A stretch of DNA of 64,000 nt, from NCBI GenBank assembly GCA_016872355.1, contig VGZY01000004.1, positions 15,688 to 79,687 on the forward strand. Reading direction: 5' to 3'. Made by a program: the position numbers and the translations under genes. The notes below the pieces were generated by a model. It was not told where the DNA came from. It made no database searches and was given only the letters and a program-made list of their open reading frames with translations. The DNA comes from SAR202 cluster bacterium. GTDB lineage: Bacteria > Chloroflexota > Dehalococcoidia > Lucifugimonadales > VGZY01. Positions 1 to 64,000 of the stretch are shown here, one piece after another; positions within the stretch are counted from its first letter, which is position 1; each line of letters opens with the position of its first letter.

Positions 1-170
1 GAGATGCGGACTCCGGCGGGCAGTTGAGCGTGCTTCGGCACCCGGTCTGCCGGCGGGAAGAGCGCGGCCTCTTTGTACGGGATGCGCCACGGCTTTACCC
101 AGCCGTCGCCGTGCTCCAGCGATATCGCGCCCTGCCAGGTCAGCCTGGGCGAGTCTGCGGGTATGATCAT
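1..170 (-). CDS. Partial CDS (5' end only, continues past window start); possible SGNH/GDSL-type hydrolase N-terminus
   Basis: Minus-strand ATG at 168-170 opens MIIPADSPRLTWQGAISLEHGDGWVKPWRIPYKEAALFPP..., which runs off the window edge. The family call is from memory of similar N-termini and is weak. Confidence 0.35.
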   Translation of the reverse strand, partial: MIIPADSPRLTWQGAISLEHGDGWVKPWRIPYKEAALFPPADRVPKHAQLPAGVRI

Positions 171-228
171 ATCGGGCTGCTTTCTATTGCTTTCTTATCC
201 GGGACCTGTATGCGTCAGCGCCACAAGC

Positions 229-657
229 TCATCTCACAGTTACCGCACCCTCACGCCCCATCTCCTCACTCGGCCGGTAACGTTTGATGCTGCGGACCAT
301 GTGTATCTTGTCGAAATCTCCATCCAGAGCGTACAAAGGCAAATCGTTCTGGATGGCGAGGGTTGCGATTAACAGGTCTCCCAGAGCGACGCGCAGTCCC
401 CTCCGGTCAAGGGCGTGCGAGATCTCGCCGGCCAGTATCCAGGTCTCTCTATCGGCCTCAACGTACTTGAGAGCGCTCAGGAAGTCCCGGTAGAACCTGT
501 ACGACTTCTCATCCCGGGCGCCGCGAAGAAGTTCTGTCAGAACGGGCGCCACCAGAACAACCTCGTCTGCGGCCAGCAGGGTGTCAAAGGCCATCGCATC
601 CGGCGACTCCGGCAGCCTTTGGAAGTTTATCCATACGGAGGAATCGGCGACGATCAC
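229..657 (-). CDS. vapC: PIN-domain ribonuclease toxin (VapC family)
   Basis: 142-aa ORF with an N-terminal acidic motif (IVADSSVWINF) and PIN-like core (LLIATLAIQNDLPLYALDGDF). Its GTG start directly abuts the TAA of the upstream antitoxin ORF. Confidence 0.85.
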   Translation of the reverse strand: MIVADSSVWINFQRLPESPDAMAFDTLLAADEVVLVAPVLTELLRGARDEKSYRFYRDFLSALKYVEADRETWILAGEISHALDRRGLRVALGDLLIATLAIQNDLPLYALDGDFDKIHMVRSIKRYRPSEEMGREGAVTVR

Positions 658-894
658 TTAACTACCCCTCAGTTTGTCGAGCCGCTTCTGCCTTTCGATG
701 TCCACATCTCGATGCTCTCGCAGATCGTCCTTGAGCGAGTGCTCCTTGGCCAGCCTCCGGAGCGTATCGATCTTTTTGCGCCTCAGATACTCGCGCAGTA
801 TGGCTTCTACGGCTTTGCTCCTGGACTTCTCCCCGGTATCAGCTATGGCTTCATCCAGCAGCTTCTCATCAATATTCAGCGTGGTGCGCATCAA
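658..894 (-). CDS. vapB: VapB-type antitoxin (DUF2191-like, 'TTLNIDEKLLDEA' class)
   Basis: 78-aa ORF MMRTTLNIDEKLLDEAIADTGEKSRSKAVEAILREYL, immediately upstream of and abutting the PIN toxin. Confidence 0.8.
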   Translation of the reverse strand: MMRTTLNIDEKLLDEAIADTGEKSRSKAVEAILREYLRRKKIDTLRRLAKEHSLKDDLREHRDVDIERQKRLDKLRGS

Positions 895-929
895 GTCACC
901 TCATCACAAGTGTGCATCATTATTATACA

Positions 930-2074
<1,145 letters not shown>

Positions 2075-2078
<4 letters not shown>

Positions 2079-2266
2079 CTGTGCGCGGGCGTTTTTCTCT
2101 TTTGACGTTTGGCGATTGCTTCCTCGTGCTCACGCCTGAACTTCTCGTTAAGGTCTTTCCAGTACTTCAGTACTTCGTCCTCCGACAGACCTTCCAGATC
2201 CTTGCGGATGCTTTCGCCGCCTTTGTGCTGGAGTTCTACGGCCTCTATACGCTTAGTCCTTGCCAT
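2075..2266 (-). CDS. Small charged protein downstream of a PIN gene (candidate antitoxin/partner)
   Basis: 63 aa from ATG 2264-2266 (MARTKRIEAVELQHKGGESIRKDLEGLSEDEVLKYWKDL...), preceded by GGAGGTGG. It overlaps the PIN gene's 3' end by 14 nt, and its stop overlaps the carA ATG. Confidence 0.55.
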
Positions 2267-2714
2267 ATACCACCTCCAACGGGGAGAAAATCCCGATATT
2301 GCCATAGCCTTGCAATGTGTTGACTGCGTTATACAGCGGTATTTTGTCGTACTGAACGATATGTTTGAAGTTCCAGCTTACTATCATTCCACATCTTGAA
2401 ACCGTCGCTGCTGCAACATGAATTGCATCTTCCGCCCATTTCGTAGATACGACCCCGGCCCGAATATATGCTTCAGCTAACGCATTAACGCTCGGAGTAA
2501 TCTCGGCGAGCTCGAGCAGCTCACGCACTTCATCGAGTACCCCCTGAACATTCGGAGGGGCCGGCTCAAGTTCTTTGAGAACCAGAGTTGAAATGACTAG
2601 CTGAAACCGGCCGTCCGCTATTTGGGAGAAGAAACGGCTGCTTGCCTCATCAAAGCCCCTATCGTACGCTCCACCGAAGACGGATGTGTCTGCGTACACC
2701 CTTTTCTTCTCCAA
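2253..2714 (-). CDS. PIN-domain protein (VapC-like), toxin-first arrangement
   Basis: 153 aa. N-terminal VYADTSVFGG and C-terminal DAIHVAAATVSRCGMIVSWNFKH are typical of PIN nucleases. There is no antitoxin-sized ORF upstream; only 34 nt separate it from the next gene. Confidence 0.75.
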   Translation of the reverse strand: MEKKRVYADTSVFGGAYDRGFDEASSRFFSQIADGRFQLVISTLVLKELEPAPPNVQGVLDEVRELLELAEITPSVNALAEAYIRAGVVSTKWAEDAIHVAAATVSRCGMIVSWNFKHIVQYDKIPLYNAVNTLQGYGNIGIFSPLEVVYGKD

Positions 2715-2748
2715 AGACCACCTGCACTTTCTTTTAGCCCGGTTAACA

Positions 2749-3462
2749 TCACACCTCGCCCAGTATCTTCGCCAGCTCGGCCGGCGCTGACAGGAACGGC
2801 GAGTGGCCGGTGTTCATTGTATAGACCTTCTTGCACGGAGTGGCGGTGTACATGTTTTTCTGGAAGGACGGCATGATCGCGAAGTCCTGGAGGCATTCTA
2901 TGTACACGCGCGGAACGCGGCCGAAGTTCTGGTCGGTGACGCGCACCCTGTCGCCGCGCGGGCCGGTCGGCTCCGGCTGGAGCAGCTTCTGCGCCCTCGC
3001 GACGTCCTCGTCCGCGCAGTCCTGGTAGAAGACGCCCTTCACCTTCGAGACGTCGATGTTAATCGTCACGCCGTCCGGGTTGGGGGAGACGATCGGCCGC
3101 AGCCTCGAGGGCTCATTCTTCGCCGTGACCTCTGGGACCGACTCGCCGTCCCTGAGCAGGTGCGCGGTCAGGTAGACCAGCGTCTTGATCCTGTCCGGCC
3201 TGGCCTCCGCGACGCCGGAGATCGTGATTCCCGCCAGGCTGTGGCCCACAAGCACTACCTTCTCGGGCAGCGAGTCCAGGGCCTGCACTACCTTGTCGAC
3301 GTTATGCTTGATCAGCAACCCGGCCGGCGGCGTCCTGTCCTTCCCGTGCGCCGGCAGGTCCACGGCGATGGCCTTGTGGCCCGCCTTCTCCAGGTAGGGT
3401 ATGAACTTGTCCCAGCACCACGCGCCGTGAAACGCGCCGTGCACCAGCACGTAAGTAGCCAT
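2749..3462 (-). CDS. Alpha/beta-fold hydrolase (SABP2/esterase-like)
   Basis: 237 aa. YVLVHGAFHGAWCWDK N-terminus and nucleophile elbow VLVGHSLAG. Confidence 0.8.
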   Translation of the reverse strand: MATYVLVHGAFHGAWCWDKFIPYLEKAGHKAIAVDLPAHGKDRTPPAGLLIKHNVDKVVQALDSLPEKVVLVGHSLAGITISGVAEARPDRIKTLVYLTAHLLRDGESVPEVTAKNEPSRLRPIVSPNPDGVTINIDVSKVKGVFYQDCADEDVARAQKLLQPEPTGPRGDRVRVTDQNFGRVPRVYIECLQDFAIMPSFQKNMYTATPCKKVYTMNTGHSPFLSAPAELAKILGEV

Positions 3463-3488
3463 TCAAACGCTCCGCCTTCTAGTCTTCC

Positions 3489-3613
3489 TTCTCTCCCCGA
3501 GGGAGAGGCCTTTGCTGCTCTGAGCAAAGGGTGAGGGCTCAGGCTGTCTGCCCCCTTCTTACCTCTCCCTTGACGGGAGAGGTCTTCGGCGCCCTGGCCG
3601 AAGGGTGAGGGTG
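3489..3613. repeat. Two tandem copies of the double-hairpin repeat module
   Basis: Copy 1 (3489-3539): CTCTCCCC-GA-GGGAGAGG, CCTTTGCTGCTCTGAGCAAAGG, GTGAGGG. Copy 2 (3562-3613): CCTCTCCC-TTGAC-GGGAGAGG, TCTTCGGCGCCCTGGCCGAAGG, GTGAGGGTG. Confidence 0.9.
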
Positions 3614-3631
3614 ACGGCTGCTGCGCCTGTT

Positions 3632-3647
3632 CCCCAGTCCCCAGTCC
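3632..3647. repeat. Heptamer tandem repeat CCCCAGT x2 (+ degenerate unit) abutting the pyrC stop codon
   Basis: tCCCCAGTCCCCAGTCCCTAg; the TAG stop of pyrC (3648-3650, minus strand) is the next triplet. Confidence 0.8.
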
Positions 3648-4970
3648 CTAGCCCCCAAAGACCACCTGCCCGCTGTAAACCGTTGCGGCCACCTTGCCCT
3701 TGAGCGTCGCGCCGTCAAGTGGCGTGTTCTTGCCCTTGGATGCGAACTGCTTTGCGTCCACCTTCCACTCGGCGTCCGGGTCGAAGATGGTCACGTCCGC
3801 GGGCGCCCCTGCCTTCAGCGTGCCGAGGTTCCTGCCCAGGAACTTCGCCGGCGCGACAGTCAGCTTCTCGATAAGCAGCGGCAGCGGCATGCCGCCGGAG
3901 TGCACCAGCGTCATGAGCAGTCCGAGCGTCGTCTCCAGGTTGCTGATGCCGTTAGCGGCCTCGTCGAACGTGCACTGCTTGTCCGTGCGGCTGTGCGGCG
4001 CGTGGTCGGTCGCGATGAAGTCCACAACGCCGTCCTTGAGCGCCTTTACCATCGCGGCAACATCCTCGCGTCCCCGCAGCGGCGGCGAGACGCGCGCGCT
4101 GGTGTCGTACGACGCCGTCGTGAGCGGGTCGAACCGCTTGCCTATGTTCGCGTAGCCCAGCACCGTCTCGTCCGGCAGCGTGAGGTGGTGCGGCGTTACC
4201 TCGCACGTCACGCTCAGGCCGCGCTCCTTCGCGCGCTTCACTATCTCCACGGTGCCCGACGTGCTTGCGTGGGCGACGTGCAGCCTGCCGCCGGTGATTT
4301 CCGCCAGCGAGACGTCGCGCGCCGCCATCGCCTCCTCTGACGAGCGGGGTATTCCGCGCAGGCCGAGGCGCGTGGCCACCCACCCTTCGTTCATGACGCC
4401 CGCGCCTGACAGCTCCTTCACTTCGCAGTGGTTGATGATCGGCAGCCCCAGGCCGGAGGCGTAGCTGAGCGCCTGGCGCATCACGTTGGCGTCGCCCACA
4501 GGGTGGCCGTCGTCGCTGAAGCCGATGACGCCGGACTTCGCCATCTCGCCCATCTCGGCCAGCTCGGCGCCCTTGCTACCCTTCGTCACCGCGCCGATGG
4601 GCAGGACGCGCACGACGCCCTCTTCCTTCGCGCGGCGGTTGACGAAGTCCACTATCGAGCTGTTGTCCATGACCGGGTTGGTGTTCGGCATCGCGCAAAG
4701 GGTGGTGAAGCCGCCGCGTGCCGCCGCCAGCGTGCCGCTCGCGATCGTCTCCTTGTACTCCAGCCCCGGCTCGCGGAGATGGCAGTGGAGGTCAATGAAG
4801 CCCGGGCACACGATCAGCCTCTGCGCGTCGATTACCTTTGCGCCCGCAGGCGGGTTGATCCGCGCGTCGATGCCGGTGATGACGCCGTTCTCGATGAGCA
4901 GGTCCGCGATCTTGTCGATGTTCTGCGACGGGTCGACGATGCGCCCGCCGGAGATGAGAATGGGGGTCAT
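3648..4970 (-). CDS. pyrC: Dihydroorotase
   Basis: 440 aa. Cyclic amidohydrolase motifs PGFIDLHCHLREPG and IATDHAPH. Located in the pyr operon context. Confidence 0.92.
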   Translation of the reverse strand: MTPILISGGRIVDPSQNIDKIADLLIENGVITGIDARINPPAGAKVIDAQRLIVCPGFIDLHCHLREPGLEYKETIASGTLAAARGGFTTLCAMPNTNPVMDNSSIVDFVNRRAKEEGVVRVLPIGAVTKGSKGAELAEMGEMAKSGVIGFSDDGHPVGDANVMRQALSYASGLGLPIINHCEVKELSGAGVMNEGWVATRLGLRGIPRSSEEAMAARDVSLAEITGGRLHVAHASTSGTVEIVKRAKERGLSVTCEVTPHHLTLPDETVLGYANIGKRFDPLTTASYDTSARVSPPLRGREDVAAMVKALKDGVVDFIATDHAPHSRTDKQCTFDEAANGISNLETTLGLLMTLVHSGGMPLPLLIEKLTVAPAKFLGRNLGTLKAGAPADVTIFDPDAEWKVDAKQFASKGKNTPLDGATLKGKVAATVYSGQVVFGG

Positions 4971-4974
4971 GTGG

Positions 4975-6024
4975 CTACTTTCCTCCGTGGGCCGGGGTGA
5001 CCAGCGTGTAGAGTATCGCCATGCGCACGGCGACGCCGTTCGTGACCTGCTCCTCGATCACCGAGGCCGCGCCGTGCGCTACCTCCGGGTCGATCTCCAC
5101 GCCCTCGTTTATGGGGCCCGGGTGCATGACAAGCGCATTCGGCTTTGCCAGCTTCATCCGGCGCGGGTTGATGCCCCAGATCCGCGAGTACTCGCGCAGC
5201 GTGGGCAGGTGGCCGGCCTTCATGCGCTCAAGCTGCAGGCGCAGCGCCATGACCACGTCCGCGCCCTCCAGCGCCTTTTCGACGTTGTTCTCGATCTTCA
5301 CGCCGGCGAAGGGGTGCCCCTTCTGCCTTTTGGCGCCGTTCAGGAAGTCCGGCGGCAGGAGCGTCGGCGGCGCGCACAGCGTCACGTCCGCGCCCATCTT
5401 CGTCAGCCCCCACAGGTTGGACCGCGCCACCCTGCTGTACAGGATATCGCCGACGATGACCACCTTCACGCCCTTGATCTTGCCCAGGTGCTGCTGGATG
5501 GTGAACATGTCCAGCAGCGCCTGCGTGGGGTGCGCGTGCGCGCCGTCGCCGGCGTTGATGACGCTGGCGTCCAGGTGCCTGGCCAGGAAGTGCGGCGCGC
5601 CCGAGTGCGGGTGGCGGATGACGATCATGTCCGCGTTCATCGCCTGCAGCGTCAGCGCCGTATCGTAGAGCGTCTCGCCCTTCTCCACGCTGCTCCCGCT
5701 GGAGGAGACGTTGATGACGTCCGCGCTGAGAATCTTCCCCGCTTGCTCGAACGATGCGCGGGTGCGTGTGCTGGCCTCGTAGAAGAGCGTGAAGATGCTC
5801 TTGCCGCGCAGCGTGGGCACCTTGCGGATGGCCCGCTGCTGAACCTCGCGCATTGCGACGGCGTTCTGAAGAACGTCGTCGACCTCCTGCGGCGTAAAGT
5901 CGTCCAGGTCCAGCACGTGGCGCCTGCCCGCCTGGGGCCGCGCGTTCGGGTTGATCGTCTGCACGCCGGCCACCCGGCTTGCTGCGGCTTGCGATGATGT
6001 CCCTTGAAGGGTCATGCCTCTCAT
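4975..6024 (-). CDS. pyrB: Aspartate carbamoyltransferase catalytic subunit
   Basis: 349 aa. Motifs [13 protein letters not shown] and [10 protein letters not shown]. Its ATG overlaps the pyrR TGA (ATGA), which supports the long N-terminus, but a later start cannot be excluded. Confidence 0.9.
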
Positions 6025-6566
6025 CTCCTTTGGATCAGGACCTCGTCCACGCCGTCGAGCTCCTGCACGCGGACCTTCACTTCCTCTTCCATCGAGGTCG
6101 GCACGTTCTTGCCCACGTAGTCCGCCCTTATGGGCAGCTCCCGGTGGCCGCGGTCTATCAGCACCGCTAGCTGGATACGGCGTGGCCTGCCGAAGTCGTT
6201 CAGCGCGTCCATCGCGGCGCGGATGGAGCGGCCGGTGAACAGCACGTCGTCCACCAGCACCACCAGCCTTCCCTCGATGGCCACCGGTATGTGCGTGGGC
6301 CGCATGATGGGCCTGCCGCCGGTGGAAAGGTCGTCGCGGTAAAGGCCGATATCCAGCGACCCCACCGGCGGGTCCGCGTCCTCGAACTCGCTGATCAGAG
6401 TCGCCAGCCTGCGCGCGATGGGCACGCCGCGCGAGTGCAGCCCCACCAGGACGATATCCTTCGCCCCGCCGGTGCGCTCCAGCACCTCGTGCGCGATGCG
6501 CGTCATCGCCCGCCGCACCTGGTCGGCGTCCATAATCTGCCGTGTTTCAACCGCCTGCTCGGTCAT
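6021..6566 (-). CDS. pyrR: Bifunctional pyr operon regulator / uracil phosphoribosyltransferase PyrR
   Basis: 181 aa from ATG 6564-6566 ([28 protein letters not shown]...), with PRTase motif [17 protein letters not shown]. The longer 249-aa ORF in the track would read through a terminator and a repeat, so it is rejected. Confidence 0.9.
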
Positions 6567-6570
6567 AACC

Positions 6571-6616
6571 TCTCTCCCTAACCCTCTCCCCTGAGAGGGG
6601 AGAGGGGATAAGAGGG
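6571..6616. repeat. Short-form hairpin repeat (CTCTCCCC-TGAG-AGGGGAGAG flanked by CCCTAACC)
   Basis: Lies between the pyr attenuator terminator and the pyrR start codon. Same subfamily as 32296-32345; both translate as [10 protein letters not shown] in one frame. Confidence 0.8.
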
Positions 6617-6619
6617 CAC

Positions 6620-6745
6620 AAAAAAACCTCTCGCCGTTGAGGTTGTGGCAAGAGGCTACTGCGGCCCGCGCCGCGCATGGCAACGCCGGTAAGTACCCGC
6701 GCGCCCGCTTCGTATTAGCCTTGCCAGCCTCTCGGGACTGACTTA
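6620..6745 (-). promoter_or_regulatory. PyrR-dependent transcription attenuator (binding loop + intrinsic terminator)
   Basis: The minus-strand RNA contains CAGUCCCGAGAGGCUGG (6726-6739 region), matching the PyrR binding-loop consensus remembered as AGUCCAGAGAGGCU. Downstream is the hairpin CCUCUUGCC-N11-GGCGAGAGG followed by U7 (6620-6657). Confidence 0.8.
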
Positions 6746-6773
6746 AAGGACCGTTGTCAGAGTCACTCACTCA

Positions 6774-6803
6774 AGTATACGCGGTCCCACCCCCACCCTT
6801 CAA
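6774..6803 (-). promoter_or_regulatory. Sigma70-like promoter of the pyr operon
   Basis: Minus strand: TTGAAG (6798-6803), 18-nt spacer, TATACT (6774-6779), about 30 nt upstream of the PyrR binding loop. Confidence 0.6.
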
Positions 6804-6829
6804 GGCGGGCGGGCGGCCGATTCGCCCGA

Positions 6830-6870
6830 GAACAGACATAGCGGACCAACCGGTCCGCCCTGTCTGTTCT
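6830..6870 (-). terminator. Long hairpin downstream of the DUF1761 gene (possible terminator, no U-tract)
   Basis: GAACAGACAGGGCGGACC-GGTT-GGTCCGCTATGTCTGTTC on the minus strand, preceded by a CAACTAC-type heptamer array (6878-6905). Confidence 0.4.
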
Positions 6871-6905
6871 TGCCAACTACCAACTTCTAACTACCAACTG
6901 CCCTC

Positions 6906-7328
6906 TTATTGCCAGAGCGTCAGCAGCACCGTCACGATGATTATCATCACGACGGAGTAGCCGGCCGTTATCACCCAGTGGGGCGGAGTCTTGTACTCGA
7001 ACGCGTAGTTCGTCGCGATGCTCGTCGCCACCAGGCCGATGCCGGTCACCGCGCCGATCTTGATGCCGCCCATTAGTTTGGAGGCGTCCAGGGCCTCCAC
7101 CAGCGAGGCCAGCGACAGCGTGATAACGGTCGCGCACACCACCGCGACCACGTAGGGCATCCACGACTTCGTCGTCCCTTTGTACGTGCCGATCTGCTCC
7201 TTCGTAATCCCCGTCTCCGCCATCCAGGGCTTTGCCCACACGCCGTACCAGGCCATGCCGCCCACCATGAACAAAACAATTCCCGCCGCTATTGCCAGAA
7301 AGTTCAGGTCCGAGATCTCAAACGGCAT
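6906..7328 (-). CDS. DUF1761-like small membrane protein
   Basis: 140 aa from MPFEISDLNFLAIAAGIVLFMVGGMAWYG..., with four hydrophobic segments. The start is chosen at the second ATG. Confidence 0.6.
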   Translation of the reverse strand: MPFEISDLNFLAIAAGIVLFMVGGMAWYGVWAKPWMAETGITKEQIGTYKGTTKSWMPYVVAVVCATVITLSLASLVEALDASKLMGGIKIGAVTGIGLVATSIATNYAFEYKTPPHWVITAGYSVVMIIIVTVLLTLWQ

Positions 7329-7448
7329 ACAGAGCTCCTTTGCTTCACTTCCTTTGACATCCACGCCGAGCGTCGACACCGATAACGGAAGTGGATTCTA
7401 CAGTCGAATCGCTGCAAAATCTAGGGGGCCTGCGGCGTATCGGGGAAT

Positions 7449-8114
7449 CTATAGGGGGCCGAACAGTGTATTCAGTAAAGAACTGTCGACGATCTCCATC
7501 GACTCGATCCGGAGGTCGGCGCGGGAGAGGTCCATGTACGCCGTCGACTGGCTCGGCACGGCGATGCAGTACATCCCCGCCCGCTTCGCGGACCGCGCCC
7601 CCGTGGGCGAGTCCTCCAGCGCCAGGCACAGCGACGGCGCCACGCCAAGGGCGGCTGCCGCCTTCAGGTACGGCTCGGGGTCCGGCTTGTGGCGCGCAAC
7701 GTCCTCCGCGGCAACCACCGCCGCAAAGTACCCCCGCAGGCCAAGCTGCGCCGAGGCTGTCTCAACGTACGACCGCGTGCCGGATGTGACCAGCGCGCAA
7801 GGCACGCGCCGCTCCGCCAGCCTGTCCAAAAGGCGGCGGACGCCTGGGCGTGGCTGGAGCTGCGTCCGGACAAGCTCGTCGAAATACCGGTCCCGGGCGG
7901 AGAGCAGCGCACGCCCGTCGGGTATGCCGTAGTCCCGTGCGATGGCCAGCATCGTCGCCTCCACCGTCCCCCCGATATACCGCTCGCCGTCCGCCTGCGT
8001 GTACGCGATGCCGTGGCCAGCCATTGCAAGCCGCGTCGACTCGAAGTGCAGCGGCTCGGAGTCAACCGTTAGCCCGTCGAAGTCGAAGCACGCCGCGCGA
8101 AGATAGTTGGCCAT
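7449..8114 (-). CDS. HAD-IA family hydrolase (beta-phosphoglucomutase/phosphatase-like)
   Basis: 221 aa from MANYLRAACFDFDGLTVDSE (DxDG motif I), with later VTSG and EDSPTGARSAKRAGM motifs. Confidence 0.8.
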   Translation of the reverse strand: MANYLRAACFDFDGLTVDSEPLHFESTRLAMAGHGIAYTQADGERYIGGTVEATMLAIARDYGIPDGRALLSARDRYFDELVRTQLQPRPGVRRLLDRLAERRVPCALVTSGTRSYVETASAQLGLRGYFAAVVAAEDVARHKPDPEPYLKAAAALGVAPSLCLALEDSPTGARSAKRAGMYCIAVPSQSTAYMDLSRADLRIESMEIVDSSLLNTLFGPL

Positions 8115-8196
8115 TGGTTCTCGCAATTGCAGGGATCTCGATGACAGGAAGCGGTGGACGCTTCTTTCGACGCGCAAATGTCTCAGCCCACCGATG

Positions 8197-8535
8197 TCAC
8201 ACCAGTCCGAGACTTCTGCGCAGAGCCTCGTCAACCTCCAGCATCTTCTCAAAAGGAAGATTGCCGATCTGTGCGCCTAATTCTGTCTGGTTTACTGTTT
8301 GTATTTGTTCGCACAAGACGAGGCCGTCCAATCGCAACCCGCTTTCAAGTGCGGTAAACGGCACATGAAATGGGTATGGCCGAGATTTCGACTGAGACGT
8401 TATGGCGGCGACGATAGTAGTTCTACTTGTCCTGTTGCCAGCATCGTTTTGAATAATGAGCACCGGCCGTCTACCGCCTTGCACAGTGCCGCTCGTCCGG
8501 CGTTCGAGCCAGTTAATGTCACCGCGTCTTATCAA
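8197..8535 (-). CDS. mazF: MazF/PemK-family endoribonuclease toxin
   Basis: 112 aa. RRGDINWL..GRRPVLIIQND...AAITSQ is typical of PemK/MazF. It overlaps the upstream RHH antitoxin by 17 nt. Confidence 0.85.
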   Translation of the reverse strand: MIRRGDINWLERRTSGTVQGGRRPVLIIQNDAGNRTSRTTIVAAITSQSKSRPYPFHVPFTALESGLRLDGLVLCEQIQTVNQTELGAQIGNLPFEKMLEVDEALRRSLGLV

Positions 8536-8800
8536 CTGGCCCTTCTTCCCACACAGTATTGTTGAAGATCATGTCCTGGGCGTAAGGGAACGATTCCGCA
8601 GCCAAACGCTGATTTTCCTCCGCCATTTCTTTATAGCCTTCCTCCATCAGCGCATAGATACGGGCCTTCTCCTCCTTCTCCAACAGGTCTGCGATAACCC
8701 CGCTGCGTGTAGTGTCTCGCTCCCTGGCAAGCCTATCAGCTACCTCCAACAGCTCTTTCCGAAGACTGATAGTAACCTTTGCCGTTGTGCTTTGCGCCAT
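8519..8800 (-). CDS. Ribbon-helix-helix (CopG/MazE-like) antitoxin
   Basis: 93 aa. AKVTISLRKELLEVADRLARERDTTRSGVIADLL is an RHH N-terminus. Positioned upstream of mazF. Confidence 0.75.
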   Translation of the reverse strand: MAQSTTAKVTISLRKELLEVADRLARERDTTRSGVIADLLEKEEKARIYALMEEGYKEMAEENQRLAAESFPYAQDMIFNNTVWEEGPVDKTR

Positions 8801-8867
8801 TTCACACCTCCACCGTAAATCTTGTCATACCAATAGTATGAACGCAAGTATGGCCAAGCAGGAATAC

Positions 8868-9335
8868 TCAGACAAGAATGAGTTCAGGAAAGTACGTGCG
8901 GTAGTACCCGCGATCCCTGGTGAGTAAACGGTCGGCGTGGACAATAGCGTGGGCGCCTATCTGGAAATCGGCCAGCACGTGTTGCCGCTGGGCCAGCGGC
9001 GAATTGCAGCTGACGCAACTGACGGCGGCCATTGCTCCGCAGGAGGCACAAATCATCCTGGAAGGCCGGCGCTGCCTGTAGGACTGCCACGCCTTGCCGG
9101 CCAGGAAGAGTGCTTCCGCGCCCGATCGATGTACCCGTATGCTGGCCTCTGAAAGGAACTCCTCCAGGTCGTTCACCTGAGAAAAGTTCGCGGCGAGCTC
9201 TGAATAGACCGGTTCGGAAATAATCGTCGCGCCAGAGCGCGCGGCATCTTCGAGAAGTTGCTCGGAGGAGTCTCCGTGAGGTGCGCCGGAAATCAGTACA
9301 TCCAGCACGATATTGGTGTCGATCGCGGTGATCAT
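8868..9335 (-). CDS. vapC: PIN-domain toxin with an inserted CxxC...CxxC zinc-ribbon-like segment
   Basis: 155 aa. PIN N-terminus ITAIDTNIVLDVL and C-terminus DFQIGAHAIVHADRLLTRD. The internal MICASCGAMAAVSCVSCNS carries four Cys. Its start overlaps the antitoxin stop (TAATG). Confidence 0.8.
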   Translation of the reverse strand: MITAIDTNIVLDVLISGAPHGDSSEQLLEDAARSGATIISEPVYSELAANFSQVNDLEEFLSEASIRVHRSGAEALFLAGKAWQSYRQRRPSRMICASCGAMAAVSCVSCNSPLAQRQHVLADFQIGAHAIVHADRLLTRDRGYYRTYFPELILV

Positions 9336-9559
9336 TACCCGCGCATCTCCCTGACAAGCTCATCCGGGTCCTGCCCGGCCAGGTGCTTCAGGTAACCACG
9401 GTACTTCTTGAGGTGCCCGGGTGGCACTTTCTTCCGGACCATCATATTGCCGCGCTCAGAAATGAACTCGAGCTCATCGCCCTCACGCAGGCCCAAAGCC
9501 TCACGGACTTCCTTGGGAACGGTAATCTGCCCCTTCGTGGTAAGTTTTGCGCTTGTCAC
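9335..9559 (-). CDS. AbrB/MazE/SpoVT-type antitoxin
   Basis: 74 aa. KLTTKGQITVPKEVREALGLREGDELEF is the swapped-hairpin AbrB fold signature. Confidence 0.85.
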   Translation of the reverse strand: MTSAKLTTKGQITVPKEVREALGLREGDELEFISERGNMMVRKKVPPGHLKKYRGYLKHLAGQDPDELVREMRG

Positions 9560-9645
9560 GTCTGCTTCTCCGGAAGGAATATGCTCCGTGACACATTGTA
9601 AGGCAAATATGTAAGGAAATCCATTCCGTCAATTCGTGCGATCCC

Positions 9646-10980
9646 CTACTCCCCGTAGAACCACCGCGGGTCCAGCACCCGGACCCTGTTTCCGCGGTCG
9701 TGCGGCGCAAGGCCCAGCTTCTCCATGAGGGCGGTGTACTCGATCCCAAACTGCTCCCTGATCGCCGCCTTGTCGCCGAAGACGCAAATGCCATAGGTGA
9801 TCACCGCCTTGCCGTCCACGAACGTCAGCGCGGGCTCGTTCTGGCGGAGCGGGCCGGGCGCGCGGTGGTAGCGCTTGCGGTCGGTGGGCTGGCGGAACTT
9901 GCCGATGAGGAGGCGCTCGATCGGCGGCGTCTCGATGTACGCGACGTCGTCCAGGGACTCCAGGTTGCGGTGGTGCTGCCACGTCTCGCCATCGTCCTTG
10001 CTGATGGCGCAGGTGAGGCGGTGGCGGTAGTAGCCTTGCATAAGCTCCCACGGCGATGTCTGGTTCCAGATGACGAGCAGGTCCGTGTCGGCGTGATCCC
10101 TACCGTGTTCTCCTCTCCCGGCTCCGCGGGAGAGGACGTCCGGCTCCGCGGACAGGTGAGGGCGCGGTATCCTCTTGATGTTGCACGGCGCAGCCCCGGA
10201 CGCGAGGCCGGTCGGCACAGCCTCCGACCACGTCTCGCAGCCGTCGTCCGAGTACGCCTTGAAGTACTGGCCGAGCTGCGTGCGGCCGACCATCATCACG
10301 CGGCCGTCCTTCATCTCCACGACGGCGGGCTCCTCGATCGAGAACGAGCCGCCCACGCCGTTGCCCAGGATGACCCACGACTCATTCTTGCTCCGTTGCC
10401 ACGTCCGGCCTTCGTCGTCGGAGTAGTACGCGAAGCCGAACGCGAGCACGCCGCCCGCGCCGCCTGCGAAGTCCTCTCCGAAGCGCCGGAGCTTCTTCGG
10501 GTCGCCGCCCAGGTACTTTGTCCTGAGGGTCGCAAAGGAGGGCATCACAACGCGACCCGTCCGCAGAACGATGAGGTTGTCGTGGTTCGTGTGGATGTCC
10601 GTCCCCGGCGGGCTCACGTCCACGCCGTCCGACCACGTCGCCCCCTCGTCCGTCGACCTGTGGAATGTGTTGACGCTGGAGCCGTCCGCCGGTCGGTAAC
10701 GGGTCACGGAGAGCCCGATAGCGCCGCTGGTCAAACGCACGAGCTGCGTCTCGAAGGAGCCCGTGAGGGCGCCGCCGCCCGCCAGCTTCATAGACACGGG
10801 CGCGGTCCACATCTTTCCCATGTCCGACGAGTAGTTGACCTTGATCGGCCTGTCGTCCTTCGCGCCCTCGCCCCATACCCACATCAGCCGCCCGTCCTTC
10901 AGCCCAATGATGCTCGAATACGACGGGCTGAGCCCGACGGTATCCATCTTGATCGTAACGTTGGTAATTTCAGTGGACAC
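9646..10980 (-). CDS. BNR/sialidase-fold beta-propeller protein, paralogue 1 (no signal peptide)
   Basis: 444 aa with repeated SxDxGxTW (Asp-box) motifs: SSDMGKMWT, STDEGATWS, SDDEGRTWQ, SDDGCETWS, SKDDGETWQ. Contains a repeat-derived insert at 10095-10170. Confidence 0.8.
   Translation of the reverse strand: MSTEITNVTIKMDTVGLSPSYSSIIGLKDGRLMWVWGEGAKDDRPIKVNYSSDMGKMWTAPVSMKLAGGGALTGSFETQLVRLTSGAIGLSVTRYRPADGSSVNTFHRSTDEGATWSDGVDVSPPGTDIHTNHDNLIVLRTGRVVMPSFATLRTKYLGGDPKKLRRFGEDFAGGAGGVLAFGFAYYSDDEGRTWQRSKNESWVILGNGVGGSFSIEEPAVVEMKDGRVMMVGRTQLGQYFKAYSDDGCETWSEAVPTGLASGAAPCNIKRIPRPHLSAEPDVLSRGAGRGEHGRDHADTDLLVIWNQTSPWELMQGYYRHRLTCAISKDDGETWQHHRNLESLDDVAYIETPPIERLLIGKFRQPTDRKRYHRAPGPLRQNEPALTFVDGKAVITYGICVFGDKAAIREQFGIEYTALMEKLGLAPHDRGNRVRVLDPRWFYGE
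10095..10170. repeat. Hairpin repeat module embedded in frame in BNR paralogue 1
   Basis: CCTCTCCCGGCTCCGCGGGAGAGG ... GTCCGGCTCCGCGGAC AGGTGAGGG. It encodes RPHLSAEPDVLSRGAGRGEHGRDHAD, which is absent from paralogue 3. Confidence 0.8.
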
Positions 10981-11006
10981 TGGATTCTCCCGGCTCTTTG
11001 TATTGT

Positions 11007-11098
11007 CCCTCTCCCGGTTCGCGCGGCGGAACGGGAGAAGGAGGCTGTTAGCTCACTGCCGACTGCCGACTGCCGACTGCTCACTGCCCACTGCCATT
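11007..11098. repeat. Intergenic composite: hairpin (CCCTCTCCCG-N14-CGGGAGAAGG) + CTGCCGA-type heptamer array
   Basis: Hairpin at 11007-11043; heptamers CTGCCGA x3, CTGCTCA, CTGCCCA, CTGCCAT at 11050-11098. Fills the gap between BNR paralogues 2 and 1. Confidence 0.9.
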
Positions 11099-11102
11099 CC
11101 CC

Positions 11103-12461
11103 CTACTCCCCATAAAACCAGGCCGTCTTCAGCACGCGGACCCGGTTGCCGCTGTCGAAGGGGGCGAGCCCCAGCTTCTCCATAAGCGCCTGGTAGGACA
11201 CTCCGAAGCGCTGCGGGTTCTCCGCCTTGTCGCCGAAGGCGCGCACGCCGTAGGTGATAATGGCGGTGTCGCCAACGAAGGTGATCGATGGCTGGTTGCA
11301 CCTGAGCGGCCCCGGAGCGCGGTGTTAGCGCTTGCGGTCCACCGGCTGGGCCGTCTTGCCGATCAGGTCCGCCTCTACCGGCCCAGGTTCGATATACGCA
11401 ACGTCGTCCAGCGACTCCAGGTTGCGGTGGCGTTGCCACGTCTTGCCCTCGTCTTTGCTGACGGCGCAGGTCAGCCGGTGCCGGAAGAGGCCGTTCATCG
11501 TCTCCCACTGCGACGCCTGGTTCCAGATAACGAGGAGGTCGGCATCGGCGAGGTCGCTACCGTTTTCTCTTCTCCCGGCCCCGCGGGAGAGGATGTCGCG
11601 CTCCGGCGACAGGTGAGGGAGGTGAGGGCGCGGGATGCGAGTGACCGTCGCGGGTGAGGGGTAGCAGGCTAGGCCGGTAGGCTCGGGCATCGACCATGTC
11701 TCGCCGAGGTCGTCGGAATAGCACTGGAAGTGGCGGCCCAGGTTCGTTCGGCCGAGCATCATCACCCGCCCGTCAACGAGCTCCACCACAGCCGGCTCCC
11801 CCATCGAATAGCAGCCCAGCGCGCCGGTGTCCAGGACGACGAATGCCTCGTTGTTGCTGCGCTTCCAGGTGGCGCCCTCGTCGTCGGAGTAGTACGCGCT
11901 GGAGTACGCAAGCGCGCAGCGAGAGGCGCCGTCGAACGACTCTCCCAGTCGCTTGATGGCCCTTACGTCGCCCGTCGGCATCGGCCCCATCATGTCGTAG
12001 AAGGGGACAACTATCCGTCCATCCCTCAGGACTATCGAGCTCTCATTGGCGCATACGGCGTCCGCCCCCGGAGGGTTGATGCGCACCGGCGGCGACCACG
12101 TCGCGCCCTCGTCCTTCGAGGAGGTGAATATCAGCCCGGCGTGGTAGTCCGCCTCGTACGCGCCCGTGTGGGCATAGGCCCGCATCACGAGGCCGATGCC
12201 GCCGGACTTGAGCCTGAAGATGTTCGTTTCCATGATGGCCGGCAGCGGCCCGCCGGTCGTCAGCTTGAGGTGCACCGGCGCGGACCACGTCGCGCCACCG
12301 TCCTCGGAGAAGTTCGCCCGCACGGGCTTCACGGGGTCCGCGCTGCCGGAGCCGTACACCCACATGAGCCGGCCGTCGCGCAGCGGCAGCACAGCGCCGT
12401 AGGATGGGCTGAGGTCTACCGTGTCCAGCTTGATCGTCGCATTAACGAGATCCGACGCCAT
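11103..12461 (-). pseudogene. BNR/sialidase-fold paralogue 2, interrupted by one in-frame TAA
   Basis: The frame from MASDLVNATIKLDTVDLSPSYG (ATG 12459-12461) reads to ...QPVDRKR, then TAA at 11325-11327. It then continues in the same frame as HRAPGPLRCNQPSITFVGDTAIITYG...KTAWFYGE to TAG at 11103-11105. Paralogues 1 and 3 have Tyr at the stop position (RKRYHRAPGPL / LKRYHRSPGPL). Confidence 0.85.
11545..11640. repeat. Hairpin repeat module embedded in frame in BNR paralogue 2
   Basis: CTTCTCCCGGCCCCGCGGGAGAGG ... CAGGTGAGGGAGGTGAGGG. It encodes RPHLPHLSPERDILSRGAGRRENGSDLAD at the same site as in paralogue 1. Confidence 0.8.
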
Positions 12462-12480
12462 AGGCCTCCCTCCGGCTGTT

Positions 12481-12528
12481 ACCGACAGCTCACTGTTGCT
12501 CCGAACCCCGATTCCATCGGGGCCTACC
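12481..12528. repeat. Degenerate heptamers + CCCCGAT-TCC-ATCGGGG hairpin
   Basis: Intergenic between BNR paralogues 3 and 2. The hairpin core is shared with the 33089-33174 element. Confidence 0.6.
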
Positions 12529-13803
12529 CTACTCACCGTAGAACCAGCTCGACGACACTACCCGGACTTTGTTCCCCCGGTCGTACGGGGCGAGGCCCAG
12601 CTTCTCCATGAGCGCCTCGTACGATAAGCCGAACCGCTCCGGGATCTCCGCCTTGTCGCCGAAGACGCACATTCCGTAGGTAATGACCGCCTTGTCGCCA
12701 ACGAAGACACACGAGGGCTGGTTGAAGCGCAGCGGGCCGGGAGATCGGTGGTAGCGCTTGAGGTCCGCCGGCTGTTTGAACTTGCCTACGAGGTCGATCT
12801 GGATCGGCCCCGGCTCGATGTAGGACACGTCGTCCATCGATTCCAGGTTGCGGTGGTGCTGCCACGTCTTCCCCTCGTCCTTGCTCACAGCAGTGCTAAG
12901 GCGGTGGCGGTAGAGGCCGTTCATAGTTTCCCACTGTGATATCTGGTTCCAGATGACGACCAGATCGCCGGTGGTCGTGATGCGCTTGATCGTCGCCGGA
13001 GAGGGGTAGCATGCGAGCTGCGTCGGCTCCGGCTGCATCCACGTCTCGCCCGCGTCGTCGGATACGCTCTGGAAGAAGCGGCCAACGTTTGTGCGCGCCA
13101 GCATCAGCACCTTGCCGCCCTTCAGCTCCACCACGGCCGGCTCGCCCATGGAGTAGCTGCCTCCCGCGCCGTGTTCAAGGTTCACGAAGGCCTCATTGTT
13201 GCTCCGCCTCCACGTCGCGCCCTCGTCGTCGGAAAGGAACGCGCTGCAGTAGTAGAGCGTCGCGCGCTCGGGATTGCTGAAGCTCGCGCCGTACCTCTGC
13301 ACCGCCCGCACTTCGCCATACGGCTTCGCGCCGATGCCGATGTAGTACGGCACGATGATGCGGCCGCTGCTGTGGACGATCGACTTCTCGTTCGTAATGA
13401 CGGCGTTCGTTCCGGGCGGGTTGATAGTCACTGGCGGCGACCACGTCGCGCCCTCGTCTTGCGAGGCTGAGAAGATGATGCTCGCCTGGTAGTCGGCCTC
13501 GTATGCTCCGGCCTTCGCGGACCCCCGCAGCACAAGGCCGATGCCGCCGGACTTCAGTCTGAAGAGGTTCGTATCGAGGACGGCAACGAAGGGCTCGCCG
13601 GTCGTGAGTTTGAGGTGCACGGGCGCGGACCACGTCGCGCCTCCATCGCTGGAAAAGTTCGCCCGAACGGGGAGTGCGGGGTTGGCCCTGCCGGAGGTGT
13701 ATATCCACATCAGCCGCCCGTCGTTGAGCGGGATCACCGCCCCATAAGACGGGCTCTGGTCTACCTTGCCCATCTTCACGATGGTGTTTACGTATTCAGG
13801 CAT
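12529..13803 (-). CDS. BNR/sialidase-fold beta-propeller protein, paralogue 3
   Basis: 424 aa from MPEYVNTIVKMGKVDQSPSYG, with Asp-boxes SSDGGATWS, SQDEGATWS, SDDEGATWR, SDDAGETWM, SKDEGKTWQ. Lacks the repeat-derived insert (..IKRITTTGDLVVIWNQ..). Confidence 0.8.
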   Translation of the reverse strand: MPEYVNTIVKMGKVDQSPSYGAVIPLNDGRLMWIYTSGRANPALPVRANFSSDGGATWSAPVHLKLTTGEPFVAVLDTNLFRLKSGGIGLVLRGSAKAGAYEADYQASIIFSASQDEGATWSPPVTINPPGTNAVITNEKSIVHSSGRIIVPYYIGIGAKPYGEVRAVQRYGASFSNPERATLYYCSAFLSDDEGATWRRSNNEAFVNLEHGAGGSYSMGEPAVVELKGGKVLMLARTNVGRFFQSVSDDAGETWMQPEPTQLACYPSPATIKRITTTGDLVVIWNQISQWETMNGLYRHRLSTAVSKDEGKTWQHHRNLESMDDVSYIEPGPIQIDLVGKFKQPADLKRYHRSPGPLRFNQPSCVFVGDKAVITYGMCVFGDKAEIPERFGLSYEALMEKLGLAPYDRGNKVRVVSSSWFYGE

Positions 13804-13882
13804 GGCATGCTCCCGCGAGTTTAGCCGGTGGCGGCTCCGGTGTAGCGGAGCCGTCCGTGGGGAGCATAGTAGAGTCACAGGC

Positions 13883-14209
13883 CTATTCTGGCAATAGCCT
13901 CAGGGCGTCAACGTGCCGGGGGCGGAGAATGCGAAAATGCCGCTGGTCAAGAGTGGCAAGCTTTGGCTCGCGAAGGCGTTCGACTATAGCAAGGACGGAA
14001 GCATCTACGAAGCCGATGTCGGAGTCCGCGTACCGTACGCAGAGCTCATGGACACGGAGATAGTCAGCTGGCGTAAGGTCTTCAACCAAGTACGCGCCGG
14101 AGAGGACGTCCTCAAGTAAAACAAGAAAAGCCTGAGTCTGGCCACGGCTAGTGAGAAGGTACTCAGTTTCTGCACTAGCGCCATGACCTGGGCACCGTCT
14201 TAATATCAC
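13883..14209 (-). CDS. VapC-family PIN toxin, apparently lacking the N-terminal catalytic segment (remnant?)
   Basis: The C-terminal two thirds (GAYLVEDLTPADYLRVHELCVRYADSDIGFVDASVLAIVERLREPKLATLDQRHFRILRP) look like a VapC. No N-terminal ..LDTS.. acidic motif can be found, and the longer ORF runs out of frame across the antitoxin gene. The start is uncertain (GTG 14207-14209 is possible). Confidence 0.5.
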   Translation of the reverse strand: MILRRCPGHGASAETEYLLTSRGQTQAFLVLLEDVLSGAYLVEDLTPADYLRVHELCVRYADSDIGFVDASVLAIVERLREPKLATLDQRHFRILRPRHVDALRLLPE

Positions 14210-14399
14210 CTGCGCTCCTGGCGGTGTCCGAATGGCCGGAGGCAAACATCCCGATGCTCTTGGGCCGAGGTCTATGGCTTTTCGTTTTTTCTTCGAGTGC
14301 TTCACGCACAATAGCAGCTACGGATGTGCCTCGCTCGGAGGCAATTGTCCGAAGTCGTTCCAGCAATTCCTCAGGTATAGATATCGTTGTGCGTTCCAT
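14175..14399 (-). CDS. Ribbon-helix-helix (CopG-type) antitoxin
   Basis: 74 aa. MERTTISIPEELLERLRTIASERGTSVAAIVREALEE. Confidence 0.8.
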   Translation of the reverse strand: MERTTISIPEELLERLRTIASERGTSVAAIVREALEEKTKSHRPRPKSIGMFASGHSDTARSAGDIKTVPRSWR

Positions 14400-14567
14400 G
14401 TCATGATCATACCATCGCAGGCCCTTACGTACAATTCAGCTATACATTTCCCTCCGGCGGCTTCCGCCACCCGAGCGCCTCGCGCACTTTCTTGCTCTCT
14501 TCCCGCGGGTTTCCTCCAGCTTTTCGCAATGTTACACTCAGTTTGGAAATGCTGCCTTCCCGGTTTT

Positions 14568-14618
14568 CCTAACACCTAACACCTAACACCTAACACCCAA
14601 TCCCTGACACCTAACACC
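14568..14618. repeat. Heptamer tandem array (CCTAACA)4-CCCAATC-CCTGACA-CCTAACA
   Basis: Seven consecutive 7-nt units end 2 nt before the ATG at 14619. They lie in the divergent region between 14399 (-) and 14619 (+). Confidence 0.9.
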
Positions 14619-14987
14619 ATGCCTGACACCAACGTCAAAATTCACGACTATGCCGACGAGCTGATATCCACGCCGCGCGCGCACCTGGCGCTTGATCTGT
14701 CGCAGGACGAGCAGGGGCTGAAGCTCAGCCACGACGGGAAGATGCTCGTGGAGTGCTACATCACGCGGGATGGGATGGCTGCGGGCGGGTTCATGGCGAA
14801 GGCGCTGGGGGTAAAACTTCCACCGCTGGGAAAGGCCGTGAAGGCGCGCGTCTCCACAGGGGTCCTCTTCCGAGCGGTATCTATAGCGTCGCTGGACTTC
14901 AACGTCGAGGAGTCGTTCGAGCTTCTGGAGCGGTGGCTGGAGGAGGCAGAGCTTCAGCGCGGCGGTGAGGATGTGTCGGCGTCGTAG
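14619..14987 (+). CDS. Hypothetical protein (no family recognised)
   Basis: 122-aa ORF MPDTNVKIHDYADELISTPRAHLALDLSQDEQ.... No Shine-Dalgarno is visible because the heptamer array reaches the start codon. Confidence 0.45.
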   Translation: MPDTNVKIHDYADELISTPRAHLALDLSQDEQGLKLSHDGKMLVECYITRDGMAAGGFMAKALGVKLPPLGKAVKARVSTGVLFRAVSIASLDFNVEESFELLERWLEEAELQRGGEDVSAS

Positions 14988-15004
14988 CCCCAGGCAATAG
15001 CAGA

Positions 15005-15406
15005 TTAGTTCGGCGTGCCGCCTGGACCCAGGTACTTGTCTGCGGCCGTGCGAAGTTTGTCGTCGAAGGTTACCAGGGGCGCGCCTAGCTTTTTCGAAAG
15101 GTATAGATAAGACGCATCGTAAATTGAGAGCTTCGTCTGAAGGGCTATATCCAGAACTTCAGAATGGTCTACCGGCACCCAATGGATCTTCATTGCCAAA
15201 GCGAAGCTCAGTTGCGATGCAATTGATTGGTATCGGTATATATCGGCCAGAATCTTCTTTTTCGCTACGTTACACAACTCATAGGCAAGCAAATGAGGCT
15301 CGAAAAACTCATCAACCCCCTCAAGTAGGGTCTTGGCTTGGACCGCGGAAGGCTCCTCGAAGGCAATGGCGGCGAAGATAGAGGCGTCCACCACCTTACC
15401 TGGCAT
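15005..15406 (-). CDS. vapC: PIN-domain toxin (VapC family)
   Basis: 133 aa. KVVDASIFAAIAF... and IYDASYLYLSKKLGAPLVTFDDKL motifs. Overlaps the upstream antitoxin by 11 nt. Lower GC than the flanks. Confidence 0.85.
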   Translation of the reverse strand: MPGKVVDASIFAAIAFEEPSAVQAKTLLEGVDEFFEPHLLAYELCNVAKKKILADIYRYQSIASQLSFALAMKIHWVPVDHSEVLDIALQTKLSIYDASYLYLSKKLGAPLVTFDDKLRTAADKYLGPGGTPN

Positions 15407-15629
15407 CCCGGTCCTCTCTTATCCATCGCGTTGATTCGTTGGGCGTTTGTACGCCCAGCGCTTTAGCTCGTTCGCTTAACTCACGGACTGTCACGTATTG
15501 AGGCTTGACCGCGGCTTCAAGGATCGCCAAGAGTTCACCATTGACTGATCGATGGTTCTGTTTAGCTCGTTCGCGAAGCAGCTCGGCAATATCGTCAGGT
15601 ACATTCTTTAAGGTCCAGCTGACTGACAT
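15396..15629 (-). CDS. Arc/FitA-type RHH antitoxin
   Basis: 77 aa. WTLKNVPDDIAELLRERAKQNHRSVNGELLAILE. Confidence 0.75.
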   Translation of the reverse strand: MSVSWTLKNVPDDIAELLRERAKQNHRSVNGELLAILEAAVKPQYVTVRELSERAKALGVQTPNESTRWIREDRDAR

Positions 15630-15693
15630 AGCGGTGCTCCTTGGTTGTATATAGGAACCATTCTACCTTCAAAACAGCACCATTGCAACCTCT

Positions 15694-16944
15694 TTACTCC
15701 ACGAACCGCCGTATCACGAGGCAGGCGTTCTGGCCGCCGAAGCCGAAGCTGTTGGAGAGGACCGTGTCCACCTTCTTCTGCCGCGCGACGTTCGGGACGT
15801 AGTCCAGGTCGCACTCCGGGTCCGGCGTCTCGTAGTTGATCGTCGGGTGTATGGTGCCCGTCTGTATCGTCTTAACGGAAACGACCGCCTCGATCGCGCC
15901 CGCGCCGCCGAGGGCGTGGCCGATCATCGATTTCGTGGAGCTCATTGGCACCTTGTACGCCTGCTCGCCGAACGCCTTCTTCACCGCCAGCGTCTCCGCG
16001 TGGTCGTTCTTCGGTGTGGACGTGCCGTGAGCGTTGATGTAGTCCACGTCCCGCGGGCCGATGCCGGCGTCCTCCAGCGCCCACCGGATAGCGCGCGCCG
16101 CGCCCAGGCCCTCGTCGTCCGGCTGCACCTGGTGGAACGCGTCCGACGAGACGCCCTGCCCAATGACCTCCGCCAGGATATTCGCGCCGCGCTTCACTGC
16201 GTGCTCCAGGCGCTCGAGAACGAGTATGGCCGCCCCCTCCGACGGCACAAAGCCGTCGCGCCCCGCCTCGAACGGCCGGCTCGCCTTCGTGGGGTCGCCC
16301 TCCCGGCGGGACAGCGCCTTGATCACGTTGAAGCCGCCCAGGCCGAGCTGGCTGATGCCCGCCTCGCAGCCGCCCGCCAGGATCAGGTCCGCCGCGCCGC
16401 GCCTTATCGCCTCCGTTGCCTCGCCAACGCCCTGCGTGCCGGCAGCGCAGGCGGTGATGATCGTCGAGGTGTAGCCCTTCAGGCCGAACAGGCGGCTCAC
16501 GTTGGACGCGGCCATGTTCGGGAGGATCATCGTGATGAAGAAAGGGCTCATCCGCATGCCGCCCTTGTCCACCAGCACGCGGGCGTTCTCCTCGGTCGTC
16601 GGGAAGCCGCCGTTGCCGTTGCCCATTACGACTCCCAGGCGCTCGCTGTCCAGCTTGCTGAAGTCCAGGCCCGCGTCCTTCACGGCCATCGCCGCCGCCG
16701 CCACCGAGAGCTGCGAGAAGCGCGCCTGCCGCTTCGCCTCCTTCCCGTCGAAGTAGCTCGCGGGGTCGAAGTTCTTCACCTCTCCCGCAATCTTGCACGG
16801 GAACGGCGATGCGTCGCACAGCGTGATCGGCGCGATGCCGGAGACGCCCTTCACCAGGTTGCCCCAGAACTCATCGACGGTCTGGCCCAGCGGCGTCATC
16901 GCCCCCATGCCGGTGATTACGACGCGCTTCCTGTTTTCTCTCAT
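15694..16944 (-). CDS. fabF: 3-oxoacyl-ACP synthase II
   Basis: 416 aa. Active-site ITACAAG (Cys), NAHGTSTP and GHALGGAG His motifs, C-terminal NSFGFGGQNA. Confidence 0.95.
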   Translation of the reverse strand: MRENRKRVVITGMGAMTPLGQTVDEFWGNLVKGVSGIAPITLCDASPFPCKIAGEVKNFDPASYFDGKEAKRQARFSQLSVAAAAMAVKDAGLDFSKLDSERLGVVMGNGNGGFPTTEENARVLVDKGGMRMSPFFITMILPNMAASNVSRLFGLKGYTSTIITACAAGTQGVGEATEAIRRGAADLILAGGCEAGISQLGLGGFNVIKALSRREGDPTKASRPFEAGRDGFVPSEGAAILVLERLEHAVKRGANILAEVIGQGVSSDAFHQVQPDDEGLGAARAIRWALEDAGIGPRDVDYINAHGTSTPKNDHAETLAVKKAFGEQAYKVPMSSTKSMIGHALGGAGAIEAVVSVKTIQTGTIHPTINYETPDPECDLDYVPNVARQKKVDTVLSNSFGFGGQNACLVIRRFVE

Positions 16945-16977
16945 ATAGACCTCACGAATTCGACCGATATTCCCAAT

Positions 16978-17062
16978 GTAGAGACGCCCCGCTGGGGCGT
17001 CTCATGCGTTGCCGCAACACGTTTGCCCAAACCACCGAGACGACCCGGAGGGTCGTCTCTAC
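16978..17062. repeat. 85-bp nested-palindrome element (two inverted GTAGAGACG-hairpins around a 33-nt core)
   Basis: + strand: GTAGAGACGCCCC-GCT-GGGGCGTCTC (16978-17003). - strand: GTAGAGACGACCC-TCC-GGGTCGTCTC (17062-17037). The right arm overlaps the folC stop codon. Confidence 0.8.
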
Positions 17063-18462
17063 GGGGGGCCCGCCGGCCCCTTCAGCGTCGGGTACAGCTC
17101 CGGCGGTATCCCCTGTATCTCCTCGATCACCTCTGCAACGACCGATAGTGACCCCGTGGCCAGCACCAGGTCGCCCTTCGATGCGGCCGCCATCGCCAGC
17201 CGCACTCCCGCGCCAACATCGCCCGTCTCCCGCGCCACCGGCAGCCCTGCACCGGCCGCCGCCGCGGCGATGCTGTCCGCCGCGCCCGCCTTCGGGTGCC
17301 GCGAGCGCACAGCGTACACCTGCGCGGGCTCAAGCGCCGCCAGCTCAGCCAGCATGCCATCAAGGCTGTGCCCGGAGATAGCGCCGAAGACGACGTGCAC
17401 CTGCCTGTACTTGAACAGGCCCTTCACCGCCCTGACGAGACGGGCGATCGAGTCCGGGTTGTGCGCGCCGTCCACGACTATCTGGACGGGTCCTTTGGAT
17501 AGAATCTGAAGTCGGCCCGGCCAGTTTACTGTCCGCAATCCCTCCAGGATTGCATCCTTGCTGATGGCATAGCCCTTGTCCGCCAGCGTCTCGGCCACCG
17601 CAATCGCCGTCGCGGCGTTCTCCATCTGGTGCTCGCCCAGGAGCGGCGTGCGCACCTGATAAGTCTCGCGAGCGCTCCTCACTTCGAAGTGCTGGCCGCC
17701 CGCGTCCGATCCTCGCGGCGTCCACGACATCCCGCGCGATACGCTCACCAGCGGCGCGCCGCGCCCGGCCGCCACCTCTTCGAACACGGCCATCGCCTCA
17801 TCAACCTGAGGCGCTACGACCGCCGGCGAGCCCGGCTTGATGATCCCGGCCTTCTCCCGAGCGATCTTCGCAAACGTGTCGCCAAGCACCTGCACGTGGT
17901 CCAGGCTTATCCGCGTTATCGCGCTCACCTCCGGCGACACCACGTTAGTCGCGTCCAGCCGTCCGCCGAGCCCGACCTCTATGACCTGGAAGCCGCAGCC
18001 GGCCTGCTTGAAGTGGAGGAACGACATCAGCGTAAGGATCTCAAAAAAGGATACCCCGCCATAGCCTTGCCGGCCCGCCCATTCGATGTCCGGCCATATC
18101 GCAGCGACCAGGTCGGCGAAGTCCTGCTTCGCGATACTATCGTTGCCGATGCGGATGCGCTCGGTGACGCTGTGCAGGTGGGGTGACGTGTACAGCCCCG
18201 TTTTGTACCCGGCCGCGGTCAGGATGGCCGTCACCATCGCCGACGTGCTGCCCTTCCCTTTCGTCCCCGCGACGTGAACGGTTGGAATTCCCTGGTGAGG
18301 GTTGCCGAGCCTCTCCAGGAGCAGACCCATCCTCTCCAGGTGGAACGTCGAATGGCCCGGGCTGTGCTTCGCCCGCTCAAAGTCCGGCAGGCCCATTATC
18401 AGCCTGAGGGCGCCTTCGTAGTCCAGCAGCGGCCCCGCTCCCGGGGTGTCGGCCGGCATCAA
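17059..18462 (-). CDS. folC: Bifunctional folylpolyglutamate synthase / dihydrofolate synthase
   Basis: 467 aa. Mur-ligase P-loop HVAGTKGKGST and the IVVDGAHNPDS motif. Confidence 0.9.
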   Translation of the reverse strand: MMPADTPGAGPLLDYEGALRLIMGLPDFERAKHSPGHSTFHLERMGLLLERLGNPHQGIPTVHVAGTKGKGSTSAMVTAILTAAGYKTGLYTSPHLHSVTERIRIGNDSIAKQDFADLVAAIWPDIEWAGRQGYGGVSFFEILTLMSFLHFKQAGCGFQVIEVGLGGRLDATNVVSPEVSAITRISLDHVQVLGDTFAKIAREKAGIIKPGSPAVVAPQVDEAMAVFEEVAAGRGAPLVSVSRGMSWTPRGSDAGGQHFEVRSARETYQVRTPLLGEHQMENAATAIAVAETLADKGYAISKDAILEGLRTVNWPGRLQILSKGPVQIVVDGAHNPDSIARLVRAVKGLFKYRQVHVVFGAISGHSLDGMLAELAALEPAQVYAVRSRHPKAGAADSIAAAAAGAGLPVARETGDVGAGVRLAMAAASKGDLVLATGSLSVVAEVIEEIQGIPPELYPTLKGPAGPP

Positions 18463-18540
18463 ATCGTCACCGTCCTGTGTGATAGGCAGGCCTCACGCAA
18501 CCGTACCTTGAAAAGACAAAACATTATCGCACAAGCCGCG

Positions 18541-19494
18541 CTAGTGGTCTCGAATGTGCGCCGGCATGAACCCAAGGTTGATCGAGAGGGCGTCTATTAT
18601 GCCTATCTTGCGGAGGTAGTCGATGTTCCCCTGTATGGGCCGGGGCGTGAATCCGAAGGCCTTTTGCACGGAATCGGGCTCCGCGATGCTGTCCAGATGC
18701 AGCATTTTGAGCTGCTCCGGCGTGACCGGCGGGCTGGGCGTCAGCGCCTCCATCACCGCGGCCGCCGGCTTCATCGCGGCGACGGGCACCCTGACCTTCG
18801 CGTACTTTGCGCCCAGCGTGCGGGCTATGACGTCGACAAGCTCGGCGTACGTGTACCGCTCAGGCCCGCCGATATCGTAGGTCTTCCCTTCGTGGCCCTC
18901 CTGCCGGTATGCCTCCACGAGGCACCTCGCCGCGTCATCCACCGCGATAGGCTGGAATTTCGACTGTCCGTCTCCCACGATCGGCACCACCGGCATCAGC
19001 TTCACCAGCGCCGCGAGCACGTTGAAGAACTCATCGCCCTCCCCGAAGCCGACGGAAAATCTGACAATTGTGTAAGGGACGCCGGAGCGCGCTATCTCCT
19101 GCTCCGCCATCCAGCGGGAATACAGGTACGGGATGGAGGCGTCGGACGTCGCCCCGATTGTGCTTGCATAGATGAACCGCTTCACGCCCGCCGCCTTCGC
19201 GGCCGCCAGCAGGTTGCGGGCACCGCCGTAGTTGACAGACTGGAAGCTCAGCTTCCCCTTCTGCCTGATCACCGCCGCCAGGTGGATCACCGCGTCCGCG
19301 CCCACGCACGCTTTGGCAAGCGACTCCGCGTCTAGCACGTCGCCCTGCGCAAGCTCGATGCCCTCCCGGGGCAGCGCCGCCGTCCTGGATGTGGACCGCA
19401 CCAGCGCGCGCGTAGGAATCCCCAGGGCGTGCAGCTGGCCCACAACGCGCCGCCCCACAAAGCCGGTTGGGCCTGTGACGAGAATCATTTGCAC
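18541..19494 (-). CDS. NAD(P)H-binding atypical SDR (NmrA/NDUFA9-like)
   Basis: 317 aa. ILVTGPTGFVGRRVV Rossmann motif; no classical YxxxK assignment attempted. Confidence 0.7.
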   Translation of the reverse strand: MQMILVTGPTGFVGRRVVGQLHALGIPTRALVRSTSRTAALPREGIELAQGDVLDAESLAKACVGADAVIHLAAVIRQKGKLSFQSVNYGGARNLLAAAKAAGVKRFIYASTIGATSDASIPYLYSRWMAEQEIARSGVPYTIVRFSVGFGEGDEFFNVLAALVKLMPVVPIVGDGQSKFQPIAVDDAARCLVEAYRQEGHEGKTYDIGGPERYTYAELVDVIARTLGAKYAKVRVPVAAMKPAAAVMEALTPSPPVTPEQLKMLHLDSIAEPDSVQKAFGFTPRPIQGNIDYLRKIGIIDALSINLGFMPAHIRDH

Positions 19495-19624
19495 CCTCCG
19501 TTGACCCGCCTGCGATTGAGCGTAACAACACGCGAATATGGTGTCAATTCAGCCCGCGGTTGCGCCACGGGAAACCTGGTGCTACCTTATCGCTCAACCG
19601 CGAGTTATCGGAGGCGAGGTCAAA

Positions 19625-20489
19625 ATGCGCAACGTGCTGGCGCTACTTGTGATTCTGGTCTTGCTCACCGGGTGCGAGCCCAAAGACAAGACGCTGGTCC
19701 TCGCCACGACCACGAGCACCGCCGATTCGGGACTGCTGGACGCCATCATTCCGGCGTTTGAGAAGGCGGAGTGCGTCACTGTCCAGGTGCTGGCCGTCGG
19801 CACAGGGGAGGCCATATCCATTGGCGAGCGCGGCGACGCCGATGTCCTTCTGGTCCACGACCGCGCCCGCGAGGACAAGTTCATGGCGGATGGCTTCGGC
19901 TCGGAGCGGCGCGATGTGATGTACAACGACTTTGTGCTGGTGGGCCCGCTGGACGACCCCGCCGGCGTGGCTTCCCTGGCGAGCGCGCCGGAGGCGTTTG
20001 CGCAGCTTACCCGCTCTGCCCGGCCGAGTATCAGGTTCGTTTCCAGGGGAGACCGCTCCGGCACCCACAGCAAGGACGCTGCGCATCTGGGCGGCCGCGG
20101 GCGTCAAGCCTGAGGACCTGCCCGGCAGCCTGTACCAGACAAGCGGCCAGGGCATGGGCGAAACGCTGATCATGGCGGGAGAGATGCAGGCCTACACCCT
20201 CGCGGACCGCGGCACCTTTCTCTCAATGTCCGAGCGCTTGCCCCTGAAGGTCCTCTCCCAGGGCGACCCTTCGCTGCTCAACCCGTACGGCGTCATCACT
20301 GTCAGCAAGGAGCGCCACCCGCACGTGAATGCCGACCTCGCGAAACCGTTCGTTGAATACCTCACCCGCTACGACACCCAGCATGTCATCGGCGGGTTCG
20401 GCGTGGACAGGTTCGGGGAGCCGCTGTTCTTCCCGGACAGCGAGGCATGGAGGGTCCGCAATCCGGCGCCGTCGGGCGCATCGAGATGA
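19625..20489 (+). pseudogene. tupA: TupA-like tungstate/oxyanion ABC substrate-binding lipoprotein, frameshifted
   Basis: From ATG 19625 (GGAGG upstream): MRNVLALLVILVLLTGC lipobox, LATTTSTADSGLLD, ..RFVSRGDRSGTHSKDAA. The frame then breaks near 20081-20087 (gct gcg C atc tgg). The rest (IWAAAGVKPE..QTSGQGMGETL..NPYGVITV..) continues in the +1 frame to 20489. Confidence 0.8.
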
Positions 20490-21148
20490 GCGATATCGAC
20501 GGCGCCGAGCTGGCGCGCATTGTCGCCCTCTCGCTCACGGTGTCCGGCTTCGCGCTCGCCATCAGCAGCCTGATCGGCATCCCCCTGGGCGTATGGCTCG
20601 CCATGCGGCGCTTCTGGGGCAAGCGGCTCATAGTCGCCAGCCTGTACGCCGGTATGGGCTTCCCGCCGGTGGTCATCGGCCTCCTCGTCTACCTCCTCCT
20701 CTCGCGCCAAGGGCCGCTCGGCGGCCTAGGCTGGCTCTACGCTCCTAAAGCGATGGTCGCGGCCCAGGTGATCATCTCCCTCCCCGTCGTTGCCAGCTTT
20801 ACGATGGTCGCCGTCTCTGGGGTCAGCGCCGGGGTACGCAGGCAGGCGCTCACGCTGGGCGCAACCGAGATGCAAGCCGCGCTGGCTGTCCTCCGGGAGG
20901 CCAGGCTGGGGGTGGTTGTGGCGGTCGTCGGCGGCTTCGGCAGCATCATCTCGGAGGTCGGGGCGGTCATGATCGTCGGCGGCAACCTGAAGGGCTCCAC
21001 GCAGGTGCTCACGACGGCCATCGTCCAGTTCACCCGCATGGGCCTGTTCGCCGAGGCGCTCCTGCTGGGCGGAGTCCTTCTCGGGATGGCCTTTCTCATT
21101 AACGTCGCCTGGCTCTTCCTCCAGGGCAGGAGACTGGCGGGCGAATGA
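20486..21148 (+). CDS. tupB: ABC transporter permease (TupB-like)
   Basis: 220 aa from MSDIDGAELARIVALSLTVSG.... Its ATG overlaps the tupA stop (ATGA). Motifs MGFPPVVIGLLVYLLLSRQGPLG. Confidence 0.8.
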   Translation: MSDIDGAELARIVALSLTVSGFALAISSLIGIPLGVWLAMRRFWGKRLIVASLYAGMGFPPVVIGLLVYLLLSRQGPLGGLGWLYAPKAMVAAQVIISLPVVASFTMVAVSGVSAGVRRQALTLGATEMQAALAVLREARLGVVVAVVGGFGSIISEVGAVMIVGGNLKGSTQVLTTAIVQFTRMGLFAEALLLGGVLLGMAFLINVAWLFLQGRRLAGE

Positions 21149-21876
21149 GTGAGCCGGCGTACGTCCTCCAGGGTATTTCAAAACAGTTCCATGGCAGGGA
21201 GGTCTGCCGGGTGCCGGAGCTGGTCGTGCCCTCCGGCTCTCTCACTGTAATCATGGGACACAACGGCGCCGGCAAGAGCACCTTGCTGCGGATGCTGGGC
21301 TTCCTGGAAAGGCCTGACGAAGGGGCGCTGAGCTTCTGCGGCAGCCCGGTGGACTATCGACGAAGCGTGGACATCCATCACCGCCGCGCAGTCACGATGG
21401 TCTTCCAGAGCCCGATCTTCTTCTCCGGGACTGCGCTTTCCAACGTGGAGTACGGGCTGAAGCTGCGCGGGCAGAACGCTGCTTCAGCCGAGGCAATGCG
21501 CGCGCTGGAGGCGGCTGGACTGGCGGGCATGGCTTCCGCCCGCGCCGCAACAATGTCCGCCGGTGAGCAGCAGCGGGTGGCTCTCGCCAGGGCGCTGGCC
21601 ATACTGCCTGCCGTGCTTCTGCTGGACGAGCCCACGGCAAACCTGGACCCGCAAAACACCGCCATGGTCGAGCGCATTGTGGCGCGGCTGAACCGGGAGG
21701 ACGGCACGACGGTGGTGCTGGTCACGCAGAACGTCTTCCAGGCGCGGCGGCTGGCGACTCACGCCGGCGTGATGCTATACGGCGCGCTGGCCGAGTCCGG
21801 GCCGGCCCAGGAGGTGCTGAACGCCCCTCGCGACGGCAGGGTACGGGCGTTCCTCGCCGGCGAGGCGGAGTTCTAG
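21145..21876 (+). CDS. tupC: ABC transporter ATP-binding protein (TupC-like)
   Basis: 243 aa. Walker A GHNGAGKST, signature MSAGEQQRVALARAL, Walker B LLLDEPT. The start overlaps the tupB stop. Confidence 0.9.
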   Translation: MSEPAYVLQGISKQFHGREVCRVPELVVPSGSLTVIMGHNGAGKSTLLRMLGFLERPDEGALSFCGSPVDYRRSVDIHHRRAVTMVFQSPIFFSGTALSNVEYGLKLRGQNAASAEAMRALEAAGLAGMASARAATMSAGEQQRVALARALAILPAVLLLDEPTANLDPQNTAMVERIVARLNREDGTTVVLVTQNVFQARRLATHAGVMLYGALAESGPAQEVLNAPRDGRVRAFLAGEAEF

Positions 21877-21878
21877 CC

Positions 21879-23339
21879 TCACTCCCACCACATTGAGAAG
21901 ATCTCGGCGTTCGTCATCTTGATGCGTACCTCCACCGGCGTGCCCGCCAGCCCCGCCAGCGGCCACCCGCCCTCCCACACCACCGTGTGGTCCAGCGAGC
22001 TCTGCCTCAGCGGCACGCAGTGCCCGGCCTCGAAGCCGCCTATCGGAGCGCCGCGCTCGCCCGCGAGCTCCACCACAACCTCGCCCCCCGTTGCGTCCGC
22101 ATTGATGTGAAAGGTCTTCCCCTGGATGGGCTGCCGGACGACGACCTCCCCGCCCGGGTTGCCGGCGCGTAGCCCCACCATGCGGTCGCGCGGCCACGTC
22201 GCCATGCCGATCGCCTGCCACGTTTCGTTATTGCGCTTCCCCTTGTCGCCGTGCCGGTATCGCGAGTCGGTGAAGTAGATGCGGACCACGTCGCCGTCCA
22301 CCACCAGCGAGTTGCCGGTCTGGATAATGCCGCCGTCCCAATCGCCCTCTTTGCCAAGCTGGATAGCCGCCGTGCGGTCCCCCACGCGCTGCCATTTGCC
22401 GCCTTCTCGCATCACCGCAAGCTGCACGTCCAGGAAGCCGTCCGTGGACTTTGCACCGTCGTAGCACCGGAATATCTCCAGCAGGCCGAGCACAACGGAC
22501 TCGTACCTAACCATCGGCATGCCTTAGAACTGCGTGAACCGGTCCGGGTGGCCCTCCGTCCACGCGGCGTCTTCAGCATCGTGAAGGAACGGCGGCCTGG
22601 GCAGGGTCCAGTTGTAGAGGTCGGCGCCGACGGTGTACATCGGCGTCCGGCGCGACCTGCCTCTCACGTGGAGGAAGGTCTTGACCGTGCCGCGGAACTT
22701 GTTGGCAACGTCGTCGTACATGAACCACGTGACGTCTCCCCATCCGGGGATGACCGGCTCATCAGGGCCGTCCACCCAGTCGGTGCCGTCGCGGGAGAAT
22801 GCGACGCTCGATCCCTCGCAAGTGTTCACGCCGCGGCCGTAGGTGCGGGACATCATCGTGAACCGGCGGTCTTCGCCCAGGAGCGGCGTGTACATCACGC
22901 TCTGGTTGTGGTCCCAGCGCCCGCCCATCGGCCCCCGAAAGCCGGACCGCCGGGCGAACATGTTGGCGTACAGGTTGTTCGCCGCGCTGCCATTGAACTC
23001 CCACTGCCCCAGCTCAGGGCGCGTCCAGTGAACGCCGTCCTTGCTCTCCGCGTACAGGTTCACAATTCCGCCGGTGTCGCGCGCGCCTTCGGGCGCCTTG
23101 ATCTGCCCCTGGTACCACATCCGCAGCCCCTCCGGCCCCTTGAGAACGGAGCCGCCCAGCAGCACGCGCTGGTCCTCCCACGGCATCTCAGCGCTCAGCA
23201 CAGGGTTCCCCTCGTGCTTCGTCGCCGGGTGTATCGCGCGGATGATCCCGAGACTGGAGGAGATATCTCCGTCATCGACAAAAAGCGTGGGGATAGGGAG
23301 GTCGAAGCGGTCGTAGTTGTTGGACGTGGCGGACGGCAC
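21879..23339 (-). pseudogene. Beta-propeller glycoside-hydrolase-like protein with C-terminal beta-sandwich, split by one in-frame TAA
   Basis: The 271-aa ORF (..HEGNPVLSAEMPWEDQRVLLGGSVLKGPEGLRMWYQG..) ends ..HPDRFTQF with TAA at 22524-22526. One codon later the 213-aa ORF (GMPMVRYESVVLGLLEIF...) continues in the same frame. The family assignment (GH43/32/130-clan-like) is approximate. Confidence 0.65.
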
Positions 23340-23421
23340 GGCGCGCCTCCTGGGGTCCGGATGCGCCTATGATACTACCGGGGTTGCACAGGGGCGAGTG
23401 GTGGATGGAGCGTCCCGGCCG

Positions 23422-24090
23422 CTAGGTGCCCACCTTCGGTCCCGCCGGCGCGCCGTTCTGCGCCGAGGAGCTTCCCTGCCCGGCCTGCCCGTCCCGCAGC
23501 TTCTCCCACTCCCAGCGGAAAATCTCCATCTTGATGAAGTCGAACCCGCTCCGGTGTACCGCCTGTATCTCCTTGAAGCCGGACTTGGCGAAGGAGCGCC
23601 GCGCCCTGTGGTTCCACTCCAGCGTGTGAAGGTAGACGCGGTTCAGCGGCGTGGTGGTGAAGATGTAGTCCAGGAGCAGGTCGACCGCCTCCGTTCCGTA
23701 GCCCCGGCCCTGGTAATCGCGGTCCCCGATCATGATCCCGAGCTCAACTTCGCCACGCTTGAGGCTGATGTCGTAGTACATGCAGTTGCCGATGTGCTTG
23801 CCTTCCACCGTGTCGATCGCAAACCGGCGCGAGGACTGGCTGGCATACATCATCTCTTCCTTCGTGTAACGAAGGAAGGCGGCGTACGACATACTTATCG
23901 GCTGCGTGGCGTCCAGCCGGGAGATCTCCTCGTCGGTGCGCCAGGCGTAGTCCTCCACGGCGTCCCTGAGCGCCTTCTCCCTGAGAAGCACCCGCTCGCC
24001 CCTTATAGCCAAAGCGCCATTGGCCTCTCCGGGCTCATCGGACCTATTTCGCAACCATGGAAAGGCCTTTTTCAGCAATCCGGGCCTCAT
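23422..24090 (-). CDS. GNAT-family N-acetyltransferase (RimJ/RimL-like)
   Basis: 222-aa ORF with the acetyl-CoA binding region [16 protein letters not shown] and [13 protein letters not shown]. The 5' end overlaps the NUDIX gene by 47 nt, so the true start may be later. Confidence 0.7.
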
Positions 24091-24481
24091 TTCCGTAAGT
24101 CAACAGCTTGAGCGCCTCGTCGACGGGGAACCAGCGGACATCATCGAACTCGTGGTCGTGCAGGGACACGTCGCCCCCGGTCGGCGACATCAGGTAAAAG
24201 AGCACGGTCTTGTGGCAACGGGCCTTGTCGAAGGGGCGGACGAACCAGTACTCCACCTTATCGATAAAGCATTCCAGGTGGACGTCCAGCCCGGTCTCCT
24301 CCCGGACCTCGCGCACCGCCGTCTGCTCGCGGGTCTCACCCGCATCCGGCGTGCCCTTCGGCAGCGCCCACAGCACCGGCGATTTTCGCCCGCAAAGTAC
24401 TATTTCCCTTTCATTGCCTCCATCTCTGTATACAACTCCACCGGCAGACAAAAGGTGTTCAACGGGTTGGTCTTGGCTCAT
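24044..24481 (-). CDS. NUDIX hydrolase
   Basis: 145 aa. Nudix box [23 protein letters not shown]. Confidence 0.85.
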
Positions 24482-24604
24482 TTTTCAGTTCGTTAGGGTA
24501 TTAGCCCCATTCTATTTCCAGCAACGAAGAGCGTCAACCGGAGAGCATGCGCTGTTGCCGGCTGTTCCGGGCCCCCCCGCCGGCGAAATTGCACAAATCG
24601 AGAA

Positions 24605-24632
24605 TTGACGCGCCCGCGGCGATCGTTATGAT
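24605..24632 (+). promoter_or_regulatory. Sigma70-like promoter
   Basis: TTGACG (24605-24610), 16-nt spacer, TATGAT (24627-24632). AGGAGGAG precedes the GTG start at 24675. Confidence 0.5.
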
Positions 24633-24674
24633 TGGCAGTGACAGAAGTCAGAGAACGACCCCCAGGAGGAGACC

Positions 24675-25007
24675 GTGTACGGCACAATCTTCAAGATGAA
24701 GGTCAAGAAGGGCCACGAGCAGCAGGTCATGGATATTACGAAGCAATGGGACGAGCAGAGGACCCCGAAGGCGAAGGGCGTCATTGGCGAGTACGTTATG
24801 AAGCCCGATAGCGGCCCGGCCAACGAGTATATTGTCGTAGTCATATTCTCGGACCAGGCAGCCTACCGCGCGCTCGCCGCGGATCCGGAGCAGGACCGCT
24901 GGTACCGCAAGCTCCGCGAGCACCTGGAAACCGACCCGGAGTGGCAGGACGGCGAGTACATCGCCGCCAGCCTGCCGAAGCAGGCCGCGGGAGCGAAGGG
25001 CAAGTAG
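24675..25007 (+). CDS. Small ABM/Dabb-like (ferredoxin-fold monooxygenase-like) protein
   Basis: 110 aa with a GTG start and strong RBS. The pattern ..YIVVVIFSDQAAYRALAADPEQDRWY.. resembles ABM domains; weak call. Confidence 0.45.
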   Translation: MYGTIFKMKVKKGHEQQVMDITKQWDEQRTPKAKGVIGEYVMKPDSGPANEYIVVVIFSDQAAYRALAADPEQDRWYRKLREHLETDPEWQDGEYIAASLPKQAAGAKGK

Positions 25008-25058
25008 CTGCGTTTGGCCGGGCCGGATGCCATGTCATTCATCCGGCCCGGCCGGCAT

Positions 25059-26063
25059 CTACTTCCCTCGCCAGATCCTGTCCCCCTCCTCCGCAATCGC
25101 CGCGCCCTTTGCGCGCTCCTCCGCCGTCAGCGGTGGAACACTCGCCGCGCCCGCGTTCTCCTCAAGCTCGGCCACTCGGAGCGCGCCGGGGATAACCGCC
25201 GTCACGCCCGGCGTATCGATGATGAACCGCAGCGCGGCCTGCGCCACGGTACGCTTGCCGCCGGTAGCCAGGAAGTGCAGCTCGCTGAACTTCCTGAACG
25301 CCGTCTCGGTCCTGGCGCGGTCGCCGTAGAAGGCGCGGTAGCGCGTGTCCAGGGGGTCCAGCTCCGGCAGCTTGTCGAACCAGTGGCCGGAGAGCACGCC
25401 GGAGGCGAGCGGCGACGCTATCATCGTGCCGATGTTGTTATCCCTGGCGAACTGCAGCATCGCCTCCGAGCCCCGGTGCACCATGTTGTAGCCAACCACC
25501 ATGCCGGCCACCTCGCCGAAGTTCATCGCCTTCTTGAGGCCTTCAATGCCGTCGATGGCTGTGGTGGAGACCCCTGACCAGCGTATCTTCCCCTCGCGCT
25601 TGAGCTGGGTGAGGGTCTCCATCGCCGCCTGCAGCGTCTCCGGGTGCGGCCGCGAGTGGAGCATGTAAAGGTCGATGTAGTCGGACTGCAGCCGCCGCAG
25701 TGAGCCTTCGCACGCCTCAATGATGCGCTTGCGGGTGTGGGGGATGTCGGCCTCATCCGTATAGAACCCGCGCACCTTCGTTGAGATCACCCATTTATCG
25801 CGTCGGCCCCGCGTCGCCAGGCCGACTATCGACTCCGCATGGCCGCCGCCGTAGATTTTCGAGCTATGCAGCAGGTTGACTCCCAGCTCCTCGGCGCGGC
25901 GTATCGTCCTGATCGACTCCTCGTCCACCGCCCCCGCCCACCCCTTGGGGATGCGCTTCACACTCTCGCCGATCACCCCGCCGATTAGCTCCCCGATGGG
26001 CCAGCTCCCTAGCCCTATCGCCGAGACCTTGATGCCGGTCTTGCCCAGTATTCGGTACTCCAT
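25059..26063 (-). CDS. Aldo/keto reductase
   Basis: 334 aa from MEYRILGKTGIKVSAIGLGSW, with later YIDLYMLHSRP and GVSTT motifs. Confidence 0.85.
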   Translation of the reverse strand: MEYRILGKTGIKVSAIGLGSWPIGELIGGVIGESVKRIPKGWAGAVDEESIRTIRRAEELGVNLLHSSKIYGGGHAESIVGLATRGRRDKWVISTKVRGFYTDEADIPHTRKRIIEACEGSLRRLQSDYIDLYMLHSRPHPETLQAAMETLTQLKREGKIRWSGVSTTAIDGIEGLKKAMNFGEVAGMVVGYNMVHRGSEAMLQFARDNNIGTMIASPLASGVLSGHWFDKLPELDPLDTRYRAFYGDRARTETAFRKFSELHFLATGGKRTVAQAALRFIIDTPGVTAVIPGALRVAELEENAGAASVPPLTAEERAKGAAIAEEGDRIWRGK

Positions 26064-26146
26064 GCGGCCTCCGTAACGACTTCCGAATCGCATCCCCTCC
26101 CGACCGGCTGCAATCATGGCACAGTCGGCACCGATTGTGAAGTCGC

Positions 26147-26614
26147 ATGTGTGTAGTTCCGGGCATCCTCGACCACTACGTCCAAAATGGTCGCTTTGTG
26201 CAACGTGGCACGTCGGACCGGCACGATACGCTCTACGTAAACATCGCAGCCAGATTAGCGCGGACGGTAGAGGGGGTGGAAGTAATTTCCCCAGGGGCCA
26301 GGGTGACCCCAGGCTCGCTCGGCTTCAACGACAGGTTCGCCGTGCATGACCCGATGATCGTCGGCAACTACCTGTACAGCATCTGGACGAACGGCCTGCA
26401 GGTGTTCGAGATATCCGACCCGTCCAGACCGGTGCTCGCAGGCTCTCACGTCACAGACCTGTCGGTAACTGACTATAAGCTCATGGGCGGCTGGGGCGTC
26501 TACGTCCTGGACGGCCCCGACAAGGCGGTGGTGAGCGACTGGAATAAGGGCCTCTTCGTATTCGACACCACGCCCTCCAGCGCGCGCAGCAGCAAGAGCA
26601 CGGTAGCGCCGTAA
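26147..26614 (+). CDS. LVIVD-repeat-like fragment (possible remnant of a larger beta-propeller gene)
   Basis: 155-aa ORF. GNYLYSIWTNGLQVFEISDPSRPVLAG and WNKGLFVFDTTP resemble LVIVD repeats. Only about 2 blades are present, and there is no room upstream for the rest. Confidence 0.35.
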   Translation: MCVVPGILDHYVQNGRFVQRGTSDRHDTLYVNIAARLARTVEGVEVISPGARVTPGSLGFNDRFAVHDPMIVGNYLYSIWTNGLQVFEISDPSRPVLAGSHVTDLSVTDYKLMGGWGVYVLDGPDKAVVSDWNKGLFVFDTTPSSARSSKSTVAP

Positions 26615-26691
26615 AGTGGTATACGGGCGCATGCGCCGGCTCGTAGTTTGAGAAGGCAGTTGCGGTGGTATTGTCACGCGTGGGCGAGGCC

Positions 26692-26743
26692 CACCCTCAC
26701 CCTTTGCCCAGAGCGGCAAAGGCCTCTCCCTCAATGGAGAGGA
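26692..26743. repeat. Double-hairpin repeat module, reverse orientation
   Basis: CCCTCAC, CCTTTGCCCAGAGCGGCAAAGG, CCTCTCCC-TCAAT-GGAGAGG is the reverse complement of the module at 3489-3613 and 54572-54623. Confidence 0.9.
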
Positions 26744-26917
26744 GGTATGCGGCGCCATCCCGTAACCATTGTGCCCGGTTTGCACCCTCTTGTTTTCTCC
26801 CCCTCGACTCGGGAGATGTCGCAGCTCCGGGCGACAGAGAGGGTGGCCGGGGTGGCGCGGCGCCGGGATCCTCGCCCTGTGCCCTCGTAGTGGCGGGCTC
26901 TGCCCGCCTCCGATGGT

Positions 26918-27781
26918 CTAGAAAAACTCGTCCATCAAAATGTAAAACTCCACTTTCTCCGTCTCCGGCTTGCCGATGCCGTACTCCTCGCAAAACGCCA
27001 GCTCCGTCGCTTCACGATGGCCGAGATTATCCCGCAGGCTCCGTATCGCCAGCGCGATGTCCTGGTAGCGGTCCGCCACGCCGGCGCGGCCCAGGTCTAT
27101 GAAGCCGGACACGGACTCACCTTCCAGAATCACGTTAGGGAGGCAATAGTCGCCATGCGTGAATACAAGGTCCTCGGTCGGCGGGCGCTTCGCCATGAGC
27201 TCATCGAATAGCGCAGATGCGCTCCTCCCAAGATACTCAGCCTCGAAATTGCTCTCATCCACCCTGCCCGCCATCACGTTGGCCCGGGCCGCCTCCATCC
27301 TGACGGCCAGCGTCATATCGAAGGGGCATGCGGCTATCGGCACCGAATGCACCTGCCGCAGCCCGGCCGCGAGCAGCCGCGCCAGTCGCACAGCATCCCC
27401 TTCTGACGACACGTGTACCGACGATGCTGCGACTCCCGGGATGGCCGAAGTGAGGAGATACGCGCCCTCCGGCGTCTCCACGTATGCTTCCACGCGCGGG
27501 GCCGCCAGCCTGCCCTCCAGCCACATTATCCGCTCCTTCTCGGCGCAAAGCTCTTCCGGGTCATCGCCCTTCACAAGCTTCAAAAACAGGCTCGGCCTGT
27601 GCTTGCCCTCGAAACGGAAGACGTCCGCCGTTGACCACCCGCCGGTGAAGTCCGAGCGCCTGTCATATCCGGACAGTCGCGACTTGATAGCCTCAGGCAG
27701 GGATGTTAGGTCAAAGGGCGATGCTCTTCTTCTGGCCAAAGCGGCAACCTTTTCCGGGGAATATGCCATTATGGCGGACAA
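26918..27781 (-). CDS. Aminoglycoside 3'-phosphotransferase-like kinase, APH(3') family
   Basis: 287 aa. GGWSTADVFRF, Brenner motif FTHGDYCLPNV, IDLGRAGVADRYQDIA, and C-terminal FYILMDEFF typical of APH(3'). Confidence 0.85.
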   Translation of the reverse strand: MSAIMAYSPEKVAALARRRASPFDLTSLPEAIKSRLSGYDRRSDFTGGWSTADVFRFEGKHRPSLFLKLVKGDDPEELCAEKERIMWLEGRLAAPRVEAYVETPEGAYLLTSAIPGVAASSVHVSSEGDAVRLARLLAAGLRQVHSVPIAACPFDMTLAVRMEAARANVMAGRVDESNFEAEYLGRSASALFDELMAKRPPTEDLVFTHGDYCLPNVILEGESVSGFIDLGRAGVADRYQDIALAIRSLRDNLGHREATELAFCEEYGIGKPETEKVEFYILMDEFF

Positions 27782-27838
27782 GCCGCTCCCGGGTCAACTG
27801 GGGAGGTTGTTGCACAGTCGAACCTCTCGAACATTCCT

Positions 27839-29164
27839 TTACAGCAGCGCCCCCTGCGCCGCGAGCCGCCGCCGCAGGTCACTGCGGTCGATGTCCGCAG
27901 GCGCGACCGCCCCCGCGGCCGCCATGGCCGCGCCCACGCCAGCGCCCTCGCCGAGCGCCATCGCGGTCATGTTCACGCGGCTGGAGGCGAGCGCCTCCTG
28001 GTCCGCCGAGTGGCACCGTCCGGCCACTAGCAGGTTCTCCACCTTGCGGGGCAGCAGAGTGCCATACGAGATGTCGTACGCAGGCACGATCGTGTGCTTG
28101 TGGAAGCCGGAGGTGTCCGACGGGTGCCTATCCATGTACCACGAGCCCTTGGCCACGGCGTCCTCGTAGCGACGGGTGTGGAACACATCGTCCGCCGTCA
28201 GCGTGCGCTCGCCGACGATGCGCCGCGACTCCCGCGCGCCGATCACCGGGCCGCTCGTGACGAAGTAAGCGTTCGCGAACTCCGGAAGCCGCTCCTTCCA
28301 GATCGAGTACATCGTCCAGGCGTCCTCGCGCCCCTTGATCTCCGCGTCGCTCGTCTGCTGCGCTGAGGTGCTGTCGAACGCGACGCGCACCGCGTTGAAC
28401 ATTACCTCGCCCGGCCCCATCGGCGCGATCCCCGGCCCGGCGTACACACCCATCTCCCCGGCACGGTGCGCCTCTTCGATGACCTCGGCGCATCTCTTCG
28501 TCAGCGCGTACAGTTTGTCGGACGTGTTCGCGTTGTCGACGTTTCCCACCCGGAAGTGCAGGCTCCCCGGCTGGCGGACCGCCGCCATCTCGTACGGTGC
28601 GCCCGCCCAGGCTGCCACGTCTGCGTCGCCGGTGCAGTCTACAACCACCTTCGGGCGCACGGCCGTCAGCCCGTCTTTGTTCCCAAGGACGACGTGGTGA
28701 ATGCGGCCGCCTCGCGAGACCACATCCACGACCTTTGTGTGGTAGAGCACGCGCGCGCCGGACTCCCTGATGAGCCTGTCTGCGACCAGCTTGAACCGGT
28801 CCACGTTCCCGGTGCGTATCGGCAGCTTGCCGGGGTGCTTGTCCAGCTTCTCCTGGTCGGTCAGCGGCTCAAAGATTTTGCGCGACTTCAGCGGCAGTGT
28901 GATTTTCCCCAGGCGCTCCAGTATCTCAAGCACAACGCCGCCAACAACCACCTCGCCCGTCGTCATGTCGCACAGGCCGTCGGTCGCGTTGGAGGTGATC
29001 GCCGTCATGAACCCGCCGGCGAATCCGCATTGCTCGACCGCCAGCACGCTCGCGCCCAGGCGCGCCGCACCCACCGCCGCACCGGTCCCTGCGCACCCCA
29101 CCCCGCAGACAAGCACGTCCACATCGGCAATGACGTTGAGTGAGCGGGAGTAGGAGATTTGCAT
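27839..29164 (-). CDS. FAD-dependent oxidoreductase (FAD_oxidored/pfam12831-like)
   Basis: 441 aa. N-terminal dinucleotide-binding DVLVCGVGCAGTGAAVGAARLGASVLAVE. Confidence 0.65.
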   Translation of the reverse strand: MQISYSRSLNVIADVDVLVCGVGCAGTGAAVGAARLGASVLAVEQCGFAGGFMTAITSNATDGLCDMTTGEVVVGGVVLEILERLGKITLPLKSRKIFEPLTDQEKLDKHPGKLPIRTGNVDRFKLVADRLIRESGARVLYHTKVVDVVSRGGRIHHVVLGNKDGLTAVRPKVVVDCTGDADVAAWAGAPYEMAAVRQPGSLHFRVGNVDNANTSDKLYALTKRCAEVIEEAHRAGEMGVYAGPGIAPMGPGEVMFNAVRVAFDSTSAQQTSDAEIKGREDAWTMYSIWKERLPEFANAYFVTSGPVIGARESRRIVGERTLTADDVFHTRRYEDAVAKGSWYMDRHPSDTSGFHKHTIVPAYDISYGTLLPRKVENLLVAGRCHSADQEALASSRVNMTAMALGEGAGVGAAMAAAGAVAPADIDRSDLRRRLAAQGALL

Positions 29165-29320
29165 GGGTATGGCACCAGCATGAGTTTGTGGCGAATGATA
29201 TCAGGCGCGCGGCGAGGCGACGAGCATCGGGGTCCCCAGGAGGCGACTTCTCGCGCTCTATGCGTCTCATGCCCGCCTTCTGCTACGATGGCGCCCAGAC
29301 CTGCCCCAGGAGTGGCCACC

Positions 29321-32300
29321 ATGGTCTCCGTGAACATCGGCCGCATAGAAGAGCGCACGCAGGAGATCGGGCGGCGGCTGTACGGGCTCCTCCGGGAGCA
29401 AAGGTCCGCGCCGAGCGACCGCGTGCAGGACTGGCTCATGGTGCGTCTTATGGAGCAGCCCGAGCTGCGAACGCGTATGCTCCGTTTCGTGGACGTGATG
29501 GCCGGCCTGCCGGAGGGGGCACGGCGCGCCAGGTGGCCGCCCTGCTGCGGGAGTACTTCGCGGACGAGGCGGACCGGCTACCGGAGCTCTTGAAGCTCCC
29601 CATCGCCGCGGTAAGGTCGGACTTCCTGCCCGAAGAGGTCCGCGCGACCCTTGTGCGCCGCTCGATGCTGATGATCGCATACCGCTTCATCGTTGACCCG
29701 AGCGAGCGCAGCATCGATAACGTCCTCCGCAGACTGGAGCACTTCAACCGCTACCCCAGCTTCGACCTCCTTGGCGAGGCGGTCCTGAGCGCGCCGGAGG
29801 CGGACGCTTACCGCAAGGGATCCCTGGAGCTGCTGGACCGGCTTGGCCGCCACCGCATGGCGCGGCAGCGCACGCCCGGCGGCAGGCCCGCGCTCGAGGT
29901 ATCCATCAAGCTCACCGCGCTGACCGCACAGTTCAACCCGGAGGCGCCGGAAGCCACAATAGACCGCGTTCGCGGCCCGTTCGCCCAGATCTGTGACGCT
30001 GCCCGCTCGCGGGGCATCGGCGTAACCGTGGACGCCGAGCAATTCATGTACCGTGAGCTCATCTGGGAGATCATCCGGGACGCGGCCGGTCCCGGCGGGC
30101 CCTTCGCTGAATGGCCGGACCTGGGGATGGTTGTGCAGGCGTACCTCCGCCACTCCGAGGCCCACGCGCAGGACATCATCGAGTTCGGCCGCCGGCGCGG
30201 GACGCCGCTGCGAGTGCGGCTCGTGAAGGGCGCGTACTGGGACTACGAGTACATAGTCGCCGAGCAGCACTCATGGCCCGTGCCGGTCTACCTGGACAAA
30301 GCGGAGACGGACAGGAGCTTCGAGCGGATTGTCCGTCGCGTTCTCGAGGCCCACACCGCCGTTTCGCTCGCCGCGGGCAGCCACAACGTCCGCAGTCACG
30401 CGTACGCGGAGGCCGTCCGTGAAGCCCTCGGCCTGCCGGAACACACCGTGGAGCACCAGACGCTCTACCGCACGCTCGAGCACCTGAGCCGCGCCCTGCC
30501 CCTGATGGGCTGGAGCGCGCGCGACTACATCCCTTCCGGCGAGCGTATCCCCGGTATGGCGTACCTGGTGCGCCGCATCCTGGAGAACACGTCGCAGGCC
30601 GGCTTCCTGACTCAGCAGCGGCGCAGCGAAGACCCGGCGAAGCTCCTCAGCCCGCCGGCGCCTGCCGGGGAAGACGAGACCTACCGCCGCCCGCAGTACG
30701 CGACCGGTTTCCTTAACGACCCCGAGCCCCGCCTCTTCGACCACGACGAGCGGGCGCAGATGGACGAGGCGCTGGAGAGTACACGTGAACGGTGGGGGGC
30801 CGAGTATCCCCTGGTCTTCGGCGGCGAGTCCGTATCCGGGCATGAGTCGGTTGCCTCGCATAGCCCGTCGCACCCGGCGGAAGTGGTTGGACGGGTCCAC
30901 TTCGCCGGCGCGCAGCAGGCCGACGCGGCGATAGCGATGGCAAACAAGGGCGCGCGTAAGTGGGCGGAGACCGCCCCATCCGAGCGCGCGAGCATCGGCC
31001 TGCGCGCCGCCGCCATCCTGCGTGAGCGCAGGCACGAGATCGCCGCCTGGGTCGTGCACGAGGGCGGCAGGACGCGATCGGAGGCGCTGGCGGATGTGGG
31101 CGAGGCGATCGACCATATCGAATGGAATGCGCGGGAGCTGTTACGCCAGGAAAAGACCGTTCGTGACGACTACCGCCCGCGCGGGGTCGTGGGCGTAATA
31201 TCGCCCTGGAACTTCCCGATCGCCCTCCCGGCCAGGATGGTAAGCGCGGCGCTGATGGCCGGCAACGCCGTCATCCTCAAGCCATCCGAGCAGACGCCCA
31301 TTGTCACGCAGAAGCTCGTGGAGGCGCTCCACCAGGCGGGGGCGCCCCGTGACGCCCTCATCCACCTGCCGGGCCGAGGGGAGACGGTGGGCAGGCGACT
31401 CGTGGACAGCCCGGACGTGGACATGATCGCTTTCACCGGCTCGAAAGCGGTGGGGGTGTCCATCTACAAGTCCGAGTCGGAGGTAAGCCTCGCCAGGGGC
31501 GGCATCAAGCGCACGATCACTGAGATGGGCGGCAAGAACCCGATCATCGTTTTCCCGGATGCGGACATGGACGAGGCGGTGGCGAGCATTTTGACATCCG
31601 CCTTCGGCCACGCCGGCCAGAAGTGCTCAGCCTGCTCGCGCGTAATCGTCCACCACACCGCCTACGGCAGGCTGGTCCTGCGCCTCATCCAGGCCGCGCG
31701 CAGCCTCGTGGTCGGCCCGGCGGACGACCCGGACACGTTCATTAACCCAATGATAGACGAGGAGGCGAAGGCCCGCGTCCTGCGCTACGGCGATATCGCG
31801 CGGCAGGAAGGCAATGTCCTTCTGGACATGCAGGCTGCGGGCCCCTCGGGGTCGCTGTGCGTCGGCCCGATGATCGTCCACATCGCCCCGGAGAAGGCGA
31901 GCACGTCGCGCATCATGCAGGAGGAGATCTTCGGGCCGGTGCTGGCCGTAACGCAGTTCAGCACAGAGCGCGACGCCACAGACCTTGCCAACAGCGTCCC
32001 GTATTCCCTCACGGCAGGCATCTTCTCCCGCAGCCCGGCCACGGTGAGACGGGTGACGCAGGAGCTTAACGCGGGCAACATCTACGTCAACCGGAAGATA
32101 ACCGGCGCCAGGGTTGGCATAGAGCCATTCGGCGGCTTCAACTTCTCCGGCACCGGCCCCAAAGCCGGCGGCGAGGACTACCTGCTCGCCTTCATGACGC
32201 GCTCCGAATCCCTCAGGACCGGAGCTTCAACGTCTATCGACAGCTCCCACTCAGGCCAGGTGGGAAGCTCCGAAAACCGCCGGAACGGCGATTCCGCCTC

Positions 32301-32343
32301 TCTCTCCCCCCTTCCCTCTCAGGGAAGGGGGCCAGGGGGTTAG
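29321..32343 (+). pseudogene. putA: Bifunctional proline dehydrogenase / P5C dehydrogenase (PutA), frame broken at a G5 run
   Basis: The N-terminus MVSVNIGRIEERTQEIGRRLYGLL...RMLRFVDVMAGLPEG is read from ATG 29321 in one frame. The remainder, from (G)TARQVAALLREYFADE... through the PRODH and ALDH domains (..EMGGKNP.., FGHAGQKCSA, EEIFGPV, PFGGFNFSGTGPKAGGEDYL), is in the -1 frame. The switch is at GAGGGGGC (29513-29520), and one extra G would restore a single frame. The 3' end runs into a repeat (32296-32345). Confidence 0.85.
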
Positions 32344-32345
32344 GT
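32296..32345. repeat. Short-form hairpin repeat (CCCCCTTCCC-TCTCA-GGGAAGGGGG..GGTTAGG) at the putA ALDH/CTD junction
   Basis: Same subfamily as 6571-6616. It supplies the last 13 codons ([13 protein letters not shown]) and the TAG of the putA main frame. Confidence 0.8.
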
Positions 32346-32501
32346 CTCTCCGCACCCTGGTCTCCCATAGGGCCGCAGGAGCGGGTCCGCGTCCTTCGAG
32401 AGGCCCTGGAACTGCTCAAGCGCCGTGAAGAAGACCTCAATGGCGCCATAAGTGCATGGCATCCCGGGAGACTGATCGACAGGCGCCGGACCAGGGAGGC
32501 C

Positions 32502-33056
32502 ATGGAAGCCCTCGCCGCTAGCGTTACCGGCCAGTGGAAAGAGGTCGGCGAGGCCCGGCCCACCGTTAACGTACCCGGCCAGGACAACTTCATTGTCTGG
32601 ACGCCGCGCGGGGGCGGGATAGTGATGGTCGACGAGGGGGCTTCCCCCGAGGCCCTTGCCGGTATGCTGTTCGGCACAATCGTCGCCGGCAATGGGGCCG
32701 TCGTTTGCGTCCCATCGCATCTACGCGCGCTCGCCGGGCTCCTGGTTGACGCCCTCCATGAGGCAGGCGTGTCGCAGTACGCCCTTTTCCTTGCGGAGGC
32801 CGACGCCACGCCGGATTCCCTCGCCGCCCTGCCCGTGCACTTCGCGGTCGCCGACCTGGGCGCGGAGGGCACGGCATCCCTTCACCGCGCCCTGAGCGTT
32901 ACATCTGAAGACGGCGGCCAGCGCTGGCTCAAGGCGCTGGTCTCGATGTCCGACGGCACCCGCCCCGGCGAGCCCTGCTTCCTGTGGCGGCTGTGCCATG
33001 CGAAGACCGTCGCCGTCAGCACCCTCCGCCACGGCGCTGACCTGGATTTACTGTAG
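32502..33056 (+). CDS. PutA C-terminal (ALDH-superfamily-like) domain, encoded in a different frame from the upstream putA body
   Basis: 184-aa ORF. VNVPGQDNFIVWTPRGGGIVMV...GTIVAGNGAVVCVP resembles the CTD of long PutAs. The frame is open from 32070 but has no ATG/GTG/TTG before 32502. Confidence 0.5.
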   Translation: MEALAASVTGQWKEVGEARPTVNVPGQDNFIVWTPRGGGIVMVDEGASPEALAGMLFGTIVAGNGAVVCVPSHLRALAGLLVDALHEAGVSQYALFLAEADATPDSLAALPVHFAVADLGAEGTASLHRALSVTSEDGGQRWLKALVSMSDGTRPGEPCFLWRLCHAKTVAVSTLRHGADLDLL

Positions 33057-33088
33057 TCGGCTACCGGCTTTTTTGGAACGCCTTCCCG

Positions 33089-33174
33089 GTAGCCCGCCCC
33101 GATGCATCGGGGCCTGTCTTGCTCGCCGGTGATGCCTGCATGCAACGCGGGCCCCGATGCATCGGGGCGGCTAC
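33089..33174. repeat. 86-bp nested-palindrome element (two GTAGCC-GCCCCGATGCATCGGGGC arms around a 36-nt core)
   Basis: Left arm: GTAGCCCGCCCCGATGCATCGGGGC (33089-33113). Right arm: GCCCCGATGCATCGGGGCGGCTAC (33151-33174). Same architecture and length as 16978-17062. Confidence 0.8.
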
Positions 33175-33225
33175 GTGAAGTCAAATCGCCCCGATACAAC
33201 CGGGCCGCTGTCTTGCCGACGGCTC

Positions 33226-33270
33226 TCTGCTCACTGCCGACTGCCATCTGCTGACTGCCATCTGCCATCC
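33226..33270. repeat. Heptamer array (..CTG-ending units: CTCACTG CCGACTG CCATCTG CTGACTG CCATCTG CCATCCT)
   Basis: Reverse complement is GGATGGCAGATGGCAGTCAGCAGATGGCAGTCGGCAGTGAG, the same GGCAGTC family as in ileS and 11050-11098. Confidence 0.8.
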
Positions 33271-33302
33271 TGCTATAATCGTCCGATAGAACTTCAAGCC
33301 GC

Positions 33303-33716
33303 GTGGAAGCCATGGCCGTCGACTACGCTGCCCTCAAAGTGGGCGACAGGATATCCGACCGCACGTACAGAATGGATGCCGCGTCCGTGGCGAAGTACGT
33401 GGATGCGGTCATGGACCGCTCGGGCATATTCGACCCGGGCGCGCAGGGCGCCGTTGTGCCTGCCATGGCTATCGCGGCGCTCAGCATGCGGGGCGTCGTG
33501 AACGACCTGGGCATCCCGGGCGGCACCGTGCACGTGGCGCAGGAGCTGGAGTTCCACATAGTCGCGCGCGTCGGCGAGACACTGGAGTGCAAGGCCAAGA
33601 TCTTCCAGAACTCCACGCGCGTCGGCTGGCGCTTCCTCGTCGTTCGCCTCAGCGTGGAGGACGGCAGTGGCGAGCCGGTGATGACCGGCAAGAGCACGAT
33701 AATGCTGCCGGTGTGA
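33303..33716 (+). CDS. Hotdog-fold protein, MaoC-like, non-catalytic type (HadA-like)
   Basis: 137 aa. Hotdog-like length and pattern, but no hydratase-2 D-x4-H motif. Paired with the catalytic MaoC gene downstream. Confidence 0.6.
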   Translation: MEAMAVDYAALKVGDRISDRTYRMDAASVAKYVDAVMDRSGIFDPGAQGAVVPAMAIAALSMRGVVNDLGIPGGTVHVAQELEFHIVARVGETLECKAKIFQNSTRVGWRFLVVRLSVEDGSGEPVMTGKSTIMLPV

Positions 33717-33810
33717 CGGTCAACGGCCGCAGTGAGCAGCGGGTCCCGATTCACTAAGTTCATGCGGGGTCTTCGACAGTGAGCAGTCGGCCAGGCAAAC
33801 AATCGAGTCC

Positions 33811-34224
33811 ATGAACGAAGGCGATTCCCTCCCTACAATCGAAAAGCTGATTACCCAGGCGCAAATTCAGAAGTACGCCGAGGCTTCCGGCGACTTCAAT
33901 CCCGTGCACATTGACATGGAGTTCGCGAAGACGACGCAGTTCGGCGGGACTATCGCGCACGGGATGATGATCGCTGCCGGCGTCTCCGAGATGATGTCTG
34001 TCGCCTTTGCGAAGAGCTGGCTGGAGAATGGCAGGCTCAAGCTCCGCTTCAAGGCCCCCGTGAGGCCCGGCGATAGCATCGCTACCTTCGGGACGGTAAA
34101 GGGCGTTAAGGTTAAGGTTACGGAGGGCGCGCGGGAGCTCACCTGTGCGGTCGGGATTCGCAAGCAGGACGGCGAGGAAGTAATAACCGGCGACGCGGTT
34201 GTGACGCTGCCGCAGGGCCGGTAA
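33811..34224 (+). CDS. MaoC-family (R)-specific dehydratase (HadB-like)
   Basis: 137 aa. Hydratase-2 motif YAEASGDFNPVHIDMEFA. Confidence 0.8.
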   Translation: MNEGDSLPTIEKLITQAQIQKYAEASGDFNPVHIDMEFAKTTQFGGTIAHGMMIAAGVSEMMSVAFAKSWLENGRLKLRFKAPVRPGDSIATFGTVKGVKVKVTEGARELTCAVGIRKQDGEEVITGDAVVTLPQGR

Positions 34225-34236
34225 CAGGAGTATTTC

Positions 34237-35250
34237 ATGACGACGCCTCCAGGCATGGTGCGCATAGCTGTAGACGCGATGGGCGGCGACCACGGCCCCG
34301 CGGAGATCATCAAAGGTGCCGCACTGGCCGCCAAACAGGGCGGCGTGGCGGTCCTGCTAGTCGGCGACCCCGATAAGGTGCAGCCCGAGCTGCCCAAGTA
34401 CGGCAAGCTGCCTATTATGCCGGTGCCTTCGGAGGGGATGATCGTCGAGGGCGAGCACCCTGCCCTTGCGCTGCGGCAGAAGCCGAAGGCGTCCATCCTT
34501 GTCGCCACCGGCGCCGTCAAGAAGGGCATGGCCGACGCCTGCGTCACGATGGGCTCCACGGGAGGCGCCATGGCCGCCGCGGCGGTCGTGCTCGGCATGT
34601 TCGAAGGCATAGAGCGGCCCGCCCTCGGCGGCCCGGTCATCGGCTTCGCGAACAAACAGGTGATCATAGACCTCGGCACCAACGTTGACTGCAAGCCCCA
34701 GCAGCTCCTCAGCTTCGCAGTCATCGGCAATGTCTTCGCCCGCACCTTCTGGGGCGTGGAGAAGCCTCGCATCGCCCTCCTTACGGTCGGCTCGGAGTCC
34801 GGCAAGGGCAACAAGCAGGTCAAGGAGACGGCAGAGCTCTTCCAGAAGAGCGGCCTGAACTTCACCGGCAACGTGGAGGGCAACGACCTCCCGTTCGGCA
34901 GGGCCGACGTTGTGGTCTGCGACGGCTTCGTCGGCAACATCGTCATGAAGTTGACCGAGGGCCTCGGCGAGGCTACCTCACACCTGCTCAAGGAGCGGCT
35001 GAAGGGCAAGATGGCGGAGGCGGACGCTGAGGCGATTGCCAAGGAGGTCTTCGACCTCCACAACGTTGTCGAGGTCAATGGCGGCGGCCCCCTGCTGGGC
35101 GTCAACGGCGTCAGCGTCGTCGGCCACGGCCGGGGCCGCGCAGACGCGGTCGCACGCGCCATCGGCATGGCGAAGAAGGCTGTGGATGTCGGCTTCGTCG
35201 CCAAGCTCAACACGGAGCTCGCCCAGGTGCGGGCGAACGTAGGGGTGTAA
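34237..35250 (+). CDS. plsX: Phosphate acyltransferase PlsX
   Basis: 337 aa. RIAVDAMGGDHGP N-terminus and DGFVGNIVMKLTEG. Confidence 0.95.
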   Translation: MTTPPGMVRIAVDAMGGDHGPAEIIKGAALAAKQGGVAVLLVGDPDKVQPELPKYGKLPIMPVPSEGMIVEGEHPALALRQKPKASILVATGAVKKGMADACVTMGSTGGAMAAAAVVLGMFEGIERPALGGPVIGFANKQVIIDLGTNVDCKPQQLLSFAVIGNVFARTFWGVEKPRIALLTVGSESGKGNKQVKETAELFQKSGLNFTGNVEGNDLPFGRADVVVCDGFVGNIVMKLTEGLGEATSHLLKERLKGKMAEADAEAIAKEVFDLHNVVEVNGGGPLLGVNGVSVVGHGRGRADAVARAIGMAKKAVDVGFVAKLNTELAQVRANVGV

Positions 35251-35252
35251 TC

Positions 35253-36005
35253 TTGGTCAAGTCTGCTATCGAAGGAAAGGTAGCCCTTGTCACCGGGGCG
35301 TCCAAGGGCATCGGCCGCGGCTGCGCCATCCGGCTGGCGGAGATGGGCGTGAAGGTCGCCGTGAACTACAACTCCTCGCCGAAAGCGGCCGAAGAGGCAG
35401 TGGAGACGATCAAGGGCATCGGCGGCGAGGCATTCGCCGTCCAGGCCGACGTTTCGAAGGTCGAGCAGGTCAACGCAATGGTGGACCGCGTGCAGAAGGA
35501 CTGGGGCGCTGTCGATATCCTCGTAAACAACGCGGGCATCATCGACGACGGCCTCCTCATCCGCATGACGGACGAGCAGTGGCGGCGCGTCATTGGCACC
35601 AACCTGGACGGCACCTTCTACTGCTCCCGCGCAGTCATCCGCAAGATGCTCAGCAAGCGCTGGGGCCGCATAATCAACATCGCCTCTGTGGTGGGCCTCC
35701 GCGGCAACCCGGGCCAGACTAACTACACCGCCTCCAAGGCAGGTATCATCGGCTTCACGAAGGCGCTCGCCAAAGAGGTCGCCACCCGCAACATCACGGT
35801 CAACTGCGTTACCCCCGGTTACCTTGAGACCGAGACCACCTCTGTGCTTACGGAGGCCCAGCGAAGCCACTGGCTTAGCGTCATCCCTCAGTGCCACTTC
35901 GGCGAGATCGACGATATAGCCTACCTGGTGTGCTACCTGGCCGATGAGAAGGCCAAGTATATGACCGGGCAGATCATCAGCGTCGACGGCGGCATGGCGG
36001 TATAG
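35253..36005 (+). CDS. fabG: 3-oxoacyl-ACP reductase
   Basis: 250 aa. TGASKGIG, NNAG and YTASKAG catalytic motifs. Confidence 0.9.
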   Translation: MVKSAIEGKVALVTGASKGIGRGCAIRLAEMGVKVAVNYNSSPKAAEEAVETIKGIGGEAFAVQADVSKVEQVNAMVDRVQKDWGAVDILVNNAGIIDDGLLIRMTDEQWRRVIGTNLDGTFYCSRAVIRKMLSKRWGRIINIASVVGLRGNPGQTNYTASKAGIIGFTKALAKEVATRNITVNCVTPGYLETETTSVLTEAQRSHWLSVIPQCHFGEIDDIAYLVCYLADEKAKYMTGQIISVDGGMAV

Positions 36006-36010
36006 CTGTC

Positions 36011-36745
36011 GTGACGACCGACAAGAGCCTCCAGATTATCGATTCCTTCTGGGCCGAGACCTTTGGCTGCTCGATTGAGGTCCTGCGCCGCAGCGGCGTG
36101 GATGTTGTGCCCCGCACGAAAATCAGGGACCGTCGCGACGTCTTTGTCCTGGGGGCGGGCCAGGCGTACGTGGTAACTGCGCGCGAGGATGTGTTTGATG
36201 ACGTGCGCAGCGCGGTGACTGCCCCTGGCCTTGCGCAGGCAACCCTGCTGGAGGTCTCCTTCTGGGAAGGGGTGCTTGGTAGCAGGATCGACCAGGCGGT
36301 AGGTCCCACGTGGCTTGCCTATGCGGACACCAGCGACTTTTACCCGGCAGACACGTCGTCAGTGGCGCAGCTCCGCCCGTCGGACGGCTACGCGCTTGGG
36401 GCCCTCAAAAACGCGTGCTCGAAAGTGGACTGGGAGAGCGGCAACATCGATCTTGTGAAGCAGCCGACGTTCGGCTACTACCTGGGCGACAGCCTCGTCG
36501 CCGTGGCGGGCTACGAGGTGTGGGCCGGCAAGATTGGCCACATCGGCGTAGTCACCCATCCGCAGCTCCGTGGGAAGGGCTTTGGGAAGACGACCGTCAG
36601 CGCGGCCGCGGAGCACGGCCTCAAGGCCGGCCTTGTGATGCAGTACCAGACGATGGGCTCCAACCAGCCGTCGAAGGGCATCGCCCGGTCCCTCGGGTTC
36701 CGCAGGTACGGCCGGACCGTCTCGGTGAGGCTCAAGGGGCGGTAA
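36011..36745 (+). CDS. GNAT-family acetyltransferase
   Basis: 244 aa. C-terminal IGVVTHPQLRGKGFGKTTV acetyl-CoA pocket. Confidence 0.7.
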   Translation: MTTDKSLQIIDSFWAETFGCSIEVLRRSGVDVVPRTKIRDRRDVFVLGAGQAYVVTAREDVFDDVRSAVTAPGLAQATLLEVSFWEGVLGSRIDQAVGPTWLAYADTSDFYPADTSSVAQLRPSDGYALGALKNACSKVDWESGNIDLVKQPTFGYYLGDSLVAVAGYEVWAGKIGHIGVVTHPQLRGKGFGKTTVSAAAEHGLKAGLVMQYQTMGSNQPSKGIARSLGFRRYGRTVSVRLKGR

Positions 36746-37576
36746 GGTTACCCCTATCAACAGGCGGCAACTCTCTGTGTTCGAGCGTCTTTTCTTAGCC
36801 GCTATCTTCTTGACAGACTCTTCGGCGGGTAGGTTCTCCGGCATGGTTCCGCCGAGCTTGCCAATAGTTTTCCGGACCTCTTCTCCAACTCTGCGATGGG
36901 TTTCGCGGGCCTCAATCTCACCCTGCACATTCTTCCTTGCGATCTGTGCTTCGGCCTGGGTTATCCGGAACTCGTTTGCTGCTAACTCCGCTCGTCCCGC
37001 GCGGTCTAGCAAGTCCTCCTTGGGCGCAATTCCCTTCTTAGCCTTAATGTCGCCGAGCCCCATTCCGTACAACCCGCGATATCCGGCGTCATGGAACATG
37101 GCATAATTCTGCACTCCGGCTTTCTTCGCTGCGCTGTTTAGATACTTGTTCGCGTCTTTGACACGGTCTCTCAAAGCCATGCGGCGGTCCTCGTCGGACT
37201 GCTGGTCAGCAATTTCCTGTCTCCGGGTTTGCACAGCAAAATAGGTCTGGGCTATGGAAATCTGAGGCTTACTGGGGTCTCCATTCATTGCAATCAAGTA
37301 ACATGCATAGCGCGAAAGGAAGACGTCACGAAGAGGCCTTTTCGCTCCGCTGCCTATCTCGACCATTTTGGTAGTGTCAACAAAATGGTGTTTGGCATCC
37401 ACGCCCGAGCTTTCGCACGCCATGCGCGCCTTCGCGAGAACGTCTTCAAAGTTACGCCACTCGCCATAGCCGAGCAGAAGCTGAAGATCGCGAGCTCTCC
37501 AGAACTCCGCACCGCCCTCAGAAACTTGCCTGGTCTCTTCGATCCTCGCTATTGTGTGTGGCGCATCCATTAGCAT
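36359..37576 (-). CDS. dinD: DNA-damage-inducible protein D (DinD-like); 3' end uncertain
   Basis: The first ~268 aa (..FWRARDLQLLLGYGEWRNFEDVLAKA..ACYLIAMNGDPSKPQI..AQTYFAVQTRRQE..) match DinD. The ORF then continues ~130 codons antisense through the GNAT gene with no stop. Lower GC than the flanks. Confidence 0.7.
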   Translation of the reverse strand: MLMDAPHTIARIEETRQVSEGGAEFWRARDLQLLLGYGEWRNFEDVLAKARMACESSGVDAKHHFVDTTKMVEIGSGAKRPLRDVFLSRYACYLIAMNGDPSKPQISIAQTYFAVQTRRQEIADQQSDEDRRMALRDRVKDANKYLNSAAKKAGVQNYAMFHDAGYRGLYGMGLGDIKAKKGIAPKEDLLDRAGRAELAANEFRITQAEAQIARKNVQGEIEARETHRRVGEEVRKTIGKLGGTMPENLPAEESVKKIAAKKRRSNTESCRLLIGVTLPPLEPHRDGPAVPAEPEGPGDALRRLVGAHRLVLHHKAGLEAVLRGRADGRLPKALPTELRMGDYADVANLAGPHLVARHGDEAVAQVVAERRLLHKIDVAALPVHFRARVFEGPKRVAVRRAELRH

Positions 37577-37603
37577 GCTCCTCGTGCGGCAGAGGCTTAT
37601 CTC

Positions 37604-38773
37604 CTACGTCTCGTCGATGAAGCCCGGAGGCGCGTCTACCTGGTGGGTCATCGTCGGCTTGGGCTGGTACTTGGGGCCCTCGTACACCTTGCCGGCGTAG
37701 ATGATCACCTGCGGCAGGATGCGCTCCTTGCCTACCCTCTTCTCGTGCAGCACGTCCAGGTACGTGAACTTGCCCTTTGCCACTTCGCTGATAGTCACGT
37801 CCGCTATGGTGCCGGGATTGAGGGTGCCGAAGACGCCCTCCTTGCGGATTGCCCTCGCGGGTGTGGAGGTGGACATCTCGATCACCTCTTCCAGCGAGAG
37901 GCCGAGGGCCAGGAACTTGGACATGGTGGTCGGCATGTCGAAGGTGGGGCCGTCCAGGTTGCGGGCGTGGATGTCCGTGCTGATCGTGGAGGGCTTGAGG
38001 CCGGCCTCAAGGCACTTCTCCATAGCCCTGAATGCGAAGCCGCGCGCGCCGTGGCCGACGTCCAGGTACACTCCCCGCTCAACTGCGTCCCAGACGGCGG
38101 GCCATATCTCGCCCTTGTGGTTCCACAGCGGATACCGGAACGACGCGTGGAAGGTGTGGGTCAGGATGTCGCCGGGATTCATGTAGTCCAGCAGGTGCGG
38201 GATCGGCGCGCCGTACGCCTCCGCCATCAGGATGCCGCCGCCGAAGTCCGCCGACTCGCGGGCGAGGGGAAGGGTCAAAAGGTGCTGCGAGTGGTGGTAC
38301 TTCATGCCGATGAGCACGTCGCTGTACCTCTTGATCATCGCGGAGGCCTCGGCTACCGTGGACGGGTTCGGGCCGTGCGGGTCCGGCATACGCGTCAGGG
38401 CGAAAATGCGCGTCTTGGCGGACGCCATATCCGTCTCCCAGTACTGCGGGAACTCCTTCGGCGTGGCGGTGCCGGCGTCCAGCACCGTCGTGCAGCCGTA
38501 GGCCATGCTGGTGGCGTCGGCGGGCACGCTCAGCTTGATTGCCTGGTTCTCGGTGTCCTTCGGACCGGTGGTGTAGTTGTGGGTGTGAAGGTCGATAAAG
38601 CCGGCCGTAACGATCTTCGTCGCGGCGCCTATGACGGTCTTTGCCTCAAGTACAGGCAGGTTGGGCCCGACCGCCGCGATCTTATCGCCCACGATCGCCA
38701 CGTCCGTGATGCCGTTGATATTCTGGGTGGAGTCTATGACTCTACCGCCCTTGATGAGCAGGTCCCACTTCAT
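37604..38773 (-). CDS. Metal-dependent amidohydrolase/deacetylase-family protein
   Basis: 389 aa from MKWDLLIKGGRVIDS...GFIDLHTHNY (HxH metal site), with later DVGHG and STDIH motifs. Confidence 0.75.
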   Translation of the reverse strand: MKWDLLIKGGRVIDSTQNINGITDVAIVGDKIAAVGPNLPVLEAKTVIGAATKIVTAGFIDLHTHNYTTGPKDTENQAIKLSVPADATSMAYGCTTVLDAGTATPKEFPQYWETDMASAKTRIFALTRMPDPHGPNPSTVAEASAMIKRYSDVLIGMKYHHSQHLLTLPLARESADFGGGILMAEAYGAPIPHLLDYMNPGDILTHTFHASFRYPLWNHKGEIWPAVWDAVERGVYLDVGHGARGFAFRAMEKCLEAGLKPSTISTDIHARNLDGPTFDMPTTMSKFLALGLSLEEVIEMSTSTPARAIRKEGVFGTLNPGTIADVTISEVAKGKFTYLDVLHEKRVGKERILPQVIIYAGKVYEGPKYQPKPTMTHQVDAPPGFIDET

Positions 38774-38835
38774 GTAAAGCTCTCCAAATGGTAGTTCTAG
38801 TAGGCAGCATTTTAGCATAAATCATGCGACTATTA

Positions 38836-39246
38836 TTATGTCACCTTCTTGCGGTAAAACGGCAGAAGTGACATTGAATTTACGCCCCTCGCGTAGGTAA
38901 GCCACAATTCGCAAGCGTCCACCGATACTATACGCAGCCCGGAGTTGTGCCTATCGGGATATCCGTTGGGGTGTTCATAGACTTGCCGTAGAGTTGCTAT
39001 CGGTATTAGAAAGTAGTCTTCGGGGTCGCCGCAAATCCACAACTCGAAGTCCGCGGATAGGCTGTTACTGTTGATATTGGATTTAAGCCGACAACTATTT
39101 TTGTATGGTGAACAAAATCGAACATGCACTCTGTAAGTCCCAACTTGATAGTTGGATCTTCCTGCGGGACTGAAGTCTCTGCCATCCGCAATCCACTCGA
39201 TGACACTTTCTTTTGCGCCTATGTTGTTAAGCTGAAAGGCAGACAT
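38836..39246 (-). CDS. Orphan low-GC hypothetical protein (possible small PD-(D/E)XK/AHJR-like nuclease fold)
   Basis: 136-aa ORF in a clearly AT-richer ~430-bp islet. The pattern YRVHVRF...ADFELWICGDPEDYFLIPIATL recalls AHJR-like endonuclease folds; the functional call is weak. Confidence 0.5.
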   Translation of the reverse strand: MSAFQLNNIGAKESVIEWIADGRDFSPAGRSNYQVGTYRVHVRFCSPYKNSCRLKSNINSNSLSADFELWICGDPEDYFLIPIATLRQVYEHPNGYPDRHNSGLRIVSVDACELWLTYARGVNSMSLLPFYRKKVT

Positions 39247-39267
39247 GACAATCTCCCTCCTTAGTAT

Positions 39268-39969
39268 TCAATCCAGCGCATCCGCCAATGTGATGAAGTC
39301 CGTGGTCTCTATGTCCGGCTGGTACGGCGACTCCTCGTACGGCAGTCTGTACCGGTTGACGTACGCCCATCGATAGCCGCAAGCCCGCGCGCCTATGATA
39401 TCGAAAGCGTGCGCGGCGACCATCATGATCTCATGCGGCTCCTTGCCAATCACCATCGCGCCGGTGCGGTAGACGGCCGGGTGCGGCTTGAACACTCCCG
39501 CTTTCTGCACAGAGATGAGCGCGTCCAGCTCACACGGAATCCTGTTCGCCGCGAGGTGCTCCAGGTACGCTTGCTCCCCATTGGACAGCGCGACGAGCTT
39601 GTAGCGCTTCTTGAGCCGCCGCATCCCCTCGGAAACGTCCTTATAAGGCGATAGCCGCTGCCATGCCTGCATAAGCTCTCGTACCTCGTCGTCCGTGAAA
39701 GCGATGCCGTTCAGCCGCAGGGTATAAACCAGCGCTTTCCGGCACGTCTCTAAATAGCCGCTGTGGCCGAGCTGCATCATAGAGTCCTGGTACTGCTCAA
39801 TGCGTTGCCGCCCGCGCCACTGGTCGAAGAAGGTCTCCGCGCTCACGGCGGCCTTCTTCGCCTATAGGAACTGCCGCGTAGGCGGCGTCATGCTGCCGGT
39901 AAGGTCCAGCACTGTGCCGAAAATGTCAAAGGCGAGCGTGTTAACGCGGGACAGATCGGATGTTGTCAT
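39268..39969 (-). pseudogene. HAD-family haloacid-dehalogenase-type II hydrolase, interrupted by one in-frame TAG
   Basis: ATG 39967-39969: MTTSDLSRVNTLAFDIFGTVLDL (DxxGT motif) ...RQFL, then TAG at 39862-39864. It continues in the same frame: AKKAAVSAETFFDQWRGRQRIEQ...LVALSNG...VFKPHPAVY...AAHAFDIIGA. Confidence 0.75.
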
Positions 39970-40013
39970 GCGGTTACCTGAGAGGATCGTGAATTGTTAT
40001 GTCCATTTTACGG

Positions 40014-40883
40014 TCACAATCCCCGCACCCACTCGATCTGCCTTTCCAATCCCTCCACCGGCCCGAACGTCTCCAGCAATATCGTTGCGTCCATGCCACG
40101 GATTGAGCGGTGGAATGGGCGGGGCAATGTGCCGGTGCCGAGGTCTCCGTGGGTGTCTGCACGGCCGCGGGGGTCGTACAGGAAGTTGTCGCTCCAGTGG
40201 ACGTGGCGGACTTTGGGGGCGAGGTCTAGGAATTTCATCAGCTCCCGTTCGCGGTGCTCTGTCGGGAAGCGCTGAACGTATGTGCAGGCGTGGCTGGCGT
40301 CCAGCGTGAGGCCAACGTTGGATTTCCCGATGTCGTCGTACGCCTGCGAGAGATCGTCAGGTGTGACGCCGAAGAACTGGTACGCCTGCTTTGACCAGTC
40401 TACCTGGTCGCCGGTGGTCTCCGGCGCGATGCCGGTCCACTCCAGCCCCTGATTTTCGATCACTATCTCCACGGCGTACTTCGCCGCGTAGTCTGCGATC
40501 TGCCGGTAGCCGTCTATCATGCGGGCGTAGTCGCCGTAGGTGACGCGCGGCGGGTCCGCGTCGCGCCACACCATCGCGTTGAAGTGGATGCTTACCTGTT
40601 TCAGCTTCGGGAAGTCGCGCACCATGTCTATGTAGTCCATGACCGCCCGGATGCATAGCTTCCGGTAGGCGTCGTCCGTTGCGCCGACGTTGAGGCCCAG
40701 GCCATCGATGGACGTAGGGCCGTGGGCGCTGATCATGATGTCGCGATACGGGAGCATCCGGTCGCGGGTGCTGTGTATCTCGCCCTCGACAGCTAGGCCG
40801 AGGCGCTGGAGTGCTTCGAGGGGGTAGTGCATCATGCCGGAGAGCGGCGGACGGCGGAGATTCTGAAAGGTTGCCTGGCGCAT
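40014..40883 (-). CDS. Xylose-isomerase-like TIM-barrel protein (sugar phosphate isomerase/epimerase family), paralogue 1
   Basis: 289 aa. VRHVHWSDNFLYDPRGRADTHGDLGTGTLP and LTLDASHA motifs are shared by all four tandem paralogues. Confidence 0.75.
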   Translation of the reverse strand: MRQATFQNLRRPPLSGMMHYPLEALQRLGLAVEGEIHSTRDRMLPYRDIMISAHGPTSIDGLGLNVGATDDAYRKLCIRAVMDYIDMVRDFPKLKQVSIHFNAMVWRDADPPRVTYGDYARMIDGYRQIADYAAKYAVEIVIENQGLEWTGIAPETTGDQVDWSKQAYQFFGVTPDDLSQAYDDIGKSNVGLTLDASHACTYVQRFPTEHRERELMKFLDLAPKVRHVHWSDNFLYDPRGRADTHGDLGTGTLPRPFHRSIRGMDATILLETFGPVEGLERQIEWVRGL

Positions 40884-40928
40884 CTCACCCTCTCTGTCGC
40901 GACATCTCTCCCATCAAGGGAGAGACAA
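40884..40928. repeat. Degenerate hairpin repeat (CTCACCCTC ... TCTCTCCC-ATCA-AGGGAGAGA)
   Basis: Intergenic between TIM-barrel paralogues 2 and 1, followed by CGACAGC-type heptamer-like units. Confidence 0.6.
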
Positions 40929-40995
40929 AGCAATGAACAGCCGACAGCCGCCCTCACCGGTCCGCAAGCCCGGAGCCGGGAGAGGAACACAGCCG

Positions 40996-41889
40996 CTAAA
41001 GCCCTGCGATGAACTCCATCTGCTTTTCGGTTTCTTCGACGGTGCCGAAGGTCTCCATCAAGACGGTGGCGTCCAGCGCCTTAACGGCTTTGTGGAACGC
41101 GCGGGGCAGCTCGCCTACCCCGAGGAGCTGGTGGGCGTCAGTGAGGCCCGCCGGGCCGGTCAGAGAGCTATCGCTCCAGTGGACGTGGCGGATTAGGTCT
41201 GGCCGCGCAAGGAAGGAGAAGAGGACCTTCTCACGCTCGGCCGCCGGGAAGGTGCGGGCGTAGGTCGTCGCGTGGCTGGTGTCCAGGCAAAGCCCGACGT
41301 TGGGCATGTTGATATCCAGGGCGATCTTGACCCACTCCTCAGGCGATGTGCCGAAGTAGCGGTTCTGCTTGCTCCAGTCCACCTTCATGCCGTCCGTGTT
41401 CGGCGGCAGGAGAGCCCAGTAGCGCGCGTGGTTCTCAAGCGTAAGCTCCAGCTTGCGCTTCGCGGCGTGGGCACCTATTTCCTTGAGCGCGTCGATAAGG
41501 CGGCTATACTCGCCGCGGTTGCCGCGAGTCTGCTCCTTCATCTCTCGCTTACCGATCAGCGAGGGGTGCGGCACGCCGTTCCACTGCTCCGGGCTGAAGT
41601 GGATGTTGACCTTCTTCACATGCGGGAAGTCGCGCATCATATCCAGGTAGTCGGTCGTATCCTTGATCGACATGCGACGCCACTCGTCGTCGGTGGCGGC
41701 GTAGTTCATCCGCAGCTCCTGCATCTCGGTCGGCCCGTGGGCGCTGACCATGACCTCCTTGTACGCGAGCATCTCCTCGCGCGGGCTGTGCATGTAGCCT
41801 TCCACGCCGGCCAGGCCAAGGCGCTTTACGTCTGCAACAGGGAGCTGTTGCATGCCGATTAGAGGGTGCCTTGTAGTTGTCTTGGGCAT
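40996..41889 (-). CDS. Xylose-isomerase-like TIM-barrel protein, paralogue 2
   Basis: 297 aa. IRHVHWSDSSLTGPAGLTDAHQLLGVGELP. Confidence 0.75.
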   Translation of the reverse strand: MPKTTTRHPLIGMQQLPVADVKRLGLAGVEGYMHSPREEMLAYKEVMVSAHGPTEMQELRMNYAATDDEWRRMSIKDTTDYLDMMRDFPHVKKVNIHFSPEQWNGVPHPSLIGKREMKEQTRGNRGEYSRLIDALKEIGAHAAKRKLELTLENHARYWALLPPNTDGMKVDWSKQNRYFGTSPEEWVKIALDINMPNVGLCLDTSHATTYARTFPAAEREKVLFSFLARPDLIRHVHWSDSSLTGPAGLTDAHQLLGVGELPRAFHKAVKALDATVLMETFGTVEETEKQMEFIAGL

Positions 41890-41900
41890 TGGAGATTCCT

Positions 41901-42758
41901 CTACAGTTTGGAAATGTAATCGAGCTCTTCTTCCAGCGACTCCACCGATTCGAAGTGCTCCAGGAGGAGCGTGGCGTTGAGCGACTTAACCTTCTTGTGA
42001 AACTCTCTTGGCAAGCTGCCTTTGCCGAGGAGGACGTGGTGGCCCTTACGGCCGCGCTTATCCATGAGGTAGTTATCGTTCCAGTGCACGTGCGTGATGA
42101 GGTGCGATTGGGCCATGTACGCCATTGCGATCGCGGGGCGCTTCTCGGCGTCGAACAGGGCGGCGTAGGTGCACAGGTGGCTGCCGTCCAGGCACAGGCG
42201 CACGTTGGGGCGGTTGACGTCCTCGCATACCTTGATCCAGGCCTCCGGCGCGACCCCGAATACGTGGTTGCGCTGCGTCCAGTCCACCTCCCACGCCTCC
42301 GTCGTCTCCGGGATGTCCGTCCACTTCAGCGTATCGTTCTCCAGCACCACCTCGATCCCGAACTTCACGGCGAACGCTCCCACCTGCCGGATGCCGTCGA
42401 TAAGCAGCCCGTACTCGCCGACGTGACCGCGCGGCTGCTCGACGTGGAAGTACCGCTGCGTATGGCAGTGGAGGACGACCTGACGGAGGTTAGGGAAATG
42501 CCGCACCTTGTCGATGTAGGCGGTGATTGCGTCGATGGAGAACTGGCGGAACTCGCTGTCCGCTGCGGAGATGTTGTACCGGTACTCGCCGCTGGGCCCG
42601 TTGGGGATGTGGGCGCTGATGATCAGGTCTTGGAAAGCGGTCGTCTTCTCCGGGCTCAGGTCGGTCTTCACCTCGGTCTTGAGGCCGAGGCGGCGGAGGG
42701 TATCGGCTCCGGCCGTCATCGGAGCGGATATGGCGTACTTAGTGCCGACGTTTCTCAC
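41901..42758 (-). CDS. Xylose-isomerase-like TIM-barrel protein, paralogue 3
   Basis: 285 aa. ITHVHWNDNYLMDKRGRKGHHVLLGKGSLP. Confidence 0.75.
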   Translation of the reverse strand: MRNVGTKYAISAPMTAGADTLRRLGLKTEVKTDLSPEKTTAFQDLIISAHIPNGPSGEYRYNISAADSEFRQFSIDAITAYIDKVRHFPNLRQVVLHCHTQRYFHVEQPRGHVGEYGLLIDGIRQVGAFAVKFGIEVVLENDTLKWTDIPETTEAWEVDWTQRNHVFGVAPEAWIKVCEDVNRPNVRLCLDGSHLCTYAALFDAEKRPAIAMAYMAQSHLITHVHWNDNYLMDKRGRKGHHVLLGKGSLPREFHKKVKSLNATLLLEHFESVESLEEELDYISKL

Positions 42759-42768
42759 AGAGGCGCCT

Positions 42769-43629
42769 TTAAAGGCTATTTATGAATTCCAGCTCCCCTT
42801 CGAGCTCTTCAATGGAGTAGAAGTGCTCTATGAGCAGCCACGCGTCCAGGCTCTTGATCGTGCGGTGGAGCTCAATGGGCGTCGTCCCATTGTTGAGGAC
42901 GGTGTGGTTGTCCACCCTGCCCTTCGGGTCGTACAGATAGTTATCGTTCCAGTGGACGTGGCGGATCAGGTCCGGCCGCTTCACGAACTCTAGAATTTTA
43001 TCCTTGCGCTGCTCGGCCGGGAACATGTGCGAGTAGGTGCAGGCGTGGCTGGAGTCCAGGCAGAGCCCCACGTTCGAAAGGTTAATGTCCAGCGCCGCCT
43101 GTATCCACTCGTCCGGCGAGTTGCCGAAACAGGCGTTGCGGTACGTCCAGTCGAACTTGTGCGCCTCCTCTGCGTCGGGGATTCCGACGTAGTACGAGTT
43201 GTTATTCTCCAGCACCATTTCGAGGCCGTGCTTTGCACAGTGGCGGCCGATCTGGCGGAAGCCGTCCACAAGGCGGTCGTATGTCCCTTGCTTGCCGCGC
43301 GTTTGCGTGGCGTCGCTCCACTGGCGGGGCGAGAAGTGGACGTTGATCATCCGCACCTTCGGGAACTGCCGGGCGCGTTCTACGTAGTCGATGATGTGCT
43401 CGATGGACTCCTTGCGGTAATGGTCGTCCACGGCGGCGATGTTCAGGCGCAGGCCGCCCTTCGTGCCGGGCGCGTGGGCGCTGTACATCACCTCGGAGAG
43501 GTGGGCGACGTCCTTGAGATCATCGGACATCGCGGCCTCGGTGATTAGGCCGAGCCGCCTGAGGTTGTCCAGCCCGGCCTTGGTCGTGACGCCGAGCGGG
43601 TGCTTGAGCTGGTTGTATTTCTTCGAAAT
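42769..43629 (-). CDS. Xylose-isomerase-like TIM-barrel protein, paralogue 4 (conserved N-terminus only reachable from an ATT codon)
   Basis: The track ORF starts at ATG 43528-43530. However, 33 upstream in-frame codons (ISKKYNQLKHPLGVTTKAGLDNLRRLGLITEAA) align with the paralogue N-termini (..HPL.G....L.RLGL..). ATT at 43627-43629 lies 8 nt after AGGAG. Confidence 0.65.
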   Translation of the reverse strand: MSKKYNQLKHPLGVTTKAGLDNLRRLGLITEAAMSDDLKDVAHLSEVMYSAHAPGTKGGLRLNIAAVDDHYRKESIEHIIDYVERARQFPKVRMINVHFSPRQWSDATQTRGKQGTYDRLVDGFRQIGRHCAKHGLEMVLENNNSYYVGIPDAEEAHKFDWTYRNACFGNSPDEWIQAALDINLSNVGLCLDSSHACTYSHMFPAEQRKDKILEFVKRPDLIRHVHWNDNYLYDPKGRVDNHTVLNNGTTPIELHRTIKSLDAWLLIEHFYSIEELEGELEFINSL

Positions 43630-43649
43630 GGCTGGTGCTCCTGAAAACG

Positions 43650-44546
43650 TTATCGCTTCGTCGCCTTCCCCAACCCTAACTGCTCCACTGCCTTCTTTAT
43701 GACCTCGCGCTGGCCGGGCCTGAGCGGCGCGAGCGGTGGGCGCGGGTCTCCGCAGTCCATGCCTATGAGATCGCTCACCATCGCCTTCATCCCCGCCAGG
43801 TACTCCACCTGCAAGAGGATGTCAAACGTCTCGGTCGCCTTCTTCTGTGCCGCGACCGCGCGGGCGATGTCGCCTGCCTCGTATGCCCTCTTTATCTCCA
43901 CCCACATCTGCGGCGCGATACCGAGCGGCCCGTCCACACATCCCGTTCCGCCTATCGTGAGCGAGGGGAGGTAGAGGCGGAAGTCGCCGATCAGCGTGGA
44001 GAGGCCCATTTTCGCCTAGTCGACCATCGCGCCGTAGTCCATGGAGGCGTGCTTAAGGCCTACGAGCTGCGGGACCTTCTCCTTTATCTTCGCCATCAGC
44101 GCGGGCGTAATCTCGATGCCCGTCGCGATGGGAAGGTTGTACACGAAGAGCGGCAGGTTTGCGGCCGCGCCGACGACGCGGTAGTACTCGACGACGGCGT
44201 CGTGGCCGGGGTTGAAGAAGTGCGGCGGGAGCGCGCAGATGGCCTCCACGCCCGCCTTCGCGGCGTTCTCCGCGTTCTTCGCCGCGCGCGCCGTCGTGGC
44301 CGCGCCTACCTGCATGATGACCGTGGTGCGGCCCTTGTTCTGGTCCGCGGAAATCTCCGCAATGCGCCTGTTCTCCTCGTCCGTCAGGTATACGCTCTCG
44401 CCGGTGCCGCCGGCCGTCCAGAAGCCGTCGACTCCCGCGCGGATGTTCATCTCCATAACGGCGCGGAAAGCCTCTTCGTTGACCTTGCCGTCCTTCCTGC
44501 TCATCGGCGTGATGGCCGCCGGGAAGACACCCTTGTAATGCTTCAC
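43650..44546 (-). pseudogene. DapA/N-acetylneuraminate-lyase-family (DHDPS-like) lyase, paralogue 1, interrupted by one in-frame TAG
   Basis: GGTGES, YNLP and the catalytic-Lys region VGLKHAS are present. ...MDYGAMVD is followed by TAG at 44016-44018, then AKMGLSTLIGDF... in the same frame. In paralogue 2 the aligned residue is Phe (MIWFSEMGL). The start is uncertain (GTG 44544-44546 proposed). Confidence 0.8.
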
Positions 44547-44682
44547 GTCATGCCTCACATTCCGGCGCGGGTCTCCCGCGCCGCCGACATTGTACCACCG
44601 GGAATTGCCGTTCGCCCTGTCTAAAAACATGTAGCCGCACAGCATTCTGTGCGGCTACATAGTCACGACCTGGCGGTCCAGT

Positions 44683-45627
44683 CTACTTCTTGGCCGCGGC
44701 GGCCGTCTTGAGGGTGCGCTTGAAGTCGTGCTTGCCTGCGCCGGTGATGCCCCACTCCTCGCAGACCTTGTTGATGGCCTTGCGGTTCTCAGCCGACATG
44801 GGGAGGACCGGCCGGCGCGGGTTGCCGCACTCGATGCCGGTGCGCTCGCTGATCATCGCCTTCATCGAGCCCATGTATCCGTACTTGAGGATGAGGTTGA
44901 ACAGGTCGTTGGCCTTACGCTGGGCGGCGACGCCGCGCTTCAGATCGCCGGCCTTCCAGGCGTTCCAGATCTCCATCCACAACTCCGGCGCGACGGACGG
45001 GGGGCCGTCCACGGTGCCGGACGCGCCCACGGTCAGCGCCGGGAAGAGGAGCATGCCGGAGCCGGTCAGGACCTTCAGCCCCATCTCCGAGAACCAGATC
45101 ATGTTGTTGAAGTTCAGGGCTGAGTGCTTGAGGCCGACCATCTGCGGGACCTTGTCCTGCAGCTTCTTCATGAGGTCGACGGTGATCTCGATCTGGGTGG
45201 CCTGAGGCAGGTTGTAGACCATGAGGGGCAGGTTGGTCGCCGCGCCGATCGCGCGGTAGTGCTCGACGACCGCATCGTCGCCCGGGCGGACGAAGAAAGG
45301 CGGTACAGCGCAGAGCGCCTCCACGCCGGCCTTGGCCGCGTTCTCGGCATTCTTGACTGCTCTGTCGGTCGTTATCGCCCCCACGTGCATGATGATGGTG
45401 GAGCGGCCCTTGTTCTGGTCCGCCGCAATCTTCGCGATGCGCGTGTTCTCCTCGTCCGTGAGCATCACGCTCTCGCCGGTGCCGCCTGCAGTCCAGAATC
45501 CGTGGATGCCGCAGCGGATGTTGTCCTCCAGCATCGCGCGGAACGCCTCTTCGTGGACCTCACCCTTCTCCGTCATGGGGGTGATGATCGCCGGATAAAT
45601 GCCTTCAAATGTGGGCTTGTTGGCCAT
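44683..45627 (-). CDS. DapA/N-acetylneuraminate-lyase-family lyase, paralogue 2 (intact)
   Basis: 314 aa. YPAIITPM, GGTGES, VYNLP, VGLKHSA. Confidence 0.85.
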   Translation of the reverse strand: MANKPTFEGIYPAIITPMTEKGEVHEEAFRAMLEDNIRCGIHGFWTAGGTGESVMLTDEENTRIAKIAADQNKGRSTIIMHVGAITTDRAVKNAENAAKAGVEALCAVPPFFVRPGDDAVVEHYRAIGAATNLPLMVYNLPQATQIEITVDLMKKLQDKVPQMVGLKHSALNFNNMIWFSEMGLKVLTGSGMLLFPALTVGASGTVDGPPSVAPELWMEIWNAWKAGDLKRGVAAQRKANDLFNLILKYGYMGSMKAMISERTGIECGNPRRPVLPMSAENRKAINKVCEEWGITGAGKHDFKRTLKTAAAAKK

Positions 45628-45701
45628 CGAGATATCTCCTGAATGTTGAACTATTTGTGTTCGATGGCCATTGTATCACGGAGGGGTAAGGGGCTCGCCC
45701 A

Positions 45702-47269
45702 CTACCGTTTCGAGGGGCCGGAGACTCTTGCGCGGCGTGTCGTCCACACGAACGTCAACACGAGCGCCATTGCCAGAGCGGCCAACGACGGCAGAGTTGC
45801 GGCCGGCACCGACGGCATCGGTGCGAATGTCGCCGTCGCCGTGAGCGGGCCGTCGATTACAAGGTTGCACGGGCCGGTCCCGCTGCCCGCGCACGCGCCC
45901 CCCATCCTACAAAACTGTAGCCTGGCGCAGGAGTGGCGACCAGCGTGACGGGTGTTGTCGTTGCATATTCCTCGTAGCAGTCGCCCAGGCAGAATATCCC
46001 GTCCGGCGTGCTGATAACATCGCCGTAGCCGGTCCCCAGGACCTGAACGGTCAGGCTAAAAACTCGAGACCTCGCAGTCAGAATGCTCTGTACGCCGGGA
46101 ATCGAGGTCTGTACCGGCGGATTCATTGCGGGGCCAAGGGCCGGAACCAGGACTTGCTCAACCTCACGAATTGACGCTTCCGACGGCGCCAGAGCCAACC
46201 CGTAAAGAGTCGGCGTTAACGGCGAATCCGCGTAGTCGATGTTCGCGACGCCCGGCGCAACAGCTCCCTGCGACAGGCGAGCGACGGTTAGCGTGTGCGT
46301 AGGGACAAGGTAACTTCCTGGGCCGGTAGACTGGGATATCGGGCTGGAGGTGATCGACCGGGACCGCAGGACGTTCTCCATCCTGTCGGTGACGCTCACC
46401 AGCGCCGGGGCGGGCTTGGTTTGCGCCAGGCCGGACACACTCCTAGCGGCCAGTTGCTGCGTCAGAATTTCCAGGCTGCCGAGATGCGGGACTGCAGGCC
46501 GGCCGCTATAGCTTACACGCCTTGATACCGATTTCGTGAACGGATGGGCGGCCTGCTGGACAATCGCGGGACGGCCGTCGGCCTCTGTATGCAGGTATCG
46601 CTGCTTGGCCAGCTCGGCCACTGCGGGCTTGATTGGGAGGCCCCTTACGTTGAATGGGAGCAGCGCTCTGCCCTCTACCAGGGCCGCCGTCCGAGGCGTC
46701 ATGCTCTCACCCCGTACAACGTGGGGGACTATTGCCCGGGAGGGCGCTATGTCCGTGATGGCGGTCGCCATTGCGGCAGGGGTGGAAGATGCGACAACCG
46801 TGGAGGCAGGGGTAACGGCGGTCGACGCCGTTGTCGCGCCGGACGATGTCGGTACTGAGCCGCTTGGCTCGACCCTCACCGTATTGTAGTGAGGCCCCAC
46901 TGTGGCTATTGCCGGGGACACGGCGTTCGACTGAGTACCCGTGACGCTTGAGGCCGGAACAGAAGAGGTCCCAAGCCGCCCTACCGTATTCAGGACTCGC
47001 CCGGTCGTTGAACCGGCGGGCGATACATTTACGGAGGCCGCCCCTGTGCTCGACGATGGCGACGCGGACGATACATCGGGCGCAGGCATGGTGAACGCCG
47101 GCCCGCTGATAGGCCCGCTGATAGGGCTCAACACGGTCTTCCACGGGAGGTAGGATGCGAGCACAAGTCCCGCGCCGGAGACCAGCGCTATGAGGGAAAG
47201 CGCACCCGCCGCCGCTCGCGCGAAACGGGACGTTCGCACTCTTTTGTTACCGTCCGAGTATCTGTTCAT
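45702..47269 (-). pseudogene. Ser/Thr/Pro-rich membrane-anchored surface protein with InlB-B-repeat-like C-terminal domain; frameshift in a G6/C6 run (or phase-variable)
   Basis: The 470-aa ORF ends ..PAPGYSFVGWG + ARARAAGPARATL*. The next frame reads (M)GGACAGSGTGPCNLVIDGPLTATATF..LAALAMALVLTFVWTTRRAR, the expected continuation of the domain plus a hydrophobic helix and basic tail. The switch is at CCCCCC 45898-45903. Confidence 0.6.
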
Positions 47270-47341
47270 CGTTCCCCGGCCGCCCTTAATTCAAGCTATA
47301 GCCCAATTACAGAGCCTTCACGGAAGCGCTCAAATTAATGG

Positions 47342-49060
47342 CTAGAAAATCCAGGGCCAGGGTACGTCAATTCGCTGGATCTTGCTCTTGCCGGAGTTGC
47401 CCTGGGCCGAGACCGGTATCCAGATCTCCGTCTCCGAGACTCTCAGGAACCCGGTGGTATAGTTCCCCCCAGTGTCGAACGCGGTCTTGGAGTTCGTCTT
47501 TGTGTTGAAATAAACAATGGTTGGGACGTCTCTAGGCGTCCAGGCGATGGAGCTGATAACGTCTGAGGCGGTGATATCAAGAAGTTTGTATCCGCTGTAA
47601 CTGTACTCAAGGAGCTGGTTGGTGAGGGGGTCCAGGCGCATCAATCTGGTAGCACCATTACTCTCTCCCGGCAGGCCATAGTTCTGTTCACCCGTAGGGT
47701 GGCGCGTCCAAACTGACAGGAACCAGGGCCGCCCGTCGGAGTCAACCACCGCGATCTTTCTGTAATGGCCTTTGGCAACATCGATCTCATGCATTCCGTA
47801 CCCGTACAAATCCTCGTAGTAGCCGATCGGTTGCACCTTGATGTTCGGGTTGGTAGTGGGCGCCACGGTCCAGCGGGTAACCTTATTCGATGTGGTATCG
47901 AGGCTGGCAACGTGCAGTGTCGTGTCTCTCACGTGACCGGAGAACCAGACGGTTGTGCCGTTTACAACAATAACGGCCGCGTTCGCGGTGGTTGCATTGG
48001 GGACAGGCCACAGGGTCAGGTTATTGGTCCAGCGGTTCAGCCTCCCGATCTGAGAGTCCACCCCATCGATAGCGGAGGGCAAGGAGAACCAGATGTTCCC
48101 GTAGCTGTCGCGACCGTAGAACTTGATCAGGTGGGGCTCACCGGCGCAGCACATGGTAGTGGCAAGTGTCCACTCGGTAATGGCGTTCGTATCCGGGTTC
48201 AACCGGCCTACCTTTGCGCCGGCCAGCGTCACATACCAGGGGTTGCCCGAGCCGTCAACCCAGAAGAGATTCGCGTCACCGCCTGCTGTGGGGATCTGCC
48301 ATCGGGTGAAGGTGTCTTTCTCCGGGTCCAGGGCGCCGATTATGTTGAGAAAAGGCTCGGTGAAGTAGAGTTTCCCACCGAAGCCAATGGCCATTGAACC
48401 GCCGAGGGTGTCGTTGGTCGGCCATTCGACGAGGTTGTTTGTCGCCAGGTCAAGCTGCCCTATTCTGCCCCGGTCCACTGACGGGTCCGATATAATTATG
48501 GACTCCGCGAAACACAGCTTCTGATTGGGCGCGTCCTTCACGAGGGCGTATGGGGTGTAGCTGAAGGAGTGAGGCAAGTTCCACTCAGTTGCGGTAGCGG
48601 AGCCTGCCAGGGCCTGGTAAGCGGGAAATGCGGAAAGGGCGACTGCCGAGACAACTGCAAGAGGCAGCAGGGCGTTGCGCCGCCGCGTTGCCAGAGCTAC
48701 CACCATCAGCGCGCCGCCAATGGCGACGATGACTGCAACCGGTAACGCAGGACCATCGGAGCTCTCCGGCAGGCCGAAGGAAATCGGCGCCATGCCCGTG
48801 CTACGGGACGCCGTGGTGACTGCAGGCTCGACATTGAGGTACACAGGGGGCGCCCCGGCATCGATGGGGCTGATTGAAACGTCGATGTGGGCGGCAGTCT
48901 CTGCCGGCTGACCGGAGGCTGCGCCTTGCTGCAGGGCGTCAGCGGGGACGGCGTTCGCCGTCCACGCAAACATGCCGGCCACTGCTATCGCAATCAACGC
49001 CACCGCCGCCCCCAGCCACCCCGCCACCCGCGTGCTCGCCGGGAACCTGACGTACCTCAT
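47342..49060 (-). CDS. Membrane-associated beta-propeller protein with Vgb/streptogramin-lyase-like repeats
   Basis: 572 aa with three N-terminal hydrophobic segments. Repeats include GKLYFTEPFLNIIGALDPEKDTFTRWQIP, GNPWYVTLAGAKVGRLNPDTNAITEWTL and GNIWFSL..QIGRLNRWTNNLTLWPVP. GC is lower than average. Confidence 0.6.
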   Translation of the reverse strand: MRYVRFPASTRVAGWLGAAVALIAIAVAGMFAWTANAVPADALQQGAASGQPAETAAHIDVSISPIDAGAPPVYLNVEPAVTTASRSTGMAPISFGLPESSDGPALPVAVIVAIGGALMVVALATRRRNALLPLAVVSAVALSAFPAYQALAGSATATEWNLPHSFSYTPYALVKDAPNQKLCFAESIIISDPSVDRGRIGQLDLATNNLVEWPTNDTLGGSMAIGFGGKLYFTEPFLNIIGALDPEKDTFTRWQIPTAGGDANLFWVDGSGNPWYVTLAGAKVGRLNPDTNAITEWTLATTMCCAGEPHLIKFYGRDSYGNIWFSLPSAIDGVDSQIGRLNRWTNNLTLWPVPNATTANAAVIVVNGTTVWFSGHVRDTTLHVASLDTTSNKVTRWTVAPTTNPNIKVQPIGYYEDLYGYGMHEIDVAKGHYRKIAVVDSDGRPWFLSVWTRHPTGEQNYGLPGESNGATRLMRLDPLTNQLLEYSYSGYKLLDITASDVISSIAWTPRDVPTIVYFNTKTNSKTAFDTGGNYTTGFLRVSETEIWIPVSAQGNSGKSKIQRIDVPWPWIF

Positions 49061-49097
49061 TTGTCGAACTCCTTCGGAATTTTATCCGCTTGACTAT

Positions 49098-49505
49098 CTA
49101 TTTCCTGGACCTGTGTGAGAATACGAGCAGCGTCAGCGACAGGCCGCCGATGCCTGCCAGAGATGCGCCCAATAGAAACATCGCCCACCGCGACCGGGCG
49201 GAGGCCGTCTCGTCCGACGGAGAAACGGTGGAGGAGACAGGGCGGATGCTGCTCTCTGCCTGGTCAGCGGTCGTCTCGAGCGGGGCCAGCGTGATTGTCT
49301 GGCCCTGGATCGTATTCTGCCCTACCGCAGGTTGCGGGCTGTTAGGCGGCGACTGCGCTGCTGCAGAGCCCGTCATGACGGCCGCGAATATCAAAGCCAA
49401 AAAGGGTGCTGCCAGATTTAGCCGGGCTCTAATGCGGCGAACTGATCGAGCACTCGTCTTTTTAAGGAAATGATTCGGCATGCGGGCTTGGGAAATCGTC
49501 ATCAC
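49098..49505 (-). CDS. Small secreted/anchored protein (signal peptide, Pro/Ser/Thr linker, C-terminal TM + basic tail)
   Basis: 135-aa ORF. ..LNLAAPFLALIFAAVMTGSAAAQ.. at the N-terminus and ..WAMFLLGASLAGIGGLSLTLLVFSHRSRK at the C-terminus. The start may be the MPNHF codon at 49481. Confidence 0.5.
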   Translation of the reverse strand: MMTISQARMPNHFLKKTSARSVRRIRARLNLAAPFLALIFAAVMTGSAAAQSPPNSPQPAVGQNTIQGQTITLAPLETTADQAESSIRPVSSTVSPSDETASARSRWAMFLLGASLAGIGGLSLTLLVFSHRSRK

Positions 49506-49591
49506 AACCGAGATTACGAGGTGTTGTTACCGAATTCGTCAATGCCTGTAGGTGCGCCATGCGCGATCTAGTGAGGGCCGGAGCGCCGTAG

Positions 49592-49783
49592 ATGAAGACG
49601 CCATACAAGATACTTGCGGTGGTGCTGGGCGCGGTTGTGATCTATTTCCTGACGCTCAACCTGTGCGACAGCCAGCGTACGATGCGCGCGTCGGCGTGCC
49701 TTGAGATGGGGCTGTGCGACTACGACCCGAATGCGCCCTGCTGGTCCATCTTCAAGCACAATTTCGACCGGGTGGCGGACTGA
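49592..49783 (+). CDS. Small membrane protein with four Cys (hypothetical)
   Basis: 63 aa with GGAG 8 nt upstream. One TM (ILAVVLGAVVIYFLTL), then C..C..C..C. Confidence 0.4.
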   Translation: MKTPYKILAVVLGAVVIYFLTLNLCDSQRTMRASACLEMGLCDYDPNAPCWSIFKHNFDRVAD

Positions 49784-49804
49784 GAAGTGTAGATCCGACC
49801 CGCC

Positions 49805-50272
49805 CTAGCCGAGGAGAACCCACGCGGCGGCAAGGATGATGGCGCCGATGGCGAAGGCCACGGCGAACTGCCTCTTGAGCGGGCTTCCGACGTGGGGAGG
49901 AAACTCCTCGGCGAACGAGAGGACTGCAAGGACGAGGACAATTGCCGGCACGGCGATAAGGAGCAGGACGCCGGCAACTACCCAGGCGCTCTCAGCGCCT
50001 TCCCCGCCGAACAGCAGCATATAGTGCGCCAGCATCGCGAAGAACATCCAGAGGGCGGCCAGGATTGAGGGCCACCCGGCAACGCGCCAAAGAAGGCCGG
50101 CGATAGCGAGCGCCGGGGCCGCAAAGAACAGGCCGGCAATCCACCCTTCCATGCTGCTTTCGCCCTTGAGCATCGGCAGCACGGCATCCCCGAGGATAAA
50201 CATGGCAGAGAAGAGTGCCAGGCCCGCGACCGTGGCGCGACGAGGGGCGGTGAAAACGGCCACGCGTTGCAT
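49805..50272 (-). CDS. Polytopic membrane protein downstream of the sigma factor (anti-sigma candidate, unproven)
   Basis: 155 aa with 4-5 hydrophobic helices, 80 nt downstream of the sigma gene on the same strand. Confidence 0.5.
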   Translation of the reverse strand: MQRVAVFTAPRRATVAGLALFSAMFILGDAVLPMLKGESSMEGWIAGLFFAAPALAIAGLLWRVAGWPSILAALWMFFAMLAHYMLLFGGEGAESAWVVAGVLLLIAVPAIVLVLAVLSFAEEFPPHVGSPLKRQFAVAFAIGAIILAAAWVLLG

Positions 50273-50352
50273 CCGGGCCTCTTTCTTGCGGGAGAAGTGC
50301 AGGCGAGACGGTCCATCGCACTATACTGCCGGAAGGCAGGCGGAGTCCAGCG

Positions 50353-51174
50353 TCACGCGGCAGCGGTGTCCAGGCTATCGGACCGCACCCCCGGGTGCGT
50401 ACTATGCGCCGGCGCATAGCCCAGCTCCGTCAGCCTTGCCCGCAGCATTTCCAGCGCCTTGCGCTGGAGGCGCGAGACGTGCACCTGCGACATGCCCATC
50501 CGCTCGGCGATCTCCGCCTGCGTCAGGCCGCGGTAGAACTTGAGACGGATGATGGTCTGCTCCCGCGGGCCAAGCGACTTGAGGGTGTTGGCGATGTCTA
50601 TGCGGTCGATAATTCCGTCGTGGACGGGATCTTCGACAGACAGAGGGGCTACAGAAGGCAGGTAGCCGGAATTTTCGAGGAGGGAGAGCACGTTTTCAAG
50701 CGGTACCACTGAGCCGGCCCCGTTTAGCTCCATGGCATCGTTTATGGCGTCTGTATCGAGCCCCGTCCACGCGGCCACCTCCGCCGCTGTCGGCAGGCGG
50801 CCGTGGGCCTGTGCGAGGTATTCGATCGCCTGCCCCACCATCTGCCTGTGCCGCTGCACGTCCCTGGGCACCCGAACGGAAAGGCCGTAGTCGCGCAAGT
50901 AGTTCTTTACCAGCCCCAGCACAACGGGCACGGCGAATGCGAGGAACTTCGTCCCGCGCCCCGGCTCGAAGCGGTCTATCGCATGTAGGAGGCCGATGGC
51001 GCCCACCTGAATAAGGTCTTCCATGGGCACGCCGGCGCGGCGGTACCGCTCGCACAGCCGCCGCACCAGCGGCATGTGCTGCAGCAGCAGGCGGTCCCTC
51101 TCCTCCGTGACCTCGGGAGAGGCAACAGGCCTTACCAGATCGATGTCGTCCCAGACTTCCAGCGCCAGCACCAT
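50353..51174 (-). CDS. Group-3 sigma-70 family factor (SigB/SigF/FliA-like)
   Basis: 273 aa. Region 2 (DLIQVGAIGLLHAIDRFEP..FLAFAVP), region 3, and region 4 HTH (LTQAEIAERMGMSQVHVSRLQRKAL). Confidence 0.85.
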   Translation of the reverse strand: MVLALEVWDDIDLVRPVASPEVTEERDRLLLQHMPLVRRLCERYRRAGVPMEDLIQVGAIGLLHAIDRFEPGRGTKFLAFAVPVVLGLVKNYLRDYGLSVRVPRDVQRHRQMVGQAIEYLAQAHGRLPTAAEVAAWTGLDTDAINDAMELNGAGSVVPLENVLSLLENSGYLPSVAPLSVEDPVHDGIIDRIDIANTLKSLGPREQTIIRLKFYRGLTQAEIAERMGMSQVHVSRLQRKALEMLRARLTELGYAPAHSTHPGVRSDSLDTAAA

Positions 51175-51256
51175 ACACTCACCTTGAACGGTCCCCTTAA
51201 TAGTTAAACGCCACGAGAAGCCCGAAACGTTACAAATTTTCCCCGGACACTCTTTG

Positions 51257-51285
51257 TTGACACCCGTTTCTCCCAGGTTTACACT
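51257..51285 (+). promoter_or_regulatory. Near-consensus sigma70 promoter for the Udh-like array
   Basis: TTGACA (51257-51262), 17-nt spacer, TACACT (51280-51285). AGGAG lies 7 nt before ATG 51315. Confidence 0.65.
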
Positions 51286-51314
51286 CGCACCCTAAATACA
51301 TCAGGAGTACCGAA

Positions 51315-52028
51315 ATGCGCGTGCTCGTAACCGGCGCGGCCGGTCGAATCGGCTCAACTGTCATAAATGGCCTCAAGCACAAGTACGAATTCCGCGGTCT
51401 GGACGTCGCTCCCATGCCCAATCTCAAGGACTCCATCGTCGGCAGCTCCAACGACTGGGCGACGGTCGAAAAGGCTATGCCGGGCGTGGATACGGTCATC
51501 CACCTGAGCAACAACGGCCCCGAGTGGGAGCAGGCGAAGCAGTCGATGATCGCTACGTACAACGTGTACGAGCTTGCCGCGCGCAATGGCGTAAAGCACA
51601 TCGCATTCGCCAGCCGCGCCGGCCTCCTCCCTCGCTCCTACTACCCCCGCACCATGACGCGCACCGCCGACCTGCTCCCCAGGCCGGATAGCTACTACTC
51701 GATCACGAAGTCTTTCGGCGAGGCAATGGGCGACATGTACTCCGCGAAGCACGGGATCAGCATCGTCTCCGTTCGCATCGGCAACTTCAGCCTGGAGCGG
51801 GACAAGCCTGCCGACCCTCACCACCTGAGCCATGGCGACTGCGTACGGCTGTGGGACGCCGCGATCAGCTACAACGGCGGCAAGCACGTCCGCGTCTTCG
51901 GCGTGTCCGACAGCAACTGGCCGGTCTATGACCTGGACCACGGCCGCAAGACGATCGGCTACTACCCGCAGGACAAGTCCATCGTGCCGAAGGAGCTCCA
52001 GGTGGACGACCCGCCGAAGAAGAAGTAG
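51315..52028 (+). CDS. Short NAD-dependent epimerase/dehydratase-family enzyme (uronate-dehydrogenase-like), paralogue 1
   Basis: 237 aa. VLVTGAAGRIGS, PDSYYSITK (YxxxK), VSVRIGN. Confidence 0.7.
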   Translation: MRVLVTGAAGRIGSTVINGLKHKYEFRGLDVAPMPNLKDSIVGSSNDWATVEKAMPGVDTVIHLSNNGPEWEQAKQSMIATYNVYELAARNGVKHIAFASRAGLLPRSYYPRTMTRTADLLPRPDSYYSITKSFGEAMGDMYSAKHGISIVSVRIGNFSLERDKPADPHHLSHGDCVRLWDAAISYNGGKHVRVFGVSDSNWPVYDLDHGRKTIGYYPQDKSIVPKELQVDDPPKKK

Positions 52029-52108
52029 GCGGCGCCGGTCGAGCATTCGCCTTCCGGCGGGAGATAGCGTCTCCGGCGCCGGCAGTAGCAAAAACCTGGG
52101 AGATTCCA

Positions 52109-52807
52109 ATGAAAGTCCTGATCACCGGGGCGGCGGGCAATATCGGCACCGCCCTCATAAAAGCGTTCGACAAGAGCAAGTACCAGATCCGCGGCCTGGA
52201 CATCCGGCCCATGCCCCTGCTGACCGACACGATCGTCGGCGACGTCACTGACTTCGCGACCGTGTCGCGCGCGACGAAAGACATGGACGCGGTGATTCAC
52301 CTTACGAACGTGGGCGGCGAATGGCAGCAGGCCCTGCAGTCGATCACCGGCACCTACAACGTCTTCGAGTCCGCGCACCAGAACGGCGTGAAGACAATCG
52401 CGTTCGCCAGCCGAGGCGGCCTGTTCCCCCAGGCCCGCATACCCCGCAAGGTCCAGCGCACGGCAGACCTGCTCTGGTTCCCGGACTCCTACTACACGAT
52501 CACCAAGGTTGTGGGCGAGGGCTTCGGCGATATGTACTCAGCGCGCTACGGGATGAACGTCGTCTCGGTGCGAATAGGCGGCTACGAGCCGTCCGGCAAT
52601 CCGCTGATCGACCCTCACCAGCTCAGCGAGCGAGACTGCGTGGCGGCGTTCGAGGCGGCGATCAACTACAAGGGCGGCAAGCACGAGCGCGTCTTTGGGG
52701 TGTCCGACAGCAACTGGCAGCTCTACGACGTGGAGCACGGCCGGAAGGCAATCGGCTATTACCCGAAGGACAAGTCGGTAGTCCCCGAAGAAAAAATCCA
52801 GCGGTAG
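52109..52807 (+). CDS. Uronate-dehydrogenase-like NAD enzyme, paralogue 2
   Basis: 232 aa. VLITGAAGNIGT, PDSYYTITK, VSVRIGG. Confidence 0.7.
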   Translation: MKVLITGAAGNIGTALIKAFDKSKYQIRGLDIRPMPLLTDTIVGDVTDFATVSRATKDMDAVIHLTNVGGEWQQALQSITGTYNVFESAHQNGVKTIAFASRGGLFPQARIPRKVQRTADLLWFPDSYYTITKVVGEGFGDMYSARYGMNVVSVRIGGYEPSGNPLIDPHQLSERDCVAAFEAAINYKGGKHERVFGVSDSNWQLYDVEHGRKAIGYYPKDKSVVPEEKIQR

Positions 52808-52817
52808 GAAGTTTTCA

Positions 52818-53519
52818 ATGCGAGTTCTCATTGCCGGCGCGGCCGGCACAATCGGCACCGTACTTACAAAAGGGCTGAAGGACCGGCACCACGTCCGCGG
52901 GCTGGACCTGCGGCCCATGCCCCTGCTGGAAGACACCGTAGTCGGCAGCATCACGGACTGGGACACTGTTTCGAAGGCCACGCAGGGGATGGACGCCGTC
53001 ATCCACCTTACGACCCTCGGCTACGAGTTCGAGCAGGCTATGGGGTCGATCACGGGCTCCTACAACGTGTTTGAGTCCGGGCGCCTGAACGGCGTGAAGG
53101 CGATTGCCTTCGCCAGCCGCGCGGGCCTTTTCCCCGGCAGCCGCATACCCAAGACCATCCAGCGCACCGCCGATACGCTCTGGTCGCCGGACTCCTTCTA
53201 CACTATCTCGAAGGTTGTGGGAGAGGGCTTCGGCGACATGTACGCCTCGCGCTACGGCATCAGCGTGGACTCCGTCCGCATCGGCGGCATCGACCCCGTG
53301 GAGCCGGAGACGCCCAACCATCCGCATCGCCTGACGCACGGCGATTGCGTCCGCGTCTTTGAGGCGGCGATCAACCACCGCAAGGGTACACACGAGCGAT
53401 CCTTCGGCGTGTCGGACGGCGGGAACTGGCAGCTTTACGACATGGAGCATGGGCGGAAGGCCATCGGGTACCATCCTCAGTCTGTGGCGGTTGTCCCGCC
53501 GGACAAGATCGGGAAGTAG
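52818..53519 (+). CDS. Uronate-dehydrogenase-like NAD enzyme, paralogue 3
   Basis: 233 aa. VLIAGAAGTIGT, PDSFYTISK, DSVRIGG. Confidence 0.7.
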   Translation: MRVLIAGAAGTIGTVLTKGLKDRHHVRGLDLRPMPLLEDTVVGSITDWDTVSKATQGMDAVIHLTTLGYEFEQAMGSITGSYNVFESGRLNGVKAIAFASRAGLFPGSRIPKTIQRTADTLWSPDSFYTISKVVGEGFGDMYASRYGISVDSVRIGGIDPVEPETPNHPHRLTHGDCVRVFEAAINHRKGTHERSFGVSDGGNWQLYDMEHGRKAIGYHPQSVAVVPPDKIGK

Positions 53520-53624
53520 GGTTCCGGTCGCTTCGGGCGCGTTGAGAGCCAGGCGTCCTCTTCGTTGCGGCCGGTGCCCGGCCTCTTCCCCGCTTGACTT
53601 GCTGCGTGTGCTAAAATACGCTTA

Positions 53625-53860
53625 TCGAAATCTTAATCGGTATCGGCGACGACGGAGACGAGTAGCGGGAAGCGGCCGCACAGCGAGTCTGGCGGCCCGA
53701 TGCAGATCGGGCCAAGGTGTGAGCAGACGCGACGCGCCCCGGCGAATATCACTCCCGAGCCGAGCTTAACGAAGGTGTCCTGAGGCCCGCCGCTCAGGAA
53801 ACTAGGGTGGTACCGCGGGTAGATCATGCCCGTCCCTTGCGCAGGGACGGGCATTTTTGT
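53625..53860 (+). promoter_or_regulatory. T-box riboswitch leader, Ile specifier (AUC)
   Basis: Canonical T-box sequence AGGGTGGTACCGCG (53803-53816). Specifier-loop-like GAATATCA with ATC at 53748-53750 followed by a purine. Terminator ATGCCCGTCCC-TTGCGCA-GGGACGGGCAT + TTTTT (53826-53858), directly upstream of ileS. TGcTAAAAT extended -10-like box at 53609-53617. Confidence 0.85.
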
Positions 53861-53875
53861 TTGAGGTGGTCTCAT

Positions 53876-56800
53876 ATGTTCAAGCCGGTCAGCTCTAAAG
53901 TGGACTTTGTAGCCGTCGAGCATGCGATGCAGGAGTTCTGGGACAAGAACCAGGTCCGGCAAAAGTACCTCGAGCGCAACGACGGCGCGGAGAAAAGGTA
54001 CTCCTTCATCGATGGCCCCATCACGGCTAATAACCCCATGGGTGTCCACCACGGCTGGGGCCGCACCTATAAGGACCTCTTCCAGCGCTTCAAGGCCATG
54101 CAGGGCTACGACCAGCGCTTTCAAAACGGCTTCGACGGCCAGGGCCTGTGGATTGAGGTCGAGGTGGAGAAGCAGCTCGGACTGAACTCCAAGCGCGACA
54201 TCGAGAAGTACGGAATCGACAAGTTCATCGAGCTCTGCAAAGAGCGCGTCAGGAAGTTCGCCGCTATCCAGACCAACCAGTCGATCCGCCTCGGCTATTG
54301 GATGGACTGGGAGAACTCGTACCACACGATGTCGGACGAGAACAATTACTCGATCTGGCACTTCCTCAAGGTGTGCTTCGAGCGCGGCTGGGTCTACGAG
54401 GGCACGGACGTCATGCCGTGGTGTCCCCGCTGCGGAACCGGCCTGTCGCAGCACGAGATTGTGACCGAGGGCTACAAGGAGATCACCCACCCCGGCCTGT
54501 TCGTCCGCTTCCCGCTGGTGCAGAATGGCAGTCAGCAGTCGGCAGTCGGCAGTCAGCCGGAGGGGTCTGTTCCTCTCCCTCAGGGAGAGGCCTTTGGGCG
54601 CTTTGGCCCAAAGGGTGAGGGTGTTCCCCTGCCCGAGTCTCTCCTCATCTGGACGACCACTCCGTGGACGCTCACCGCCAACGCCGGCGCTGCCGTCCAC
54701 CCGGACCTCACCTACGTGAAGGTGAAGGTAAAGGGCACCGCGCCCGACAAGGGCGACGAGGTGCTGTACCTCCTGAAGGAGCGCCTGTCCGTCCTCAAGG
54801 CGGAGCACGAGATCCTGCGCGAGATGCCGGGCAAGATGCTTGGGGGCCTCGTCTACCGCGCGCCGTTCGAGGAGCTGAAAGCCCAGGAGGGCGTCAAGCA
54901 CCGAGTCGTCGTGTGGGATGAGGTCAGCCAGAGCGAGGGCACCGGCATCGTGCACAACGCGCCCGGCGCGGGCCAGGAGGACTTCGCTCTCGGCAAGAAG
55001 GAGGGGCTGTCCGTAATCGCGCCGCTGGACGAGTTCGGCAGCTTCGTCGAGGGGTTCGGTTCGTTCACCGGCAAGAGCGTCTTCGAGGTCAACAAGCCGA
55101 TCTATGACAGCCTGCGCGAGAAGGGCGTCTTCTACCGGCTGGACCAGTACAAGCACCGCTACCCCGTATGCTGGCGCTGCAACACAGAGCTCGTCTTCAG
55201 GCTCGTGGACGAGTGGTTCATCTCCATGGACGAGCTGCGGCACATGATCGCCAACGTTGCCAAACAGGCGCGGTGGATACCGGAGTTCGGACTCCAGCGC
55301 GAGCTGGACTGGCTCAACAACATGCACGACTGGATGATCTCAAAAAAGCGCTACTGGGGCCTTGCGCTGCCCATCTACAAGTGCTCCTGCGGCCACTTCG
55401 AGGTCATCGGCAGCGAGACCGAGCTGGGCCTGCGGGCGATCGAGGGGTGGGACAAGTTCCAGGGACACTCCCCTCACCGCCCGTGGATAGACCACGTCAA
55501 GATCGAGTGCCCGCGGTGCGGCGGCAAGGTGTCGCGCATCAAGGACGTCGGCAACCCGTGGCTGGACGCCGGCATCGTGCCGTTCTCGACACTCCAGTAC
55601 CGCCACGACAAGGAGTACTGGAAGAAGTGGTTCCCGGCGGACCTCGTCTCCGAGAGCTTCCCGGGCCAGTTCCGCAACTGGTTCTACTCCCTGCTGACCA
55701 TGAGCACGGCTCTCGAGAACGCCACGCCGTTCAAGAACATCTTCACCTACGCCCTCATGCGCGACGAGAAGGGCGAGGAGATGCACAAGAGCAAGGGCAA
55801 CGCAATCTGGTTCGAGGACGCCGCCGAGAAGATGGGCGCGGACTCCATGCGCTGGCTCTACAGCCGCCAGAACCCGCCGCAGAACCTGAACTTCGGCTTC
55901 AACGTCGCGGACGAGGTGCGCCGCCAGTTCATAATCCCGCTGCGGAACGTTTACAGCTTCTTCGTCACCTACGCGAATATCGACAACTTCGACCCCACGT
56001 CGCCCGCGCCCGCGTTGAAGGACCGTGCCGAGCTCGACCGCTGGATCATCTCGGAGCTCAACAAGCTCGTCGCGGACGTTACGAACGCCCTCGAGAACTA
56101 CAGCCCGGACGGCGCGGCCAAGGCGTGCGAAGAGTTCGTGGAGTACCTGTCGAACTGGTACGTCCGCCGCAGTCGCCGCCGCTTCTGGAAGAGCGACGTC
56201 GACCAGGACAAGCAGTCCGCGTACTTGACGCTGTACGAGTGCCTGACGACGCTCACGAGGCTGCTCGCCCCGTTCATGCCGTTCCTGATGGAGGAGATGT
56301 ACCAGAATCTGGTAGTCGGCAGTCAGCAGTCAGCAGTCGGCAAAGCCAAAGAGAGCGTCCACCTGGACGACTTCCCCGTCTCAGACCCATCGAAGATCGA
56401 CACACGCCTGTCGGACGCTACCCGACTGGCGATGAAGCTCTCCAGCCTGGGCCGCTCCGCGCGCGCCAGGACCTCCATCAAGGTGCGCCAGCCGGTCGAG
56501 AAGCTCCTCGTGAAGCTGCGTGCGACGGAGGAGGCGGCCCTGCTGGAGCAGGTGGCCCCACAGGTGCGCGATGAGCTGAACGTCAAGCAGGTAGAAGTGC
56601 TCAAGGACGAGACGCAGGTCATGACCATCGACATCAAGCCGAACCTGGCGCTCCTGGGTCCCGAGTACGGCGCAAACATGCGCAAGGTCGTCGCCGCGCT
56701 CCAGGCGCTGCCGCCGATGGAGGTCTACGCGCAGGCGTCGTCCGGCAAGCAGGTCAAGGCGGGCGAGTTCACGCTGGAGCCTCAGGAAGTCCTCGTGAAC

Positions 56801-57142
56801 ATGTCCGACAAGCCGGGCTACTCGTTTGTCACAGAGGGCGGCTATGGCGCGGCGGTCACGACGGCCATCTCCCCGGAGCTGGCCCTTGAGGGCCACGCGC
56901 GGGAGCTGGTCCACCTCATCCAGAACATGCGCCGCACCGCGGACTTCGACATCGCCGACTACATAGTCACCTACTACCAGGGCGACGCCGAGCTGGACAG
57001 GGTGGTCGCCACCCACGGCGACTACATCCGCCAGGAGACGCTGTCGCGCGACATCGTCAAGGGCGCGGCCCCGTCCGGCGCCCACGCCGAGCAGCACAAG
57101 GTCAACGGCATGGCCGCGACCATCGGGGTGAAGCGGGCGTAG
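53876..57142 (+). CDS. ileS: Isoleucine--tRNA ligase (type 2), carrying two repeat-derived in-frame inserts
   Basis: 1088 aa from ATG 53876 (GAGGTGG upstream). Motifs PITANNPMGVHHGWGRTYKD (HIGH-class), WTTTPWTL (CP1), KMHKSKGN (KMSKS). Confidence 0.95.
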   Translation: MFKPVSSKVDFVAVEHAMQEFWDKNQVRQKYLERNDGAEKRYSFIDGPITANNPMGVHHGWGRTYKDLFQRFKAMQGYDQRFQNGFDGQGLWIEVEVEKQLGLNSKRDIEKYGIDKFIELCKERVRKFAAIQTNQSIRLGYWMDWENSYHTMSDENNYSIWHFLKVCFERGWVYEGTDVMPWCPRCGTGLSQHEIVTEGYKEITHPGLFVRFPLVQNGSQQSAVGSQPEGSVPLPQGEAFGRFGPKGEGVPLPESLLIWTTTPWTLTANAGAAVHPDLTYVKVKVKGTAPDKGDEVLYLLKERLSVLKAEHEILREMPGKMLGGLVYRAPFEELKAQEGVKHRVVVWDEVSQSEGTGIVHNAPGAGQEDFALGKKEGLSVIAPLDEFGSFVEGFGSFTGKSVFEVNKPIYDSLREKGVFYRLDQYKHRYPVCWRCNTELVFRLVDEWFISMDELRHMIANVAKQARWIPEFGLQRELDWLNNMHDWMISKKRYWGLALPIYKCSCGHFEVIGSETELGLRAIEGWDKFQGHSPHRPWIDHVKIECPRCGGKVSRIKDVGNPWLDAGIVPFSTLQYRHDKEYWKKWFPADLVSESFPGQFRNWFYSLLTMSTALENATPFKNIFTYALMRDEKGEEMHKSKGNAIWFEDAAEKMGADSMRWLYSRQNPPQNLNFGFNVADEVRRQFIIPLRNVYSFFVTYANIDNFDPTSPAPALKDRAELDRWIISELNKLVADVTNALENYSPDGAAKACEEFVEYLSNWYVRRSRRRFWKSDVDQDKQSAYLTLYECLTTLTRLLAPFMPFLMEEMYQNLVVGSQQSAVGKAKESVHLDDFPVSDPSKIDTRLSDATRLAMKLSSLGRSARARTSIKVRQPVEKLLVKLRATEEAALLEQVAPQVRDELNVKQVEVLKDETQVMTIDIKPNLALLGPEYGANMRKVVAALQALPPMEVYAQASSGKQVKAGEFTLEPQEVLVNMSDKPGYSFVTEGGYGAAVTTAISPELALEGHARELVHLIQNMRRTADFDIADYIVTYYQGDAELDRVVATHGDYIRQETLSRDIVKGAAPSGAHAEQHKVNGMAATIGVKRA
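54521..54636. repeat. Heptamer array + full double-hairpin module embedded in frame in ileS
   Basis: AATGGCAGTCAGCAGTCGGCAGTCGGCAGTCAG, then CCTCTCCC-TCA-GGGAGAGG, CCTTTGGGCGCTTTGGCCCAAAGG, GTGAGGGTG. Encodes QNGSQQSAVGSQPEGSVPLPQGEAFGRFGPKGEGVPLPE. Confidence 0.9.
56312..56343. repeat. Heptamer array embedded in frame in ileS
   Basis: GTAGTCGGCAGTCAGCAGTCAGCAGTCGGCAA encodes VVGSQQSAVGK between ..EEMYQNL and AKESVHLDDFP. Confidence 0.85.
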
Positions 57143-57185
57143 CAGAAACTATTGCACAGGTGCTATAGTATTTCGAGCGGACTGT

Positions 57186-57476
57186 ATGATGGTCCAGTAC
57201 ATCGATCACACCGGCTCCGTTATTGTCCTCACCAACGAGGCGACGGCCCACATCTTGACCAGGCATCGAGAGATGGCCGGGGAGATGCATAAGATCGCAT
57301 CGGTGCTGCTGGAGCCTGATAGAGTCCTGCCCGACAGCCGGTTTGCGGGCACCTACAGGTATTACCGGGCGTTTGACAGCATGGCGATGGGCCGGAAGTT
57401 CATCTGCGTGGTAGTGAAGAAGCTGCCGAACGAAGCGTTCGTGAAGACGGCGTTTCTTACTGGCAGGATCAGGTAG
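57186..57476 (+). CDS. Small conserved-looking protein, candidate toxin of a two-gene module (family not firmly recognised)
   Basis: 96 aa. ..VLTNEATAHILTRHREM... and ..FICVVVKKLPNEAFVKTAFLT.. Lies 9 nt upstream of a DUF2283-like gene. Confidence 0.5.
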   Translation: MMVQYIDHTGSVIVLTNEATAHILTRHREMAGEMHKIASVLLEPDRVLPDSRFAGTYRYYRAFDSMAMGRKFICVVVKKLPNEAFVKTAFLTGRIR

Positions 57477-57485
57477 AGGTGGCAA

Positions 57486-57956
57486 TTGGACAAGAAGATC
57501 AGCCTGTGGTACGACCCGGATGTGGACATACTTGAGGTCCTTTGGGATGAAGCCCCAGGTACTTTTGAGCCCATCGAGTCCGATGAGCGCATCCTCGAAC
57601 GAATTGACGAAAACGGTGAAGCCCTCGGTTTCATGATCCAGGAATTCAGTACGCTCAAGGCGGAATCCTGGATCGACTTTCATGTCGGGGGGCGTCCTCG
57701 ACCCGGCCTGGAGAACATGACCGTTGAAATGGCCGCCCGGGAGATCGGTGTTTCGGGCAGTCGCATGCGCCAGTTGCTGGCCGCCGGGAGAATTCAGGGC
57801 GCCCGAAAGCTCGGACGTGATTGGATAGTGCCGACGCCCGTGCGGATGGTCCCAGGCGAGCGTGGGCCGATCGGTGTTGCAGGCTCAAGGCCGGCGAAGT
57901 CCGCCCGTTCGTCAAAAAAGCCCTCTCCCGCCCCATCTGCAACATCGCAAATCTAA
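57486..57956 (+). CDS. DUF2283-like domain fused to a helix-turn-helix domain (candidate antitoxin/regulator)
   Basis: 156 aa. N-terminus ISLWYDPDVDILEVLWDE...DENGEALGFMIQEFS (DUF2283 pattern). C-terminus MTVEMAAREIGVSGSRMRQLLAAGRIQGARKLGRDWIVP (excisionase/MerR-type HTH). Confidence 0.6.
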   Translation: MDKKISLWYDPDVDILEVLWDEAPGTFEPIESDERILERIDENGEALGFMIQEFSTLKAESWIDFHVGGRPRPGLENMTVEMAAREIGVSGSRMRQLLAAGRIQGARKLGRDWIVPTPVRMVPGERGPIGVAGSRPAKSARSSKKPSPAPSATSQI

Positions 57957-58082
57957 AACGCTTCCGCACCATAGGGGCGGCCCAGTGTGGCCGCCCTTAA
58001 CCTTTCTGCGAAGATTGACGCCCGGAGCGTATTATCGGCCAATATGGTATACTTCCTGCCCCGCACACCAGGAAGGAGTACC

Positions 58083-58638
58083 ATGAATCGCATCGTCGTC
58101 CTGGGCTCGACCGGCTCCGGCAAGACCACAATGGCGAAGCAGCTTTCACAGCGGCTCGGCATCCCGCACATCGAGCTCGACGCCTTTCGCTGGGACCCGA
58201 ACTGGACAGAGACGACCAACGAGGTCTTCCGCCCCCGCGTCGCCGAGGCGGTGAAGGCCGACGCGTGGATCATGGACGGCAACTACGGGTTCGCGCGCGA
58301 CCTTAGCTGGCCGATCGCGGATACGGCAGTGTGGCTGGACTACTCCTTCCCCCTGGTATTTATGCGACTCACTCGCCGCATCTTCAGGCGCAGCATCTTC
58401 CGCGAGAAGCTGTGGAACGGAAACGTGGAGAGCGGCTGGAAGCACTTCGTGACGAAGGACTCGCTTTACCTGTGGCTCGTCCGCAGCCACTGGCGCAGGC
58501 GCCGTCAATTGGCCCAGCTCATGGTTGATCCCCGCTACGCCCACATCCACTTTAACCCGCCTCAAGTCTGCCCGCCAGGCGCGCAAGTGGCTGTCTTCCG
58601 TTTCACCCCAGCCCGGCCCCCGGCCTACTCCACCGTGA
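58083..58638 (+). pseudogene. P-loop kinase (adenylate-kinase/FlaR-like), frameshifted near its 3' end
   Basis: ATG 58083 (GGAAGGAG upstream): MNRIVVLGSTGSGKTTMAKQLSQRLGIPHIELD.... After ..DPRYAHIHF (TTTAACCC, 58551-58558) the expected tail TRLKSARQARKWLSSV...* is in the +1 frame, ending at TGA 58636-58638. The track's 449-aa ORF is an artefact of the shift. Confidence 0.7.
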
Positions 58639-59089
58639 ACGGCAAGTTTCTAACCAGCTTGTCCCCTACCCATACGCGGATAACATATGTCCCCCCGCTG
58701 TCAATCGCGCCGAGATCGGTCCTGTTGACGCCGGCCACCAGAGTAGCGGAGTTGTTTGACTTCACCGTCCCCGACCTGCCGCGCTCCTGCAGGCAGAACC
58801 GCGTCACGACCTCCGACTTTGCGTCCGTCTCCACTACAACCGCGTCAGTCTTCCCAAACCTCTGCCCGTTCTCACCAATCGGAGGCGAGCCGCTCCCGAA
58901 CTCCATGCTGGTGAAGAATTGGTCGAAGGCGGCGGTATCCGCGCTACCGGGCCCGCTGCACTCCTGTCTGGTAGGCAGCGGTGTGCCGTTAACGGATTGC
59001 GGTGCGCTCTCGCCACACGCGGCTATGGCAAGAAGGGCCAGAAACGTCAGTACCATCGTGGCAGCCGACGGCCGGAGCGACGCGATCAT
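58625..59089 (-). CDS. Lipoprotein (hypothetical)
   Basis: 154 aa from MIASLRPSAATMVLTFLALLAIAAC (lipobox LAIAAC). Confidence 0.6.
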   Translation of the reverse strand: MIASLRPSAATMVLTFLALLAIAACGESAPQSVNGTPLPTRQECSGPGSADTAAFDQFFTSMEFGSGSPPIGENGQRFGKTDAVVVETDAKSEVVTRFCLQERGRSGTVKSNNSATLVAGVNRTDLGAIDSGGTYVIRVWVGDKLVRNLPFTVE

Positions 59090-59268
59090 CTTGACCTCCA
59101 TCGGGCGATATTTGGCCGGAGGGACGCCCAAGTCCCGCGTATCATGCGCCCGGGCGACTCTGGGGTGTAAAGGCGGAACGGCAGCAAGAAACTCGCACAT
59201 CGCACAAATCCGACCGGATGTCGTATCATCCACTCGCGCGCATTCTGAGACACCGCACGGAGGGACTC

Positions 59269-60231
59269 ATGGCTACTATCGGCAGCGGGAAGTATACCTA
59301 CGAGATTACCGGCCAGGACTGGGGCAAGCTTCTTGAGGGGTGGTCCTACAAGGAGGCGACGGCCGTAGCCGTGGACGCGAAGGACAATGTATTCGTGTTT
59401 GGCCGCGGCAAGCCGTCAGTCATCGTCATGAACAGGGACGGCGAAGTCCTCCGCTCATGGGGCGACGGCCTCTTCACTAACCCCCACGGAATAACCATCG
59501 GCCCGGACGGCGCCGTCTACTGCGTGGATGTCGGCGACCATACCGTGCGCAAGTTCACGCCCGAGGGCAAGCTGCTGATGACCCTCGGCACGCCGGGCAA
59601 GGCGACGATGGACAAACCCTTCAACCGCCCTTCCCACGCGGCCGTAGACCCGCGCGATGGCAGCCTCTACGTATCGGACGGCTACAACAACGCCCGTGTC
59701 CACAAGTTCTCGCCGGACGGCAAGCTGCTGCACTCCTGGGGCCGGTCCGGTACCGACCCCGGCGAGTTCAACATTGTCCACAACGTTGCGGTGGACAGGG
59801 AAGGCTGGGTCTACGTCGCGGACCGGGAGAACCATCGCGTACAGGTCTTCGACTCAAAGGGCAAGTTCGAGTCCCAGTGGGTGAATCTTGCGCCAGCGTC
59901 GTGTATCTACGTGGATACGCGCGCCGAGCCGGTAGTATACGTGGGCGAGTTCTATGCCGGCCTGCCGGAGTCACCGAGCGGCTACGGCAACTGGACGCAA
60001 TCTCGCCTTGGCCCGCGCCTTACGGTCCTGGACCGCAAGGGCAAGGTTCTGGCGCGCGTGGGCGACCGGCCCATGGGCCTGGAGACGGGCCAGTTCGTCG
60101 CGCCTCACGGCATCGCCGTGGACTCGAAGGGGGACGTGTACGTCGCGGAGGTATCGTTCTCGATCTACGGCTCAAAACAGACGCCGCCGCGCACCGTTCG
60201 GTCATTCCAGAAGCTCGTGAGGAAGGGATAG
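59269..60231 (+). CDS. NHL-repeat six-bladed beta-propeller protein (peptidylamidoglycolate-lyase-like)
   Basis: 320 aa from MATIGSGKYTYE. Repeats include PHGITIGPDGAVYCVDVGDHTVRKF, PSHAAVDPRDGSLYVSDGYNNARVHKF, VHNVAVDREGWVYVADRENHRVQVF and PHGIAVDSKGDVYVAE. Confidence 0.7.
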   Translation: MATIGSGKYTYEITGQDWGKLLEGWSYKEATAVAVDAKDNVFVFGRGKPSVIVMNRDGEVLRSWGDGLFTNPHGITIGPDGAVYCVDVGDHTVRKFTPEGKLLMTLGTPGKATMDKPFNRPSHAAVDPRDGSLYVSDGYNNARVHKFSPDGKLLHSWGRSGTDPGEFNIVHNVAVDREGWVYVADRENHRVQVFDSKGKFESQWVNLAPASCIYVDTRAEPVVYVGEFYAGLPESPSGYGNWTQSRLGPRLTVLDRKGKVLARVGDRPMGLETGQFVAPHGIAVDSKGDVYVAEVSFSIYGSKQTPPRTVRSFQKLVRKG

Positions 60232-62055
60232 GGTCACCTGCCCCCATGGCTCAAAGAGCAGCGTTGCCCCGGGCTCGGGCAGGTCCACAACCGCCACCTC
60301 GCTCCCATCCGCTATGGTGTGCAGGTAACCTGTGATCCGCGGGTCCAGCCTGTCGTAGACCTCAAAATCGGGGATTATCACGCGCGTCACGCGGCTCCCG
60401 AGTTGCAGCTCTCCGGAACCGCGTTCCAGGTTCTGCAGGTTGTAGTCCGTGCGCCCGCCGGAGGCCGCGTAAAGGTGGCCCCACTGCCCTTGCAGGTCCC
60501 ATCCCACGCCATAGACGCCGTACCGCGGCAGGTAGTAGGACGCCTGCCTGAAGCTCCCGCTGAGGGTCGGCATCGTCAGGACTACCGTCGACTCGGCGGG
60601 GTACCGACCGATGAACTCGGTCATCGATTTCCAGTGGAGATCGCTGGCGCGCGCGTTGTACTGGCGGAGCCGCCAGTCCTCCACAAACCCGTCCCCCGCG
60701 GCGACGTAGACGGCCTCTTTTATCGCCTCGTCGTTCCCGGGAAGAGACATTGCCTGGAGCCTGCCGAAGCTGACGATGTTCGCAACGACAAGCAGGGCGA
60801 TCGCCCCGGCGCCCGCGTTCGATAGCCTGGGGATGGGGGCGAGAACGCCGAGTGTGGCGCTATTGGGGATGAGCCGGCGCGCGGCGACAGGCTGGAGCCG
60901 TTCGCCCGCCAGCATTCGGCCGAGCCAGATGAAGCCGATCGGTAGCACCATGAGCACGTAACCAACCTGCCCTGTATGCACGAGCAGGTACGTGGCCAGG
61001 CTGGGGATCGCCCAGAGCAGGAAGAAGCGACTGTCTTCCCGGGACAGCGGCGCAGGCCTCACCCCCGCGATCAGGCAGATCACCCAAACGACCAGCCCAA
61101 CATTCATCCCGATCGCCAGGCCCACAGCCACCAGGCCCATGTTCTGTATGAGACCTGTCGGGTCCATGGTGAAGATGTATGTCCTGAACCCGACCAGAGA
61201 CGCGAGGGCCATCGACTCCCTCACATACGCGTCGAGGCCGCCCGACGATACCAGCAGCGGGACCAGCCACGCAGTGTTCAGTGCGACAAACGCCGCGAAG
61301 ATGCGCGCCCTCGTCTGCCACGGGAAGGCCCAGAGCGTGTACAGCCAGATGGGGACCAGCAGCACCAGACCGCTCTGCCTCAGCGCGCCCAGTAGCGCCA
61401 GCAGGAACGTCGCCACAGCCAGGTGTCCCAGTGAAACGCGCTTGCGGGCCACGTAGCACGCCCACAGCGCCGGGATGGCCACCGCGGCTTCGACGGCATA
61501 CGTCAGCGCCACGGATGAGTAGTACCAGAGCACGGGCGACGTGCCGAAGAGCACGGCCACGGCGAGGGCGTGCCACCGGGGAAGGAAGCTCCTCGCGAGC
61601 CCGTAGAGCGCCGCCGTCGCTATGCCCCCGCTGAGGGTGCTCAGGAGCGTGAGCGCTGCATTTGCGTCGCCGGTAAAGGCCATCAGGGCCCGGCCCAGTC
61701 CAACATAGCCGATGTATCCGGGCGGGTGCGGCTGGTGGTGGAGAACGTCGAAGTGCTGCAACGCAAGCGCGAAGTTGACCGAGTCCCAGTTGATCAGGTA
61801 CCCGGCCCGGAAGGGCGCCCTGAGTGCCACAAACGCCAGAGCTATGAGCGCCGCGATCTGCCAGTCCCGTATCTCTGCCCGGCCTGCGAGGCGACGCAAC
61901 CTGCCCTGGGTGGCTGGTATCTCTGTCTTCTCCGGCGCGGGGGCAATCTCCAGGGTTTTGGCAGTCCATTGCTGAGGTTGGTCCATCAAACGTGACTCAT
62001 ACTCCAGGAAACGGGTTGAGGTGGGCGCGAGCGCGCCATATTTGAACCGTAACAT
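60202..62055 (-). CDS. Polytopic membrane glycosyltransferase-like protein (GT39/ArnT/PMT-type, DUF2723-like)
   Basis: 617-aa ORF with more than 10 TM helices. The loop motif NWDSVNFALALQHFDVLHHQPHPPGYIGY recalls PMT/DUF2723 families. The true start may be MDQPQQW at 61986. Confidence 0.55.
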   Translation of the reverse strand: MLRFKYGALAPTSTRFLEYESRLMDQPQQWTAKTLEIAPAPEKTEIPATQGRLRRLAGRAEIRDWQIAALIALAFVALRAPFRAGYLINWDSVNFALALQHFDVLHHQPHPPGYIGYVGLGRALMAFTGDANAALTLLSTLSGGIATAALYGLARSFLPRWHALAVAVLFGTSPVLWYYSSVALTYAVEAAVAIPALWACYVARKRVSLGHLAVATFLLALLGALRQSGLVLLVPIWLYTLWAFPWQTRARIFAAFVALNTAWLVPLLVSSGGLDAYVRESMALASLVGFRTYIFTMDPTGLIQNMGLVAVGLAIGMNVGLVVWVICLIAGVRPAPLSREDSRFFLLWAIPSLATYLLVHTGQVGYVLMVLPIGFIWLGRMLAGERLQPVAARRLIPNSATLGVLAPIPRLSNAGAGAIALLVVANIVSFGRLQAMSLPGNDEAIKEAVYVAAGDGFVEDWRLRQYNARASDLHWKSMTEFIGRYPAESTVVLTMPTLSGSFRQASYYLPRYGVYGVGWDLQGQWGHLYAASGGRTDYNLQNLERGSGELQLGSRVTRVIIPDFEVYDRLDPRITGYLHTIADGSEVAVVDLPEPGATLLFEPWGQVTLSLPHELLE

Positions 62056-62142
62056 ATATGTTAACTACGACTAATCACACGAATCGGCGATTGAGCGCCG
62101 GGCAAGGTGTTACCGTTCAATAAGCCGTTGGTGGTATCGACT

Positions 62143-63579
62143 TCACGGAACAGTTGTGGTGGCGGGTTCAAGCGTTAGCTTCATGATGAAGACGTTATAG
62201 TCGCCATAGAATGTGGACATGGCAAAATACACGTCGGACCCTTCGATATGGGGAAGCATGAGCGGGCCGTACAGGGAATGGTAGTCATCGGAGTGAACGA
62301 CAGGGCGCTCGTCGCCCCACGGTCCGGTGAGCGAGTCCGCAGTCCGCAGAACAATGTTGTGCGTAACCTCGTTCAGGTACATCATCAGCCACTTTTCGTG
62401 GTATTCGCTCCAGCGGACCGAGAGCTCCCCGACCGGCCAACCGACCACCTCCGCGGCTTCAGCCGGCTCGCGCGTCCAGGCGGCGCCGTTCCAGTACTCA
62501 TACCGGTCATACTCCAGGAGCTGCTCCCCGGGCACGCGAAACAGCTTCAGCGGCCCGAAACGGCTTGCGCCGGTGCCGAAGACGTAGATGTTCCCCTCAT
62601 GCTCCACCATTGAGACCATGGCGTAGGGCGAGTTCCCTATCCACCTGGCAGTCTCGTGCTTGGTCCACGTGTTGCCCATGTCATCAGAGAACGCAAAGCC
62701 CGACCCGTTCACGACGGGTATCTTGTATCCCCACCATTGCTCTTCCCAGTCCTTTACCAACATGTAGTGGATGTACATCCGGCCCCCGAACGCGATGGCC
62801 GAAGTGGGCACGGCCGTGTACTCTTCCTTTGGCTTTTTGAGCGCTGAGATAAGCTCCTTCGCGTTGCCGTCCGCCCCTTTCAGCATGTCGGTCACGATGT
62901 AGCCTGCTTCCGGGTGGCGCTCCACTATCCCCAGCGTGCTGGTGCGCCATTGCGCGCCTTCTACGCCGTCCCGCCCCCACGTATCCCCGAAGACCATATT
63001 AATGCGGCCGTCCATCTCAAAACTGATGCCGAGGTCCGTTCCGACAACGTTCCACCGCTCGTCGGTCTTCCCGGCCGAGCCGCGGCCCGTAAGTTTCGAC
63101 ACTAGCCTCGGATTCTTTACCACGAGGCCGGGAGTAAGCAGGGCAAGAGTGCTGGTTGTGCTGGTGGAGGCAGTGGCGGGCGCCATTGGAGCGGGGCTCG
63201 GAGTCGGGGGAGCGGCGGTCGGGCCGGCTGAGGGAATGAGGGGCCCCGGCGTTGCGGCATCAACCGGCGCGGGCCCAGGTGTGGCTGTCGGAGGGGGCTC
63301 TGTTGGAGTCGGGACAGTCTGCGTTGCCTCGGGCGATGGGCGTGACGACACCGGAATAAAGGCGGGATATCGGGTCGGTGTGATGGGGATGGGCGCGGAG
63401 ACGGAGCTCCTGCCCATGGGGGCGTGCGAAGGTATAGTCTTGGCTGTCAGGCCTATCTCGTTGCTGACGGCTATCGCTGCCCCCACCCCGATAGAAAGCA
63501 TCCCCGCCGCAAGCAGACCCAGCCGCCTCCGCATCAACCGCCACCTCACAACAAAGCGATCACATATCCACTTTAGCAA
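62143..63579 (-). CDS. Membrane-anchored DUF4185-like (glycoside-hydrolase-like) protein with Pro/Thr-rich linker
   Basis: 478-aa ORF with an N-terminal TM and a PT-rich region. The rest (GTDLGISFE...MVFGDTWG...WRTSTL...FSDDMGNTW) is typical of DUF4185. Confidence 0.6.
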   Translation of the reverse strand: MLKWICDRFVVRWRLMRRRLGLLAAGMLSIGVGAAIAVSNEIGLTAKTIPSHAPMGRSSVSAPIPITPTRYPAFIPVSSRPSPEATQTVPTPTEPPPTATPGPAPVDAATPGPLIPSAGPTAAPPTPSPAPMAPATASTSTTSTLALLTPGLVVKNPRLVSKLTGRGSAGKTDERWNVVGTDLGISFEMDGRINMVFGDTWGRDGVEGAQWRTSTLGIVERHPEAGYIVTDMLKGADGNAKELISALKKPKEEYTAVPTSAIAFGGRMYIHYMLVKDWEEQWWGYKIPVVNGSGFAFSDDMGNTWTKHETARWIGNSPYAMVSMVEHEGNIYVFGTGASRFGPLKLFRVPGEQLLEYDRYEYWNGAAWTREPAEAAEVVGWPVGELSVRWSEYHEKWLMMYLNEVTHNIVLRTADSLTGPWGDERPVVHSDDYHSLYGPLMLPHIEGSDVYFAMSTFYGDYNVFIMKLTLEPATTTVP

Positions 63580-63627
63580 AGAAATGGGCGCACTGGGTTA
63601 GACTACAAGGGCAGGCCATGGGGGTGT

Positions 63628-64000
63628 TTACCCGGTGCGTTCAGCGAGGGTGACTACGGCGGTGTTGATCTGGCCGGCGCGGATGTACTCCACCTGCACA
63701 TGGTCTCCTACCTTGTAAGACCAGAGCACGTGCAGCCACGTCTCCACGTCCGGCGTCTGGAAGCCGTCTATCCGCGTGATGACGTCGCCTATGCGGATAC
63801 CGGCAGTGTAGGCCGGCCCCGTGCGGGAGATCTGCGTCACAATCACGCCCTCGCGCACAGGCAGCCGCAGCTCATTTGCGATGGCGCTCGTGACGTCCTG
63901 GCCGTCGAAGCCTATCGACGGGCGCACCACGCGCCCGAAGTTGATGAGGCTCTCTATCACGGGCACGGCGGTATCCGCGCTGACTGCAAAGCCCAGACCG
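63628..64000 (-). CDS. HtrA/DegP-family serine protease, C-terminal PDZ part only (5' end beyond window)
   Basis: PDZ-like ..RPSIGFDGQDVTSAIANELRLPVREGVIVTQISRTGPAYTAGIRIGDVITRIDG... The frame stays open to the window edge. Confidence 0.7.
   Translation of the reverse strand, partial: GLGFAVSADTAVPVIESLINFGRVVRPSIGFDGQDVTSAIANELRLPVREGVIVTQISRTGPAYTAGIRIGDVITRIDGFQTPDVETWLHVLWSYKVGDHVQVEYIRAGQINTAVVTLAERTG

Follow-up and report, generated by a model that had tools for sequence, protein, structure and literature searches.

Type B PutA proteins such as SmPutA (5KF6) and RcPutA carry their PRODH and GSALDH modules in front of a second Rossmann-like domain of the ALDH superfamily, about 200 aa long; the C-terminal domains (CTDs) of these enzymes contribute to ALDH activity and to substrate channelling, without binding NAD (PMC5293562, PMC12041015). 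The putA locus of the SAR202 cluster bacterium described here, which lies within an analysed stretch of 64,000 nucleotides (the window), shows the same succession of parts, and in its orthologs all three are held in one polypeptide of about 1200 aa, as in type B PutA. In contrast to type B, however, the CTD in the window is out of frame, in the -1 frame behind a TAG; the core is closest to the branch-2 type A PutAs, GsPutA and BbPutA; and the CTD has no detectable sequence similarity to that of SmPutA, matching instead the NAD-binding domain of P5CDH.

The nearest parallels to the repeat found at this break are the Rickettsia palindromic elements (RPEs) and intragenic MITE/REP-like repeats, which are likewise short, dispersed and palindromic and occur both between genes and inside ORFs. 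Inside ORFs, RPEs mostly keep the frame and are read through as additional loops, and the copies in ileS and in two BNR paralogs of the window are the counterpart of this. The window elements differ from RPEs in their length (about 40-55 nt, as against about 150 nt), in being GC-rich and heterogeneous in sequence, in belonging to a free-living member of the Chloroflexota, and in lacking homology both to RPEs and to the families of Rfam; the putA copy, moreover, is frame-breaking rather than in frame. A third comparison is with pseudogenes that arise from small insertions or homopolymer indels, which, like this putA, are disrupted relative to intact orthologs and have more than one lesion, one of them polymorphic. 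The window gene departs from these in that its downstream domain is perfectly intact, so either the disruption happened recently or the domain is still in use. The reading preferred here, with a probability of roughly 0.6, is that the disruption is real and that this putA is decaying -- a young pseudogene rather than a new enzyme architecture.

The PRODH-ALDH ORF of putA lies at 29140-32343 on the + strand (frame mod3=1), and both of its modules are within this one polypeptide: a Pro_dh domain at 29728-30615 (+; PF01619, E 1.5e-67, aa 197-492 of the ORF) and a P5CDH-type Aldedh (GSAL/P5C dehydrogenase) module at 30844-32199 (+; PF00171, E 1.2e-129, aa 569-1020), the C-terminal end of which reads ...GTGPKAGGEDYLLAFMTR. 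The NCBIfam PutA/P5CDH models match the protein (PutA PRK11904, E 5e-158), and the closest PDB structures for the core are BbPutA 5ur2 and GsPutA 4nm9, with E about 1e-179. Given that the core is most like CTD-less type A enzymes, a truncated enzyme might still work. Three-frame translation places the true 5' end of the gene in another frame than the main ORF, at 29321-29519 (+, mod3=2), where the sequence starting from ATG 29321 (MVSVNIGRIEERTQ...LPEG) gives a 90-aa product that matches PF18083 PutA_N. A G5 run at 29515-29519 (+) forms the second -1 frame break in putA.

As the original prediction had it, the main frame ends inside the hairpin repeat: its TAG is at 32341-32343 (+), within the hairpin tail, where it is contributed by a TTAGG that a sister copy of the element shares. 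The CTD is in the mod3=0 frame, -1 relative to the PRODH-ALDH frame, and the claim also holds that this frame is open from 32070 to 33056 and has no ATG, GTG or TTG before ATG 32502. It comprises 329 open codons, with 236 codons continuing past the break to 33056, and every residue that is invariant in the family alignment of the CTD is retained. The alignment with CTD-containing PutA loci that had been proposed puts the frame switch in the variable interdomain linker (32200-32351, +), as delimited by alignment with orthologous linkers; judging by these alignments, the switch must be confined to the interval that opens after the last ALDH homology and closes at the conserved W-x-x-P-I/L with which the CTD begins. 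Support for a tandem duplication inside the linker, 32201-32270 compared with 32267-32346, was marginal, 4 of 500 shuffles having scored at least as high. Immediately 3' of the CTD stop codon is a terminator-like hairpin with a T-run (33055-33079, +), where the putA transcription unit probably ends.

What had been called a CTD-like sequence is, on the evidence of its conservation and predicted fold, a real domain. The sequence 3' of the break is homologous to the domain that follows the ALDH module in the PutA of relatives, and the PutA CTD homology of the 32502-33056 region, on which the original prediction had been made to depend, was found in the form of a PutA-associated, ALDH-like CTD. 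Its first ~50 codons (32352-32501, +; APWSPIGPQERVRVLREALELL...) are conserved and predicted to be helical, with helices at 10-26, 28-38 and 46-62 (pLDDT 89-97), and are without an in-frame start codon; the remainder (32502-33056, +) is a 184-aa ORF annotated as hypothetical protein FJ319_01850, a Rossmann-like ALDH-superfamily domain ending in TLRHGADL. The best Foldseek matches to the AlphaFold model of the CTD (pLDDT 87.9, pTM 0.85) are to the ALDH NAD-binding domain of PutA/P5CDH (TMq about 0.7), and the CTD matches positions 85-224 of the 511 in the NCBIfam P5CDH profile (E 9e-10), with no other part of the profile covered. AlphaFold, Foldseek and NCBIfam together describe a Rossmann fold resembling the ALDH NAD-binding domain, without the catalytic domain. 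At the sequence level, no homology was detected to the CTDs of the characterised enzymes SmPutA, EcPutA and CfPutA, the 5kf6 alignment ending at query residue 961 and that of 5ux5 with the PutA query covering the ALDH part only. FJ319_01850 is the stranded CTD of putA, not an independent "hypothetical protein". A start at ATG 32502 would drop about 52 conserved residues, or about 2.5 confidently predicted helices; an AGGGAGG precedes this ATG, and its GGAGG, just 2 nt upstream, is spaced too closely.

Comparison of the orthologous loci indicates that across the Dehalococcoidia the PRODH, GSAL dehydrogenase and Rossmann-like CTD are, in that order, one continuous gene. About 60 orthologous loci of the Dehalococcoidia have the CTD joined in frame to the ALDH module: PRODH-ALDH and the CTD share one frame, uninterrupted by stops, in about 38 of the 42 loci from genomes and in 22 of 22 from metagenomes. 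Orthologous loci that encode the CTD as a separate gene, which the original prediction had allowed for, were looked for among these ~60, and none proved to have a genuine CTD gene of its own. Short hits that looked like free-standing CTD proteins (P0003, P0005, P0006 and P0008) were rejected as contig-edge fragments or as coming from frameshifted long-read-style contigs. A related contig, L004, has a similar hairpin in the same PutA linker, where it is in frame, indicating that in-frame retention is tolerated; in this contig the frame is broken at a G8 run. A metagenome scan for the same population with the CTD protein as query gave no match, and an alignment-based metagenome scan gave distant relatives only, at most 45% identical, so that the insertion is not datable from close relatives.

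The element itself is a GC-rich hairpin repeat at 32300-32344 (+), with an 11-bp stem, an outer CUCUCU/AGGGGG stem and a GGTTAGG tail. Positions 32307-32331 form a perfect 11-bp hairpin, CCCCCTTCCCT-CTC-AGGGAAGGGGG (MFE -44.5 kcal/mol, z -2.3); perfect hairpins with a stem of at least 11 bp number 4 in the window, where 0.1 would be expected. A role as an intrinsic terminator has been ruled out for the putA hairpin, since no T-run follows it. A 7-nt direct repeat, TCTCTCC, can be read on the + strand on either side of the element, at 32301-32307 and 32345-32351, and is a possible target-site duplication; it is seen at the putA copy only and, as low-complexity CT, could be due to chance. Removal of 32308-32351 (44 nt, the hairpin core and one TCTCTCC) restores a single ORF at the junction, and this deletion combined with one G at 29519 gives an intact PutA of 1230 aa. 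Three homopolymer runs lie within 34 nt of the break, in a hairpin of high stability, and one extra base in any of these -- C6 (32306-11), G5 (32327-31) or G5 (32335-39) -- also gives a single ORF, in this case of 1245 aa. A peptide spanning the junction would contain, for example, ...SLSAPWSPIG or ...GRGARGLGLSAPW.

Copies of this repeat family have been identified in the window at 3493-3540, 3561-3613, 6568-6615, 10087-10161, 11544-11627, 26690-26745, 32300-32344 (the putA copy), 40905-40925 and 54568-54620. Some of the others are intergenic and some lie in frame within ileS and the two BNR paralogs; among the copies in the window, that of putA alone breaks a reading frame. The nearest relative of the putA hairpin is the copy at 6568-6608 (hairpin 6582-6606), with the same loop and identity at 9/11 stem positions, the two differing positions having changed on both arms in compensatory fashion; this sister copy (6568-6615) is intergenic and has the same GGTTAGG tail. 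The family is heterogeneous, the putA copy being a divergent member, of a "TTAGG-tail" subtype, and since the window holds no exact or near-exact second copy of its hairpin or tail, its membership rests on the looser match to 6568-6608 together with the shared architecture. Neither an Rfam search covering all of the window nor a permissive one restricted to 32150-32550 turned up a known RNA family.

The putA junction is covered by two contigs, from separate haplotypes, with an identical break. Contig L003 represents the other haplotype, marked by a SNP at 35892 and by a G6 at 29515 that restores the putA 5' frame (EGGTARQVAALL), and its hairpin junction is identical to that of the window; L081, from the same JGI sample, and the Logan contig L082 carry G5, like the window. 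The dominant haplotype carries the N-terminal frameshift, its PutA being cut off after 90 aa. Nonsense codons are also present elsewhere in the window, a TAG at 44016-18 in a DHDPS paralog and a TAA at 11325-27 in a BNR paralog. Reassignment or readthrough of TAG has been ruled out, TAG being the commonest terminator (23/45 genes) and the second nonsense codon being TAA; readthrough of the TAG in putA would still miss the CTD frame. A protein look-up for 15694-16944 gave no match.

The original prediction had offered, as one possibility, that the insertion split a long PutA into a shorter enzyme and an orphan CTD. A real break is indeed favoured, by the junction shared between two haplotypes, the repair of the frame on excision of 44 nt, the second, polymorphic frameshift and the other nonsense lesions. 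A working "shorter enzyme plus orphan CTD" is unsupported, in view of the ~52 residues lost with a start at 32502, the GGAGG lying 2 nt away and the N-terminal frameshift in the dominant haplotype. The features of a pseudogene are present: two -1 breaks, a junction that is the same in two haplotypes, and intact orthologs. If putA is indeed a young pseudogene, a GC-rich hairpin repeat of ~37-45 nt would have entered the variable stretch that links the ALDH module to the CTD, adding 3n+2 nt of DNA (an insertion of 37 nt and a 7-nt target duplication, 44 nt in total), and we infer that the insertion itself caused the break. The GGTTAGG tail supplies the TAG at which PRODH-ALDH translation stops, at 32343; the CTD stays behind in the -1 frame, has no usable start codon and would no longer be made. 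Its loss may have crippled the enzyme, because in type B PutAs the CTD has a part in both ALDH activity and channelling, and relaxed selection could afterwards have let the G6-to-G5 frameshift spread.

The other possibility in the original prediction was a hidden indel. An assembly or sequencing artefact of this sort, in which one base is missing from the C6 or from a G5 and the true putA is the 1245-aa ORF with the element translated as linker, is an unlikely account of these data. It draws on the ease with which a single base added to any of the three runs restores the ORF, on the in-frame copies in ileS, in the BNR genes and in the same linker of L004, on the G5/G6 discrepancy between contigs in the same gene, on the L004 frame break at its G8 run, and on the fully intact CTD. 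Against it, however, the identical junction occurs in two haplotype contigs that come from different assemblies. About 28 kb of Logan contigs, including L080/L083 (33098-51959) and L082 (26703-30244), are 100% identical to the window, indicating that the assembly is not generally indel-prone, and runs of 5-6 seldom lose a base in Illumina consensus. Elsewhere in the 64 kb, G/C runs are free of frame switches: of 91 runs of at least 5 in the window, the one flagged was 29515-29519, and in a survey of the G/C runs and all same-strand ORF junctions the two putA sites alone look like frameshifts. At 29515 itself, G5 and G6 were both assembled in one sample, which argues for polymorphism, not noise. 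The intact CTD frame fits a very recent break, and it equally fits an intact gene.

It is likewise doubtful that the gene has been split into two functional parts, a CTD-less, type-A-like PutA ending at 32343 and a 184-aa CTD fragment that starts at ATG 32502 and perhaps assembles in trans. In its favour, the CTD ORF is intact, with AGGGAGG before its ATG, the core is nearest to the type A enzymes GsPutA and BbPutA, which work without a CTD, and the terminator-like site after the CTD means that both parts would be co-transcribed; but the 32502 start deletes two and a half helices of conserved sequence, its GGAGG is too close, a separate CTD gene is found in 0 of about 60 ortholog loci, and the N-terminal frameshift of the dominant haplotype truncates PutA after 90 aa.

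Canonical -1 PRF at the putA junction has been ruled out, there being no slippery heptamer. We regard as very improbable the broader proposal that both -1 breaks are decoded through slippage on the G runs, perhaps assisted at the junction by the hairpin, or else that the CTD works in trans as a subunit; if such decoding were true, the inserted repeat would be a switch between CTD-less and CTD-bearing PutA. Least probable is that some full-length PutA arises through a -1 slip of the ribosome, or a slip of the polymerase, on the G runs, with the element tuning the ratio of CTD-less to CTD-bearing enzyme: both putA breaks do need the same -1 shift and both are at an A-GGGGG-C run, where a P-site tRNA-Gly bound to GGG can move back by one base and still pair perfectly, and a strong hairpin is present, but no X XXY YYZ heptamer occurs in 32290-32343, the hairpin overlaps the runs rather than lying 5-9 nt downstream, the orthologs are single-frame and none conserves the frameshift, the N-terminal site has an in-frame G6 allele, and known transcriptional slippage needs runs longer than G5 or C6.

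The probable disruption of putA by a repeat is in itself an ordinary finding. Within the window, it belongs to a pattern of short GC-rich hairpin repeats inside coding sequences, usually in frame, of which the putA copy is the cost side, while the PutAs of the Dehalococcoidia are seen to pair a branch-2-like core with a divergent CTD. In this SAR202 MAG, putA should be flagged as disrupted, and a metabolic reconstruction may err in crediting this SAR202 population with proline catabolism.

The PRODH-ALDH modules of the proline-catabolism gene putA lie on the plus strand of the window (63% G+C) in an ORF at 29140-32343 (Pro_dh, aa 197-492; Aldedh, aa 569-1020). As the original prediction held, this frame ends within a hairpin repeat: its stop is the TAG at 32341-32343, in the GGTTAGG tail of an element with the perfect hairpin CCCCCTTCCCT-CTC-AGGGAAGGGGG (32307-32331) as its core. 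ORF analysis likewise shows that the -1 frame stays open over 32070-33056, its first ATG, GTG or TTG being at 32502. ALDH-side homology (frame 1) reaches at least 32225, and frame-0 homology begins at about 32352. RNA from 32285 to 32375 folds at -44.5 kcal/mol, an outer CUCUCU/AGGGGG stem enclosing the 11-bp stem. Two kinds of repair give a single ORF: one extra base in the C6 run (32306-11) or in either G5 run (32327-31, 32335-39), or a 44-nt deletion (32308-32351) that removes the 37-nt hairpin core and one copy of TCTCTCC. This 7-nt sequence flanks the core as a direct repeat (32301-07 and 32345-51) and resembles a target-site duplication, which is suggestive only, the sequence being of low complexity. 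The linker segments 32201-32270 and 32267-32346 have the appearance of a degenerate tandem duplication whose older unit is in frame and whose newer unit holds the hairpin; their similarity is only marginally above that of shuffles (4/500).

NCBI protein FJ319_01850, from a MAG labelled "SAR202 cluster bacterium", has the same sequence as the 184-aa ORF at 32502-33056. The 236 codons from 32346 to 33056 give a confident AlphaFold model (pLDDT 87.9, pTM 0.85); in structure it matches best the Rossmann (NAD-binding) domains in the ALDH module of PutA and P5CDH (6bsn, 3haz, 3rjl; TMq ~0.7, E ~1e-9). Since the only part of the P5CDH model TIGR01237 that the sequence matches is positions 85-224 (E 9e-10), this C-terminal domain (CTD) is a second, catalytically incomplete ALDH-like domain, as has been described for type B/C PutA (PMC12041015, PMC5293562). 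Sequence similarity to the SmPutA and CfPutA CTDs was not detectable, and the PutAs nearest in the catalytic core are GsPutA and BbPutA, which have no CTD.

Scans of genome contigs and of metagenome contigs yielded 47 and 28 Dehalococcoidia/Chloroflexota loci, respectively. PRODH-ALDH and CTD share one frame in every locus with both parts, and no stop intervenes in about 38 of the 42 genome loci or in any of the 22 metagenome loci; in the exceptions the breaks are located elsewhere and the assemblies are fragmented. The CTD start motif W-[DE]-x-P-[LI]-x-x-R is constant in these orthologs (here PWSPIGPQERVRVL, at ~32355), and the linker 5' of it differs among them in both length and sequence. 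The short database entries that look like "stand-alone" CTD proteins were rejected as separate genes, since they are cut off at contig edges or stem from contigs with frameshifts. Because the orthologs are same-frame and the short proteins have these origins, the fused PRODH-ALDH-CTD state is, judging from these sequences, ancestral. The two results named as refuting the original prediction did not occur: the downstream ORF is homologous to the PutA CTD of these loci, and its orthologs are not separate genes with their own starts. In the closest relative, contig L004 (CTD identity 50%), a hairpin of its own, CTCCCCCT-TGGAAC-AGGGGGAG, stands in frame in the same linker, a near-identical one, TCCCCCT-TGGAAC-AGGGGGA, follows directly past the stop codon, and the frame breaks at a G8 run within the ALDH module (features at L004 positions 439-460, 1137-1156 and ~265-275).

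The putA gene is broken a second time. Its true 5' end (ATG 29321, with a PutA_N match) and the main ORF are in different frames, and the G5 at 29515-29519 causes a shift after codon ~65. From the same population come further contigs, 100% identical to the window, that cover 33098-51959 (L080/L083; Logan, SRR7990526), 26703-30244 (L082; Logan) and 24856-29640 (L081; JGI 3300020193); L081 and L082 share the G5. A contig assembled from the JGI sample of L081, L003, covers 29496-39123 with two differences, G for T at 35892 and G6 (L003 14-20) for the G5, and the G6 allele restores the N-terminus exactly (EGGTARQVAALL). As both alleles were assembled in one sample, in overlapping contigs, this second -1 break is polymorphic. 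The junction break is found in both haplotypes; most simply, it came first and the N-terminal break arose later in one lineage. The 44-nt deletion plus one extra G at 29519 gives an intact 1230-aa PutA from ATG 29321. Shortly 3' of the CTD stop and a terminator-like site is a 36-nt imperfect inverted repeat (CCGCCCCGATGCATCGGGGC..., 33094-33170), at which L083 and another Logan contig, L084, begin.

The putA element belongs to a repeat family for which Rfam has no match. Perfect stems of at least 11 bp number 4 in the window against 0.1 expected; two of these (44629-44660 and 53826-53854) show no sequence relationship to the polypyrimidine/polypurine family. The copy nearest to that in putA, on the other strand at 6568-6615, shares its loop and tail; the stems agree at 9 of 11 positions, and each of the remaining two is altered on both arms. 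This copy directly precedes a phosphoribosyltransferase gene on the minus strand (ATG 6565-6567), where GGGAGAGAGG, 4 nt before the ATG, may be a ribosome-binding site supplied by the repeat. A composite form, consisting of the hairpin CCTCTCCC..GGGAGAGG, a second hairpin and GGTGAGGG, is intergenic at 3493-3540, 3561-3613, 26690-26745 and 40905-40925. It is intragenic and in frame at ~54524-54634, in an ileS-like class I aaRS, and on the minus strand at 10087-10161 and 11544-11627, in two of three tandem BNR paralogs (PHLSAEPDVLSRGAGRGEHG...); the third (12529-13878) is without it. The ileS-like ORF (53807-57142) has in-frame repeat-derived peptides, NGSQQSAVGSQPEGSVPLPQGEAFGRFGPKGEGVPLP and VVGSQQSAVGK (54524-54634, 56312-56344), composed of heptamer repeats and the composite element. 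Short tandem heptamers, CAGTCGG/CAGTCAG (complement ACTGCCG), recur intergenically and inside ileS at 11037-11111, 33201-33268, 54523-54557 and 56310-56344, frequently adjoining hairpins. Of the copies in the window, only that in putA is intragenic and out of frame. The in-frame ileS copy reads GGT GAG GGT; in that register the putA/6568 subtype reads GGT TAG G, so that an insertion in it carries its own stop.

We consider it reasonably probable (roughly 0.6) that a repeat of length 3n+2 entered the permissive linker, ending PRODH-ALDH at 32343 and stranding the CTD. The enzyme would probably have been impaired, since the CTD of those type B PutAs that have been characterised aids ALDH activity and channelling (PMC5293562); selection would then have relaxed and the G6-to-G5 frameshift arisen, making putA a young pseudogene. 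The original prediction largely stands, with the insertion favoured over its other suggestion, that a 1-nt miscall conceals an in-frame insertion. Three homopolymer runs within a strong hairpin leave room for such an error, as does the in-frame hairpin of L004, itself broken at its G8 run, but we think it unlikely: the junction is common to both haplotypes, and gene decay fits better. Among all 91 G/C runs of at least 5 and all same-strand ORF junctions scanned, only the two putA sites were flagged; the assembly is therefore not prone to indels in general, and its lesions cluster in one gene. Nonsense lesions occur as well. A DHDPS-family paralog (43650-44654, minus strand) has an in-frame TAG at 44016-44018 (...DYGAMVD*AKMGLST...), identical in L080, and in BNR paralog 2 (minus strand) a TAA at 11325-11327 replaces a conserved Tyr (KRYHR to KR*HR), after which the ~70 conserved residues of the C-terminus continue in frame (11103-11324). 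Reassignment of TAG is excluded, since more genes end in it than in any other stop (23 of 45). The contigs, the clustered putA breaks and the nonsense lesions are together better accounted for by real decay of the gene than by errors of sequencing.

Also improbable is a functional split that would yield a type-A-like PutA alongside an N-terminally truncated CTD. GGAGG stands just 2 nt upstream of ATG 32502; this ATG is CTD residue 53, and a start there would cost the modelled domain two helices and half a third, all at pLDDT 89-97. Recoding at the A-GGGGG-C runs is very unlikely, with the slippery heptamer absent, the structure misplaced and the break not conserved.

With insertion as the favoured reading, putA joins the familiar cases of genes interrupted by small palindromic repeats; the in-frame intragenic hairpin repeats across this genome are the more interesting lead.

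Follow-up and report, generated by a model that had tools for sequence, protein, structure and literature searches.

Several DHDPS-family aldolases of 2-keto-3-deoxy sugar acids are encoded beside the enzyme of the preceding step, as in yagE–yagF and yjhH–yjhG of E. coli, the archaeal KD(P)G aldolase clusters and L-KDF aldolase. In a different protein family, MJ1311 (PDB 3wqo), a "D-tagatose 3-epimerase-like protein" of Methanocaldococcus jannaschii, carries an endonuclease-IV ligand set without being a typical nuclease. Paralogue expansions have been described in SAR202 (Lim et al. 2023, PMC10444878; Saw et al. 2020, PMC6946804), the organism group to which the locus described here belongs. 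The group's DHDPS/NAL (COG0329) paralogues were placed in non-phosphorylative sugar/lactone/sugar-acid pathways, as one of seven paralogue sets proposed for parallel pathways of this kind (PMC10444878). Neither PMC10444878 nor PMC6946804 mentions a xylose-isomerase-like TIM/COG1082 partner, a DHDPS–TIM(–HAD) operon or sialidase-like proteins.

The array lies in a window (the whole stretch of DNA that was analysed, 64,000 nucleotides) of a SAR202 (Chloroflexota) MAG from a freshwater or marine bacterium, and its TIM2 protein matches one from an NCBI SAR202 MAG at 100% identity. It consists of six genes at 40014–45627, all on the minus strand, encoding four TIM barrels that match PF01261 (AP_endonuc_2) above the gathering score (E 6e-18 to 1e-24) and two DHDPS-family proteins that match PF00701 (Table 1). 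The composition and co-directionality given in the preliminary description are thereby confirmed, and so are its finer details: the "~45%-similar" TIM paralogues have 37–46% pairwise identity to TIM1, all four contain the HVHW[SN]D...D.H motif, and the gaps, put at 10–120 nt, measure 112, 11, 10, 119 and 37 nt with the ORFs as given by the ORF tool. A terminator-like hairpin with a T-run stands between DapA1 and the remaining array genes. As in the yagE–yagF type of cluster, a DHDPS-family lyase gene is directly followed by the gene of a partner enzyme. However, the partner here is a TIM-barrel metalloprotein rather than an IlvD/EDD or enolase-superfamily dehydratase, and the lyase subfamily is a distinct one.

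Table 1. Features of the DHDPS–TIM array and associated genes (window positions)
Feature	Position	Strand	Description
DapA1	44683..45627	-	Intact DHDPS/NAL-family Schiff-base lyase, 314 aa, TIM-linked subfamily; PF00701
Terminator-like hairpin	44628..44661	-	Directly after DapA1 stop codon; 15-bp stem, loop of 4, then TTTTT; pattern match only
DapA2	43650..44546	-	Sister paralogue of DapA1 (57.6% identity); likely start GTG at 44546; in-frame TAG
TIM4	42769..43629	-	Metallo-TIM barrel; PF01261, E 1.3e-23; full length needs ATT start 43629–43627
TIM3	41901..42758	-	Metallo-TIM barrel, 285 aa
TIM2	40996..41889	-	Metallo-TIM barrel, 297 aa, 12-aa insertion; sister of TIM1
TIM1	40014..40883	-	Metallo-TIM barrel, 289 aa
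HAD hydrolase, dehalogenase-type	39268..39969	-	44 nt downstream of TIM1; in-frame TAG 39864–39862
136-aa ORF	38836..39246	-	No family match; 21 nt after HAD gene; unit membership uncertain
Amidohydrolase/deacetylase-family metallohydrolase	37604..38818	-	17 nt after 136-aa ORF; unit membership uncertain
Three tandem Udh-like extended SDRs	51315..53519	+	237, 232 and 233 aa; functional link to module possible

The two array lyases (PF00701 matched at 44683–45627 and 43650–44645; E 4.6e-56 for DapA1) belong to one tight, distinct DHDPS subfamily of predicted class I, pyruvate-type enzymes with a Schiff-base lysine. The catalytic Lys and Tyr are retained in this subfamily, and DapA1 carries its motifs AGGTGES, YNLPQATQ, GLKHS and VDGPP. 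DapA1 remains under every NCBIfam equivalog cut-off, and the lyases are neither DapA nor NanA; a canonical DapA with YNVPSRT is encoded separately in two SAR202 loci (L070, L076). The keto-deoxy-glucarate dehydratase (KdgD) function considered in the preliminary description likewise failed, as TIGR03249 reaches 86 bits against a cut-off of 374 over the N-terminal half only (residues 8–185). A second KdgD model (NF002958) reaches 100 against 278 over the same limited part, and the NAL and DapA models score higher. Members of the same subfamily (57–64% identity) occur as stand-alone genes without any TIM in 7–9 Mb genomes of other lineages, so the lyase can do without its TIM partner, a point against the module favored below.

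Among the NCBIfam models, DapA1 scores highest against NF003164, for N-acetylneuraminate lyase (165.6 bits, cut-off 281), which favors a nonulosonic-acid (sialic-acid-like, KDN or Kdo-like) route. Here, an ulosonic acid would be freed from imported glycosides by cytoplasmic BNR exo-glycosidases and then split by the NAL-like lyase, yielding pyruvate and an (N-acyl)hexose; the TIM enzyme and the deacetylase-family amidohydrolase would process the sugar. The MHVGA motif of the lyase, of the NAL-like AHVG type, fits this route, as do the co-directional amidohydrolase gene downstream and the three cytoplasmic BNR proteins of the preliminary description, which are indeed three BNR_2 paralogues lacking a signal-like N-terminus. 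Furthermore, the module has BNR_2 and Opp/Dpp-type ABC transporter genes as neighbors in L019 (DHDPS–TIM–HAD–BNR–ABC permeases) and L023 (SBP_bac_5–permease–BNR, divergent from DHDPS–TIM). However, these are the only two loci with BNR genes near the module, the BNR array of the window is 27 kb distant, and its proteins match sialidases weakly and partially (E 7e-9). The NAL cut-offs are missed (165.6 vs 281; 141.6 vs 382), and the positions of E. coli NAL D191 and E192, which bind the glycerol tail of sialic acid, read S-G-M in this lyase subfamily. We therefore consider a nonulosonic-acid route improbable.

The TIM proteins belong to a compact, lineage-restricted family that is almost confined to SAR202: a search of 1.84 billion proteins gave 60 representatives at E<1e-30, and 79/80 genome loci are from Dehalococcoidia/Chloroflexota/SAR202. 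The AF2 model of TIM2 (pLDDT 93.7) has the same TIM-barrel fold as MJ1311, the best match in both profile and Foldseek searches (profile E 9.5e-13; TM about 0.6–0.7); UlaE, endonuclease IV and ketose 3-epimerases rank next. MJ1311 and the TIM family share the HAP...N, EN, D..H, H.H..D and D.H..G.G motifs, but identity is only 16–18%, and MJ1311 is archaeal with no known DHDPS partner. Equivalents of eight of the nine ligands of endonuclease IV (Nfo), a trinuclear-Zn AP endonuclease, align explicitly with the family (H109, E145, D179, H182, H216, D229, H231 and E261; hhalign probability 95.8%) and are kept in 40–47 of 47 members, while for the ninth, H69, H51 fits by motif rather than explicit alignment. 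Ketose 3-epimerases, UlaE and IolE-type proteins share PF01261 and the four-ligand E-D-H-E core, but they resemble the TIM family weakly (profile E no better than 5e-7), and the latter has five conserved metal-ligand positions beyond this core. N62, R60, R71, S205, T209, W238 and H266 are also invariant in the family and are not known to be shared by the epimerases, UlaE or IolE-type proteins, and all four array TIMs retain the family's invariant residues. Because the family keeps all nine endonuclease IV metal ligands, "xylose-isomerase-like" is a fold name only; the sugar-isomerase-like character first assigned to these proteins was not supported, as no close sugar isomerase was found. Searches for a solved structure close to the TIM or lyase subfamily returned none, and no NCBIfam equivalog cut-off was reached. 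Neither subfamily has a characterized member, which counts against the sugar-acid role proposed below.

The complete ligand set, together with endonuclease IV structures among the top fold matches and a DinD-like gene 2.4 kb downstream on the same strand, could indicate that the TIMs are endonuclease-IV-like nucleases or phosphodiesterases, acting in DNA repair or phosphoester scavenging, with a lyase adjacency devoid of metabolic meaning. We regard this as very improbable: Nfo equivalog models score 16–17 bits against cut-offs of 244–315, and in fold the TIMs resemble sugar epimerases at least as well as Nfo (TM about 0.6). The TIM genes form a tight, co-evolving, metabolic operon with the lyase in dozens of genomes, and up to four paralogues per operon are unlike a repair nuclease. 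MJ1311, with the same ligands, reportedly lacks a DNA-binding groove.

The gene-neighborhood comparison shows that many other genomes also have the DHDPS–TIM pairing. In 45/82 genome loci, the gene immediately upstream of TIM is a DHDPS gene on the same strand; with genome and metagenome loci pooled, this holds for 51 of 126 TIM genes, counting those with 1.2 kb or more of sequence upstream (median gap about 28 nt). The DHDPS and TIM trees have clades in common. In 12 other loci, the gene that immediately follows TIM is an HAD homologue, and the closest relatives of the window have the same gene order. The window array is an enlarged version of an operon conserved in SAR202/Dehalococcoidia, whose core is one DHDPS-type lyase gene followed by one or two TIM genes, and the HAD gene of the window (TIGR01428 134.6, cut-off 125.4) is part of the same conserved unit. 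Less clear is the standing of the next two genes: the 136-aa ORF has no homologue among related loci, and the amidohydrolase (NF006689 303.7 bits, below the cut-off of 371) has its sole good homologue among them in L007, where it is not adjacent to a TIM gene. Some 60% of the TIM genes lack a DHDPS neighbor and occur in heterogeneous contexts; neighbors of such TIM genes include GH32/43-like propellers, SDRs and a Zn-ADH, which fit a sugar-acid setting. Most DHDPS–TIM pairs are isolated two-gene units surrounded by housekeeping genes, and transporter, regulator, dehydrogenase and dehydratase genes are missing from their vicinity, so the pathway context rests on a handful of loci.

The serial duplication suggested in the preliminary description is not recent for the TIMs, which are monophyletic in 0/200 bootstraps. 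TIM1 and TIM2 cluster (196/200), and the four are old paralogues from at least three old TIM lineages, with DapA1/DapA2 and TIM1/TIM2 the only lineage-specific duplications here. Several copies carry defects. An in-frame TAG at 44018–44016 splits DapA2 into ORFs of 209 and 119 aa, replacing a Phe found in 44/45 subfamily members; the same stop is present in a Logan assembly (L083, 100% identical) and in a JGI contig (L090). The HAD gene also contains a TAG, downstream of its N-terminal motif FDIFGT. Homology of TIM4 extends in frame upstream of its first ATG (at 43530, which would cut off the first β-strands of the barrel) without ATG, GTG or TTG, and the sole plausible start is an ATT, located 8 nt beyond a GGAG and 20 nt beyond the stop codon of DapA2. 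In TIM3, a TAC→TAA nonsense variant at window position 42582 occurs in the JGI contig, which stems from the same sample. TAG is the ordinary stop of many intact window genes, and no suppressor tRNA was found in the window.

Given these in-frame TAGs and the missing canonical start, part of the array is decaying, and active substrate diversification in this genome, as envisaged earlier, fits poorly. The array could even be largely a relic of old duplications, with several copies being lost, rather than an active, diversified pathway. We consider this unlikely: the window has intact copies of DapA1, TIM1, TIM2 and TIM3, the invariant family residues are present in all four TIMs, and DapA2 keeps its conserved positions apart from the single stop. 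Moreover, ATT is able to act as a start codon, and the TIM3 variant affects one base and occurs in a single contig of low coverage.

A sugar-acid context is suggested by the three tandem Udh-like genes, which, as previously noted, follow a near-consensus promoter (TTGACA-17-TACACT at 51257–51285). Their best PDB matches are uronate dehydrogenases (E 4e-19 to 5e-15, near full length), and YxxxK is retained. Orthologues (55–59% identical) adjoin DHDPS–TIM clusters in divergent orientation, beside DHDPS–DHDPS–TIM in L044 and beside DHDPS–MR/MLE (enolase-superfamily)–DHDPS–TIM in L115/L117. L115 thus pairs one lyase gene with an enolase-superfamily gene and the next with a TIM gene, and this gene set resembles the Udh/Gci/KdgD set of Agrobacterium. 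Aldehyde dehydrogenase genes adjoin the module in L067, L082, L018 and L019. These observations would suit an oxidative uronate/aldarate route, where the Udh-like enzyme forms an aldarolactone, a cycloisomerase/dehydratase converts it to 5-keto-4-deoxy-glucarate, the DHDPS protein acts as a KdgD-type dehydratase/decarboxylase and the TIM as a lactone isomerase or lactonase. This route is nevertheless rather improbable, with the KdgD models far under cut-off and Udh-like genes neighboring the module in just 3 other loci (2 lineages) of about 160. In the window, the Udh-like genes are 5.7 kb off, beyond the gene of a sigma factor and two others whose products have signal/TM-like N-termini, and the cluster contains neither an enolase-superfamily gene nor a stand-alone ALDH. 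SAR202 genomes are abundant in SDR, MR/MLE and BNR paralogues, so some of the sugar-acid adjacencies could be due to chance. Of the uncharacterized sugar-acid pathway first proposed, the acid-sugar theme is plausible (from the Udh-like, enolase and BNR/ABC-transporter neighbors and PMC10444878), while the link to the BNR and Udh-like arrays is confined to a few of about 160 loci.

Within this theme, the TIM enzyme may perform the metal-dependent step neighboring that of the lyase. The trinuclear endonuclease-IV-type site is known from phosphodiester hydrolysis and not from sugar-acid chemistry, which counts against such a role. Because the full endonuclease-IV-type ligand set is kept, we favor hydrolysis or elimination acting on a sugar lactone or acid; tentatively, this could be lactone/ester hydrolysis or, equally, dehydration to the keto-deoxy acid, with isomerization or epimerization of the carbonyl product being a somewhat more doubtful option. 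The reaction of the lyase would be cleavage of a 2-keto-3-deoxy (ulosonic) acid, giving pyruvate plus an aldehyde. With the substrate class and reaction direction that we infer, we favor, on balance, a catabolic module that would form part of the non-phosphorylative sugar/lactone/sugar-acid oxidation network proposed for SAR202.

The array of four TIM-barrel genes (TIM1–TIM4) and two DHDPS-family lyase genes (DapA1 and DapA2) that the preliminary description had recognised is confirmed by Pfam (four matches to PF01261, two to PF00701), by the paralogy of the TIM proteins, which are 37–46% identical to TIM1, and by the motif HVHW[SN]D...D.H that is common to all four. The window belongs to a SAR202 (Chloroflexota, Dehalococcoidia) metagenome-assembled genome, and TIM2 and DapA1 match NCBI proteins of a SAR202 cluster bacterium at 100% identity. 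The region is reproduced by one Logan contig and two JGI contigs. The TIM run has a single long spacer, the 112 nt between TIM2 and TIM1 (40884-40995, minus), in which a hairpin (TCTCTCCC-TTGA-TGGGAGAGA) and two weak terminator-like matches (40960-40935) are found. Further downstream, the DinD-like gene has the amidohydrolase gene on one side and a GNAT gene on the other; its ORF overlaps the convergent GNAT gene by about 390 nt and shares its reading frame with the amidohydrolase ORF, from which the amidohydrolase TAG divides it. Gene calling for the Logan record left it out.

Features of the lyase–TIM array and the genes that follow it
Feature	Position	Strand	Family or remark
DapA1	45627-44683	minus	PF00701
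Terminator-like hairpin, 15-bp stem	44661-44628	minus	between DapA1 and DapA2
DapA2	about 44546-43650	minus	PF00701
TIM4	43629-42769	minus	PF01261
TIM3	42758-41901	minus	PF01261
TIM2	41889-40996	minus	PF01261
TIM1	40883-40014	minus	PF01261
HAD hydrolase gene	39969-39268	minus	after TIM1
136-aa orphan ORF		minus	after the HAD gene
Amidohydrolase/deacetylase-family gene	38818-37604	minus	
DinD-like gene	36359-37576	minus	NF008573, 330 bits, residues 10-266 of a 405-aa ORF

We defined a module as a DHDPS gene of this subfamily directly upstream of a TIM-family gene on the same strand, an arrangement that the window has in the order DapA1, DapA2, TIM4, TIM3, TIM2, TIM1. A genome scan with one genome per species gave 80 loci and a metagenome scan a further 80, and the loci were then scanned with HMMs. 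All hosts of the 80 genome loci, except for one short contig, are Dehalococcoidia, Chloroflexota or SAR202 MAGs/SAGs. HMM scans placed a same-strand subfamily DHDPS gene directly 5′ of TIM in 45/82 genome loci. The preliminary description had raised the question of whether its neighbourhood recurs: across both collections the DHDPS–TIM pairing does so, in 51 of the 126 TIM genes with enough upstream sequence (median gap about 28 nt); the 2+4 form of the window is the biggest among the loci scanned. The usual form is one lyase with one TIM, with 1+2 in L001, L003, L004 and L095 and 2+1 in L044, L045, L050 and L115 (handles denote related genome or metagenome loci).

In some loci the module extends to a third gene. 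A homologue of the window HAD directly follows TIM in 12 other loci, which argues that the order DapA–TIM–HAD is ancestral for the subclade of the window. No further neighbour is general across the loci, and most pairs lie amid housekeeping genes (plsX/fabG, tilS, 2-oxoacid:ferredoxin oxidoreductase). Stop-to-stop ORFs were grouped by single-linkage clustering, in which clusters 0 and 1 were junk antisense or alternative-frame ORFs, and the HAD gene was recognised when cluster members were re-checked by HMM. Its product scores above the cut-off of TIGR01428 (HAD type II, L-2-haloacid dehalogenase; 134.6 against 125.4 bits), and it has the Asp-nucleophile motif FDIFGT without the phosphatase DxD. 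True dehalogenase activity is doubtful, since His and Phe occupy the positions equivalent to N177 and W179, the halide-cradle residues of L-DEX.

The suggestion that the TIM genes arose by serial duplication, in a recent fourfold tandem event, did not survive phylogenetic analysis. In a neighbour-joining tree with 200 bootstraps, which gives the order of the deep branches approximately, the four TIMs of the window are never monophyletic (0/200) and TIM3 groups with TIM4 once (1/200), whereas TIM1 and TIM2 are sisters in 196/200 replicates. These two join L002/L008/L010 (141/200) and, in a wider group (116/200), also the distal TIMs of DHDPS–TIM–TIM operons and the single TIM of L046. DapA1 and DapA2 are sisters as well (57.6% identity). 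The tree and the sisterhood of the lyases together argue for a multi-gene operon of old origin in which a few duplications are lineage-specific, rather than for a serial burst; the array reads as two lyases, two proximal-type TIMs from two old lineages, and two distal-type TIMs.

TIM1–TIM4 score 65.9–84.5 bits against PF01261 (AP_endonuc_2; gathering threshold 31.1 bits), and no NCBIfam model fits them. Their family is small: of 1.84 billion cluster representatives, 60 match at E<1e-30, and scores fall steeply beyond. AF2 gives a confident model for TIM2 (pLDDT 93.7). The closest solved structure, by profile (E 9.5e-13) and by Foldseek, is MJ1311 (3wqo), followed by UlaE, endonuclease IV and ketose 3-epimerases, all at a TM of about 0.6. 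Eight TIM2 residues (H97, E152, D203, H206, H237, D251, H253 and E279) align explicitly, in the same order, to the Nfo ligands H109, E145, D179, H182, H216, D229, H231 and E261, and 40–47 of 47 members keep them; H51, present in all 47, matches Nfo H69 by motif only. With these eight aligned and H51 by motif, the family has the nine ligands of the trinuclear site of endonuclease IV, so that "xylose-isomerase-like", as the genes had been labelled, is merely the name of the fold. Equivalents of the E-D-H-E metal site of ketose 3-epimerases and sugar isomerases are present in the TIMs too, with profile E-values of only 5e-7 or worse, a TM of about 0.55–0.6 and an rmsd of 5–7 Å.

The active site thus looks, from its residues, as if built for two or three metals, which would suggest hydrolytic or eliminative chemistry. 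The ligand set could also make these proteins nucleases. This is unlikely: the TIMs reach 16–17 bits against the Nfo equivalog models NF002198 and NF002199 (cut-offs 244 and 315), and the operon context and the paralogy argue against it as well. The orphan proteins of the MJ1311 type are barrels that are not nucleases and have the metal site of endonuclease IV; Uechi et al. in 2014 reportedly found the same nine residues in the MJ1311 structure, in a barrel without a DNA-binding groove. Outside SAR202, distant TIM homologues of Planctomycetota lie near genes for an esterase, a ceramidase-like protein and an FGGY kinase, and another contig has GFO_IDH_MocA, SBP and several TIM genes in one cluster; these contexts were rejected as a functional guide for being heterogeneous and not transferable.

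The lyase partner belongs to the DHDPS/NAL superfamily of class I pyruvate lyases (190 bits against PF00701), and the Schiff-base K167 and the YN-motif Y138 are invariant in 45/45 subfamily members; a VDGPP motif is invariant too. All NCBIfam equivalog cut-offs (DapA, NanA, KdgD, archaeal KDG aldolase, HpaI-type) are missed. For DapA itself, DapA1 scores 160.2 bits against a TIGR00674 cut-off of 206.15, and the lyases read YNLPQATQ, with Ala in place of the aspartate-semialdehyde-binding Arg138 of the DapA motif YNxPxRT, and AGGTGES where DapA has GTTGES and NAL reads GSTGE. SAR202 loci L070 and L076 have a separate canonical DapA (YNVPSRT). Without Arg138 and with a canonical DapA elsewhere, a housekeeping DapA role for the TIM-linked enzyme, suggested by the lysA gene that adjoins it in L001/L003/L004, was rejected. 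DapA1 also misses the NanA cut-offs (NF003164, 165.6 against 281; TIGR00683, 141.6 against 382), and the lyase reads TGSGM at the place of D191/E192, the acidic pair by which E. coli NAL binds the glycerol tail of sialic acid. The proposal that the DHDPS-family genes encode KdgD was not borne out, with scores far under both cut-offs (TIGR03249, 86 against 374; NF002958, 100 against 278) and a partial match covering residues 8–185.

The lyases have a much broader distribution than the TIM family: subfamily homologues with 57–64% identity stand alone in genomes of 7–9 Mb, which argues that the lyase has an autonomous function and that the TIM partner is a SAR202 addition. Such cross-lineage conservation hints at a common substrate. 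In L168, L170 and L171 (7001-7903), from 7–9 Mb genomes, the stand-alone gene is about 60% identical to DapA1 and is flanked by D-Tyr-tRNA deacylase and acyl-CoA synthetase genes on one side and by Exo_endo_phos on the other. One SAR202 clade has, at a distance of a few kb from its module, a second, very divergent DHDPS-like family (YHTHW for YNxP; SIKWS around the Lys; L017 5916-6869, L022, L025, L039 and L009 17279-18268).

In a few loci, genes next to the module bear on its pathway. In L115/L117, a Udh-like gene is divergent from DHDPS – enolase-superfamily (MR/MLE) – DHDPS – TIM, and in L044, of a different lineage, from DHDPS – DHDPS – TIM. These Udh-like proteins are 55–59% identical to the Udh-like trio of the window, three tandem SDR genes (51315-53519, plus) whose best PDB matches are Udh (E 4e-19 to 5e-15, residues 2–231); Y128 and K132 (YxxxK) are invariant, and Udh is the longer protein by about 35 aa. 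The promoter-like site reported for the trio is present (TTGACA-17-TACACT, 51257-51285), and a terminator-like hairpin with a 12-bp stem and a T-run lies on the 3′ side (53826-53854); bracketed in this way, the trio looks like a self-contained three-gene unit. An oxidative uronate route through Udh and KdgD, as the preliminary description had it, finds some support in the Udh-like and MR/MLE neighbours of three loci, while its KdgD part fails on the scores of the lyase.

Two other loci have BNR and transporter genes next to the module. L019 has the order DHDPS – TIM – HAD – BNR – two ABC permeases, and in L023 SBP_bac_5 – permease – BNR is divergent from DHDPS – TIM. A nonulosonic-acid route gains support from these BNR/ABC neighbours, from the NAL-leaning scores of the lyase and from the deacetylase-family gene downstream of the array; the lyase failed the NAL tests, and the neighbours come from two loci.

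TIM genes without a DHDPS partner adjoin GH32/43-like propellers, NHL/DUF1501/DUF1800 genes, SDRs, Zn-ADH, an MFS transporter, a sulfatase and a luciferase-like monooxygenase. In one such clade (L006, L007, L011 and L013; about 10.9–14 kb), TIM is followed by two or three tandem GH32/GH43-like five-bladed propellers, another tandem paralogue array on the same TIM family. L052–L063 (about 6–10 kb) keep the order DUF1800 – DUF1501 – NHL repeat – TIM in at least 10 genomes, with the NHL homologues directly upstream of TIM. The window itself is unusually dense in β-propeller-type proteins (9646-13878, 47342-49060, 59218-60231 and 62143-63579): three BNR_2 proteins, a Vgb-lyase-like protein with a signal/TM-like N-terminus, an NHL-repeat protein and a DUF4185 protein. 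The three tandem BNR paralogues without signal peptides were found as described (9646-13878 region), and a PIN-domain protein just downstream of them (8868-9335, minus) is possibly the toxin of a toxin–antitoxin pair.

On balance, we lean towards a module that handles a 2-keto-3-deoxy (ulosonic) sugar acid, which the lyase would split into pyruvate and an aldehyde, with the TIM enzyme performing a metal-dependent step adjacent to it. That step might be a hydrolysis or, just as tentatively, a dehydration; an isomerisation or epimerisation ranks behind these, and some other reaction takes the remainder. L115 can be read in two equally economical ways. Each lyase gene may be followed by its own dehydratase (MR/MLE after the first, TIM after the second), like the lyase and dehydratase gene pairs yagE-yagF and yjhH-yjhG of E. 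coli, or the four activities may belong to one oxidative route in which TIM would be a lactonase or lactone isomerase. More speculatively, the TIMs could be a new class of small-molecule enzymes with an endonuclease-IV-type trinuclear centre, catalysing, for instance, lactone/ester hydrolysis or sugar-acid dehydration and obligately paired with a Schiff-base lyase of their own; the two would form a new, SAR202-specific route for a class of ulosonic or sugar acids closed to other bacteria. We regard this as doubtful.

The window copy has defects. An in-frame TAG (44018-44016) breaks DapA2 where 44/45 subfamily members have Phe, and the HAD gene has one at 39864-39862, where homologues have Glu or Ala, which separates FDIFGT from the remaining protein. 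The two TAGs lie <4.2 kb apart in otherwise well conserved genes, and both are kept in a second, 100% identical assembly. For the conserved N-terminus of TIM4 there is no ATG, GTG or TTG start, the sole candidate being an ATT with GGAG upstream. A JGI contig from the same sample (L090) differs from the window at one base in 2343, by which TAA replaces a Tyr codon in TIM3 (window 42582, L090 position 2186); this may reflect either a nonsense polymorphism or an error from low coverage. An assembly artefact was rejected, as the sequence, with the TAG of DapA2, recurs in the Logan contig (L083, 100% identical) and in the JGI contigs, with the qualification that all may come from one sample. Reassignment or read-through of TAG was also rejected: TAG is the normal stop of many intact window genes (pyrB, a pyrC-like gene, DapA1, the amidohydrolase, one Udh-like gene and the NHL gene), and no tRNA gene is encoded within the window. 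We read the DapA2 and HAD stops and, unless it is an error, the TIM3 TAA as nonsense mutations rather than recoding; a genome-wide split-ORF scan was too noisy at 62% G+C to bear on this. Part of the window array is thus probably being lost, whatever its function.

SAR202 cells are among the most abundant in the dark ocean, and their catabolism, rich in paralogues, is believed to influence what becomes of refractory dissolved organic carbon. That paralogues for the breakdown of sugar acids have expanded in this group is already known. Lim et al. (PMC10444878) list COG0329 (DHDPS/NAL) as one of seven SAR202 paralogue sets and report that cultured cells respond to sugar/lactone/sugar-acid-type substrates; the TIM family is absent from their scheme. 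A full-text search of the SAR202 literature returned COG0329 (Lim et al.) as the sole relevant item, with no TIM family, DHDPS by name, or sialidases. The DHDPS–TIM(–HAD) operon and the SAR202-restricted, MJ1311/endonuclease-IV-like TIM family are undescribed in the papers searched, and this TIM-barrel family is missing from published SAR202 models, which comprise enolase-superfamily, SDR, lactonase and aldolase paralogues. The operon is a well-defined target for enzyme discovery more than a surprise, and the finding is ordinary if the module is just another sugar-acid aldolase cluster. If the operon is a working pathway step, it would add a lineage-specific enzyme to the SAR202 network, offer a compact and testable pair for substrate discovery, and give the orphan MJ1311-type proteins a metabolic context.

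Follow-up and report, generated by a model that had tools for sequence, protein, structure and literature searches.

The repeat described here has its closest counterparts in the BoxC, PIT or TMECO elements of bacteria (Bachellier 1990s; Hoyne & Maher 2000; Holder et al. 2015, PMC4666352), in which a C-rich block of 9 nt (CCCTCNCCC) is followed by a loop of 3-6 nt, a complementary block (GGGNGAGGG), a second loop of 3 nt (TTA or CCG) and a second G-rich block that mirrors the first. This arrangement of C-stem, G-stem and second G-block forms a purine-motif intrastrand triplex in vitro; no stable triplex was found in double-stranded DNA or in vivo (Holder et al. 2015, PMC4666352). TMECO elements have been reported in proteobacteria, with broader G/C-rich triplex motifs also in cyanobacteria, and the E. 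coli BoxC copies are described as 'always intergenic' (Holder et al. 2015, PMC4666352). In about 30 years no function has been assigned to these elements, which are dispersed in either orientation, with inverted pairs frequent, and have no known associated transposase.

Three further systems are of relevance. Rickettsia palindromic elements (RPEs; Ogata et al. 2000; reviewed in PMC10969869) are short non-autonomous palindromic repeats of ~100-150 bp, confined to Rickettsia, which lie in frame in unrelated and often essential genes at fold-compatible sites, with other copies intergenic. Whalefall-1 (RF01762) is a proposed non-coding RNA from a whale-fall metagenome only (Weinberg et al. 2010, PMC2864571). 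Heptameric repeats, such as the cyanobacterial STRR, the GGGNATC repeats of Xanthomonas and Nostoc (Rehm et al. 2015, PMC4692102) and the TAACTGA repeats of Beggiatoaceae (PMC4679880), are arrays in which a 7-nt unit recurs 3-11 times; they are dispersed and mostly intergenic, occur as several unit families per genome, and have been described as under-represented in coding regions (Rehm et al. 2015, PMC4692102).

The 64-kb stretch of SAR202 DNA analysed here (the window) includes an ileS gene, the product of which carries the Pfam domains tRNA-synt_1, Anticodon_1 and DUF5915, finds its best PDB matches in 8c8w and 1ile, and is 100% identical over 1088 aa to the IleS of a deposited SAR202 MAG. 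The preliminary description of this DNA had reported an unbroken IleS frame in spite of an insert composed of a heptamer array, two hairpins and a G-rich tail. Both points were borne out, as the ORF scan returned a single ORF with no break between 53807 or 53876 and 57142, and all four parts of the insert were re-read from the sequence (Table 1). The insert would lengthen the protein by 34 residues and has two components, an (R)GCAGTC heptamer array and a module of ~55 nt, with QNGSQQSAVGSQPEGSVPLPQGEAFGR included in the encoded peptide. Hairpin 1 of the module is CCTCTCCC-TCA-GGGAGAGG (54572-54590, 8 bp), hairpin 2 is CCTTTGGGC-GCTTTG-GCCCAAAGG, and the tail is GGGTGAGGGTG. When folded as DNA, the module gave two neighbouring hairpins with the 3' G-block unpaired (z = -4.5). 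By inspection, GGGTGAGGG placed antiparallel to GGGAGAGG makes only triplets allowed in the purine motif (G*G-C, T*A-T and A*A-T). A weak direct repeat (9/11, GTTCCTCTCCC and GTTCCCCTGCC) lies either side of the module and may be a degenerate next C-stem. The second heptamer array of ileS accounts for a net gain of 5 residues in a variable loop ahead of ESVHL.

Table 1. Module copies, heptamer arrays and the ileS host gene in the window. CM, covariance model score.
Feature	Position	Strand	Details
Intergenic module	3488..3540	+	CM 48.2 bits; between dihydroorotase-like and alpha/beta-hydrolase genes (Pfam)
Intergenic module	3562..3614	+	CM 45.6 bits; in tandem with the 3488..3540 copy
TCCCCAG heptamer array	3631-3657		3' of module 3562..3614; TRF
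Short-loop canonical BoxC/TMECO-like copy	6567..6607	-	C-stem, loop, GGGGAGAGGG, TTA, GGGAGAGAGG; CM 16.9 bits
Module in BNR_2 paralogue 1	10110..10165	+	Antisense to gene 9646-10980 (minus); CM 45.5 bits; in frame
Intergenic composite	11007..11098	-	GGCAGTS heptamer array 11055-11095, then CTTCTCCC...GGGAGAGGG hairpin (minus-strand reading); sequence, TRF
Module in BNR_2 paralogue 2	11572..11622	+	Antisense to gene; CM 41.9 bits; in frame, at the turn occupied in paralogue 1
Intergenic module	26691..26744	-	CM 43.9 bits; between aldo/keto reductase and phosphotransferase genes (Pfam)
Intergenic heptamer array, GGCAGTC type	33214..33274	-	Degenerate, 21-nt super-period; TRF, pattern match
ileS, host gene	53876..57142	+	1088 aa; type-2 (T. 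thermophilus/IleRS2-like) isoleucyl-tRNA synthetase
In-frame insertion in ileS	54521..54636	+	39 codons (QNGSQQSAVGSQPEGSVPLPQGEAFGRFGPKGEGVPLPE) replacing ancestral ~5-residue turn D-R-P-G-E
Heptamer array 1 in ileS	54528..54557	+	(GCAGTCR) x4.3, TRF; peptide GSQQSAVGS
BoxC/PIT-type module in ileS	54570..54624	+	Hairpin 1 with C-stem CCTCTCCC, TCA loop and G-stem GGGAGAGG; then a stem-loop of 9 bp; GGGTGAGGG as third G-block
Heptamer array 2 in ileS	56311..56342	+	VVGSQQSAVGKAK vs VGSVNGGK in orthologues; TRF, alignment, codons

A search of the 64-kb window with covariance model R1 identified six full modules (42-49 bits, E 1e-11 to 1e-13; 49.3 bits for that of ileS), three of them intergenic and three in frame in genes, namely ileS and two sialidase-like paralogues. 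The hairpin-1 pattern matched four times in the window against 0.02 expected, and the heptamer triplet pattern eight times against 0.00 expected. The insert was correctly placed by the preliminary description in a dispersed repeat family, and the three intergenic modules and the composite of heptamers and hairpin that it had cited were all found again, the third G-block being absent from the composite as read from its sequence. Additional to these are the two modules in the sialidase-like genes, the second array of ileS and the short-loop copy. A weak match at 1654-1696 was rejected as native carA sequence and a false positive.

Hairpin 1 measures 7-10 bp in the full copies outside ileS, and the third block GGGTGAGGG is present in all six, the DNA fold leaving it unpaired. 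The loop of hairpin 2 in the SAR202 copies is a 6-nt GCYYYG rather than a GNA triloop, and the stem sequences of this hairpin differ among the copies of the window. Each of the three modules within coding sequences has a length divisible by three and is free of stops in the host reading frame, and in genes both sense and antisense copies occur.

The module in the first BNR_2 paralogue lengthens the IP-xTGD-LLVIWNQ turn by ~24 residues (RPHLSAEPDVLSRGAGRGEHGRDHAD), as seen in the translation. In that of the second paralogue, a copy left out of the seed of the covariance model, the third block is duplicated (GGTGAGGGAGGTGAGGG), and hairpin 2 differs from its counterpart by two base-pair swaps, both fully compensated. 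Such changes could stem from selection or from quasi-palindrome correction, and they do not by themselves identify a function. The two module-bearing paralogues are non-sister; no module was found at this turn in 79 aligned homologues or in the third tandem paralogue, as read from its translation.

As judged by its sequence, the ileS module is a stem-loop-bearing variant of the BoxC/PIT/TMECO intrastrand-triplex repeats. The blocks are identical, with CCCTCTCCC, a loop of 3-6 nt and GGGAGAGGG followed by GGGTGAGGG, which occupies in the window copies the place of the second, mirrored GGGNGAGGG; the stems are those of the published TMECO consensus. Model R1 also found the BoxC pair between gabT and gabP of E. 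coli (42.4 and 30.2 bits), with hairpin 2 deleted. The short-loop copy at 6567-6607, which has the TTA loop of the E. coli type A, is 80-90% identical to a repeat present in 5414 of 5426 E. coli genomes at a median of 12 places. However, only this copy has the TTA loop; in the full modules a covarying stem-loop takes its place (~24 nt in ileS, 15-32 nt in the family). Published BoxC/TMECO searches limited the loops to <=6 or <=10 nt and would therefore have missed the stem-loop variant. Further differences are that three of the six full copies here read in frame through genes, including an essential one, whereas BoxC copies in E. coli are described as intergenic, and that the family extends to SAR202/Chloroflexota and many other phyla, TMECO itself having been reported in proteobacteria.

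The module is not specific to SAR202. A genome scan for its pattern returned at least 120 loci in Proteobacteria, Planctomycetota, Acidobacteriota, Cyanobacteria, Chloroflexota and others, and among the matches listed the loci often form inverted pairs. Hairpin 2 showed 136 double-sided changes, as compared with 39 in shuffles, and none of 500 shuffles reached as high. A C-GNA-G triloop closes hairpin 2 in 71 of 150 cross-phylum copies; this loop is of the extra-stable DNA mini-hairpin type, which favours a DNA structure. Outside SAR202, Pfam confirmed three in-frame modules, in genes for a TPP enzyme, a terminase and a PMT_2 glycosyltransferase; the 21 of 122 cross-phylum modules within stop-free spans are an upper bound, as many of these spans are Arg-rich shadow frames and only the three are Pfam-confirmed. 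Heptamer arrays with the ileS-type unit are in frame in TsaD, PheS, the PolA 5'-3' exonuclease and HrpA of other metagenomic organisms. The heptamer pattern is widespread in metagenome contigs of 35-73% GC, none of which matched the window by blastn. A literature search for BoxC/PIT copies within coding sequences gave nothing past Holder 2015.

The two stem-loops, the CUCUCC/GGAGAG pairing and the 3' GGGUGAGG of the module align with the consensus of Whalefall-1, in which CUCUCC, a loop and GGAGAG precede a variable second hairpin and AGGGUGAGG. This relation surfaced only in a narrow-window E-value search, where the ileS module matched model positions 1-56, the full length, at 25.0 bits. As this is below the gathering score of 37, the module copies are not Whalefall-1 members by the Rfam criterion, and Rfam at gathering score gave no match in the entire window. 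The use of both strands, the copies in coding sequences and the kinship with BoxC suggest that the Whalefall-1 'RNA' is itself a dispersed DNA repeat.

The parallel with Rickettsia palindromic elements drawn in the preliminary description is apt as regards behaviour, since a dispersed palindromic repeat is found in frame in coding sequences with further copies intergenic. It is taken as an analogy only: the module of ~55 nt, cross-phylum and accompanied by heptamer arrays, differs from the described RPEs in size and host, and probably in sequence and architecture. Because in-frame palindromic repeats have this precedent, the ileS case extends a known phenomenon and is not a new principle. REP and REPIN sequences, which RAYT transposases mobilise, are also short, GC-rich, palindromic and dispersed, often in inverted doublets; REP sequences keep their stems constant across a genome, whereas the hairpin 2 stems vary among the module copies of this one. 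No GTAG-type head was noted in the module copies, no RAYT gene was seen among ten window ORFs scanned against Pfam, and inspection of the six copies with their flanking DNA revealed neither terminal inverted repeats nor a target-site duplication. On that inspection the element is probably not a MITE, contrary to the earlier term 'REP/MITE-like'. The arrays resemble the published heptameric repeats but differ in that two are in frame in ileS and in that the GGCAGTC unit is not G4-forming.

The site of insertion in IleS is the turn of a beta-hairpin, 5 residues ahead of WTTTPWT, in agreement with its reported position next to this editing segment. In 90 of 120 aligned orthologues and in all solved IleRS structures, the turn is a 7-residue beta-turn without an insert; in phmmer comparisons with all solved IleRS the query alignment is broken at 215/255, the PDB chains skipping residues 216-254. 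The nearest relatives, which are 70% identical, have an unrelated insert or none, and the extra peptide is lineage-specific, as had been proposed. A surface loop had been suggested for structure prediction to examine, and the AF2 model (mean pLDDT 83) predicts a disordered one, in which residues 218-249 score below 50 and the insert 33-39, without secondary structure, between confident strands at 200-214 and 254-260.

Insertions unrelated to each other were found at this turn in 28 of the 120 orthologues (~23%), scattered over the tree in 22 separate clusters and adding 5 to 34 residues; they perhaps represent 15 or more independent events. The turn is a permissive site that has been struck repeatedly. 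In DNA read for five insert-bearing relatives, three inserts are heptamer arrays, both G-rich and C-rich, and the heptamers differ from lineage to lineage. An 'NGSQ' common to P0001 and P0007 was considered as an older shared insertion and rejected, the Ser codons being AGT and TCG and L245 having no heptamer.

The explanation that we favour, with a probability of roughly 0.7, is that the ileS insert arose by insertion at the DNA level of non-autonomous structured repeats, whatever their mode of spread, and that such insertions were filtered for those that keep the frame, contain no stop and fall in permissive loops. An (R)GCAGTC array and a BoxC/PIT-type module would have entered the beta-hairpin turn at the entrance of the CP1 editing domain. 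Single-stranded module DNA would fold into two adjacent hairpins and leave GGGTGAGGG free, and the free block would mirror the purine strand of hairpin 1, as in the triplex arrangement of Holder et al.; the hairpins or the triplex would be the putative active form. Spread may be trans-acting or driven by replication or repair (template-switch or gene-conversion like), with most copies settling between genes. Copies within genes would persist only where a length divisible by three, a stop-free frame and a permissive surface turn coincide; two of the three frames are open on each strand of the module. Translation would turn the insert into a disordered loop, rich in Gly, Pro, Ser and Gln, of which no function is required. 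The use of the module on either strand in genes points to a DNA-level event rather than to a function in mRNA. As neither a transposase nor a target-site duplication nor a terminal inverted repeat came to light, 'mobile' describes the distribution of the repeats only.

An origin in place is unlikely. In that case the turn would simply be hypervariable, and slippage, duplication and template switching would have built the insert there, the repeat match then being convergence of sequences prone to non-B DNA. Heptamer arrays are classic substrates for slippage, the heptamer at the IleS turn differs by lineage, the ancestral V-G-S codons at the second ileS site can read GTC GGC AGT, which is the heptamer, and the native ESLL codons GAG TCT CTC CTC resemble the C-stem. 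However, this would not plausibly generate a three-part module of 55 nt that scores 49 bits and is common to five other loci of the window and to hundreds in other phyla, and no GGCAGTC-like seed was seen at the turn in the DNA of the five relatives. It is likewise improbable that the insert was retained for a function, be it modulation of IleRS by the loop (access to the editing site, translocation of the tRNA CCA end or partner binding) or regulation of ileS translation by hairpins in the mRNA. The position so close to the Thr-rich editing peptide, the enlargement of this loop in about a quarter of related IleS and the pairing of hairpin 2 preserved between the two BNR copies would suit such a role. 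The inserts at the turn are nevertheless unrelated in sequence and range widely in length, no conservation was seen at the peptide level, the loop is predicted to be disordered, and the module is found both between genes and, in either strand orientation, in unrelated proteins.

Very little weight is given to a chimeric MAG join, induced by the repeats, as the means by which repeat DNA came to lie in ileS. Repeats commonly cause mis-joins, and the filled junction is known from one metagenome-assembled contig, the IleS falling in a protein cluster of one member with no independent gene record. Yet both flanks are collinear ileS with the frame kept over 117 nt, analogous inserts occupy exactly the same turn in independent assemblies of other lineages, and a separate JGI contig matches the stretch 7659-11741, both BNR copies included, at 100% identity; mis-assembly at the ileS junction is unlikely. 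Least probable of all is that the insert is never translated, through ribosome bypass of the T4 gene 60 or mitochondrial 'byp' type or through excision from the RNA. Stable GC-rich hairpins within a coding sequence, such as those of the module, resemble byp elements, but the divisible lengths and stop-free frames of all three copies in coding sequences are a signature of selection on translated sequence and would be needless under bypass. Matching take-off and landing codons were not noted on inspection, intron or intein features were not detected, and Rfam, as above, returned nothing at gathering score.

A wider reading is possible but doubtful, namely that triplex-motif modules, including those of Whalefall-1 type, and heptamer arrays are cross-phylum DNA repeats that time and again write themselves in frame into beta-turns and inter-domain linkers of proteins that are conserved and in part essential (IleRS, PheRS, TsaD, PolA, HrpA, terminase), as a general source of lineage-specific loops. 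They would spread in a structure-dependent manner via replication or repair, without a transposase, and with some preference for sites such as the IleRS CP1 hairpin. If the favoured explanation holds, the long-loop BoxC variant would be far more widespread and tolerated inside essential genes, and the notion of 'genomic instability' put forward by Holder et al. would gain a countable outcome in lineage-specific protein loops. Some unexplained low-complexity insertions in conserved proteins of uncultured bacteria would have an origin, and the Whalefall-1 'RNA' would likely have been mis-classified. The turn of the IleRS CP1 hairpin would offer a map of permissive sites for engineering and a natural experiment on loop tolerance at the entrance of the editing domain.

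Other repeats of the window include CCTAACA arrays, identified by TRF, and the TCCCCAG array, which we take to be a rotation of the cyanobacterial STRR1 unit CCCCAGT. The short-loop copy at 6567-6607 sits between a PyrR leader and the start of a pyrR-like gene.

The ileS reading frame is unbroken and carries the heptamers, two hairpins and tail exactly as set out in the preliminary description of 54521-54636, as judged by re-reading the sequence. The encoded IleS is 100% identical to the deposited isoleucine--tRNA ligase of a SAR202 cluster bacterium MAG (Chloroflexota; 84.7-kb contig), and the G+C content of the window is 63%. In the insert, a 17-nt spacer separates the heptamer array from hairpin 1. 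A pattern search returned 4 matches to the hairpin-1 pattern (0.02 expected) and 8 to the heptamer triplet (0.00 expected), and neither feature is attributable to chance. As single-stranded DNA, the 59-nt core folds into two adjacent hairpins with the 3' G-block unpaired (-18 kcal/mol, z = -4.5). A second array lies further downstream in the gene, at a smaller site where repeat-like inserts occur in other lineages too. Both arrays are preceded by CAGAAT (Q-N; 54521-54526 and 56302-56307) and encode the identical octapeptide GSQQSAVG, with 23 of 24 nt identical, which may be coincidence or copying between sites. Directly 5' of ileS, a candidate T-box leader (53640-53840, +) was aligned over its full length, including the conserved AGGGUGGUACCGCG T-box sequence, at 57.3 bits (E 7.7e-10; Rfam gathering score 93), and, on this sequence match, ileS is probably under tRNA-Ile-sensing attenuation.

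Repeat elements and genes carrying them in the window and in fetched loci
Feature	Position	Strand	Remarks
Intergenic module	3488-3540		R1 and Pfam context; tandem with 3562-3614, within pyrimidine gene cluster
Intergenic module	3562-3614		R1 and Pfam context; tandem with 3488-3540, within pyrimidine gene cluster
TCCCCAG heptamer array	3631-3657		overlaps last codons and stop of dihydroorotase-like gene
Short-loop module copy	6567-6607	-	loop 2 is TTA, the E. coli type A loop
CCAACTA heptamer array	6873-6899
Three tandem BNR_2 sialidase-like paralogues	9646-13899	-	two with module, third without
CCTAACA/CCCAATC/CCTGACA heptamer family	14568-14630		21-nt super-period
Intergenic module	26691-26744	-	R1 and Pfam context
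In-ORF modules			ileS and two minus-strand BNR_2 sialidase-like genes; R1
ileS	53876-57142	+	single open reading frame
In-frame ileS insert	54521-54636	+	encodes QNGSQQSAVGSQPEGSVPLPQGEAFGRFGPKGEGVPLPE
GCAGTCR heptamer array	54528-54557	+	four copies; ileS insert
ileS hairpin 1			CCTCTCCC-TCA-GGGAGAGG
ileS hairpin 2			CCTTTGGGC-GCTTTG-GCCCAAAGG
ileS module tail			GGGTGAGGGTG, after hairpin 2
Second GGCAGTC-type array in ileS	56311-56342		encodes VVGSQQSAVGKAK; orthologues VGSVNGGK
In-frame module, phage-type terminase large subunit	L023:1676-4003		Alphaproteobacteria; between N and C domains
In-frame module, PMT_2 glycosyltransferase	L053:2252-3832		Chloroflexota
In-frame module, TPP-dependent enzyme	L077:1448-3373		Leptolyngbyaceae, cyanobacterium
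In-frame (R)GCAGTC arrays	L161, L195, L177, L141		metagenome contigs

R1, a covariance model of the module seeded with 5 window copies and 32 copies from other genomes, found six full-length copies in the window (42-49 bits), three intergenic and three in ORFs. These include the intergenic copies reported earlier at 3489-3539, 3562-3613 and, reversed, 26692-26743, and a copy at 11572-11622 that was absent from the seed. The G/C-rich intrastrand triplex motif 'TMECO', which is the repeat called BoxC in the 1990s and PIT by Hoyne and Maher, has the consensus CCCTCNCCC-N3-6-GGGNGAGGG-N3-GGGNGAGGG (Holder et al. 2015, PMC4666352). The window module has the same three blocks, but a stem-loop replaces the 3-nt second loop in ileS. 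R1 also matches the E. coli gabT-gabP BoxC pair (42.4 and 30.2 bits) with hairpin 2 deleted, and the short-loop window copy matches a repeat that 5414 of 5426 E. coli genomes carry, at a median of 12 places each. Hence, by sequence, the ileS module is a BoxC/PIT/TMECO-type element, a family already known, with a stem-loop in place of the second loop. Published triplex-motif searches set an upper limit of 6 or 10 nt on the loops (Holder et al. 2015, PMC4666352), so this variant would escape them. The short-loop copy, a canonical BoxC-like element, lies after the attenuator terminator and ahead of the start codon of a pyrR-like (phosphoribosyltransferase) gene, 5' of which is a PyrR binding-site leader (6618-6753, -; 47 bits, gathering score 54); the surrounding pyr cluster includes carA (930-2129) and a dihydroorotase-like gene (3648-5057).

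Searching one genome per species for CTCTCCC-N3-7-GGGAGAG-N15-32-GGTGAGGG gave at least 120 loci, the matches listed including Alphaproteobacteria (Bradyrhizobium, Sphingomonas, Caulobacter, Devosia), Polyangia, Geomonas, Planctomycetota, Verrucomicrobiota, Acidobacteriota, Cyanobacteria, Chloroflexota, Elusimicrobiota and others. In the window and 99 fetched loci (96 from the scan; 802,869 bases in total), R1 found 182 copies, frequently as inverted pairs 20-100 bp apart in the loci listed. The three G/C blocks hardly vary, and the hairpin 2 stem is free in sequence and constant in pairing: 92.5% of cells pair, and the 136 double-sided changes compare with 39 in shuffles, none of 500 shuffles equalling that number. 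The sole Rfam relative, the orphan Whalefall-1 RNA motif (RF01762), aligned over its full length at 25 bits, below its gathering score of 37. A DNA-level element is more likely than an RNA gene because the module occurs in either orientation to its host genes, some copies sit within coding sequences, and 71 of 150 cross-phylum copies (L004-L123 loci listed) carry a C-GNA-G triloop in hairpin 2 (GAA 39, GCA 16, GGA 9, GTA 7), a loop type characteristic of exceptionally stable DNA mini-hairpins. The SAR202 copies have a 6-nt GCYYYG loop, not the GNA triloop.

In-frame copies are not confined to ileS. For 21 of 122 module copies, the frame runs without a stop for 100 codons or more in each direction, an upper bound since many of these are shadow frames. 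Arrays of (R)GCAGTC, which are not SAR202-specific (metagenome matches listed span contigs of 35-73% G+C), are in several cases in frame within recognisable conserved proteins of unrelated organisms (TsaD, PheS, the PolA 5'-3' exonuclease domain and HrpA) and translate to SAVGSRQS- or SSQQSAV-type peptides. The two module-bearing BNR genes read the module from the complementary strand, as ...IPRPHLSAEPDVLSRGAGRGEHGRD..., at the IP-xTGD-LLVIWNQ turn, which is tight in all 79 aligned homologues and, without an insert, in the third tandem paralogue. In the tree, paralogue 1 clusters with homologues P0122-P0126 and paralogue 2 with paralogue 3 and P0136, all these relatives lacking the insert. Because the insert-bearing paralogues are not sisters, their phylogeny points to two insertions at one turn or gene conversion between neighbouring genes. 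The two copies differ in hairpin 2 at two adjacent base pairs, swapped in both arms (GTCCG/CGGAC versus GTCGC/GCGAC), and pairing is therefore kept; this could reflect selection or quasi-palindrome correction during replication, a known mechanism.

The lineage specificity of the ileS insert was borne out among the best 120 IleS homologues (64-70% identical to the query, self-match excepted). In 90 of them, a 7-residue segment x-D/G-R-P/E-G-E-S lies between FPL and LLxWTTTPWT; the 41 residues of the window protein are the longest. In a phmmer search of all PDB chains, residues 14-215 and 255-1056 align to IleRS structures (8c8w, 1ile, others) and 216-254 are skipped. Loops enlarged by 5-34 residues at exactly this turn, mutually unrelated in sequence, occur in 28 of the 120, forming by our own count 22 separate clusters in a neighbour-joining tree, perhaps 15 or more independent events after merging adjacent clusters. 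As most have sisters without an insert that retain the ancestral DRPGE turn, independent gains are much more parsimonious than precise losses. Insert DNA was read for five enlarged-loop genes: three (L001, L002, L246) consist of two heptamer arrays, first a G-rich and then a C-rich one (for example, GGGTCCG x3.7 and ACCCCCA x4.6), L003 has a GGTGAGGG-like purine repeat, and no repeat was seen in L245. Several of these five SAR202-like contigs (ENA sample ERZ26167216) have transposase genes (DDE_Tnp_1_4 / DDE_Tnp_1, 441 aa) less than 10 kb from ileS, and L003 also has a group II intron reverse transcriptase near ileS, indicating IS-rich genomes.

An AlphaFold2 model of the window IleS (72-sequence alignment; mean pLDDT 83.4) gives residues 218-249 a pLDDT below 50 and no secondary structure, between confident strands (200-214 and 254-260). 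On this model, the insert would be a disordered loop projecting from the tip of the beta-hairpin that leads into the Thr-rich editing peptide WTTTPWT (259-265), the position originally proposed. Of the two outcomes proposed with it, a tolerated loop is more probable than a functional consequence.

The analysis shows how the insert is built and to which family its module belongs, that orthologues lack it, that the same site has been hit repeatedly, that the module sits on either strand in unrelated genes, and that the loop is predicted to be disordered. With a probability of about 0.7, module and heptamer elements spread at the DNA level, selection would retain only 3n, stop-free insertions in permissive turns, and the insert would be translated as a neutral loop. 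The module leaves two of three frames open on each strand, and the heptamer array passes through all three. On inspection of the window module copies, neither a target duplication nor a terminal inverted repeat was noted, and no transposase was noted either. Spread may proceed by replication or repair (stalling where hairpins or triplexes form, switching of templates, gene conversion), a route that fits the instability data of Holder et al. An origin of the ileS insert by local slippage is unlikely, and an adaptive role for the loop or for an mRNA structure is equally so.

Assembly artefact is very improbable; a separate JGI contig, L243, matches window 7659-11741 at 100% identity, both in-frame BNR copies included, and this stretch is therefore not peculiar to one assembly record. 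Translational bypass of the insert is the least probable reading. The proposed likeness to in-frame Rickettsia palindromic elements stands, that behaviour having this precedent (PMC10969869). E. coli BoxC copies are 'always intergenic' (Holder et al. 2015, PMC4666352), whereas the present module is also found in frame within genes, including an essential one. As far as literature was found, this in-frame occurrence, the variant with a stem-loop and its wide spread among phyla, the Whalefall-1 link, and the fact that heptamer arrays and modules have colonised one IleRS turn repeatedly are new.

Rotated, the TCCCCAG unit of one window array corresponds to CCCCAGT, the STRR1 unit of cyanobacteria. 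BNR paralogue 2 (11094-12557) has an in-frame TAA at 11325-11327 (-) where its paralogues have a Tyr codon (DRKR*HRAPGPLR versus DRKRYHRAPGPLR). The frame runs about 75 more homologous codons past the TAA; candidate explanations are a nonsense mutation of recent origin (pseudogene), a sequencing error and read-through.
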